A stretch of 57,633 nt of DNA, counting the filler, from Dugesia japonica (lineage: Eukaryota), in NCBI GenBank assembly GCA_001938525.1. It is 5 parts of 5 records of this genome, joined end to end, with 100 filler letters (N's around TTAATTAATTAA, not from the genome) between each part and the next. Parts side by side here need not be neighbours in the genome. Positions count along the whole stretch, not along the records: positions 1 to 10,100 come from MQRL01264415.1; 4 more parts are not named here. One strand, written 5' to 3'. The notes beneath the pieces were generated by a model. The model saw nothing but the letters and a program-made list of their open reading frames with translations. It was not told the DNA's origin and did not search any database. The translations under genes were made by a program, and so were the position numbers. Positions 1 through 57,633 of this stretch are shown piece after piece. Numbering within the stretch: position 1 is the first letter of the stretch; every line of letters begins with the position of its first letter.

Positions 1-274
1 TTTTTTAAAAATTTAAAATGTTTTATTAAATGTTATTTTTTTTAAAAATTTTTATTTATTTAAATTTATTTTAATTATTTATATAATAAATTAATATAAT
101 AAATTAATATAGTAAATTAATATAAAAAATTAATATAATAAATTAATATAATAAATTAATATAATAAAATAATATATAATTAATATATTAAATTAATAAT
201 TAATTAATAATTAATTAATTATTAATTAATAACTAATTAAATTATTAATTAATAATATTTAATTAATATAATAA

Positions 275-490
275 ATTATAATAAACTACATTGATTTTAG
301 TTAATTTTTTTTTGAAATTTTGAAATTTTTTTTATTTAAGTTTATTTTAATTGTTATAATTGATTTATATTAATTAATTATATTTATATTAATTATAACA
401 ATTAAAATAAACTAAAATAAATAAAATGTGAAAAAATTAAAAAAAAATGAAATTTAATAATAAAAAAAATCAATGTAGTTTATAATAATT
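275..490. repeat. Imperfect AT-rich palindrome inside low-complexity DNA
   Basis: 339-361 AGTTTATTTTAATTGTTATAATT is the exact reverse complement of 391-413; 281-298 pairs with 466-483. Confidence 0.75.
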
Positions 491-902
491 AAAAGAATCT
501 TAAATAAATAAAAAAATAATAAAATTTGATAAAGCATTAAAATTAAAAGAAAATTTTAATTTAATAAGAATTTAAAAATTAAATTTAAAATAAAATCCGA
601 ATGTAAATTTAATTTAAATTTAATTAAAATAATTCAATAAAATTTTAATAAAATACAAACATTTTTGTAAAAATTTTATAAATATTGGTTAAATCAATCA
701 AGAAGTTATATATCTGAAGAAGACAATCGTCGAAAATACGAATAATAAAAAGAAACAAAAAAAACATTTTGATAGAAGTTTATATTTTAATGAAATCTCA
801 AATGCGATCAATAGTTAAGTGCAACATTTATTCTCACAATAATTGTAATTGTATAACTAAACTTTATTAATAAAAATAGCAAAAATTACAATAAATACAT
901 GT

Positions 903-2144
903 TTAACAACGAGAAACAAGTTTTCTCATTCCAATCGTAAAGAAATCCTTTGTTCTGGATTCAATACAGGCACGCAAGGCAATTACGACAGAACCTTGGT
1001 TTTTATAGATTTTATCATCCACGACAACAGGTAGATGTTTAAAAAAGTAATAATTAGTAATCGAGATGTCCAGCAAGTACGGAGGATGAGGCGAAATTAC
1101 GTAGCCCAAGTCATGTAACCGTCGTAGTCATTTGTGCAGCATGTGGCCGAGCATTGTCATGAAGAGCAATTGGACGTTTTCTGTTGACTAAAGTTGCATG
1201 ACGAAGTTGGAACTATCTATGCATTTTTTACAATATTTGTTCGCTGTATTAGTTTAACCGGAATACAACTAAGCGCTTACGATAACCTTCTTTCGACGAC
1301 ATTGGGGTTTCGGTAATTGTTATGGAGCTTGTTAATGGTCCAACCATTGTACACAACGCTTGCGCTTACCATATAATACACATTTTTCATCGCACGTCAC
1401 TGTTCGATCGATGAAGGGGTCGTATATATTCCGGAAAAGAATTGACGAGCAGACTTCAAAACGCCAACTTTTTGTTTTACATACAAGTCATGCGGCACTC
1501 ATTTATCAGACTTCTTCACAGTAGTGGGAAAGGAGGACGCGAGGACAATGTAGGTCAAAGGGGGGTAATCGTCGGAACCGTTTCCAATGGTTACGGTTCC
1601 CCCCTTTGACCTACATTGTCCTCGCGTCCTCCTTTCCCACTACTCTTCACTTTGCCTAATTTTTTTGAGTTGATTCAGAATTGCTACATTTAACTATTGA
1701 GCAAACTATCGAATAGTTGTGCGTAGATCTGCCTTAATCAATTAGTTCAATTTTTCATTATCAACGGAAACTGGATGTCTATGATCTTCTAAATTTTCCA
1801 AGCTCTCATTTTTATATCTAAAATGTTGGAACCACCTCCTAATCGTCTCCTGGTTCTATGCTCAATTGATGTTTCGATTCGCCACTGCATCCTTGTTGCC
1901 GAGTTTGTACTCCTAAAGATAAATGGCACGCATTTGGATTTTCATTCCATATTTGTAATCTTTAATGAAATGACGGAAATTTTGCAATATTAAAACAAAC
2001 ACTAAATTAATACAGACCACTCTTATATACAGTTCTTTTAAATAATAATTAAAATAATTTAATAATGTTTAGTTATTGTCTTTGAGCTATTTCAGTTCAA
2101 AAGTTTTGAATTCAAAAAAGGGCATTATTTTCTTACCAACCTGA
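903..2144 (-). mobile_element. Decayed mariner transposon (transposase pseudogene about 903-1950)
   Basis: Minus strand gives N-terminal EYKLGNKDAVANRNIN, then VNRKRPIALHDNARPH and LGYVISPHPPYLLDISITNYYFF (mariner LHDNARPH and HPPYSPDLAPSDY motifs) with stops and frameshifts. TIR-like TTACCAACCTGA near 2133-2144. Confidence 0.9.
1520..1644. mobile_element. 125-bp hairpin mini-element with AGTAGT...ACTACT ends and 6-bp TSD (putative miniature Polinton derivative)
   Basis: Perfect 46-bp TIRs at 1520-1565 and 1599-1644; CTTCAC direct repeats at 1514-1519 and 1645-1650; interrupts the mariner pseudogene. Confidence 0.85.
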
Positions 2145-2626
2145 AATCAAAATAAGTAATAATATTTTTAAAATTTGTACAAAATTATATTTATGTGGTT
2201 TCGGTTTTAATATTAAATAACAAATCTACATTTATATTGACGAATTCGAATATGAAAAAAGTGCAATGGCGTGCGGTTTATCTGTTTTTCTTTCGTTTTT
2301 GATAATAATTCTAATTTTCGAATTTGTTTTCATCAGGAATTGACTTTTTCAATGGTTACATCCAATAATTATTCTCGCTATAATTGCAATTGTATATTTA
2401 AAACATATTCAAATAGTAGTCATAAACTTTTACAAATTATAATTTATGTAAAAAATGTTTTCATTAATTAAATTTGTTTCTGGCGTTGAATGTGTCTATT
2501 AATTTATTCTTTAAATATTATTTTTTTTATATTTATAAATATTTTATTTGGACTTCAGTGTTAATATTTTAGTATCTTTTAAAATTTCACAATAAATACA
2601 CTGGTGTTTGATTTGAATTGATTTAG

Positions 2627-5600
2627 GCATGGGATATTGGAGATGTAATAACTTGCTGTATCGATTTAACTGAAGCTAAATTAGAATATTTTAGGTAATT
2701 TTGGTTTTATATTTATTTCTATCAAAATTAATTTATATAATTAATTTTATAATAATAAATTTTTCAAAATTTCATTTCTTGATTCGTTATTCAAATTTCC
2801 ACCAATAGTTTTCAGGTAAAGTTTATTGTCACTGAAAAATGTATATTCTAATAAAACAGTTGTTTAAAAATTGAAGAAATGAGTGAAAATAAAAATGAAG
2901 AAATCTAATACCTCCTTATTGAATTATTCTAAATTTAATATCAACGATAAAGTTCAATAATTATAGAAATCATTTTAGTTATAAATTTTTCTACTTTTTT
3001 TGTAACACAATATTTTATGATTTCTTTCTTTTAAGGAACTATTTTTTTCTTCCTCATTTCTGCTTATTTTTAAGTTTTAGAGAACAAATTATTTGTAATA
3101 ATGTCACTTTATAAATTAACCTAAAAGAGAATAATTGATTTCATTGGATTAGTTTTTAATTAATTTCCGGATGAATAATTCCATCGTTAGTGCACCTTAC
3201 TAATGATGGATTAAAGTTTAATAATTAAACATTATATATAATGTTAAATATGAATAAGAATAAAATAAGAACTGAAAATATAAATGTAATTATACAACAA
3301 TAATATCTGTTTATATAGTGATATCAGGTATAGCAATTACTGAATTGACCCTGCGGGCAATTATTTCATCAAACAGCCAAACATTAGTTTTTTCAGATAT
3401 ACACACAAACATACAATTAACTAACATTAAATATTTAATTATAATTAAATTAACTAATATCATCTCATCTCATATCCTCCACCTTATAATTCTTTAACCA
3501 TTTAATATTTCGGATTATAATCTTCACAGCTTCATTTATTAATTTGTAACTTCTTTCATCTGATTTTCTTTTAAAATAAATGAACTTTCATATCGATTAT
3601 CAATTTTATTTCTAATATAAATTTTAACTAAAACTTTTTGTCCAACTTCAAAGATTTGCTCAGGCTCTTCAGTTTTGGTAATTTTTTGGGCAATCTTGGT
3701 CAATAATTTCCTCGTACTGGTCAGTTTGGGTAATTTTGGGGCGATTGAATCGCCAGCTCGAGCATATATTTGACCATCACCAGCTAAAATTGACCAAACC
3801 ATGGAAATTGACCGGATTCGACCTCACTGAATAAATTATTACCTAAAACGAGTAAAAAATTTGACCGATTCGATCACACTGAGGAAATTTTCTAAAACAA
3901 TTAAAATATTACGTCATGTATACTGGAATACATTCAGTTTTTTTCAAACACTTACGGAATTTTACGTAATAATTACAGTTCCCAACTAAATACCTATGAA
4001 AAATTCTAAAACACTTGCGTAATTTGACGTAATAAAAAAGTTCCAACTAAAAACTGGGATTAAGTCAATCCTCTTACATCAGTGAAGGGAAGTGTTTCAG
4101 TGCTCTCTTATTCCTCTACTAGAGACGATTTGGTCATTATTTTGCTTTTAATTTATTTAACAATTTTTTCAATTAATGATGCTGATGGATAACGAAAACG
4201 GTGGGTATTTTCAATTGGTTCACGACATTCTCTGATCACTAAATGCTTTCTGCATCATTTTAAGCGTTTCCGTTGCATTAATTTTATTTTTCACACGCAA
4301 ATTTAATGCAATTTTTAATTCAAATATATCAGTTCAAATTGATGCGAATACACAAAGAAACTATACATCAAAGGTGTGCATATTAAACTGAAATTAATAG
4401 TAGTATACTGGTAAAGAGTGTTTGCGACTATAATTTTCGCGTGAGTTTAAAAATCAAAAATAAAATTCTATAGATTCTTGCCGAGAATTATTGTTATTAG
4501 CTTATTCTCCGGTAACGCTGACGCTGTGTAAATTTACACGTAGCTTAAACTTTGCAAACTAACGACTGCAACAAAGTTCTTGAATGTAGAATTTTTACCA
4601 TTTCTTTTCACAAAATTTGAATATAGTGCTTTGTCTAAGTGTCATATTTTGGGGTTTGATCATCAATCCAGAATGTTTCTATAATTAGTTTCCAGTTTTT
4701 CTAATTGATTATTTGTTGTTAGTGTTATTTTTTTGGCAGATAAGTTAGTGGTTGTAGAAACATATTTCTTAATGCTACCAAAATTTTTGAAGATAGTTCT
4801 TATGTCTGATCAATTCAATCCAAGATGGAAGAAATTTTGGACTGCTATTCACCACTTTAAATATGTTAGCATTCATTTTAAATTCGAACTTCAAACCTTT
4901 TCTGAATTGTTCAGCAAGTTTTATGTGCATTTCTTCTATTCTTTTTTCAGCCACCTTTTATGATTTTTTATGCAATTTATTTTATTTAATGCATGTTATC
5001 AATTTAATCAAATTATATATATATATATATATATAATTTTGCATAATTCCCTGTATTTATATATTATTTTGTATCACATAAATTTAATTTAACTAAAACT
5101 ACTGAATACTATATTAGACCATATTACTATTTTTAATGATTAATTTAATACAGAATTTCATATATTCGTATAGTATTTATTTGGGGATTCCTCAAAGTAT
5201 AAATAAATACATAAAAGGAAATAAAGCAATAAAAATTCTTTATGAATTTAAAAAATCGCTTTAATGAAACAGCGTCTGTAAATTAATAACTAATTAAAAT
5301 TTATAAAGTTAAAGAATAATGGCAATCTTTTCATAAATAACTTAACACGCCATTCAGTAAGGTATTGCGAATTTCAACTGAGATAGAAATTATTTAATTT
5401 GTTTAAATAAATAAATTATTGATGTTATTGTTTTTGTATTACGTTTTAATAGAATCAACTGATATTGTGAATTCAATGATGAGCGCTACAAACCCATCTA
5501 ACAATTATGTTCTGGGGTGTGCCCAACTCGAACCCGCCCCCTTAACCCGAAAGAAATGACTGCTTTTTAAGCGCAAGCTGGATTCAAATTTTAATTAAAA

Positions 5601-7120
5601 CTTTTATATATTAATATTTCTATGCTTAATGCTAATATATAATTTTATAAATGCCTTACTAGGTAATTATATTTGTTTTTTGAATTTCGGATAAAAAAAT
5701 GAAATTTGCTAACTTTTTCAGATTATTTTTGCTTTACTCAATTAGGCATGGAGAAAACAAATTAAAGAGAGTAGTTATAAATATTTTTAGTACTTGAAAT
5801 CTATAGTTTGATCTTAAAAGCCTACGGTATTCAAACTGAAAGTTTATTCTAGTTTTAATTGAACAAAAAATATAAACCAATGTTTAATATTCAAAAATGT
5901 CTGGTATCCATTAAATATAATTTCTAAATTGCCTTTAAATTTTAAAATACTTCATAAGGTAGTATCTTTTACCCCAATCTATTTGTATTGTATTATTTTA
6001 TAAATATCTATAAAACTCTTCATTTGAAAAAAAATGGATCGTTTTAAAGAAATTGAGTCTCTCTTAATTCTTTGATTTTTACAAAACGTCTCTTTTAATC
6101 GATTTCGAAAATCTTTACAACATGTTGGCTTGAATTTTAAGAAACAAAGAATTTCGTTTGGTATTGAAAAATTACATATCAATATCAACCCGCACCCAAT
6201 GGGGCCCTCAACCCGAATTTTTTTAAACTCGGTCCGCACTTTTGGCTACAGCCCGCTTTAGCACACCCCAGATTATGTTTAGATATTTTCAAATATTCTA
6301 TAATAAATTCAGAAATGTTATTTAAAGGATTGTTTTATTTAAATCCGAGAATTGAAAAAATTTCACGTTTCTCTAATTTTATCGCAGCGATTTATCGTTA
6401 TCTGATAATACTATTTGTTTATATTGATTAAGAAATTATTAATTTTCTAATACAAGCGAAAAAGTTTATTAAAAAAATTCATTTTTGAACAATATTATTA
6501 TAATTTTATGCAAATTTTTGGTAATTAAATATTTCTTCAATTATTCAGAGATTTATGCTGAAAATAGAACAATTAATTTTAGGTTGTTTTAATAAATACA
6601 AAAGTTTTTATTTGGGAAAATTTTGACTGAACGTTAGCTATTTTTTAGCTAACTTTTTCATCAGGTTTTTTATCTAATCCAGTGTTTCCCAACATTTTTA
6701 AATCTATGTCTCACCAAAGCCTCTATAAAATTCAAATTCCCACTATAGAATCCACGCCCCACATTGGGAAACACTGTCCAAAAAAGTATAACAAATAATT
6801 CGTATATGTTGTCTATCTCTGAAGCTACCCGGCAACAGGGCGCAGAAATTATTATATTTGAGGCTACCACAACTCTAGTTTCGACTGAAAGGGTAAAAAG
6901 CTTTAATTTAAAAATGGGTTCATTTTCAAATTGCTAACGTTGGGAAACACTGATCTAATCTTTGACTTGAATTTATTAAGTTTTTTTTGAAGGAAAACTA
7001 GTGTTATCACGAATAAAATATTTCCGAGAAAACTCTACAATTTTCTGTGGTCAGTATAATTAATTATAATTTATCATTGGAAAATCGAATTTTTCTTTTA
7101 TTAATTATTATATTTATTTG

Positions 7121-7151
<31 letters not shown>

Positions 7152-7447
7152 AGAAACGGTAAGTCCTTGGGATTAATAACGGACAAAATACGTGTAGGGC
7201 CTAACATTGTTTATTACCCAGCTGTTAGCTTATCTCAAGGTGACAGTATAACGTTAAATTTCGGAGGATCTATGTTTTTGTTAGTTCCTAGTACTTTTAT
7301 GGCAAAGATTCTTTAAAAAACCTTTCTAGGTATCCAGTTGAAAGTTATAAGCCCATTCAACATCAAAATATCCAAGATCTTGTAAAAGCTCAGTGCTTAA
7401 TTGGATACTTGGAAAGATTAATACCAATAACAGTGGATTGTTTAAAG
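2627..7447 (+). CDS. RNF123: RNF123/KPC1-like E3 ubiquitin ligase, internal exons encoding the end of the SPRY domain (exons 2627-2694, 7154-7279, 7330-7447); partial gene
   Basis: GT-AG exons join in phase to AWDIGDVITCCIDLTEAKLEYFRNGKSLGLITDKIRVGPNIVYYPAVSLSQGDSITLNFGGSMFLYPVESYKPIQHQNIQDLVKAQCLIG, which matches the RNF123 SPRY end and following YPV.GY.PLQ...DLV.AQ segment as I recall it. Confidence 0.85.
3460..3660 (-). mobile_element. Ty3/Gypsy integrase C-terminal remnant with putative polypurine tract
   Basis: FEVGQKVLVKIYIRNKIDNRYESSFIL resembles the GPF/Y module, followed on the minus strand by purine-rich AAGGTGGAGGA. Confidence 0.5.
4220..4330 (-). mobile_element. Mariner transposase N-terminal HTH fragment
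   Basis: Minus strand reads CIKF..KNKINATETLKMMQKAFSD. Confidence 0.6.
5512..6271. mobile_element. hAT-type non-autonomous element (760 bp) in the RNF123 intron
   Basis: TIRs CTGGGGTGTGC / GCACACCCCAG; 8-bp TSD ATTATGTT at 5504-5511 and 6272-6279; subterminal AACCCG motifs. Confidence 0.85.
6680..6952. mobile_element. hAT (Charlie-like) MITE in the RNF123 intron
   Basis: TIRs CAGTGTTTCCCAAC / GTTGGGAAACACTG; 8-bp TSD ATCTAATC at 6672-6679 and 6953-6960. Confidence 0.9.
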
Positions 7448-9949
7448 GTTTATTTTGAATTTTTTACTGAAAATTATTAATTTCTTTATTATTTTTTTTA
7501 TTTTGCATTTCAATTTAAATAACAAATATTAGTGCAAATAGACAAACATTGCTTATAAAATATTCAGCAAATATTGTCCGAGTATTACTTCACTGCTTGT
7601 TTACTAAACTTCTCATATTTTTTGTCAAGGAAATTCTCACTTTCACATCGATAAATAAATATAAGTAAAGAAAAATTTTANCATATAAAAATAGTCAAAT
7701 AAAATAGTTTCCATATGTATCGCAAAACAGACATGGAGTGTTTTAAACAGTTACCACAAAGTGCTACTTAAGAAAAAATAAGACAAGTATGGAGAATTTT
7801 GATTTATTTTTCATCTGAAGTATATTTTTAAATTCTTTTTTAAAATCTGATTTATTATTGATATTTTCTATATACGTAAAAACTTTAGAAATTAATAGTT
7901 AAGAATATCTTAAATTGGAAATTGTTTTTATTCTATTGAAATAATAACATAAAATTATTCTATAATTATAATATAATTTAAATTTTAACTTACAAGTCAA
8001 TTTCGATTTAACATCACCCTTATTTTTAATTTAAATAAAATATGAAAATTCCATTCGATTTTTCGTCAAAAATTAAAACGAACGGAATTATATAAAAACA
8101 TCTCTTAACATAAGATGAGTTGATTATGTTATGATAAAATTTCATAAACTGTCGCAAATATCAATATTAAAAAAAATCTATTAGTTTATATAAATTATAC
8201 TTTAAAACAAATAAAATTTTATTTGAATGGTTCCATTGCAATTTTTCCCTTATTGCACGCAATATTGAAAGCTCAGTATACGTAAAATCCTCGTTATTTA
8301 AACGTTCAAGGTTATCTTTTTAAACTACTCAAATCTGACTCCTATTGTATATCAGTGCAAGTTGTCATACTCCACTGCATAAATTCAGTAATTCTATCAG
8401 ATCAATCAATTCAATATACACATGCTGAAAAGTCAGCTAAGTCATCTTTAGTGGGACAAAGTGAAGAGCAGTGTGCTGAGTAGATGTGCTGAACCATGTG
8501 CAAGATGGTGTGACGAGATGATTTTGCGCGGCCATATGTCATGAATGACTACGTTCAAATAGCGTAAAGGGTGATGTTTAAATGGTTCATCTGTTTTTCT
8601 GGCCATAACAATTTTAGTTTCTTTAATTACGGGCAAAATAATTATTTGAAATTTAAAAAAATTATCAACACGATTTTGCGTCATCCCATACTTTTTAATT
8701 GACGTAAAATCGAAATTCACTTGTATATTATTAGTTATCTCGATATCAGCAATGAATTTACTGATATTAGTATTACATTACTATTATTAAAAGTATATGT
8801 ATTTTCATGATTCGCATTTAAAATTAAGATACATCCAAAAATTTTGTATTGAAAGCTTTAATTTTTCTATTTTATCGTAGGTATGCCATTTCATAAAATG
8901 TAATATTGGTAAAAAAAATTGTGATTATTGATAATTTCAGATTTTAGTTTTTTCTATAATTGTTTTTTAATAAAGTTATTATTTTCATTATTGAATTAAG
9001 AAGTAAATTTCTTCAGATATTTTTGTGAAAAAATTGCTCATATGAAAAAAAATTTCTATTTTTTGCGATCAAATAATTTTTATTCAGTTTCTGTTTTGGA
9101 GTGATTAAATTTTCTGTCATCAGTTGTTTGATATGAATAATGNNNNNNNNNNNNNNNNNNNNNNNNNNNNNNNNNNAATTTTTCCAAGTCAAAAAACGAA
9201 TATTTTATTTTATTCTAAAATCATTTTAGTCTATTTCTGAGAACGGTATGATTATTTTTAGATATGCTCTTCAACCGATAATCAGAAGGATTTGAAAGAA
9301 TATTATTTCGAAGAGAATATTTTGAAATCTTTAGACGATCAAATCAGTACTCAATGTTGTTGTTGGTTGATTGGTAGCAATCTGCTTTCTCATTTGGAAA
9401 TTTTAATTGTAAGCTAATGTTATTCGAGTTTTAAAAAATTCTTAAATTATATTTTTTGAAACTCAAGCAGTAAAAATAAAATATTTAAAACTTCTCAATA
9501 TTAGTTGGTGTTTACTATCTGGCTTTCAAGAGTGTATTCGTGGTGAATAATATACGTTTGGAATACAAAAAGTGAGCAAAGTCTTGATTTATCCCTCTAA
9601 AATCACAATTTTTTGGTTTTTATGGTAATCTCTATTCCATGTTTTACTACTTGGTGGTTGGTTTATTACTTGTTGCAATTTTTTGCCAGAATTTCAGATT
9701 CATAACTGTTGTTTGCATGTGTTTACAGTGCTAAACTATGAGATCTTTGGTATAATCTTAGTATAAGATGTTTTAAAAAAAATAAGATGTTTTTAAAAAA
9801 TAAGATGTCTTGCTTAACTAGCAAAAATATTTAAATATTTAAAAAAATTCTAATTAAACCAATGTCTAAACAACAAAATCGAAAAGAAATTACAAATAAT
9901 ATTTTTTCCAAACTCGAAATTCGTGAAATGCAATTCACCAATTCAACTA

Positions 9950-10100
9950 TTTATTATGTGTTTTCTGCGTCAGAATTAGAAAGTTTGGAGTGGTGTGCTA
10001 ACTTTGGACTATTAAAAAATACAATAAAATGTTAAACCTGCAATAAGTATATGAAATTGATAAAATCCCAAACCAGAATAGATGGTTTCATTTGGACGTG
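9950..10100 (+). mobile_element. Merlin/ISXO2-like transposase N-terminal Zn-finger fragment
   Basis: SLEWCANFGLLKNTIKC*TCNKYMKLIKSQTRIDGFIWT; runs into the gap. Confidence 0.55.
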
Positions 10101-10200
10101 NNNNNNNNNNNNNNNNNNNNNNNNNNNNNNNNNNNNNNNNNNNNTTAATTAATTAANNNNNNNNNNNNNNNNNNNNNNNNNNNNNNNNNNNNNNNNNNNN
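10101..10200. other. Artificial assembly linker N44-TTAATTAATTAA-N44 (also at 23043-23142, 33176-33275, 42591-42690)
   Basis: The same 12-mer, which puts stops in all six frames, is centred in four 100-bp gaps. Confidence 0.95.
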
Positions 10201-10329
10201 GAAAGTTGGGTAAACAACGATCACCAAATATTTGCTCCTTATAAAATTATGTACTATCTTTACTAATTGCAAACGCAACTAATTCCTTCTTTCTTATCGA
10301 ATAAATTCATTTTTCTTATTTAATCCTAA

Positions 10330-11050
10330 TTTGACCAATACTGAAGGTTCAACGCGTAAACGTTTAACCGTCTAGTGATTAATGTTCCGTTATCATCACG
10401 TATATTAATTTCTATATTGTTTATACATGTTGTTGCAATCAGTAAATACATGGAATTATCAACTATTGTTTTGTACTACTTCATCAGTTTCATGTTTTTC
10501 TATCCATATAAATTTCAAAAGAGGAACTTTAACTTCTCCTACGATTATAGGTTCAACAATACTACTATAGATGAACATTTGTTGATGCAACTTAATTATA
10601 TTCGGATTTCTAATACCTTGCAATATACCACCTTTCAATTCTGCATGAGAATATTGTTGTTTTGCTAATCCCAATGTTTTGCCAAGACTTTATCGACGGT
10701 AATATCGAATGACATCATTTCTTAGTGACACTTGAAATAGATTATTTGCTTTAAATAGTATAAAATAGTTCAAAACCGCTTTCTGTTAAATATTTATTTA
10801 ATTCTTCATTTTCTGTTATGTATAATTCATCTTTAAACTGTATAATATTATAACTTACTTAAGAATATTTTATTTTAAATTTTACATATTCTGTTGGAGA
10901 ATTGTCTTTAAATGCTGTATACCTAATAAAAAAATATCCAGGAAAGAAGGAAGCATTTTAGGATACAAGTTCAAGAGACATTTCTATCTTACTTTTTAAT
11001 TTTACATTTAAACATAAGATTTCATCTAATTCAGTAATCACACAACCCCC
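10330..11050 (-). pseudogene. Polinton minor capsid (penton-like) protein, copy 1, decayed
   Basis: QQMFIYSSIVEPIIVGEVKVPLLKFIW then, after a frameshift, MYLLIATTCINNIEINIRDDNG; homologous to 20950-21210. Upstream boundary is approximate. Confidence 0.8.
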
Positions 11051-11454
11051 GTGAGGGGTGAGGTCATCTGACATAACTTTTGCAGCGAATTAAAGCATTT
11101 TTGATACAAGGTAATGTATAGGTAGTTTTTTAATTTTAGGAAGATTGGTAAAAATTTCGAGTCAATATCTTTTCAAAATTGAAATCTTTAATAACTTTGA
11201 TAGGGTATGCCCCACAAAACATTTAAATGCACAAAATTACGCGGATTCGTATTGCGCGTCTACTGGTATCAAATTAGTGACTGTCCAATAAAATTTATAG
11301 ACAATACAAAATTTTTGTAAATTGATTGCGTAAGCGATTACGTAATCAAAATAATTATTTTTGAATGAGTTTTTAAGCAGGAAGGAATTATTTTACGTTA
11401 CAAGTTCATTGCACATTCCTATATTACTTTTTAATTCTCTATCCGATGGTGCAA

Positions 11455-12072
11455 CTCGTGACCTTGAATGACCTTGACAAAAAGGATTCTCTTAAAAAAT
11501 GATGACCTTGAAAAAAAATCCAAAAAAAATCCAAAAAAAACAAAAATTTTTTTATAAAAATCTAAGAAACAAATCACTCAAAGAAAAGAAATTTTCCATC
11601 CGGGAGATGCGGTCATGCTGACATGTTTCACTACTTTGATCTTTAATAGCGATTTTCATTGGGAAAGAATTTTTTTACGCTACAGGTTCATGAAACAATC
11701 CTATCTTACTTTTTAATTTTCTATCTTATGATATAAAAAAATTATGAAGGAAATTGAAAAAAAATTAAAACATTAAAACAAACTAAAAATATTAATATTA
11801 AGTCTGCACGGGGAATTCAAATATAAAGTCTTTCGGATGATATTCCATGGGAATTACCTTGACCTACATTCATTCGATCGTGAAATATTAAATCAATCAT
11901 AATAAAGTATACTGAACCCCTGAAAAATTAATCTTGAAATGTTTCAGCTAATCAGAATTAAGTATAATGAGCCACTTTGACCTTGAAAAGAAAATTTCAA
12001 CCAATCAGATTAGAAAATATCAGGGCCAATTTGACCTTGACGGCTGTGGGGATAGCCCTGTGCGCCAGTATC
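11455..12072. repeat. TGACCTTG-rich non-coding tract ending in TGCGCCAGT (likely Polinton regulatory or subterminal DNA)
   Basis: TGACCTTGA at about 11459, 11469, 11503, 11978 and 12032; TGCGCCAGT at 12061. Confidence 0.5.
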
Positions 12073-12209
12073 AACCTACTTTTCCGTTTTTAAATATTTA
12101 TTTTTAAATTTGTTTGAAAAAGAAAAATTTATGTTTATAATTTTTTTAATAAATCCTTTAATGAATTAGAGTTCTGATGTTGATAATCCAATGAATTTTA
12201 AAAAATCAT

Positions 12210-14186
12210 CTAACTTGGTAGTAGCGGTAAACACCGATTGTTGCCAAAAATATTTTGCAGAGGTGGCGATCTAGAAAAGTTTATTAAATGGTGTGAAATA
12301 TACTTTGAGGCAAAGAACATCTTTGTGAAAAAAGATCAAGAACGTTGGGTAACTTGTATGGTTTATTTAATGGAAGATTTAATGGAAGCATATGTGAAGA
12401 TAGAAGAAAGTTGACGGATATCGAGAGATTGCGATTAGCTTTTGAGAGCAAGTGAGACATAATAAACGATTTACAGAATCTTGAGGAAGATTTGATCGAT
12501 AGAGTTTCAGCAAAGGGAGAGCTAACAAAAGAAAAACTCTTATCAAAAATGCTAATAATTTGTACAGATAGTAAAAAAAGCAAAAGTAGAGATTATCATG
12601 CCAAAATTGGAGAAAGTAGAAGAGTTAAAAGAAACGCTATCATTGGTTAAAAAAATAGAAAGAAGAAAACCTATTAACGTAGTAATGAGATACGCGGGTG
12701 TAACACCTAAAGAACGTGCTGAAGAAAGGAAACAAAATATCAAGAGAGTTACGAAAAGAACAAAACTATAGTGTTGAACATGCTAGAGTTATGGGCATAC
12801 AAAAAGAGAGTGTACAAAGAATTTTCATGTGGAATGTTGGACTTGTCATAAAAAAAGACATTTAAGTAGAAATTGTCCTGAAAAAAATCACCAAAATATT
12901 TTTTTTAGATGAGAGAAGATAAAATTCTAAAATCAGACAACAAACAAAAGATTATAGTTGGAGAAAACAAATATCATAATGTGGAGAATGAAGAGAGTTT
13001 TTCTGAGACCATAATAGAAAATGAAGATCCAAGAAGAGAATACCCAAAAGGCAGGGCTTCATCAGTAGAGGAGTTGGTCGGAGCCATTCATTAAACATGA
13101 TACCGTTCGAATATTTTCTAGAGGCCAAGAAATGGTATGAGATGATTTAAGTGAGAGAAAAGGTTAACAGACTCCTACCAAGAGAAAATTTCAATGATGC
13201 GGAAGTTAACTAAGCAGAATTAATAGGAACAATTGAAGAGAAACAGAATGTAGAAATTTAAAATGATAAAATGCAAGGGATACCTAGAATTTCAGTGATG
13301 ATCAAGGGTGAACAGTTCGATTGTTTATTAGATACAGAAGCAAGAATAAATGTGATCAGTATGAAAGGATTTAGTAGACTCGGAGAAAGAATGTTATAGA
13401 AATTCGAAGAATGGTTGCATTGCGCGAATACCAGATATAATTGGTGGAGTGGAATTTCAAAAATCTTTTGGGTATTATTTTCAAAAGAAGTGAAAGGTAG
13501 ACATCAATAATCATTGAGAAAAATTTGTTTGCAACATCGATGCAAAATTTGGAAGGCAGATACAGACGGGTGAACGATTGAGACTTGCAATGGAGATTCT
13601 AGAAATGACCAAAGATCATAGATTGATCGCGATTATTCAGAATAATGAGGATGTATTTATGGCGGATCAATGGGACATTAGATGCACACATTTAACAAAG
13701 CATAGTATAAACACTAAAGAAGGTCCAATCAATAAAAAACCGTATCGTCAACCAATGAATCTAAAAGAGAAGATTGAAGAGGCCGTCAAGAATCTGTATG
13801 ACAACGGTATCATCTGGAAGTGTAATTCTCAATTGAATAAGCCATTAATCTGCGTTTGGAAAAAGGGAAAAAAGGATATATGATTATTCTTAGACTTTAG
13901 ACAGCTCAATGCAATAACAGAAAGACAAGCTTTTCCTATATCATATGTGAACAAAACGCTGTATGCTTTGGAATATACGCAGTATTTCATCTCAATAGAC
14001 TTGGGAAATACATACTATTAAGTGAAGATTCTCTAGAGAAGACGGCTTTTTCGACCAAAAAAGGGCAATTTTGTTTTAATAGAATGCCTTTTGGTATTGC
14101 AGCAGCACTAAGTACGTTACAGGAAATATTGAATAAAGTAATCATGAAAATAAAAGGAGCGATGGTTTATCCAGATGATATTCTCA
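12210..14186 (+). mobile_element. Ty3/Gypsy retrotransposon remnant (gag CCHC knuckles, aspartic protease, RT truncated at YxDD)
   Basis: CWTCHKKRHLSRNC; LLDTEARINVI; KKPYRQP; LDFRQLNAITERQAFPI; TAFSTKKGQFCFNRMPFGIAAA; MVYPDDI; many stops and frameshifts. Confidence 0.92.
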
Positions 14187-14243
14187 TGTATGTGTGTTGT
14201 GCATAACATGAAGTATGAATTGATTTTCTACAAAGAAAATCTA

Positions 14244-14585
14244 TTGTTTGATAGTACTTTTCAGATTGAAACAATATTGAAATGTGAATGGGGCAGAAGG
14301 CAATTCAAAGGAGTGTATACAATAGAACGCTTGCCAGATCTTTTACAAAATGGATCCTATTTGATCAATACATACACATCAAATTTAGATGGTGAACATT
14401 AGATTGCTATTCGTGTCAAATCAAATATCATTCGTGTATTTGACCCAATGGGTATGTTTTATCCATCATTGCTGGTCACAAAATTGGAGCGTATGCAGCA
14501 ACGTGTCGAGTATAACCAAGCCATGTATCAGAATCCATTGACAGTTTTATGTAGACAATATTGTATTGAATAGCTGAAAAGTTAG
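14244..14585 (+). pseudogene. Polinton adenain-like cysteine protease
   Basis: FKGVYTIERLP...INTYTSNLDGEH*IAI...VFDPMG...YNQAMYQNPLTVLCRQYCI shows the H, D, Q, C catalytic order of adenovirus-type proteases; two apparent Trp-to-stop changes. Confidence 0.85.
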
Positions 14586-14623
14586 TATAAACAATCTTTA
14601 TGTAATTATCAATAATATTTAAA

Positions 14624-15087
14624 ATGTCTGTATTTTTTATTGAATATGAAGCTTTTCAGAATAATAAAGGTGACTATCTAATTAAAGAATTGTTTATAAT
14701 AGATGTGGATAATATTCTTCAATTATTTTATTATATATTTGCCATGACAGGATCAATGGGTTTTTTATCAAAATCTGCTTAAACCACTAATGCGTATTTA
14801 CGACTCTGGCGTCATCATTTCAGGTGGATTGATGGAGATTGTAAATTTGATCCCATTCAAATTCTCAACGACATTCAAGCAATTTCTAATGATGCACTAT
14901 TTTCGTGAATGATCACATGAAGGGAAAGAAAATCAATACTTTCAAACATATTTTCCCAAATCTTCGAATTGTTAATTATAACTTAAATGAACATCTTCTA
15001 TTATGTATACCAGATAATATTTCCTGCCCATATTATAATCATGGAGATTATTGTGCATATAAAAAGTTTAAAGCTCTGGGTACATAA
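14624..15087 (+). pseudogene. Polinton accessory ORF, possibly DEDD-exonuclease-like, with a Cys/His tail
   Basis: MSVFFIEYEAFQNNKGDYLIKELFI...TTNAYL...HHFRWIDGD...CPYYNHGDYCAYKK directly downstream of the protease; one stop and a frameshift. Confidence 0.5.
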
Positions 15088-15124
15088 ACTGTCATAATGT
15101 AAATAAAAATATCTTTTGATATTA

Positions 15125-15133
15125 TTAATAATG

Positions 15134-15192
<59 letters not shown>

Positions 15193-15242
15193 NNNNNNNN
15201 NNNNNNNNNNNNNNNNNNNNNNNNNNNNNNNNNNNNNNNNNN

Positions 15243-15272
<30 letters not shown>
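15125..15272. repeat. (AAT)n microsatellite; similar tracts at about 29120-29277 and 40645-40840
   Basis: Direct reading; each tract contains an N gap. Confidence 0.95.
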
Positions 15273-15273
<1 letters not shown>

Positions 15274-15299
15274 TAATCAATTACATTTAAAAGATCATG

Positions 15300-15885
15300 A
15301 TTAAATTGTGGAATTTTTCACGTTTAAAAATAATATTTTCATTAATAAATTTAAAGGTTAGGGTATGAAAACTCATGTCAAAGATGTGAAATTTCACAGT
15401 TTACCTTAAGGTTTGAAAGTTCAAGCCATAAGAAAAACATTTTAATTAAACGATTTTATATATAAATACTCAATGCACAACGCTTTAAAGGTCTTTTACG
15501 AACTCATATTTGAAGTGTAATAATTCACATGCTAATAAAAAAATTATTATTTCATTGTTTACTTTTCGCACGTTTAAAACAAGTAATTAGGTGTGAAAAA
15601 TCACACGTCAATAAAAAATAATTAGGTGTAAAAATTCTCACATTTAAAAAAAACAATACATAATGTAAATGTAAAAGTCCATTGTTTACAATTAAAGTGT
15701 GAAATTTGGCTCTAAAGGTGCCAATTTTCAAATCTATTGTTGTTTACATTGTGAGGTGTGAATTTTCACAGCTAAAAAATAAAGTTGATTGTTTACATTA
15801 AGGTGTGAAAATTCATACCTATTGTTATTATTTTATATTATGAAGTGTAAAGTGACCTGTAAATCATCTGCGCCAGTGCACTCAT
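15300..15885. repeat. Degenerate repeat tract of GTGTGAAAATTCACA-like motifs ending in TGCGCCAGTG
   Basis: Recurring TGTGAAA, TTTCACA and TGTTTACATT motifs. Confidence 0.55.
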
Positions 15886-17066
15886 AACCACCCACTGATA
15901 TCTGTTTGCTTTAAACTGATTCATTTCACCTTCATCATTGCGCTAGAATCTTCCCTTTTCAAACTATAATTTTGATTTTTCCGCCATCTTTGAACTGTAA
16001 CATTTCTTCCGGCATTTTATACAAGGTTATTTTCTCTATATTTTATGTACATAAGTGTTTAGAAAAAATTATCGTATGGTTGTTCAGAGAAATCTACCAA
16101 TTTATGTATTTATTTGTTGGTGTAATGATAAACAATTTTATTTTTTAATTCATTGTGTATTGCCATTTTTGTTCTGAGTTATTCTAAGATCTTCTATGTT
16201 GTTAGCTATTTCCCTAATTTCAAAACTTCAAGTTGGTGTCCTGCCTTTGAGTGCTTGTGTATACTTCCATTTCGATAAAAAGGAAACATTGTTAGATGCG
16301 TTATCCATTGTCTTTTTCAATATGTGCAATTGTCATTTTAAACTGTAAATGAAAGCCTCAATCATTGTAATGTTGTACATGCCAGAGACCTTTTAATAAG
16401 TAAGAATATAGCTTGTTACGTTGTTTAACAATTTTGTCTACTTGTTGGTGAATGCATATTCAGTTAGACTTTGGAAAGGAAATAGCTGTACATTAGGTAT
16501 TATTTATATTATCAGTAGGTAAATAGTTCCACACTTTCCAAACCCCCAATGGTGACAAAATGGTTTATATTTATACATTTTCATAATGTAAATTTTCATT
16601 TTATTTTAATGGTAAAAGAAATTTTAAAATGCATTAAAAAATTGTTTAAAATTTTAAAAAACAGGGTGCTTTTGTTATGATAGGATCAAATGTAGTAGCT
16701 ATATTTGCAAAAAATCTTTTAAATTTCAAAAGCACTGCGCAGGTGTTGATTTCCCCTTTTTCCAAGCGATAATGGTATGAATGAAATGAAGCCGCAAAGC
16801 TAAATATACATTGTCTGAGGGAACTACACATATTTAATACGCCGCGATAAACAAATCAAAAAATATCGCACAAAAATAAAAGCCTATATATATGTTTGGG
16901 CTGCAACAGCCACGATGAAAAACTTACGACTAATAGTGAAAAAAAGATTAATAAATGTGAACGTGTAAACGAATTAAAAGAAAAGTGGAGGCATTGCCAA
17001 AGAAATAAATAAGGTAAAGATATAATAAATTAATTGATTAAAGTTTGACCAGGAGAATACGATATA

Positions 17067-18300
17067 CAGGGTGTTAGTTAAACATAGGACAAAAATTTAA
17101 AGAATTATTCCTAGCCTTATTTTATGAATAATTATATGGTAAAACTTTTTTTTAGGTCGTCTTGTTTCAAAGATACACACATTTAAAGATTTTAAAACAC
17201 AAACAATTTCAATACGCATAATATTTATTTACATTTATTTACTTACATTTTTTATTTACAGAAACTATTGAAAATTACCTCCACCAGCTAATATGCAGGA
17301 ATCCAATCTTCTCGTCATTGAATCACGCATTCTTTTGAAAACACCAGGAATGTTACTTATAGAATTACATCTATTGACGATCCGATTCCTTAAATCATCT
17401 TCATTTTCAACTGGCGTCTTATAAACTAAAGATTTTAAGTGGCTCCTTAAAAAAATTCAACCGGATTTAAGTCCGGAGATCGAGCAGGTCATGAATAAGG
17501 TCAGCCTCTACCAATCCAGCGATCGTGATATGTTGCATTTAGGGACCAACGATCTAGTCTACTAAAATGCGGTGGTGCTCCATCATGTATAAACCACATT
17601 ACTTTTCTCATTGTCTATGGTATATCCTTAAGCAAGTCGGCTAGCCTATTGTCCAAATAATTGCGGTATACCTCAGCGGTAAGTGTTCCTGGTAGAATCA
17701 CCGGTCCGATTAAAAAATCACCCACAATTCCAACCCAAACGTTCAATAAGAACTGATATTGGAAACGATCTTCACGTATCTCATGTGGATTTTCTTCCGC
17801 CCACACATGATTATTAGGAAAATTCATTATTTCATTTTTTGAGAAACTTGCTTCATTGGTAAACAGAATTAGGCTCAGTAGTTGAGAATTTTGAAAAAAT
17901 GTTTGTTTCAGCCCTTAACCAAATGCGATTCGAGGAGAAAAATCTCCGTTAATAAGTGCTTGAACGCGTTGAATGTGGTATGGGAAAAGCTTTAGTTGCC
18001 TCTACATTTTTCACATAGTGTAATTACTTACATTCAATGCGTTTGCTATTATTCTAGTTGAAGTATGTAAATCTTCCTCTACTATATCACACACATCTTC
18101 TTCAATTTCTATTATTCTTCCTGATTTTAGTCTTCCTTGTCCACTATTGTGTTTAAACGTGCCTGTTTCGAGAAGATGCCGATGAATTCTTTCAAAAGTT
18201 TTTCTATTAGGAACATAACGTTTTGGAAATCGTTCGGCGTACAACTGCTTTGCCTTTAATGAATTCACATTTGCTAACATATACATAAAATGCATGTCCG
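17067..18300 (-). mobile_element. Tc1/mariner DD41D-type transposon, decayed, one TIR visible
   Basis: MHFMY...YAERFPKRYVPNRKTFERIHRHLLETG; LFTNEASF; NVWVGI; WFIHDGAPPH followed by 41 residues to RSPDLNPV-E; TA-CAGGGTG terminus at 17065-17073. Confidence 0.9.
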
Positions 18301-18499
18301 TCCTTTTGCGTTTTTATATTGATTCTTATATGAGATTTAGGCATATTCTTAATATTTATTTTATATACATCTAGGTTAATTTTAAAAAAGGCTTACTTTT
18401 AAGAATATTTAAACAAATCTTTTTTAATTAATCTTGATTGACAATAAAGATATTATGTATAATAAATACATTGCAAGCTACAATATTAATACTACATTT

Positions 18500-20695
18500 T
18501 TCTTCTTTTCTATACTTCTCGAGCTCAATGTACTGTAGCTGGTACATCCGTAATTTGCTCAAGTCAAGTACAGATTGAACAATATAGCTTGGACGATCTA
18601 GGCATTATGAATCTTTATTCATCAAGGCATTATGAATCTTTATTCATCAAGGCAGCAATCAGGTCTTCATCAATCTTAATGGATTTCTTGAAGCTAAGTT
18701 CTGAAGAATAAGTTATAAGCTTTTTGCTGATATTACATAATCGTAAACCCATCCTTTTCTTTAAATTTTCGACAGATTTCCCATACAAACTATTGTTCAA
18801 TAGCTAGTAATAATTTTTCTCAAGCCCACTATTACATTCTACTATTAATGCAGTGTTTGTTTTGATATATTTTTCAAGTATACAAGCTTGAGTAAATTTT
18901 ACTGCTCTATAGACAACTTTAACATCAACTCATAATCTTATATACATTTGTAGCAGTTTCCAATTCAATACATAATTTCTTTAGCATAATGAGTTAACAT
19001 TAGCTTATTCACTTTACTGTCTGGAGCGCTTCAGTGTTCTGCTGCTACTGGTAGATCGTTAGGAAAATTATGAATTTCTGTTGGGATTATCATGTCTAAC
19101 TCTATAGTGTACCCATTTGACAGTTCATCAAAATCCAAATACCTAAATAATTTTAATACTACTTTTAGTGCACCATTATGTTGCAGTCAATGTCTTCTTG
19201 CATAAATAACAATTTGTGGTTACAGCAAATGATACTTCTTGACCTCTTGATATTATAATTTTCTTATTCCCGTTTTCTTTGTAGTATGGTGTCACTAGAT
19301 TTTGATTAATTTCTTGAAGTTCTTTAAGAAAATCATATATGCATGCATCTCCAATGAAATTTTTGTAAGTTGATTTGTTAGTACAGTTATTTAAAAACGA
19401 CATTCTTGCTGAAACTGGCATATGTTTCTGAAAATGAACATCATCTGCTGGAAGAACTGATTCAAAATCAGCGTATATTATGAATGGTGGTGTCAAAGCC
19501 CTTAAACTCTAAGTTTTTCTCTCTAGACATAGTATATAGAGTGGTTCTGGTTTGAATTTTTTCACAAATTACCACATGTTTATCAAATGCTAACTTATAT
19601 CTAAATTCGTTTAAACCATTTGAGCACCATTTTGAATAAACTTGTACACCAGATCTTTCAACATCACGTTTCATTAATCTGTTCAAATCCATTATGGCTG
19701 TTTAATAATACTAATGTCCATTCTCTAACAACAAAAAATTAATTTTTTCTCCATCCATCACTTTAGACTTATGAATAATATCTAAATTTGGAAGTTTGAA
19801 AACCTCCTAATCGCCATCTTTACTTCATTTGAATTCCATGAAAAGACATAAACTGCATATCCTGGATTTTTTCGTTCAAATTTTCCTATATTATCCAGTC
19901 TCATTGGCATTTCTGATTCATCGATTTGTATTTTTCATATATTGATGCTCGGTTTCTATGATGTGGATGAACCACAATTTCTATAATAATTGCTAAAATG
20001 CTGTAAATAAAGCATTTATTAGTTTCATTCTTGATATTAACAATGGCCATTTTTTTCAGATTCGATGGAGTCGGTATATAGCCATGTCTACTCATATTTT
20101 CAATTTTAGTGATTTTGAAATCAACTTCCAAAATCCTGTTCAATATCCAGCTAGAGTCAAGCTCGCCTCTTATAGCAATTTTTTCATTTAATTGCTTTAA
20201 TTCATCTTGGAAAAAAATCATCACTTAATTGAATGGCCCTATTTAATATTCTCCACGTTTTTATTTCCTCATCCCTAATAAATTCAACGTTGATATCAAA
20301 TTGAATTTTTTACATCTTTCAATTCTTCAATAAGTTAAACAATAAAATTTTCTGTGATTCTAATTTGATTCGTGTTCCAACTTGAAATATCAATTTTTAT
20401 AATTTGATGGCATCGATATAAATCTCTTTTGATAACACCTTCATCTGCGTTGAGATTTACTGCTCCGCCAATCCTCTGATGTAATATCTTGTACACGATT
20501 GATTACATATCCTCCTGGTTCATTTATCACTGGTTCTGGCTCCATCATGATTTCTTCATCATCTTTAATTACGATAACTTCTATCTTAGTTCTCTTAGTT
20601 GCTACATTTATTTCCCTATGAGTCCTATCTAAAATAAATTTTAATGTTTGTTTCTTATTTTTCGAGAAACTAGATAAGTTGTCCTTATGAGCCAT
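18500..20695 (-). pseudogene. Polinton protein-primed family B DNA polymerase, fragmented with internal deletions
   Basis: GYIPTP...AIVNIKNETNKCFIYSILA; PPFIIYADFES (Exo I); CYLCKK; DLPVAAEH; RAVKFTQ...EKYI..NT; LLNNSLYGKSVEN (motif B). Confidence 0.92.
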
Positions 20696-20949
20696 ATAAA
20701 AACTTACAACCTAGACAAACAAAATACTTTTCACCATAAAACCATTGGCCATAGGGCACTTCATGATACTATGGGAGTCACTATTGTGACTCGCACTGGC
20801 GCAATAGTTTTGGTACAATTGACCTAAATAATAATAATTTGACTTTAATGAAGCTGTTAATAAAATAATGAAATACATTTAATATATTATATTATATTAT
20901 TTATACATTTAAATAATGTATAAATAATAAAATAATAAATAATGAAATG

Positions 20950-21885
20950 TTAATAAAATTTATGATTTTCATTTTTATCTATCCATACTGATTTCAACAA
21001 AGGAACACTTACATCTCCTACAATTAAAGGTTCAACAATACTATTATAGATAAACATTTGATTATATCGCTTTACTAGTTTAGGTTTTCTAATACCTGTA
21101 ATTATTACAGATAGATCATCAATCCCACTACGAACATAAGAAACGTTTTCTAATCCAAGAGTTTTCGTCAACCTTTCATCAAATATAACACTTTTAGTTC
21201 TATTTATCAATGAAAATCAAAATAGTTCACCTTCCTTTAGCATAAAGGTTTGAAATGGTTTTAAAATGTTGTTATAAAAATAATCATTTAACTGTGTTAA
21301 ATCATTTATATGCAAACCATCTTCAAATTCAAAATAATGTTTAGTGGTTATAAAATAGATATGTTTAAGGGATATGCTTTCAATTGAATCATCATTTTTA
21401 AAAGAATTAAAGTGAAGGGTAAATTTTCTGTCTAACATACGGTAATAAGCTGACATTTTAAATAATTTGATGGTATCAGATTTAAATCTTTCTTTTTGTT
21501 TAAGAGTACTGAACACCAAAGCACTTTCTGGACTAACAACGCTAGTATTATTAACTATTATCGTATTATTATTAAGAGTTACATTAGGTTTATAACCTTT
21601 ATCAAAACCTTTAAAAGAAATAGTTAAAAGAGTTATGTTTTGTTTGTTATAAATAAATAAAAACAAGTCATAACTAACTTGTTGATATATTTTTTAATCA
21701 ATTCTAGATTTACTATATATCGGAAATAATTGATATACAAAAATGAAATCTATCATGGCTACTTGCCAACTATCTTCCAAATAAATTGGATTTTGAAGCC
21801 CAACAATGAAATTACTACCATTATTATCCAGATGAAAATGGGGAAAACTATTACTCGGCAAAAGTGTAGAGAATATATTTCTCAT
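20950..21885 (-). pseudogene. Polinton minor capsid (penton-like) protein, copy 2
   Basis: N-terminal TLLPSNS...SNFIVGLQNPIYLEDSWQVAM and C-terminal QMFIYNSIVEPLIVGDVSVPLLKSV, split across three ORFs. Confidence 0.85.
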
Positions 21886-21932
21886 TATTAACTATTTGCG
21901 ATGCTAATATACAAGAAGGTTTTTCATATCTA

Positions 21933-22974
21933 CTACTTTACGTAATATTGTTTATTCTCGTTTGATCCTTTTGATATGATAATTTTTTCTTTTCGAAATA
22001 CTGTTGGTGACGGAATTACTTGTAGTTCTTGCTCATAGAACTTTCCTTGTATGAAATTATCTTCAAAATGTTTAATCACATACATGATTGAATTCTGTTT
22101 TGTATTGATTTTCGATATTTGAAACACTTCATCACTACAATTACTATCGAAATTTTTGATGAATGGAGAAGCTAATATCTTTGATATTCTAACATAATTA
22201 TCAACTTTATATTTCGGGTTCTTTATTGTTTTTTATTGTTGTCGTGTCAACCCCAACTTTAATTCATTGTTTGGACCTATATCAACTGGCCTGGCTCCAA
22301 TTAATCCTTTATGAGATGAATGATTATAACTATGAATGGGTTTTGGTAACACATTTATCAATGTTTTATTACCGGTATACAAAAACTATTTCTTCAAAGC
22401 ATCTCTCAATGTACGATTGAATTTCTCTACACGAACCACCTTGTATTGAGAAAATACAGAATAATAGTTAAATTTGAAATGCTTTATAAGATTTTTGGCT
22501 TTAGTATTGTAGAATTCTTTACCCAGATCTGTTTGTAAATTATATGGATGTCCATCTTTAAACATTGACTTGATTGCTGGCACCATATCATTAGTAGACT
22601 TTGATTTTATAGGTATAGCTCTTGCAAATCTACTAAAGGCATCAATACATGTCAAAATATACTTGAATCCTTTATTAATCTTTGAATATGGAATTATTTC
22701 CATCTAATCCATTTGCCATAAATCATCAATACCATATGTTTTATACGCTCTTGTTGGAAATCTTTTCAACATTGGCTTGTTCAGACTGTACGCTAGTTGA
22801 CTCGATAACCACTTTTTGGTCTTTTCTTGTTTTTTGTGCTGCTTTCATCAACTTTTCTACGCGACGAAAACCTGCGGGGTTTTTGGATCCGTCTATATCG
22901 CTTGTAGTTTGACCATTACAACAATTTGACAAAAATTTGAAATTAAAATTAGGTAATGATTGTATATCACTCAT
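21933..22974 (-). pseudogene. Polinton rve-type integrase with truncated chromodomain
   Basis: NPAGF..VEKL; YGIDDLWQMD; KYILTCIDAFSRFA; LQTDLGKEFYN; VEKFNRTL; QGKFYEQELQ; QYYVK. Confidence 0.93.
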
Positions 22975-23142
22975 TGTTTATATAAAATTAATTAAACCTA
23001 ATTCTGCTAATGCAATTGGAAGTAATGCTTCTATAAAACCTCNNNNNNNNNNNNNNNNNNNNNNNNNNNNNNNNNNNNNNNNNNNNTTAATTAATTAANN
23101 NNNNNNNNNNNNNNNNNNNNNNNNNNNNNNNNNNNNNNNNNN

Positions 23143-23358
23143 ACACGTCTTTATCTCCGCATCTTTTACAAATTCGACATTGATGCCAAACTGTATTTTC
23201 ACATCACGTAGTTCCTTTATTGCCTTATGTAATTCATCTATTAGCGTTTCTGGCAAAACTTTAAATGTTTGGTCTTTAAATGTTTTACTAGATTTTATCA
23301 GAATAATAGGGTTGTATTTTGTTATTATTGTGTTTTGTAGAGTTTTATATGTGCTCAC
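23143..23358 (-). pseudogene. 5' part of a second Polinton pPolB-associated ORF
   Basis: KIQFGINVEFVKDAEIKT matches KIQFDINVEFIRDEEIKT at about 20260-20315. Confidence 0.7.
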
Positions 23359-23374
23359 TGATCAAATATTTTGA

Positions 23375-24550
23375 AATTGCATAGATGTTGATGTAGTGTT
23401 TTGAAAAATTGCATGTACGTCTATGTAGTATTTTCAAACATAACATATATGTCTTTACAATATTTCCCAACATAACATAGATGTCTACGTATTAATTTCA
23501 AACATAACATATAACAAACGGTTACAAAATCCTATGTAAAACATAGGAAAAATAACACAAATATTGCATAGAAGTCTATGAAAGTTTAAATAAATTACAT
23601 ATACATCTATGTTATATTCTCAGACATAGTATATATGTCTATGTAATATTTTTAAACATAACATAGGTGTATGTCTATCAAAATACCTAATAAAGCTTCA
23701 TACACAGTAAACTAATTGAGTCTTATATACAGTAGACCAATGCATATCATATACTCAATAAACAATATAAATTCACTAGATTCATACAATAAACTCAATA
23801 AGGTCTTATAATACGCACATTAAGATCTATAAAGTCATATATAACACGCAATTAACCCAATATACTGAAATAATACACACATAATATACTCTATATATTC
23901 ATATAATACATATAATATACCCTATAATAAACACAATACACAAAATAATGTCATAGATTACAGCCAATAATATCAAATAATACATATATTTAACCTTATA
24001 AAATCATTGAAATACACACAATATACCCTATAGCCATTTAATACATACAATTAACTCAATATAGTCATATAATACACACAAATAATCCAATAAATTCTTT
24101 TAAATACACAGAATACACCTAATACATACAAATAAATACATAGAATAAACTTAATATAGTTNNNNNNNNNNNNNNNNNNNNNNNNNNNNNNNNNNNNNNN
24201 NNNNNNNNNNNTACAATAAACTTAATATAGTTATATAATACTTACAATGAATTCAATATAGCCATATAGTATAGATACAAATACCCAAATATAGTCACTT
24301 AAATACACGCAAATAATCTAATATTATCTTATGCACAGAAAACGATTTGGTCTTACACTCACTAAAACCTGATATGTCTTATATACATAAAACCTAATAG
24401 ACTTTATACACACATGAAATCAATGAGCATTATACACATAATAAATCTAATGAGGTTAATACATAGAAAACCCAATGGGCTTTATACACTTAATAAACCC
24501 AAAGGGTAAAATGCACACTTTAAACCCTAGAGTTATATAATACACATAAT
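23375..24550. repeat. Two abutting degenerate minisatellites of about 30 bp
   Basis: 23375-23690 units carry a CATAGATGTCTATG-like core; 23690-24550 units resemble AATACACACAATAAACTCAATATAGTCATAT. Confidence 0.75.
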
Positions 24551-24638
24551 ATTTAAGGCTTCCGGGGAATTCGATACAATAATTTATACATATTTATTCA
24601 AGTGTGTATCAAAAATACATGTCAAGCAACAAAAATAT

Positions 24639-25075
24639 ATGATAAACNNNNNNNNNNNNNNNNNNNNNNNNNNNNNNNNNNNNNNNNNNNNNNNNNNNNN
24701 NNNNNNNNNNNNNNNAATAACTAATATTAATCTAAATAATTATTTAATAGTAGATGATTTTCTAGAAAATGATGTAAAGATAGATGAAATAGATGCAACA
24801 TCAAAGGAAAAGATGAACGATACTCAATCAAATGATGATATTATTACCGAGCAAATGATGTCATCATTGAAGTGGAAATACCTGATATACCTGGAAATTA
24901 TATCATTATTGATGATGAAATAATTGATATGCCTCGAAATGATGATATCTTTAATGAACTAATTTCTGACACAAATACAAATAAGGTTATGATTGGTGAG
25001 GAAATGATTGATTCACAGTCCAATGAAGAAATAAATATTAAGAAAAAAACTGATGAAGACATATTGAATTTTTAA
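24639..25075 (+). pseudogene. Acidic low-complexity orphan ORF with an internal repeat
   Basis: Two overlapping frames containing NYLIVDD...MNDTQSNDDI and NYIIIDDE...MIDSQSNEEI. Confidence 0.4.
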
Positions 25076-25477
25076 ATGTGTAATAAAGAACATGTCAGTG
25101 ATTTTGGGTTTTTAGGATTTGATGTTTTAAAATGCTAGCTTCAAATTCTCTCATCTCGCTTTCAATAATTTCTATTGCATTTACATATCTAGATGTATAC
25201 CTAAAAACCACAAGTATTTATGTCACCTATGTGACATGCCCCTTTCTTTCCACGGGTTCAGCGCGTCTTACTCATAAAATTTGTGAACCCAGGCAGCAAT
25301 AATCACACATGCTCAGTTAAAATTCACCATAACAATTTTACCTTAATAAACAAAATCTCAAGAAAATCATAAGACTATAGCTACATTCATTAATATTTAT
25401 TGCATTACATGTATGACCCGCTAATCAGCATCCAAGTCGACTGTATGCTCCGTGATTAAACTCGTCCCTTCTGGAAA

Positions 25478-28168
25478 TCAGTAGTTGAGCCATAGAGTTC
25501 GTAAAGAAACGAACATTGAGCCTTCTCGGTCCGCGTACATCTTAATGATGGCGGCCATTAATCGGTTTGCGTGCTGAAGTTCCTTCTCTTTGATCTGATT
25601 GTATTTGGACGCCGACTTCTGCACTTGTCCCTTCAGCCGCAGTATTTCGTTTTGAACTCTCTCAGTTTTTGCTTCCATTTTTGCTGGGCTGCTGTGACTT
25701 CTTTCTTCACCAGGCGCTCATTATTAGACTTATTCACTAACAAATAATAAAAATTAATATCGTTAGTCGGAATGTGAATATACTAAGTTTAACTACGATA
25801 AAATTATAATCAAATAAAAAAATCCAAAAATGGTTATCATTCACAGAAACTCCTTCGAGTTCAAAATATTTAATACGCGATTACCATTTCCACCAGAAAA
25901 ATTTAAAAATGCTATAATGTATTGACACTTATCACGGCCTCTGCCGATATTAAAAATTGAAAATCATAAAGTGACATGCATATCACTAGAACTTAATTTT
26001 TTCATTAACAAAATAACTAAACACAATTCCACTATACACAAACATTTATTGGTTATTTCCCATCAACGACTTTACTTTTACAATAATTTGATCTGGACAA
26101 CATTCCGAGCCGGCAGTACCCTTGAGTGTCAGCAATAGGACCTGATCCTAGAGTTTGCCCAATAGTAAATTATGATCCATCTGTTGCCGAATCAAGTTTT
26201 CTGTGCTTTCTTTAATTGCCTGCCTCTTTTGCCGGAGTCTCTCATTTTCCTGTTGGCATAACTGCAGCTTCGACTGAGTATCTATTAACTGTTGCTTTAT
26301 GCTTCTGAATTTCGTTACCAATTGGCCGCCTTTGTAGAGTAACTCCGTTTTTTCTTTTTCATATATAGCTTTTTGTTCGTCAAAAATTTAACTGTGTTCC
26401 TCCAGGGAATCCAAAACGTCCCCTCCTCTCCATCATTTGTAAGCACAAGCGGAATGTGCGGTTTAAAATAGGCTGTCATAATCTGTATAAAAAAATTTTA
26501 AATTTAGTTATACTTCCGACATGAATGTAAAAATAATTTTAAGCAAAAAACGAAAAATAAGATAAATAATCAGCTATCGTTTCTTCGACCTGAGGCCTGT
26601 CAGTTCTGATACCCCGCTCCTAACATGCAAACCAGAAAAGATGACGATTTAAAACCATCTTCTTTTCTCGTTCTCATGTTTATGGAACTCTCGCAAGATG
26701 TACTATTAATAGAAAACTTTCCTCCGCCGACTCTGTAGAAAAATTAAATTATAATCTTCACAAAATTAGATACTGCTATAACTATAAAATTAATTACTTT
26801 CAAGACAATTATCAATTGAAATCATATTGTTAATTGATGCTTTATATAATACTTAAATAAGTTTAATTATTAACTCTTATTATTAACTGATAATAAATAA
26901 ATAGAAAGAGAAAATCACAAAATGAAGAACTATAATATTTCGAGCCAATTTTAATCAACATCAATGACACAGTTCCGTCTAATACATCGAATTATTTAAA
27001 GAACAGTAAAGGTGGCAATCGAGCTCCCATAAACCATTTTTATCAATTCTTAGTTTGGTTTCTCAAACCAATTTCCTAATCACCGTTCTGATTTAAGATA
27101 ATTTTTTACATTAATTTTTGGCGACTGTTTCTATTCGGTATAGTTTCGCAATTTTATCTTTCGTCCACCATTTCGATTTCAATAATTTTATATTATTAAT
27201 TTGTTGTAACCGAATTAGTTGTTCCGAATTGCATAATTTCTCCATCTAATTTCGTGATAACGAAATGGATTTGATTTAATTCTTGGTATGAATTTCTGAT
27301 AATTGGTTCTGCCCAATTTTTAAATTTTAACTTTCGGCCATTATTTCGATTTCATTTAATATTATTTTCTAAATTTGTGGACGCTGTTCCGAATTGCATA
27401 ATTTCTCCATCTAATTTCGTGATAACCAGCTTGATTTGATTTAATTCTGGGTATGAATTTCTGATAATTGGTTCTGTCTTATTTCTAAATTTTAACTTTC
27501 GGCAATTATTTCGATTTCATTTAATTTTATCTTATAAATCTGTGGACACTATTCCGAATTGCATAATTTCTCCATCTATTCCTGATGATTGGGAGCATGA
27601 TTGATTTCCAGGGCACTCGGCATAACATGTGGAAAAAGAATAAGGTTTTTATTTTAAATTTGATTAAAAACGATATAATTACTTACTTATTTATTTATTT
27701 CAGTTCTCCTCTTCCAGAAAAATATTGAATGATAAATTGGTGGTTTTTATCTTTAACACAAGTTGATAGATGATTTCAAGTTGTTTTCAAATAATTATCA
27801 AATAGTTTAAATAAAATTTCGTTATGAAAAATGTAGAAAGAATTATATCCAATTTTCTGGTGCAAACGAGTTTTATTTCTCGTTTGCACCCCAACTTTGC
27901 CTGATTCATTCGTTTGCCAATCAGCTGCGAGTTTTTTCAAGTTCGGCTTCCTGATTGGACGAAATCGGTTCGGAAATCGAGTTGTTCTTATTTGGATGTT
28001 GTTCGCACACCAACTCTGCTGTACTTGATTTCCCCAGTCAGTCACCTCGTGTGACCTCTGGTTGTTACTGAGGAGAAGTCCTTGTCTAGAAGGAAATGAT
28101 TCAGTTAATCTGCTGATGATTTTCGTTTTATTTTTCCTCAGGTAGACAAGGATGGATAACTGGACCAA
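25478..28168 (-). other. Cluster of GC-richer orphan ORFs and pseudo-ORFs (coiled-coil 25478-25678 and about 26148-26480; 27776-28168)
   Basis: Heptad-like charged translations such as LIDTQSKLQLCQQENERLRQKRQAIKE, separated by AT-rich spacers; no family recognised. Confidence 0.4.
27220..27580 (-). repeat. 165-bp tandem repeat (about 2.2 copies), possibly coding a 55-aa repeat
   Basis: TTCCGAATTGCATAATTTCTCCATCTA recurs at 27222, 27387 and 27552. Confidence 0.85.
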
Positions 28169-28687
28169 TTTAATTAAAAATAATAATTAATATTAAGCGC
28201 GATACAGCGTTATTATAATAATGAAATTGGTTCGTAGAGACCCCTTAAATAAGTTATTATATTATCGTATTTTATTTTTATTATTATTACAAATAATATA
28301 GTTAAAAATAGAAAGAACCTTTATGAAATAATTTGATAAAACAAGCACTTAATACAGGTTGCTCTTCGACAATATTAATTGTGATATTTGTCGCTATCCC
28401 GGTACTATCAATTTTAATATTAGTAACTCTACCGACAGTGTTATATATAAAAAGCTACCTCGGAATATGATCCTTAAAAAATTCAACATGCAACCCGAAT
28501 TGAATTTTTACACATTTTAGCTCGGCAAGTATCATAAATAATTATGGTGTTAAAGTGTTCAGTAATAATATTTCCATTATATTTAAACGTCTAACTTAAG
28601 AATTTTTGGCACTTCTTTCTCTTAAAAACATCCTCTTCATCGCCTACTTTCATGTTTTTTCTATTGTATTCATATATTATAAATACG

Positions 28688-28804
28688 TTATTGCAATTCT
28701 TCTGGTAGAATTTTCATCTCTGGTCGATAATACTCTTCAATAATAATCACATCTGGTTCACTCTTAATAACTTCATCATCACTATCGTCTATAACTATAA
28801 CCAT
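28688..28804 (-). CDS. Short ORF or exon MVIVIDDSDDEVIKSEPDVIIIEEYYRPEMKILPEELQ with SIM-like motifs
   Basis: Manual translation of the minus strand, ATG to TAA, 38 aa. Confidence 0.35.
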   Translation of the reverse strand: MVIVIDDSDDEVIKSEPDVIIIEEYYRPEMKILPEELQ

Positions 28805-29125
28805 GAGTATAAATTTCTTAGAAACCTTTTTAATTTTTCTCTAGTATTTCAATTAATAAATTTATTTTATTTTTGATAAATTGACATATATGTTGTCAAT
28901 GCATTCTAACATATTCATTGTCTGCTTCAAATCATAATGTGGTGCATGTATGACATATGTAATATTTTAACCCGTAATAAATAAAACTACAACTTTTTTA
29001 CATAACATCATGGCATAAAGTACCACGTTAACACAGTAATATGTGTATAATTTACAATAATAAAAACAAAACTTGTAAATACTTTTAAAAAAAATAATAT
29101 TTTAAATTAAAATAATCAAAATAAT

Positions 29126-29199
<74 letters not shown>

Positions 29200-30939
29200 N
29201 NNNNNNNNNNNNNNNNNNNNNNNNNNNNNNNNNNNNNNNNNNNNNNNNNATAATAACAATATTAATAATAATAATATTGGGATGAAATACCCGATCAACG
29301 AAGTGAAGATATTAATGGATCCAAAGCAATGATCAGAAAGAAGAAATAATATAATGAGACCCCTAATAAACAGTCAATCAATATTAATTTCAATCTAGAA
29401 AATAAGAAGGAAATAATTACAAATAATTAATTAAGAAAATCTAAAGAAGATTAGAAGAAATATAGAAAATGATAATAAAATAATGAAAGATAATAAGGAA
29501 GGCAACAATTATTCACCCATAATCATGGAGATATTATAAATAATAATTGAAATAATTAATATTAAGAAAAATAAAATTGGGAAATAATAAGGAAAAAATT
29601 AATTAATTAATACGAAAAAAGAAAAGTTATTAACATGAAAATCAGAAAAAGGTGAATAACTTTGCTCGGAAGGATCAGAAAATGACGGGACAAGAAAAAT
29701 CTGAAAGCTTACAAGAGAAAGTCGATTTCGCTAAGCAAAAAACGTTATTATCTTCACAAGAGTCAAGAAAGGGTCAGAAAGAGTTGGCCAATGAGAAGTC
29801 ATAGAATAGGCAAAAAACAAGACATGAAAATCATATGGCACCTAAAAATAGGCACCAATAGAAGATAAATAAAAAAGCAGAAATATCTGAAAAATAGACA
29901 AAAAGCCAATGGAAAATCTAAGAAAATTCTTTGAAAACATGACCAGTGGAAACAAAATACATATACATAAATACATATAGCTTATTTTGCTAATTTATAA
30001 ATGTACCCGTGTATAACATGCACATGTATTTCCGTAAAAATGCTACTTTTTTTTGTAAAACACACGTGTTATACAAAGGATTTTAGGTTAGTTTAAATAT
30101 TAGCAAAAAAATCTTTAATAATCAATGTAGTCAGAATATTTCATAGACAATTGAAGCAGAAACTAGTTAAAAAATATTAGTTGTTATCAATAATCAAACT
30201 GTTGGAATGGATATAAGTTCATGAAAATTTTAAGCTAAAATTATTTTTTTAATAATAATAATTCTAATTTCATTAAATAATGACATTATTTCTTGATTTT
30301 AATAATTAAATATTCAATTGCTCTTTGATTGCTAATAATAACAGAATTTATCTATAAATGCGAGGAAATATATTGATGAAAATTATCGATTTGAACTTAC
30401 TTGATTTTATTTTGATAGATTTGTTAAATTGATGTTTTTTGATTGATTAACAACACTAAAAAATTTATACCATATATAAAATTTTTTCTATTATAACAAA
30501 GAATATTTTAAAAATATTAAAAGCATTATTTAAATAAAATTAAACATTTATATAGAAATTTGTGAAAAAAATTTTGATCAGAAAATTTATTGTAATCACG
30601 GGTAGTTATGAACAAAATGAAAGTAATGTCACATGAACACAATAAACTATAAAAAGCTTTGACATATATTAAAAAACAAATAAAATGTAACCCATAAGTT
30701 ATTTGTTTATAAAAAATTCCCGGTTCATTTTAAAGATTCCAGTTTGGTTATATTTTCACAAGTACTTTATAATGTGAGAAATATTTTTTTATAAACATTA
30801 GTTTTATTTTTTTCCAATTTATTTATATTTTAAAACCTATAAATAAATTGTGCAATCTCCAAAGAATTTCTTAATTACTAAATCCTAAATACTATTTGAA
30901 TATTTTCAATATACGTAATAAATTTGATAATTGACAGAT

Positions 30940-31000
30940 CGATTCCCAAAAGCCAAAGCCCTTTCAATAGAGGAAGTTGTCGGGGCGATTCATAAATAAA
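30940..31000 (+). mobile_element. Gypsy gag C-terminal remnant
   Basis: FPKAKALSIEEVVGAIHK* resembles YPKGRASSVEELVGAIH* at 13041-13094. Confidence 0.6.
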
Positions 31001-31119
31001 TGTAAGATTTGATTTGAGCAATAATTGTATGATTGATGATTGTAAATGTGTATATGATATTGAATTTCTTGAAAATAACTTTTGTGATGATTTTATGCTT
31101 GATATTAAATATATTTTAA

Positions 31120-33175
31120 ATATTTATTTGAAATATTGGTTAATTTAAATATTAGTTAATTGAAATATTGGTTAATTGAATTTAAAGTAATTAATTGTAA
31201 TTTTATCTAATAAAAATTATTTAAATCTATTAGATTTAGTTATACTAATTTAATGAATTTTTACAAATGAAATAATTGTAACTAATGAAATGAAATTTTA
31301 TTAATGAAATGAAGTTCTATTAATGAAATGAAGTTCTAGTAATGAAATGAAGTTTTTCTTATAGAATTAAATATTGAACATTTAAAATATTAAAAAAGTT
31401 AACTGAAATATTAGTTTATTGAAATATTAGTATATTGAAATATTAGTTTATTGAAATATTAGTTAATTGACATATTTGTTAATTAATATAGTTGTTTATT
31501 GAAATATCGGTTAATTAAAATATTGGTTATAAGAAATTATGGTTAATTAAAATATTGGTTATAAGAGATTATGGTTAATTGAAATATTGGTTAATTAATA
31601 TATTTGTTTATTGAAATATCGGTTAATTAATATATTTGTTTATTGAAATATCGGTTAATTATAATATTGGTTAATTAAAATATTGGATAATTAAAATTAT
31701 GGTTAATTGAAATGAAGGTTACATAAAATATTGGTTTATTGAAATATTGTTTTATTAAAAAGTGGTTACTTTAAATAAGAGTTAATTGAAATATTTATTA
31801 AATGATTTATTTTTGCATTTAAATGTTGCCTTAATAAACAGTTACCATTGAAATAAAAAGTTAATATTGAAATGAATTGAAAGTAATTTTAGGTAATTAT
31901 ATGTATTTAATTTATTAAAATCTATAAGATTTAGTTAATAGTCTTAGTTTTAATTAATGTTATTAATGAAATGAAAGTTATTAATGAAATAAAATGTTAC
32001 TAATGAAATAAAATGTTACTAATGATATGAAATGTTACTAATTTAATGAAATGTTAGTAATGAAATGAAAGGTTACTAATAAAATAATATGTTAATAAAA
32101 GATTGAANNNNNNNNNNNNNNNNNNNNNNNNNNNNNNNNNNNNNNNNNNNNNNNNNNNNNNNNNNNNNNNNNNNNNNNNNNNNNNNNNNNNNNNNNNNNN
32201 NNNNNNNNNNNNNNNNNNNNNNNNNNNNNNNNNNNNNNNNNNNNNNNNNNNNNNNNATATTGGTTAATTCAAATATTGTTTAATTGAAATATTGGTTAAT
32301 TGAAATATTGTTTAATTGAAATATTGGTTAATTGAAATATTCGTTAATTGAAATATTGGTTAATTCAAATATTGTTTCATTGAAATATCGGTTAATTGAA
32401 ATATTGGTTAATTGAAATATTGGTGATTCGAAATATTGGTGATTTAAAATATTGGTGATTTGAAATATTGGTTAATTTATAAATTTGTTAATTGATATAT
32501 TTGTTAATTGATTTATTGTTTAATATAAATATTGGTTAATTAAAATATTGGTTAATTAAAATATTGGTTAATTAAAATATTGGTTAATTAAAATATTGGT
32601 GATTTGAAATATTGGTGATTTGAAATATTGGTGATTTAAATATTGGTTTATTGAAATATTGGTTAATTGATATATTGATTATTTGAAATAATTGTTAATG
32701 AAAATATGAGTAAATTAAAATAATGGTTAAATTATTTATTTTTGTATTTAAATCTTACTTAAATAAAAAGGTTCGATTTATATGAGTAGTCAATATTGAA
32801 ACGAAATTAAAGTATTTAATTGTAATTATATATAATATCTTGAGTAAAATTTAATAAATATGGTTATTAAGTAAGTTATATAATGTTGGTAATGAAATTG
32901 AACGTTTTTAATGAAGATAAATGTTATTTATAAATTGAACTGCTAATAATGAAATGAAATTTTACTGATGGAATGAAATATTACTAATGAAATGAAATTC
33001 TACTACTGAAATGAAATGTTATTAATGAAATAAAATGTTATTAATGAAATTAAAATATTACTAATGAAATGAAATATTACTAATAAACTGAAAGGTTTTT
33101 GAATGAAATGAAGTTTTACATATTAAATTAAATATTGTTTAATGAAAAGTTCAGTTAATTAAAATATTGGTTGAA
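31120..33175. repeat. Composite satellite of alternating 16-bp (TGAAATATTGGTTAAT) and 19-bp (TAATGAAATGAAATGTTAC) arrays
   Basis: Periods counted directly: 32285 to 32301 is 16; 31982 to 32001 is 19. Confidence 0.9.
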
Positions 33176-33282
33176 NNNNNNNNNNNNNNNNNNNNNNNNN
33201 NNNNNNNNNNNNNNNNNNNTTAATTAATTAANNNNNNNNNNNNNNNNNNNNNNNNNNNNNNNNNNNNNNNNNNNNGGGATCC

Positions 33283-34243
33283 ATGCGAGATAAGATGAGA
33301 AATGGCAGACTAACTATTGTTTCACCCCAAGCTTCACGAGCTATAACACCCATTTGGAAAGCCAATAGCTTATTATCTGTTCATAATATCACCCATATGT
33401 ACAATACAAGTGCTGTCCAAAATTTTTCTGTTAGTACTGTTCAGAAAATTCTGAACAAGTACGGTTTTCGAAGTTATTCAGCAATTAAGAAGCCATNNNN
33501 NNNNNNNNNNNNNNNNNNNNNNNNNNNNNNNNNNNNNNNNNNNNNNNNNNNNNNNNNNNNNNNNNNNNNNNNNNNNNNNNNNNNNNNNNNNNNNNNNNNN
33601 NNNNNNNNNNNNNNNNNNNNNNNNNNNNNNNNNNNNNNNNNNNNNNNNNNNNNNNNNNNNAATCCTATCTTTATAAAAGTAGCGACATGGTCCATACATA
33701 CATGTCTGGGCTGCTTCAACAGTAATGGAGTTGGACTTCTGAAAAGAATCAATGGAAATATGAATGCCAAGAAATATCAAAAAGAGATACTTCATGATAT
33801 AGACAAAGTTGGTATATACTTAGTCTTTCCAAAAGCAGCATTTGTTTTTCAACATGATTTGGCTCCACCAAATAAAGCCAAAAGTACCCAGGCTTTCCTA
33901 AAAAATAACCATATTGATGTCTTACCCTGGCCAGGTAATTCTTCTGACCTGAATCAAATAGAAAATATCTGGGGTATCCTTAAACGGAAAGTAAGACCAA
34001 TGATACACAATTTTGCTGAAGAGTTATGGAATGAGATCCAAAGCGAATGGTACAATCTTTCTTGTAATCTATGCAGGAAAATTGTATTCTCGATGAAAAA
34101 ACGATTAGAATTGGTCAAAAAATCAAAAGGACATCTTATTAAATATTAAGACTATCATGTATTTATTTATTTATTAAATTTCGTGGCTGAAAATTAAAAG
34201 TTGTATTTTTTTATAGGGGTGAACAGACTTTTTACGAGTACTG
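33283..34243 (+). mobile_element. Tc1-like DD34E transposon (5' end lost in gap)
   Basis: FQHDLAP...WPGNSSDLNQIENIW with 34 residues between D and E; right end GGGGTGAACAGACTTTTTACGAGTACTG-TA. Confidence 0.92.
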
Positions 34244-35684
34244 TACTACGGACGTGCTATACTATTTAATTATGTTTTGTTTCCACTATTATAAGTCCGG
34301 CTATAACTTTGGTCAGCACCAGCCTTCGAGAGGTCAGTAGGATTTCTTTTGAATTTTTTTTATTTCGAGGACAGTAATAATGAAACAAAATTATGAAGAA
34401 AACAATGAAATATCGTATGAATTTTTTCAACTTTCTCTAAACAATATTAAATACTGTTTAAATCATTTAGCTTTTTAGGATGAAATCGACTAGGGTTTTG
34501 TGAGGCACATGTATTTTGAAATATTAAAAAAAAATTAATCTTAAAAGGAAATAATTATTAATTAATAATTTTAGCCAATAGAAAGCGATTTAATTGTATA
34601 TTAATATTTTAATAGTTCTATTATTATATGATCATATGAGTGAGATAACTGTGTGAATTTAAATAAATTATGTCTAAAAATAGTTGTGATTTTGAAAATA
34701 AATTATCAATTGAAGANNNNNNNNNNNNNNNNNNNNNNNNNNNNNTTATAATTTTATTCCGTTATTTGCCAAAAAATAACAAGGTTCCAAAAAATGGCGA
34801 TTTTGATAAAATTATTTGTACAATTGTTTTTACTAAAACATTTGGTTAAAATAATTTATTTCAAATATTTATTTCCATGAAAATCTTTTTTTAAAATATA
34901 TTTTATTATATTTTTTAAATAAATTTCATAATTTTGGATTTCATTACATTAAAAGCTTCGATCGAAATATTGTTTTTCTTTTTTTATAATTAATTTTTTT
35001 TATTTCTTGATAGTATTTCGAATTTTCGACTTTGTCTTCGTCAGGAATTGACTTTATTTAAAATTTATCTTAAAAATTCTAAACTAAATATTTTGTAAAA
35101 TTAAAAACTAAGCTGAACAAAATAAACTCAGAATTTAAAAAATCTAAAACCTAATCAATCACACCTGCATCTATTTAAAATTGAAATAAAAGTTTTTTTT
35201 ACTCATAATTTGTATATAAAATAAAAATACTGGTTACAGTTAAGGTAAGATCTCGCTCATTNCGCGTGATATTAACATCTTTATTTTGTGTGGTCATATG
35301 AGTGAACATATGAAAGTCGCATAGGAATAATTCTACCGTAATTTCTTGGGTCTAGGTGCAAAACGAGGATCCATTTATAGATAAACTCGCTTAAATAGAA
35401 TATAAAACATAAATATATATTGTATTATAAATTCTATTAAATTTTAAATTCAGCTTAGAAAAGTTATTAAAGATACTATTAAAAATAAAAAATGATATAG
35501 GAAATGATATCAATGGTTTTAATACTCATTTTACAGTTAACAATTTTAAAATAAGAAACATATTTGTTTGCGGACCGCATTTTGGCTGCCCCTGTTGTAT
35601 ATTATAGAGAAAGTGAAAGGTGGATCGATGAAGAAAATCATTCTTTTAAATGGTCGACTAAGAAAAAAAGATTAGGAATCCCTG

Positions 35685-35762
35685 ATTTAAATGTAATGGA
35701 TGTAATGCCACATACATNGGAGAAACCAAGGGTCATCTCTGGGAAGAATTCAAGAGTACAAT
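35685..35762 (+). mobile_element. Penelope-like GIY-YIG endonuclease fragment
   Basis: FKCNGCNATYIGETKGHL, in a frame not shown in the ORF track. Confidence 0.7.
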
Positions 35763-35888
35763 AGTATGAGTAGTTATAGTAATGTTACTGAGCATAAAAA
35801 TAATTAATAATTTCTAATTTGATTTTTAATTTGATTTCAGACAATTCTTTCGACTAAATTAATATGAGTTTTTAGGTTATAGATATTT

Positions 35889-36162
35889 CAGAGGCGTAGC
35901 TAAAGGGGGGCAGGGGATGACAAGTGTCCCTCGGCGCCAGACCACGGGGCGCCAAAATGGGGTTTGAAATATTTGTATTGTGTATAGTATTTCGTTTGTA
36001 ATACTTCTTGCTGGACTAATCACATGTTTCGTCTGCCTCGGTTTCTTCATTAGTCTTTATTTTAGTAGCCGTTACATTGGATGACTCTTAATTTTTCAAT
36101 GGGGGAAAGGCGCAAAATATGAATCTTGTCCCCGGGCGCCAAACGCACTAGGTATGCATCTG
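35889..36162. mobile_element. hAT-type MITE (274 bp)
   Basis: Imperfect TIRs CAGAGGCGTAGCTA / TAGGTATGCATCTG; TSD AGATATTT at 35881-35888 and 36163-36170; paralogous empty site at 39977-39984. Confidence 0.9.
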
Positions 36163-36361
36163 AGATATTTTAAAATTTGAGTTAATTTTTGTTCAACTTT
36201 AATCATGCTTTAATCTTTTTGAAAATTTAGTTCAAGGTTTTTAATGAATCGTTTTTTTGAAAGAAATCTTGTTAAAATTTGTTTATTAATATAGTCATCT
36301 AATATTTGATATAATTTCTTAAATATTTATTTAAACCAAAATTAGTTACAATATTTTAGAA

Positions 36362-36857
36362 CAGTGTTTTTGAACCTTTTTTTCAGTGTAGCCCACTTTG
36401 GCATATTTGACTGACTTTAACACTCACCAATACAAATTCGTTAATTTATGCTACCCATTTAGTACTACATTGAAATCTAATGTTACTGTTGAATATTGAC
36501 GTATCGACGAGAGTAATCGGTGCACCGACAAGAACTTCTAGAACATCCAAGAAGTAACAATGTCATAGAAGGATGGTATCGTGATTTTTTCAACCATTGT
36601 TAAAGCGTAACATCCAACTACTTATAAGGTGGAGTGAGGTAACTCTGAACGAAAAAACAAAAGTTTGTAATTTTTGACCAAATGTCTGTGTAGAAAGAAA
36701 TGTAGAAATTTTATGTTGATGCTATATTTTTGCACATATTTCCTACTTTCATGAAGCATAAAAGTTATCAAAACTAACCTTTCATTGCCTAATTAACTCT
36801 GAATTCATATTTCATCGCCCATAATTTTCTTTTTATCACCCTAGTTGGGAGACACTG
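36362..36857. mobile_element. hAT (Charlie-like) non-autonomous element
   Basis: CAGTGTTTTTGAAC / GTTGGGAGACACTG; TSD TTTTAGAA at 36354-36361 and 36858-36865. Confidence 0.8.
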
Positions 36858-36882
36858 TTTTAGAATATCCGTTTTATTAGTA

Positions 36883-38187
36883 CAGGGTGTTCCAATTTAA
36901 GGTTACATTTTAAATTTAATTCCATTTATTTCTGTTTTGTTTTATTAAATCAATAATTGTTGAATAAGCAATGGTAATTCATGCGGTTTTTAAAAATGAA
37001 TAGTTATACCATTGAACAAAGAGTATTCATGGTAAAAAATTATTTTAAATACGGCAAAAGTTATGCCGAAGTTCGCAAAAAATTGAAGTCTGAATAGGGA
37101 AGAGAAGGTAGTCCGTCACATGTGACAATTCAAAAAGTTATCAAAGAATTTATAAAAAGTGGCTTGATAAAATATGAAAAACGTCAAGAATATCATAAAA
37201 GTGGTCGCTCGGAAACAAATATTGCAGCTGTAACCTGTAGGGTGAGTGAGAAACCAACAAAGTCAACCCGTTGTTGTTCACAACAACTACCCATTCCAAG
37301 AACGATGTTATTCAGAATTTTGCACGACGATCTTCATTTTAAAACATTCAAGATTCAAATAACTCAACAAATAAAGCCGACAGACTTTAAAATACTCCAT
37401 AAATTCAGTAAATCAGCCATTGAAAATATGCATGAAAATGAAACATCTTTCCAAAAAGTGATCTTTAGCGATAAAGCATATTTTGAACTAGGAGGATTTG
37501 TGAACACACGGAATTTTAGAATTTGGGGCAATGAATACCCACATGAAATACTACAAAAACAATTCTATTCACCAAAGGTAAATGTTTGGTGTGGTTTATG
37601 GGCGTGTGGTGTTATCGTTCCTTATTTTTTTGAGAATGAAGCTGGGAATTCTGTAACAGTTACCGGAGCTCGATATCGAAATATGATTGTAAAATTTTTG
37701 TTTCATAAATTGAAAGGTATGGATACCCAGAACATGTGGTTTCAGCAGGATTTTGCCACATCTCATACGGCAAAAGAAACAATTACCCTTTTAAGAGAAC
37801 GATATGGTGAAAGATTAATTTCTCGAAATCCAAACATCAATCGGCCGCCCAGGTCCTGTTATCTAACGTCTCTAGATATGTTCTTTTTGGGGTTATTTAA
37901 AGGAAAAGGTGTATATTGGCGATCCTCAAACAATTGTTGATCTTAAAGAGAACATCATCTATGAAATCGGTGAAATTAGGCCCCAGTTGTGCCAAAATGT
38001 CATAGAAAACTTTTGTAAAAGAATGGGTGCTTGCTATGCAGCAGCAGGAGTCACTTCCATGACATTATTTTTCATTGTTAAACCGGAATATATGTACTAT
38101 CATTGTAAATAAATATATTGCGACATTTAATATATTAAGCTTCTTTTATTGAAAATTTAAAATTTAACCTTAAATTGGGAAACCCTG
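36883..38187 (+). mobile_element. Full-length but inactivated Tc1/mariner DD41D transposon
   Basis: About 35-bp TIRs CAGGGTGTTCCAATTTAAGGTTACATTTTAAATTT; ATG at 36996; FSDKAYF and QQDFATSH followed by 41 residues to LD; one in-frame stop and a 3' frameshift. Confidence 0.95.
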
Positions 38188-38572
38188 TTTTTATAATTTT
38201 ATTTCTATTATTTATTTAATCATTTGCGATTATTATCAATTATTCAATTTGATAATTTTCACAAAATATTTTTCCAAATTCTAATTAAATTATAATTTGT
38301 CCTTAATGTTCGCATACTTTTTACAATTATTTCTGAAATAATTGATCGACTCAACTATTGATTTCATTTTTTATTTTTCCATGAAAGTAAAGAGTATAGA
38401 TCAAAATAATTAAATTTTCACATTAATTTTTCAAGTCTTGCGAATTTTCGACAGCATTTCTTTGAAGTTAATGATTTTTAATTTTTTATGATATTTTTTG
38501 TTGAATTTTTATAGGATAATTAGATATTATAGTTGATTTATTAATTTAAATTAATTAAAATCAACAACTAAC

Positions 38573-38689
38573 GTTATTGTTGTTGCTGTTGGCATCACCA
38601 TTTATCGTTACATGAATTGATTCAACAACAGCTGGCAATTTCTTTTGTTTTTCCTGGTTAATTTCTTCAACAGAATCATAATTATCCAT
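38573..38689 (-). CDS. Candidate host exon MDNYDSVEEINQEKQKKLPAVVESIHVTINGDANSNNNN (unknown gene)
   Basis: TTCAG acceptor, 117-nt open frame, GTTAG donor; no homology recognised. Confidence 0.4.
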
Positions 38690-39187
38690 CTGAATGAAAA
38701 TTATAAAATAAAATCATCAATTTATAATGATAACACGTTTTATGAAATATTCTATTGATTTTGTCCATGAATTTCTATAATTATATATTTGATAGAAAAT
38801 TCATAACTGACGGATAGTGTTTGTAGTGAATTATTAATACGTTGAAAGAATCACTAGATTTTTATTACTATTAATAACTGAGAGTTCTTTTAATGTAACA
38901 AAATTAAGAAAAAAAACCAAATATCAATCATAATTTTACAATAAATAAAAAGTATTCTAGTTAAAATATTAAAAATATTTTAATACAAATTATTAGGTAA
39001 AATGTTTTTGTAAAAAATGGTTTTTATGCAGTTTTTTATGTGAGTTATATTATTCAATTCTTCTTAATTATTCAGTAGTATGTGATTTTACTGATGAGCT
39101 GATATAATCAAGTCTGACAAAGAATTTATGTTTTTTTTAATGGATGTGTTTATAATTTGCTAAAGAAAAATTTTACAATTATTAATA

Positions 39188-40599
39188 TTAGGTTGGTAAA
39201 TAAGTTCCCGCGTTTCGTTTATTTTGTTTTTTATCGCCATTTTATGGCTTGTTTGGCAAAGTGTTTATGTTTATTTGAAATTGCTTATTTTCATGAACTT
39301 TCATCTTATCATCATGTTTCTCAATAATTTGATTCTACTTATCTTTACAGCTCTACAAATCGAAATTTCAAGCAGTAAAAAAGTTTACTTTTGGCATTTG
39401 CTTTATTTTGCCTTTCATCGTGGTCAAAAAGCTACGGAAGTGGTACGAAACATTTGCGACATGTATGGAGATAATGCCATAGTTGCGATGACTCCTTAAG
39501 ATTGCTATAATAATTTCAAAAATGATCATTTTGAGCTCGATGGCTAGCCCGGCTCTTATCGACCATCCAAATTTGACGAGGAACGCCTTCGAGTGCTTTT
39601 AAAGGAGGATGGCCACTAAACAACAGGAAAATCGGGCGAGAAGAAGGACTGAACTTATCCTCAGCCTCTATGTCAATATGAGGCAGCGGAAGGTGTGGGT
39701 AACTAAGGGAGTCACGTCAAAGTCAAGAGTAAAAAAAGGCTTCATTCCAAGAAGACAATGATATGTGTCTTCTGGGAGTAAGTGGGTAGTGGTGCACTGA
39801 GCCTACTCCGCCGACATAAGAAGATTAACTAATCCTTGTGTATTCAGTTGAGAAAATATTTTTCATAATATTATGCAATCGGATAAACAATAAAAATAAT
39901 TAATGATTTCTAATTTGATTTTTAATTTGATTTCAGACAATGCTTTCGACTAAATTAATAAGAGTTTTTAGGTTATAGATATTTTAAAATTTTAGTTTTT
40001 TCAGGCTTTTCAGTTAAGAGAATTTTTACGTAATATTTCGTAATCTGATTAAGTTGCTGAGAAATTTTATACAGTGGCTTGGATTTTTCATACAATTTTT
40101 ACATAATCGGATTAAGTGGTAAANNNNNNNNNNNNNNNNNNNNNNNNNNNNNNNNNTTTTAATGGGATTTTTCAATGAAAACGTCTTTTAAATTTTAAAT
40201 GTTTAAATTTTCAATTTTTAAATTTTATAATTCAACTTTTTGTCTGAATCCGTTCGAACAACCCAAATTTTTAAAAATAAAAATTTGTCAAAAAAATTAT
40301 TTTTCAACGAAACTTAAATTACCATGTCTATTCGAAAGAGAATTTTACATTGATCATTATGGTCAAAACCTAAAATCGTGAAATTTTATTCTTGATTAAA
40401 TAAACGAAATTTGGTCTCCATAAATCACAAATAAAAATCAAAAATAAAATTATCTCAAATGTGATCATCAACCTTCCTATTCGATAGAGAAATTTTCTCT
40501 GATCAAAAACAATATTACTAAAATAATACTAAAATAATAGTTGGTTTTTTCTATAAAACCTATTAATAAAAAAACGCGAGAACCTATTTACCAGCCTAA
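39188..40599 (+). mobile_element. Internally deleted mariner with both TIRs and foreign filler DNA
   Basis: TA-TTAGGTTGGTAAATAAGTTCCCGCG / CGCGAGAACCTATTTACCAGCCTAA-TA; HLLYFAFHRGQKATEVVRNICDMYG; LHSKKTMICVFW. Confidence 0.88.
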
Positions 40600-40653
40600 T
40601 AGATAAGTGTGCCAATTTAAAACTTATATACTCAAAGCAGCTATTATTATAAA

Positions 40654-40714
<61 letters not shown>

Positions 40715-40764
40715 NNNNNNNNNNNNNNNNNNNNNNNNNNNNNNNNNNNNNNNNNNNNNNNNNN

Positions 40765-40822
<58 letters not shown>

Positions 40823-41445
40823 GATTATTAATTATTATAATTTTACATTTAAAATAATTAATCTTGAGTGGTTTCATATTATTTTGCAATGGAAAATAGG
40901 TTTTATATTTTTATAATACAATGAAGTTTATCTTTGTTAACATGTAAAAACCAGTACTAGAACTAGACCTTCTAGAGTTCCAAGCGAAAACATTTTTAAG
41001 TACTCACAAGTACCTTCATTTTTGAAAACTATACTTTACAAAATTTCCTAAAGTTTTCTATAATATGTTTTCATACATATTATGCACTGTTTGCATTGTT
41101 ATTAAAAATTGAATTTACTGAATTTAATTGACGATATTTTTATTCATAAATTCAATGCACAATAAATTTCTGACATAACCTATTCTATTATTTGAAGGTA
41201 TTTCAGAGAAATAAATATTTGACCTTGTTCGAAGTATACCAGTTTAATAAATATTATCAGATAAATAATCTCTTTAGATGTTGGCAATTCAATTAAAAAA
41301 TAAAGCAATTTTTTTAAATTCGGGAAATTTTTGGTTGGTTACTATAAGTCGTTTAAGTATTATCAATGCTGATTCTTTGCTTTACAATTTTAAAATTAAT
41401 TACAAATATCACAAAATAATTTCATTTGTTGAAAATCAAGTACTT

Positions 41446-42372
41446 ATAACTTAGCTGCCTTCCACAAGTACACAGTATGTATTATCTTTTTTTTATTATT
41501 TATCGATGTTATCATATTATCAATTTTTTTATAAATTTACTTTCTTGCTCTAAATACAAAATGAATTTTTTGAATTTATCAGCACAATGCGACACGGTAG
41601 AAAATACTGTACGATTTCTTCAGCAAAGAGGAATTATCCATGCAAATGGTTAATGTAAAAATAATCATGCTATGGTACTTAGTTTTCGTGTTCAGAATAA
41701 AAGGAAATGTAGGCGTGATTGCAGGCTAAAGAAAGGTTTAAGGAATAGGATTGTTGCATAGCTTAAATGTTCCAGAAGTGTGTGCAACTCATCTACTGGC
41801 CCGAATACAAAAGAGGAAATCGGGGAAAGTTTATTCTCAAGACGGAAGAATCATGACTGTCAAGTTTTCCCTCAACAATGGCTCTTTGGTGGCATCTGCA
41901 AGGAAACTAAAGAATCGTTTTTATTTACTGTACCTGATAGAGGTGTTGCAACCTTGATGCCCATAATCATTCAAATTAATTTACTTGGAACTACAATTAT
42001 TTCAGATGAATAGATGACATATAATCAACTGATTAACCAAGGGTTCCATCACCATACAGTTAACCANTCACTGAATTTTTTTGATCCTAATACAGGTGCT
42101 CCACGTAAAATATAGAGAGGATGTGGCGAAGTTCCAAGGAAAGAAATAAGTGAACCTACGGAACAAGCAGAGCAATAATTGATTCTTATATGTGTGAATA
42201 CATGTGGATGGAACGTCCACAAAATTTGAATCCGTTTGATTCAATTCTTGAGTACATTTTAAACTTTTGGCCTCAAAATTAAAGAGTACTTTGTTTCATT
42301 TCATATCTTCATTATAAGTTTCTTATATAATTCTTAAGTTTTGTAATTACAAGTGGGTGGGAGCTAAGTACC
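41446..42372 (+). mobile_element. Merlin (ISXO2/IS1016-like) transposon, decayed
   Basis: EIGESLFSRRKNH...QQWLFGGI...VPDR..ATLMPII...GTTIISDE...HHTVN.S.NFFDPNTGA; degenerate TIRs ACTTAGCTGCCTTCCAC / GTGGGTGGGAGCTAAGT. Confidence 0.9.
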
Positions 42373-43019
42373 GAAAATTGTTTTATTATTTCAAAAATCT
42401 ATTCATTTCATAATCAAATGGTTTAATAATTCGCTAATTATTTGATTTGTTTGTAAATCGACCAATTTATTCGAATATTGAATTTGATAATGCCAAATTA
42501 TTGTTTTTATTTAATAAATTAAATAAATATTTTTTAAAATATTTATTTGCTATCAATTTCGACGGAATAACCGTCATCGTCAGGCAATTANNNNNNNNNN
42601 NNNNNNNNNNNNNNNNNNNNNNNNNNNNNNNNNNTTAATTAATTAANNNNNNNNNNNNNNNNNNNNNNNNNNNNNNNNNNNNNNNNNNNNACAACATCAA
42701 AAGCCTAGCAACCCAACAAAAATAACAGTCATTAAATTCTGAAAAAGTTATCGATACCTTACATATGGAAACCAATTTAAATAGAAATATTCAATTTTCA
42801 TACTAAAGACTGTTTTCATTTGTAAATCATCATTAACAGAATTTTGAAATAAGCTTGTCCTACGTCTATAGACGAAAAAATGGTTAATACTTTTAAAATA
42901 TTTAAAAGTAGGTTTATATCAAGTATCAGAAATGAGTTTTTTCAGTTAATTAGTTCAATCGTCTAAAATCAAAACGAATTAGGATAGTACCATCCCTTTT
43001 TAGTAACATATTTTAATGA

Positions 43020-43400
43020 CGTCTTAACACGACCACAAGTCATATTTTGTGTTTTATCAAATGTGTGCGTCCTACATCTTATTTATCTTACATGAAAACA
43101 TCTTCTTTATTTCCATTTATGTCTAATTATCGCTGATCGTCTTTAATTTCAGAATACTTAAAGTTCTTGTCAATCGCTCTTTCTTTTTAGCTTGTCTCCA
43201 AATATTTTCTTCAATATTACAAATGTAATTGTTGACTTTTTCATTAGTTTTACTGTCCACTTTCTGTACAAGCTGGTATCCAAAAGTCTTCTGCACATCT
43301 ATTCCTCCAATCAATTCCGGTGTCACTCTTTTTGTAACTAAGAAAGTAATGGCATCAATTTTCACTCCAGTTCTAACTTTCCCAACAATTTCACTAATGG
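43020..43400 (-). mobile_element. Gypsy pol remnant (protease C-terminal half to pre-RT)
   Basis: IVGKV...FLVTKRVTPELIGGIDVQKTFG and DVGRTHLIKHKI, the latter similar to DIRCTHLTKHSI in 13578-13883. Confidence 0.7.
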
Positions 43401-43744
43401 AGGGTTATAGAAATAGAATTGGTGAAATTAAATTTTAATTATTTGCAAAATTAATTAAAATTTTATATTCTAACGAAAATTGTGGGTAAAAATCTATGAA
43501 AATTTGAGGTAATAGTTGCTTGAAAGTCAAAACAAAATTTTATTATTTATTAATATATTAAATATTAATTACGTACAATATCTACATATTTAATGTAGTC
43601 ACTATTTGTTTATAATGATTTTGTTATAAAATCTTTTCAAGCACTTTTGAATTTTTATTAATAATATTGATTGCTATAAGGTAGTATACTACCATTGCTT
43701 ATAAAGTCTTATAATAAATTAAAAATACTTTTTCAATTTTGATA

Positions 43745-44637
43745 ATGCTAAATTTTTTAAGAAAGGAAGTTAAATTTAATTCAAAATTCTGTAATTTAAG
43801 TCTGATAATTTTATTATTTGTTATTCAATATTTATCCTAGTTCGTAAATTATTTATACAAACATATGATACACCAAATCCTAACAGCATTAAATTCTTTC
43901 CCGGGAAAAAAATTCTTGAGAGTAGTACTATAGATTTTCCTTCAATTAAAACTGCGAAATCATCTCCTTTAGCTAGGTATTTTAATCATATCAATATACT
44001 TTGTTAAAATAACTTTAGACAACTTTTTACAATTTCCAATGTTAAATCAGTTTTCTTTGGATCAGATTTTGTAACGATAACTAAAGTACATTTTGTTAAA
44101 CCAATTCCAAAATTTATTTACACTAGACTGATATCGGTGATTGGTCAATTTTAAAACCTGAAATTTATGCTGTTCTAATGGACTTCTTTCAATCTAATGC
44201 ACCAGTAATTTTAGATAATAAAAAAGACGGTAAGAAGTTACGAAAAAGTGAAATTTTTTAATTTTAATTTTTAAGAAATAATTGATGATTCCAATGAAGA
44301 TGAAACAGTTATTATGATAAAGGAATTACTTGACAGTAGAATAAGGCCAACTGTTCAGGAAGATGGCGGAGATATTGTATTCATGGTAAATTAATTAAAT
44401 ATTACAAAGTTATATCAATTTAAGGACTTCAAAGATGGCATAGTTTATCTTAAATTACAAGGAGCATGCACCAGTTGTCCAAGTTCAATAGTAACTCTTA
44501 AAAATGGTGTACAAAATATGCTACAATTTTATATACCTGAAGTACAAGGTGTAGAACAAGTCGAAGATGAAATTGATAAAATATCAGATGAAATGTTTAA
44601 TAAAGTTAATGACAACATTGAAAAGAATAAAAAATAA
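43745..44637 (+). CDS. NFU1: NFU1 iron-sulfur cluster scaffold, mitochondrial (exons 43745-43790, 43841-43976, 44019-44085, 44127-44229, 44276-44385, 44425-44637)
   Basis: In-phase GT-AG exons give [19 protein letters not shown]...[20 protein letters not shown]...[32 protein letters not shown] with the CxxC motif. First exon is less certain. Confidence 0.97.
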
Positions 44638-44672
44638 TGAATAGCTTTATTTTCTTTTATAACAGTCAATAG

Positions 44673-46531
44673 TCAAGCATTAGATATTTGATTTGATGGT
44701 GAATTGGAACCAACTGAAGGTGTTCCGTGAGGAACATTACTCGATAATAAATTCATATTTGGAATTGGTTTCGATAAAATAGCTCCTTAATAAAAATAAA
44801 TGTTCATTATTTATAAAATTGAATACTTGAGTCGCTTATACCGTCATTTGACGATTCTATTTGTTTCAATAATTTCATTAACCATCCTTGAGTAGTTACA
44901 TCATCCTTTAATATTTCATTTAATGAATTATCCCTTAATGGATCTGGAAGAACTTGACAAAGTGCTTTTCTAGCTCTACAGATTAAATTAAACAAAGTAC
45001 AATTTTAAGAAGTAATTAATTAATTTAAAGGAAAAGTGAAATTTTAATAATCTGCAAACTACGATCAACAAAATTTACTTTAAACCCTCGAATACGGTCT
45101 CCTACTTCACAAACGTCTTTATTATTTTTGTTTTTAGTGGACATAACTTTATATAATTTCGATATTTATTTTATACGCAAAGTTGTTTTTAGATACTTGT
45201 ACAAATATGTATTGCATTCATATCAATTATCTGAAGTATCTACAATCCCCATATTTATCTTTAGTTATTGCTTTACTGAAACCACCTTTAACTTATACAG
45301 TGATACACAGAAAGAGACAGCTAGTGTGAATGCAAATAAGCAACGAAGAAAAAAATTTTAATCATGCCAAAATTACATTCGATATGCTCTAAATACCTAA
45401 AAATTCAGCGATTATCAAATCGGACAATATCAATATCGGACAATTATCAAATCGGTGTGAACAATATTAATAATATTGCATATCTAAAACACTTCNGGTG
45501 CGGGCACTCAGGAGACCGTATTTGAGGGTTAATTATTGATTCATTGAATGATTTAATTACTAAAATAAGCACTTTTTAATAGAACATTCAGTTATTCTTG
45601 TCTGTCAACAATAACTGTAGTAAATACAACTCATTTTAACATTAAGCATACTTCGGATTATCAGCCAGCCTTAAATAACATCTGACAACATGCTTCAATA
45701 ATCTTTGAGAAGGTTCTTTTACAAGATTAATAACCATTTTCCCTAAAATTGTAGCGACATGTGCAAATCGCTCGTAAGTTTGACAAATGTAAGCGAGACC
45801 AGTATCATCAAGAAGAATTTTCTGCATAATAAAGGTAGCAACCTAAATTTAGAAATCAATGAAATACGTATTTAATAAAAAAAATTACTGTTTTACTTAA
45901 TTCACTTCCAGATTCCATTATTTTTAAACACAAAGGTATTATTTCTGAATGTAACAAAAATGTTATTACTTCATCTTCATCTGTTTTGACAAGAGCCCCA
46001 ATTACACCTAAACTTGTCAATCTTAAATACTCAAAAGGTCTAGTTTTAGATGATGTATGCAAAAATGGATATAGATAAAGGGGAATGCTAGTTTGAAGAA
46101 ACTTTGATCTTGTTTCAGAATGAGACGCTACACACTGTAACAATGCTAGAGCATTACATGCTCTGTTTGATTGATGAGCCTAAATCATAGAAAATAAAAT
46201 ATACTTTAAAAACTAAATACAGATAAATTTGGGGGTGTTAAATACGGATATATAGCACATATTTCTTGTAGTAAAGCAGCAATGCCACCGAATGATGTCC
46301 ACAGTAAAGGAGCTAATTGTGGAACAAATTCCCTTTTTTTACTAAAAATGAATTAATCCAAACAATTCAAATACATAAAATTCACCATAACTCCAATAAT
46401 GCAGTTTCCCTAGTTTCCAAAACATTTAAATCTTTTATCCATTGAAAAATATTTTCTTTATCCTGATTAGTAAGGCTTATATTAGAAGAAGCTGAAATTG
46501 ATGGTTGTGAATTTAGCTGATTAATTGCCAT
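44673..46531 (-). CDS. CNOT9: CCR4-NOT subunit 9 (RCD1/CAF40); exons 46531-46386, 46341-46221, 46179-45889, 45842-45652, 44975 to about 44841, and a probable last exon from about 44785 to 44673
   Basis: [20 protein letters not shown]...[19 protein letters not shown]...[33 protein letters not shown]...[15 protein letters not shown]; splice phases consistent. Last intron is inferred; the alternative stop is at 44807. Confidence 0.97.
45085..45528. mobile_element. piggyBac-type MITE in CNOT9 intron 4
   Basis: 19-bp TIRs CCCTCGAATACGGTCTCCT / AGGAGACCGTATTTGAGGG (1 mismatch); TTAA on the right, TAAA on the left. Confidence 0.8.
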
Positions 46532-48049
46532 TATTTTTAGTAAAATTTATATTAAATAATATATTTAAACAAGCGACTCTCTGAATATAGTTTTTTTATA
46601 AACTATTTATTACTTAAAAATTCTTTTTTGATTCTTTTTTTATTCTTAAATGTCTTCTTAGTTTGATTGAGCATTAATATATATTTTCATTAAAATATAG
46701 GCTTCGATCAATTTTTTTTGCTTTTGAAAATAATTTGAATTTACGACTTAGTCTTCAACAGAAATTGATTCTTTTATTTTGAATTTTGATCAAAGCTTAT
46801 ATTTTAAGGAATTCTGTAAAACGATGGTTATGTCTCGCAATAATTGTCATATATATATATATATATATATCAAAAGAAACATTCTACTAAAGAAACCTTA
46901 ATTATATATAATGCTTACTTTGCTGTCATCTAAAGAATAAGTAACAATTGAAACATGAATAAAAGTATAATTATCAATCTATCCCATGACTCATATATTA
47001 AATTTAATACTCTTGTATATATTGAATAAACACTAAACTGATCACGTTACCAAGACACTGTGAACAAAAAGCAGAAGTTTGAAATATTAAATATATATCA
47101 CCAGTGTTTAAGCCAGTGCAGTCCAACAAAACTCTATTTTATACATGGTATAAGCAAAAATACCACATCATCTCACTAGGAGAAAAGAATATTTAAAGAA
47201 ATATTACAAAGTTTCTCTGCCATATGCAGAAAAACTTTAAAGCCATCATGTAAATTTTATCACTTTATAAGTGAGCCAGTTAAATATTTAATTTTTATTG
47301 CTACAAAAAACTATCACTATCAACTATTTACTTAAACACGCTTCTTATCGACTATAAGACTTTTAAGTTTGAATGGGTAATTGTTGAATAAATAATACAT
47401 TATAATATTAATAATACATACGATCCAAATATGCAAAATGAAATGGATAGGAAATTGTTTAAATGGCTTTGTAAATAGAATTGTTGGGTATTGTGAAATA
47501 TAAAATATATCACGATTTATTTTAATTACAACCTTTTAGTTATATATTTAAACAATAAAACTATGATCTATATAATTTGCAAAATTATAGAGATCATATA
47601 ATGATTTCTCGAGAAGTCTACAAATCATATTCCCGAGAATCTTGAGAATATAAAAAGTTCAGGAAAACAGAAACTCTATTCATGTCAATTATTATTATCT
47701 TTATTATACTTATCATTATTATTGCAATTGTTTGGGAGAATAATACTACTACTACNNNNNNNNNNNNNNNNNNNNNNNNNNNNNNNNNNNNATTAACTGG
47801 CTCTCGTGTTCTAGTCTAACATATGCTACATGAAATAATTGGACAAGATTTGATATATTTGTAGGATTCCTGGTGATATATAGGTTCTAGAAACAAAATG
47901 ACTCCTATTTAATTATTTGGCGTGTTGGTAGCAGTTATTTATTAAAAAATAATCAATAAATAATAAATTAATAAATAATAAATAATTAATAAATAACGAT
48001 AAATAAACGAAAATAACACTTTTGTTGGGGTTTTATCTAGGTGGGTTTA

Positions 48050-51000
48050 TTTTTTATAATTACGTCTAGGGTGACTGACCTAGTAAAACCCCGCGAAGAA
48101 TTTAATCTGGAGTCCCCAAAAATCCAGATCTTCGGAATGAAGCCGTTGACTCGNAATTCGAGTGGAGACTCGCATCCCTTTGGTTCGCGTTCCTATTTTA
48201 AGACACTCGCTTAGATTACTCCGGCATATATTCTTTACATTATCTTTTTTCTTATTAGTCCTATATCGATTTCAACTTTGGAAAATCGTTTAATAATCTT
48301 TACTATATTAACTAGTTTAGTCTGAATTAATTATGAATTTTTTAGTTTGGTATCAAATTAAATATCCTAAAAACAGAAAAAATAAAATTTTAACAGTGAA
48401 AATTATATTAAAATACCAACATTAACTGACAATTAAAATAATCAATAGAAATAACGTGGTCTGGATCCCGATCAGGAGCAAGCACAATGTCATGATATTC
48501 ATTTTCTCCATGATTAGTGGTGACCCGAGATATCCTCCATAATGTTTCATATCGAAATCAAGTCGGAAATCGTTGCACCGGTAATCAAATACTAAAAATA
48601 ATCGACAACTGTGATAATTGAAAAATTTTCCGTCTAACTTCAGGATTTTCTTGATGAAAAGATTGATTTTTTCGTGAAAATTACATCGGTATTTATACCG
48701 GTTTTCAGATACACCCTCGTTCTTTTTATTCGTCAATTGGAATCGTACGATTTTTCTGACGTTTCCATTTGCTTGAACGTCNNNNNNNNNNNNNNNNNNN
48801 NNNNNNNNNNNNNNNNNNNNNNNNNNNNNNNNNNNNNNNNNNNNNNNNNNNNNNNNNNNNNNNNNNNNNNNNNNNNNNNNNNNNNNNNNNNNNNNNNNNN
48901 NNCTATTTTTTCTAGTTTCATTACGCCGAGATAAACAAAGGGTATCTTACAAGCCTAGAAAATCCCAACCAAGATTTTAATCTTGGTCAGGCCAGCAAGT
49001 TGCTGTCAAAGAAGAAAACAAAAAGAAAAAGGGATGGAAGCAACAATACATCTATATAATAACAATAACAACAATAATAACAATAATAATAATAACAATA
49101 GCAATAANNNNNNNNNNNNNNNNNNNNNNNNNNNNNNNNNNNNNNNNNNNNNNNNNNAAAAAAATAAGAGGAAAAGAAAGGTGCATTAAGAAATAAATTC
49201 CAGAACGAATTCGCTATTGCCATCAATATGGTCAACATCAACCAACAACGCTTGATCGGAGTGGAAACGCCAGTGCTTTGATGACCAGGCGATACACTTT
49301 CTAACACTACCGATAGAAAATTTCTTGATAGTGTTAGTCTTAAGTCCCACCTGTTTGAGCACAGTTTCTATTTTTTCTTAGTCCATTTTCTTATCTGCCA
49401 ATTTTAACTCCAACGGAAAGTAGTGTATAAATGACGGTTTCCCGACAAGGTTGTATCCTTTCATTTATCTTACAACCTGTCATGGGATAAAATAATGTAT
49501 TATAAATATAAATAAACACTTATCGGGAAACTGTCATTTATACACTACTAGGGTTTTCGGTTGATTTTTGAAAAATAAATATAAAATTAAAAATAAAATT
49601 AAAAATAAACATGGTTAATAGAAATTTAAACATAAATAAAAACATAAACATAAAGAGAAATACAACACCTAAAACCACAACTATAAGTAAAAACACAAAT
49701 GGAAATAAAAATATGATAACTAATAAAATTCAATTACAAGTAAAATTTAAATAAACATTTTTTATTATTAGAAAAATGGAGTTACACAATATAATAGAAA
49801 CAAATCTTAATCTTGATAATAATATTAATTTTCAACATTTATACTTGAAAAATTGTTTGGGTGAAACACTCCGTAGATAAAGAAACAGGGCCCAAAAGGG
49901 GTCAGGAACCGTTAATTATCAATAAAGAAGAAAAGCTGGCGGGAAGGAACTTAGATAATCAAAACCAACAATTTTTTCCATATAACCAATTAAAAGAAAT
50001 TATAAATTAATATAGAAAGGAGAAAGAACATTAATAAATAAAATATTTAATTATGGAGAAATATTAATTTATTAAAGACAGAAAATAAATAAAATTAAAC
50101 CGAAAATTCGTTTATTTCAAATAAATGGGCTCCAGAAAATCAGAAGAGCTCGGCGCAAGAAAATTTCCACAGAAATCCGGGTCGGTCATCGACCAGTTCC
50201 TATCAAAAAACTTTACCATCTTCTAGAAGGTTGCTATAAGGTTCCAAAAATTGGACCAATGAGATGCCTAAAAATAAACATAAAACAAAGACACAATTAT
50301 CATATGCCATTCTAAAAATAACTAACGACCAGAATTCCAGAATTCATAGAAGATTGGCACCAGACCCAATAAAATTTAAATAATTCAAATTAAAAATAAC
50401 CGACCAACAAGAACACAGTCGGGATACAACCAAAATCATATTTAAGCCGCAACAAACTTTGGTGAAAAACCTCACAAAAAATCAATTGACTACTGATATC
50501 TCAGCGTATAAAATTTGAGAAAATACTTGTTGAAAACTTCTACAGTGTAATTACTATTGAAAAGAGAAGAAAATTAATATTCGAAATCCGTTATCGCGCT
50601 ACCCGGAGGATTCAATCGCATCAAAGCATCATAGTAAATTGTCATAAAATTAGTCTTGTTTAATATTAATTTTAAGAAAAAGAAAAGGAGCCATCGAAGA
50701 AAACCGCTGTCCCTCTCAAAATATAACGATTAGTGATAACCCAGACGTAAACGAGGACCGTTGCAGACAGTCTCAAATTAATATTGAAAAGTAATATATC
50801 TTTTTGTTATTGTATATTAAAGTATTAGAAAGTTGTGGAACAGTGTTTATTGCAATAAATTATATTAATTTTTTTTTATTATTATTCAGTTAAGTGAACA
50901 GATAATGAAAACAATGAATATTTACTGAAAAATTTTTTTTCTTTAATAAGCATCCATTAAAAAACAAATTTTTGCAACGTCAGTATATTTTAACTTCTTC

Positions 51001-54000
51001 ATGTAAATTGATTATGTTGTCCAATAAAGAAGCTCGTATGATATCCTTAAGTCTAAAACTGGGAAAATGTTAATAGAAAAAGGAAAACAGAAATCTTACC
51101 TGGCAGGAATGACTGATAAGATAGCAGCATTTCTAGATAATGTTCCTTAAGAGATTCCATCGATCGAATTCCGCCAGTGATTAACCCGAAATGTATCCAT
51201 GTATAGATTTGAATGACGACCTTGTTTTGACTCTCTGAGAAAGAGAATAGGGCGTAATAACCAAGTAATTCGGTTGTTAGATACAAAAACAAGTTGGCCA
51301 GTTGGTTGGTCTTCCATTCGGTGGTTAAANATTCCTTCCCCAGCCCTCCCGTCCTCGTAAATTAGAATCAAAAGTGATGCTAAATCCATGCATAAATTTC
51401 TGATCTAACATCTGCTGGCGATGTAAAACGTCTGGCGAGACAAATTGGTGACAATTACAAATCCAATTGTGTTAGTAGAGTGGGCCAGTCATCTCTGATG
51501 TGAGATTACACTGGTAGAAAAATAAATTCAACTAAAAATTTGGTCACTGTTTGTAATCATGACGTTTGCTGATGGATAAGTAATATCACTTACATCAGTT
51601 ATTAGCATAATCCAGCATTGATAATTTTGCAACGAAGAAATTTTGACAGACTAGCATTGATTATTGCAGTGTGTAAAGTTACGATTCCCAATGCTGTCAT
51701 GGTTACTAATAGTAATAATAATATTATTGATATTATGATTATTGATATTATTTTATTATCAATGTATTTGTTATTAGTAGGATTATTATTATTATGATTA
51801 TTATTCCTAATATTATTCTCCTGTTTATTATTAATATCATTAATAGTACTATGGTTATAATTCGTATTATTATTGACCCATTTACTATTATTTTTATTAT
51901 TGGTGTTATTATTATTATTATTATTCCTATTATTATGGTCATGATTATCGTTATTATCATTATTATTATTATTAACATGATTCTTATTATTATTAACACG
52001 TTTATTATTAGTATTATTACTATTATTATTATAAGTATTATTCCCATTATTATTATTATGTTTATTATTCTTAGTATTATCCTTATTAATATGCTTAAGA
52101 GTAACATTACCACTACTACAATTATCATCATTATTATTGACATTCTATGGATATTATTGTTATTCTTAGTGTTACTGATATTATAGTTCTTGTCGTTATT
52201 GCGGATAATATCGTCCTTCATATTACTATTGAAATGATTACTCTGATTATTAGTAGTATTAGGATTATGCCTATGATGAACACTTTGGCTTGAATGCTAC
52301 GTTTTTCATCCCCATCGCGGATCACGTAACAATATCACTTTAATTAATATGCATAGACCGTTNGATAATCTTAAATTTTGCTCTAGCATTCGTTGAATCA
52401 CTAACCCCATTACCATATCCTCTTCATTCAGATGATATACTTATCAGGTCCCAGGACTCAAGTCTGACCTCTTCCGCGGTTCCTAGTAAGGGGTGTCCTC
52501 ATTCATAATCATCTCTCGTTGACTAATTCAGGAGAACTAAACCATAAATTTGCTAACCATAACTGATTGTTTATCTTTTAGTTAATACCAGCAGAACTTT
52601 GCCGTACCCTGCGATGGATAAAACAACGTCAATCTGCTCGATTGAGGCAGTTAATAGCTCATTTTTTGACTAAAGGGAGAATCGAACATCCAGATGAAAG
52701 TGATCTCCACTGTTTCACAAATATGTTTCCCATTAGAGAGAAAAGTTGACTTAGATGAGGACTGACCATCTTCAGTGTTATTAGGTTTAATAATAAAAAG
52801 ATATATAAAACCCCTTCGTATGTTTTTGTCTTAAAATAATTACTCCTATAATTTGTTTATAATGCTATTATATATGAATTTTGTTAGTAATAATTATTAT
52901 TACCCTTTAAATAGAAATGGAATCCGTCTGGGAGCAGGTAATAGATCGGAGGACTCGCATGGTAATATTTAGACGCCACTATAATCCGCATAACCGAGAT
53001 GCCGGCATTTTGGTGGATAGGTCAAACTTACCACCCGCCGAGGCGACAGTGGCTCGTATCCAGAACTTTGGCGAAACGATACGTCATTTAATTATCAATC
53101 TCCGACCCCACCCCCAGTAGTACAGGCTTTTATCTCCAACTTACCATGGGGCGTGAGAGAACCCTCCGGTGTTAACGATGTCGAGAACACCACTCCTAAT
53201 ACTGACACCAGTACTGATCCACAATGATCCCTTTGTTGTACTTAGAATTAAAAATAAATAAGTGACTCTTCTTATAATAATCTGATTTATTTATACGTTC
53301 ATTCGTAATAAGAAAATTTCGTCCCATATTAATACGAGGATGTATTTTTAAGCTTTGTGTGTTTCATTAATTGTAATAATAATATTTTAGTGCATTCCTC
53401 TTTGAACCAACCTGCAGCTCCCACAAAAAAATTGAGAGACACCAGTGAGGACCAAGACATGACTTGGAACCTCTACTGTCTTGCAAAGCCGCCGCGAATA
53501 GTAAGGTGTCTCGGTACAAGAAAAAATGTATCGCCTTTAAAGAAGAAGCCGAGGCCTCCCACTTGCAGGAGCGAGCATGGAAAAAACAGGTCGAGTCCTT
53601 CGCAGAGATCATCCGGTCCAGCCATGACCGAGAAAATAAACTGGTTGATGATATCTTACTTACATCTCCGGAAAATGATACCTCTCGAGCCTTTGATGAT
53701 CGAGAAATGCACCCAAAACCCTCGGACATAACCCCTCTCGTTCTTGTAAATAAATGTAGTATTCAATCATTCTTGTGAAAATCCGTTGTTGTCTTAGTGT
53801 TTATCCATATTTTTTTTGTCATATGCTAATTTAATCTCATTTAATGCCTCGCATCACATTTCCCAATAGTATCCGCAGATGTCATCGCATATTGCGCCGC
53901 CTATTAATAGAACGCCATCTAAAGCGGAAAACCGACCAAGCACTGATCAGTTATCTGAACCAACGAGATCGTCTGATTAAGAAGCTTGATCAAATTGTGA

Positions 54001-54400
54001 AAAAACAGAACGACCTGGCGGTGCAGACAAAGGCATTAGAGAATGAAAATAAAATGTTATTGCAGAAGAAAATCGATTTCCTCAAGCAATATATATCCGA
54101 ACTTTCCCATCAATTAGGAAACCTTGCCTGGGTCCAATGGGACGACAACGACGATGTCCCCGCCTTCAATTTTTTGATAACTGATCCAGACCAGTGTTTA
54201 GACCCTGGCGTATTAGACGAAATATAAATGTCATCTTAATAAATGTTTTCGAGTGCCTTTGGTTTAAATTTAATGTGTAGGTTAAGGAAAAATGGTGAAC
54301 CCAAATTCAAAGGCCTATGAGCGCGTACCTCCCATTAAGAGAGAGGTCAACCACCATATGCTGAATACCTAACCTAGGGGCGTTAGGTTAAATTCTTGAA
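48050..54400. other. Second cluster of GC-richer orphan ORFs and pseudo-ORFs upstream of a Polinton major capsid gene
   Basis: Coiled-coil-like ORFs 53464-53778 and 53844-54227, ORF 52917-53120, Asn-rich minus-strand tract 51700-52260, further broken frames; no family recognised. Confidence 0.4.
49419..49549. mobile_element. 131-bp mini-element with AGTAGT...ACTACT ends
   Basis: 31-bp TIRs at 49419-49449 and 49519-49549 (2 mismatches); no intact TSD (ACGGAA versus AGGGTT). Confidence 0.65.
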
Positions 54401-54609
54401 NNNNNNNNNNNNNNNNNNNNNNNNNNNNNNNNNNNNNNNNNNNNNNNNNNCACACTTTTCTTCATCCAACTCAGGTGGAACCCCAACAAAATGATGTTTT
54501 AAGAATTTAACCTTCATCTGGCTCAATTAGTCATTTAATGTCTTCTGGAGATATAGTTTTTCAATCTTTACAATCATCAAATCCATTAGACATTTCTAAT
54601 TCANTGTTA

Positions 54610-55916
54610 TATTATATAGTAGAGATAACTGTTTCAGATAAAGATAAAATAACTTTGGAAAATAATTGGTTTCCAAGTTTTTTTAAAACAATGAAATTAA
54701 TTTGAGGATCTTCAGAAGTAGAAATAATTCATGATTCTGGAATAATATCAACAATGTTAAATTTTATAACAACTACTTCAACTTATAAAAATATTTATGG
54801 TGATTCATCTGGATGGATTCCAGACACAAACAAAGGAGATTTAGATGTTGATGGATTTGATGTAAATTTAGGTTTTTTTTAAAAGAAATAAACTTTATTC
54901 GAAAAATAAATTTGAAGGTTGTTTTCCTTTGAAAAATTTATTTGGATTTATGCAATGTTATAATAGATTATTATATAATACAAAGATTGAATTTACTTGT
55001 AATCGACAAATAANNNATGAATTATTATTTTATGGTGATAAAGATAAAACAGCAACTTTAAAATTAACAACTTTAGAATTACATATACCAAAATGTAGAT
55101 TATTACCGAAAATGGAAGTAAATATTTTAGAAAGAATTTATACAAATAAATCTATTCAAGTTTGTTTTTTAAATAGAATTACTTCAAGTACAACTTTAGA
55201 TTCTGGAAATAAATATTCATTTAAATTGAGCAATTTAGTTTAATAAACCAAGATATATATTTATTGTAATAAAAGATGATGATATTTCTTATTAAAAGAA
55301 TAACAATTTATTTATTCAACAAATTAGTAAAACTGTTGAAAATGAAAAGAAAGAAAAAGTTACTAAAGAATATTTTCTCAAAAGTATTCAAATTCAATTA
55401 AANNNNNNATATTATCCTATAAACGAATGTAAATTTAATATTAAAAATAATGAAATGATTTTTCCTTATTTAAATTATATAAAATGTTGTAAAAACCTTT
55501 TCAATGAACCACAATTATCACTTCAAGAATTTGGTGATTTGTACCCAATATTTTGTTTTGATGTTAGTTCCNNNNNNNNNNNNNNNNNNNNNNNNNNNNN
55601 NNNNNNNNNNNNNNNNNNNNNGAACATCTTATTTAAATCCTTTATTTAAATTATATAAAATGTTGTAGACTTTTTAACAGAACCACAATTTTCTTTACAA
55701 GAGTTTGGTAATTTATACCCAATCTTTTGTTTTGATGTTAGTTCTCAAGATGATAAATTAAATATTAATACAGTGGATGTAACTTTACATTTAACTAAAG
55801 ATCCTGGTTTTAAAGGAAGTTTGTATTGGTGTATTTTAGAAGAAAAACATATAGAAATGAAATTATCAGATAGTAAAATTGTTATGATTGAAAATGTTCA
55901 AGGAGAAAAATTCTAA
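54610..55916 (+). pseudogene. Polinton major capsid (double jelly-roll) protein, decayed
   Basis: ITLENNWFPSFF; FPLKNLFGFMQCYNRLL; LELHIP; KPRYIFIV; LKSIQIQL; LYPIFCFDVSSQ; lies directly upstream of the integrase. Confidence 0.8.
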
Positions 55917-55932
55917 TTAGATTTTAAATAAA

Positions 55933-57178
55933 ATGGATGTAGATTTTCAGAATAAAAATAAAAGTGTTTGTGAATATTGTAATAAAATATTACTTAGAAA
56001 AAATAAAGCTAGATATTTAAAAATATGTAAAATAAAATTAGGTGGTGATCGCGTAGCTCAAGCTGGAGGCGACCTTCAATCTTCTAAATTAATTTCAACA
56101 ATTTTAAAATCATTTACTTGGGAAAAGTATCCAGGAAAAAGACATTTGTTTAAACATAATTATACTGGTCCTGGAACAAGATTAGATTTAAGATAAGATG
56201 AAAATAATAATCCAAAACCTGGAGAAGAACCAATTAATAGAGTAGATGAAGCAGCTATTAAACATGATTTATCTTATAAAAATGAAAATATTAGAGATAG
56301 ACATTTAGCTGATGTTAATTTAATTCATGATTTAAATAATATTCCTAATCCTAGTATTTCAGAAAAAATACAAAGAAGTTTAGTAAAATTAGCAATGAAA
56401 GGTAAAATCGTTTTAAGATCTAGCCTTAATAAAAATATTAAAAATAAAGAAAGTAATTTAAATAAAGAAATATTAGCAAATGAACTTCGTGCCAAAGAAC
56501 TTCATAAAGAATATAGAAAACAAAAACATTTCTTAAAAGTAATAAAAGAAATTGATGAAACTTGGTCTGCAGATTTAATTTTTATGCCTAATAAGAAAGT
56601 AATACTAAACAGTTATCGATTTATATTCTAGATTTGCATTTGTATAAATATGTACTAATAAAACAGGTCAAGCAATAACAAATGCATTTGAAAATATAAT
56701 TGAAGAAAATAATAGAACTCCAAATAATTTAAAATATTTCAATCTTTTTGTAAGAAAAATGAAATTAATTTATATTCAACTGAAAATGAAGGTAAAGCAG
56801 TTGTTATAGAAAGATTTCATAAAACATTTAAAAAAAAAATTGTAAATGATTATGATAACACAATTCATAGTTCTATAAAAACAACTCCAAAAGATGCTAG
56901 TGAAAACCCAGATAAAATAAAAAAAAATAATCGAGGATCATAACCATGAAAATAATAACTTTAGTTTTAAACAAAAATTTAAAATTGGAGATAGAGTTAG
57001 AATCTTTAAATATAAATACAAATTTGAAAAAGGNNNNNNNNNNNNNNNNNNNNNNNNNNNNNNNNNNNNNNNNNNNNNNNNNNNNNNNNNNNNNNNNNNN
57101 NNNNNNNNNNNNNNNNNNNNNNNNNNNNNNNTTCTAGGTAGATTTTATGATAATGAACTTCAGAAAACAGTTTTTTAA
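55933..57178 (+). pseudogene. Polinton Zn-finger-like / parvovirus-type PLA2 / rve integrase ORF, decayed
   Basis: CEYCNK; HNYTGPGT...PINRVDEAAIKHDLSY...RHLAD; AKELHK...IDETWSADLI; TVIDLYSRFAF; KAVVIERF; KFKIGDRVRI; GRFYDNELQK. Confidence 0.88.
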
Positions 57179-57200
57179 ATTTAAAATTAACAAACTTAAA

Positions 57201-57600
57201 ATGAGTGATAAAAGTGTTCTACAAGAAACTTTAGAAATTTCCTTTATTAGGATTAATTCCTGGTATAATTGCTGGTTTAGCAGGTGCAGCAGGTGCAGCT
57301 TCTGCGGTTGCTAGTACAGATAGTAATTCAAGATCAGCTCAAGCGCAAGCTCTGGAAAAAATTAAAAAGCAAAAAGAAATTGAATTTGTAGAATGGCAGA
57401 AAAAAGCTTTAGAAAATAAAACTAGTTCTGGTTTAGGACTTTACTTAAAACCTTATCCAGAATCTGCAATTCATAAATATTTTAAAAATAGTTTAGATAA
57501 TTTAGAGTTGAAGTTGATTACTAAAAACTTTAAAAATGGAATACAAGTTGTAATAAAATGTGATGGTTTATATTTAAAACCTTTTAAAAATGGACACTGA
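57201..57600 (+). pseudogene. Polinton small virion-core or membrane-active-type protein
   Basis: GLIPGIIAGLAGAAGAASAVAS...GLGLYLKPY...GLYLKPF: hydrophobic Gly/Ala stretch plus the GLYLKPY motif I associate with Polinton ORFs. Confidence 0.55.
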
Positions 57601-57633
57601 ACAAATAGCAGAAAGAATAAAACTTTTAAAAGA

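Follow-up and report, generated by a model that had tools for sequence, protein, structure and literature searches.

A 125-bp AGTAGT-ended hairpin of Dugesia japonica as a probable miniature non-autonomous Polinton

The commonest end motif of Mavericks (Polintons) is (AGT)2//(ACT)2, which comes with 6-bp duplications of the target site (TSDs) that are perfect, as described in the sections of Barreat and Katzourakis (PMC8097293) drawn on here. In the same sections, intact vertebrate Mavericks are 12.7–24.6 kb long, have terminal inverted repeats (TIRs) of 46 to 1,447 bp with an average of about 400 bp, and mostly occur in low copy number with 1–38 intact copies per genome. The repeated end is linked there to jumping-back in protein-primed replication, as inferred from adenoviruses and tectiviruses. 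The relevant passages of Kojima and Bao (PMC10045372) also give a TSD of 6 bp for Polinton, compared with 4–5 bp for Ginger (Ginger1/2), and report 6-bp TSDs for IS3EU, with TA..TA termini, and for GingerRoot, with TA..TA or TG..CA termini.

Non-autonomous Polintons are already known by name. Polinton-1N1_DR (PMC9341505) is designated as such, and Polinton-N1A_NV has retained a capsid gene (PMC11296320), according to the parts of these papers that mention them. PolB-less polintons of more than 12 kb are apparently mobile in insects in the account of bioRxiv 10.1101/2025.02.07.637071, and the C. elegans passages of PMC11414722 describe TIR-only Polinton remnants, namely single TIRs of 744 bp left by rearrangement. 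For the lizard genome, the section on Polintons reports no non-autonomous copies (PMC3014272). The literature searched holds no non-autonomous Polinton as small as 125 bp: the passages of PMC6431247, PMC5499653, PMC8504770 and PMC5753468 contain nothing on miniature Polintons, and in full-text literature no miniature Polinton/Maverick or Polinton MITE was found described, although Repbase, Dfam and supplements, which lay outside this search, may list one. Experimental replication or integration of a Maverick was likewise absent from the literature passages on Mavericks.

The element described here occupies positions 1520–1644 of a stretch of 57,633 nucleotides from Dugesia japonica (GCA_001938525.1), referred to as the window in the following. 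It is 125 bp long, has a GC content of 53.6% compared with about 28% in the whole window, and consists of a left TIR (1520–1565, plus strand) that begins with (AGT)2, a spacer of 33 bp (1566–1598) and a right TIR (1599–1644, minus strand) that finishes with (ACT)2. The right TIR is the perfect complement of the left over exactly 46 bp, and the termini read AGTAGT...ACTACT. In a self-comparison of the window the element was the top inverted repeat among those with more than 20% GC. Folded as single-stranded DNA it reaches −67.3 kcal/mol (z = −17.5), and none of 200 shuffles was equally stable. It has no coding capacity. CTTCAC stands on either side (1514–1519 and 1645–1650), and the flanks are identical at length 6 only (lengths 2–11 tested). 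By base composition, the chance that a flanking 6-mer recurs is about 2.4e-4, and that of an AGTAGT start is about 3.3e-4. An earlier note on this DNA had reported the hairpin with its perfect TIRs, its termini and the CTTCAC repeats, and direct sequence comparison confirmed all of them.

The recipient of the insertion is a broken mariner transposase gene on the minus strand with approximate limits at 900 and 1945. A stretch of 51 amino acids matches the SETMAR transposase domain (E 1e-13), and the translations contain stops and frameshifts, which bears out the earlier view that the element sits in a dead mariner. Other Tc1/mariner-like remnants are located at 18011–18313, 33232–34149 and 37098–37940, two of them with the HTH domain DUF4817. 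A full mariner transposase was sought, with 0 hits among 10 candidates, and the empty-site test therefore rests on DNA contigs. Public data from 4 of 24 listed sequencing runs were compared with positions 1280–1880: contigs of the runs X1 and X5, which stem from two studies of the window's organism (organism A), contigs of X8 from a second organism (organism B), and raw RNA reads of X9. All three DNA-type runs (X1, X5, X8) contain a contig joint from 1517 to 1664, in which 146 bases are skipped and 14 letters stand between. The element and one target copy amount to 131 bases, and a further T in the window's T run brings this to the net gap of 132; the target is therefore single in these copies, which are paralogous mariners and not an empty allele of the 1514–1650 locus. 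A second mariner paralog, found in X1 only among the letters listed, joins 1473 to 1664 and shows one target-like site and a further 36-base difference. The divergence of the paralogs from the window is 8–14% (five X1 contigs among those listed). In X1 the filled site appears at each of its two junctions without any difference, although the window may itself derive from X1; in X5 the left junction is followed by 9 element bases and then by 4 letters without fit. The 125-bp insertion is common to these runs of two studies. A single CTTCAC in mariner relatives was the check that had been proposed for the duplication; the paralogous contigs carry one target, hence the 6-bp TSD is true, and the 125-bp hairpin is a genuine insertion. 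The perfect arms had also been taken to imply a recent event, for which they argue weakly, since 0 differences in 46 bp permit an arm divergence of up to 6% and the insertion is present in runs of both studies.

The earlier note had reserved doubt for the case of a unique copy, and this is answered by the public contigs. Loose ends that lead into unrelated sequence at 1520 (three contigs, X1) and at 1519 (three contigs, X5) place the same terminus at other sites. A single-copy X5 contig of 3,543 nt (X5 record 14) carries 1577–1644 with 3 differences and 1 gap, stops matching at 1644 and continues in a different flank, and an X1 contig of 71 nt (X1 record 5) covers 1573–1638 with a 5-base insertion at about 20-fold flank depth. 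Such contig details come from 17 of 146 loose ends and 24 of 581 pieces; among these 24 pieces no contig spans both arms, and contigs break at the repeat. Contigs fitting two places, that is the arms, make up 174 of 270 in X1 and 179 of 283 in X5. The summed depth in X1 and X5, which is not a copy number and includes overlapping short contigs, is about 14,000–24,000 in the arm bins, 508 and 1,329 in the spacer bin and 4–7 in the unique flank, so that the spacer bin lies 17- to 46-fold under the larger arm. For organism A this corresponds to roughly 100 to 8,500 ends, with bounds that allow up to 31-fold depth inflation. In organism B a single 32-nt contig with 2 differences has a depth of 625 compared with 2.5–3.3, about 220-fold. 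The identities of the X1 contigs, mariner contigs included, are 99% or more (51), 95–99% (58), 90–95% (129) and below 90% (32). Ends in several unrelated flanks together with high depth in all three DNA-type runs show dispersed copies of the end family, while TSD length and the closed 125-bp form are established for the window copy. The element thus belongs to a multi-copy, gene-less family with Maverick-type ends that is found in two organisms. In the RNA run X9, 3 partly fitting reads were found among 10.5 million (about 6% of the run), a result that speaks neither for nor against transcription and a sample in which small RNAs would be missed.

The family comprises two end types. Loose contig ends at 1520 and 1531 and the depth table divide the left TIR into outer bases (1520–1530) that are replaced in a sister subfamily and a core (1531–1565) common to both subfamilies. 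The sister type, recognised by loose ends at 1531 and 1633 in X1, X5 and X8, starts with AGTAG, departs from the window copy over the remainder of the outer 11 bases and keeps the inner 35; in the single-contig row of X8 it is not a perfect (AGT)2. Both types begin with AGTAG and short tandem repeats. The interiors directly inside the arm vary, with loose ends at 1563–1573 and 1595, of which those at 1563, 1568 and 1595 are represented by single contigs. A perfect 14-bp palindrome is present in two of these (X1 at 1568, X8 at 1563) and half of it in the third (X1 at 1595). We take this palindrome to be RFX X-box-like; the literature search gave no paper tying RFX to Polinton-type elements. The window copy has a diverged, imperfect palindrome in the same position (1580–1594), at the apex of its fold. 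Longer relatives are indicated by four X5 contigs that depart from the spacer at 1573. The relatives run on past the palindrome with other sequence, which suggests that a deletion or a fold-back on the far side of the X-box-like palindrome produced the short form; in the longer relatives this palindrome lies directly inside the end.

A second hairpin of 131 bp at 49419–49549 (z = −8.4) has TIRs of about 30 bp with 2 mismatches and also ends AGTAGT...ACTACT. Among the short inverted repeats of the window, the two strongest thus have a common end, which supports a class of AGTAGT-ended miniature elements. The missing TSD of the second hairpin counts against such a simple story, its flanks ACGGAA and AGGGTT matching at 3 of 6 positions. 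Past the first 7 bases it shows no clear similarity to the 125-bp element. The loci L076 and L079 share 13 nt with the second hairpin, a match that was dropped because it falls in ordinary interior sequence there.

Polintons are present in this genome, as integrase (PF00665), double jelly-roll capsid (PF21738) and polymerase pieces occur in the window. A degraded Polinton on the minus strand (18476–22916), in which no ends were recognised, contains a polymerase in several frames with stops (18.5–20.2 kb), a further gene at 20977–21900 (minus strand) and an integrase at 21936–22916 (minus strand) with 7 stops and 70% identity to P0004. A second degraded Polinton on the plus strand (54872–57034) has a double jelly-roll capsid fragment, a phospholipase A2-like ORF and a broken integrase with stops at 56.5–57.0 kb. 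The statement that the Polinton genes of the window are dead holds true for those tested, namely the two integrases and the polymerase, all of which have stops. Proteins of Polinton-integrase loci also have short, interrupted matches at 10202–10689 and 14304–15066.

A helper with the same ends was sought in the window and in public contigs. The best match to the TIR elsewhere in the window is 25 of 46 bases, and the Polinton remnants are without such an end. The window integrase has 202 relatives; an alignment from 40 of at least 120 retrieved one locus from viral contigs and 80 from metagenomes, the latter kept out of 192 confirmed stretches. In these 81 integrase-bearing loci the best TIR match has an E-value of 5.0, and none contains both ends or an X-box. 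TIR pieces of 22–24 nt had no exact match in viral, metagenome and prokaryotic contigs, where there is little animal DNA. The viral contigs, a collection poor in animal DNA, contained no AGTAGT with an X-box palindrome 35–65 bases on and, by exact pattern, no end of the second hairpin; a single-sequence search of them gave 0 loci. One metagenome contig (L045:11005–11828) has a Polinton-type integrase with a cluster of GC-containing hairpins and inverted repeats a short distance downstream.

The window contains further repeats and one host gene. An element of about 760 bp at 5511–6272 (ends within 1–2 bases) has short inverted ends and the 8-bp direct repeat ATTATGTT on both sides, and is hAT-like by TSD length; it had come up as a 6-bp-TSD match in a TIR-plus-TSD scan and is better read as an 8-bp-TSD element. 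A MITE-like element of 273 bp at 6680–6952 with CAGTG ends and the 8-bp TSD ATCTAATC is hAT-like as well. Satellite-like arrays with periods of 16 bp and 19 bp, strong GC skew and assembly gaps within extend over 31287–33700, and an intact-looking exon of the host Rcd1/CNOT9 gene lies at 45856–46179 on the minus strand (Pfam PF04078, E 2e-49).

Polintons/Mavericks are characterised by (AGT)2//(ACT)2 or (AG)3//(CT)3 ends, a 6-bp TSD and TIRs of 46–1,447 bp. The 125-bp element has the first of these end motifs, the window copy has the 6-bp TSD, and the TIR of 46 bp lies at the lower limit. An autonomous Polinton of 12–25 kb with protein-primed polymerase, integrase and capsid module is ruled out by the size of 125 bp and the lack of coding capacity. 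In being short and non-coding, with TIRs and a TSD, the element has the form of a MITE. The end motif and the TSD length together indicate a Polinton integrase, and we propose that the 125-bp hairpin probably belongs to a non-autonomous, MITE-like family of Polintons, which a full-size Polinton would mobilise in trans through its integrase. The earlier note had claimed mobilisation in trans in this sense, a claim that is supported in part. The TSD, the end motif and the multi-copy terminus speak for it, and none of the other superfamilies found described fits both motif and TSD; on the other side, no autonomous element with the same ends was found in the window or in the 81 integrase loci, and the suggested link to a Polinton helper is drawn from the signature of ends and TSD.

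Two other origins of the element have to be weighed against this proposal. A longer Polinton, or Polinton-ended element, might have inserted with a 6-bp TSD and later lost its interior at this one locus, in which case the other ends would cap longer elements and the 125-bp form would never have moved. The varying interiors next to the arm, including the four X5 contigs that diverge at 1573, the low depth of the spacer bin relative to the larger arm (17- to 46-fold) and the lack of a contig closing both arms among the 24 of 581 pieces listed would all fit such a collapse. However, another locus (X5 record 14) contains most of the spacer together with the right arm, which in X1 record 5 reach about 20 times the flank depth, and hundreds or more ends with varied interiors inside a repeat of 46 bp better fit short heterogeneous elements than full Polintons with TIRs of about 400 bp. 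We therefore consider a one-off collapse unlikely. We judge it improbable, too, that the element is an ordinary MITE of another cut-and-paste transposon with a 6-bp TSD (IS3EU/GingerRoot, 6-bp hAT subgroups or an unclassified group) and that its AG ends are coincidental. Subgroups of hAT with a 6-bp TSD are known from Repbase, hAT-like MITEs occur in the same window, no helper Polinton was found in the window or the 81 integrase loci, and the element resembles a MITE in its size, its hairpin shape and its high copy number. The ends of IS3EU and GingerRoot are nevertheless TA..TA or TG..CA, whereas those of the element are AG..CT, and both end types of the family carry AGTAG with short tandem repeats, an AGTAGT start having a chance of about 3e-4.

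An assembly artefact, a chance fold-back or a microRNA-like gene is very improbable. Perfect palindromes are prone to misassembly, but both junctions are present in X1 contigs with 0 differences, the left junction is present in X5, and the empty target is seen in the paralogs. The element has 24 Rfam matches to miRNA precursors, with a best E-value of 9e-11, yet none of them reaches its gathering score (best 63 compared with 137); they reflect the long stem, and a precursor identity was rejected as a stem artefact.

If the hairpin is a non-autonomous Polinton, a retrovirus-like Polinton integrase likely acts on the AGTAG ends, recognising them and linking them to host DNA across a 6-bp stagger. 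Copies could plausibly be gained through the protein-primed polymerase of the helper, which is predicted to use the (AGT)2 repeat for jumping-back priming. It is also plausible that, in analogy to adenovirus, the single strand that is displaced would form a panhandle, in which the 46-bp stem would rebuild a duplex origin. The same footprint would result if the integrase simply excised the element and reinserted it. More tentatively, and as a possibility that we hold short of probable, we speculate that true MITE families arise from Polintons/Mavericks: some 46 bp of end, with a host-factor palindrome of RFX X-box-like type just within it, would suffice for copying and integration in trans, with copy numbers in two related animals running from hundreds to thousands, an outer 11 bp swapped as if tracking different helpers, and at least two unrelated miniature families in one genome. 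The miniature elements would then be defective snap-back genomes of a DNA virus that integrates, and would map its origin and integrase site. A Polinton origin of the 125-bp family would show the bases needed by integrase and terminal protein and offer short in vitro substrates, would mean that helpers are active in genomes in which the Polintons that can be seen are dead, and would make some unclassified 6-bp-TSD MITEs assignable to a superfamily. Should the Polinton link fail, the element would be one more unclassified MITE.

In comparison with known systems, the element resembles the autonomous Mavericks/Polintons, as portrayed in the cited sections of PMC8097293, in (AGT)2//(ACT)2, in the perfect 6-bp TSD and in a TIR at their 46-bp lower limit. 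It differs from them in being 125 bp and not 12.7–24.6 kb long, in being gene-less, and in an apparent number of ends far above their 1–38 intact copies. With the named non-autonomous and polB-less Polintons, as far as the cited passages describe them, it would have helper dependence and Polinton derivation in common, whereas a capsid gene is still present in Polinton-N1A_NV and the polB-less elements of insects exceed 12 kb, and here the form is 125 bp and TIR-only. The C. elegans TIR remnants, as presented in the passages of PMC11414722, are alike in being a gene-less Polinton end and differ in not being a closed miniature with its own TSD. IS3EU and GingerRoot, in the passages of PMC10045372, are alike in the 6-bp TSD, but their ends are TA..TA or TG..CA and not AG..CT. 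Cut-and-paste MITEs in general are likewise short, non-coding and hairpin-forming, with high copy number, a clean TSD and subfamilies of variable interior. In contrast to these, the end motif and TSD of the family described here point to a self-synthesising virus-like helper rather than to Tc1/mariner, PIF, hAT, MULE or piggyBac.
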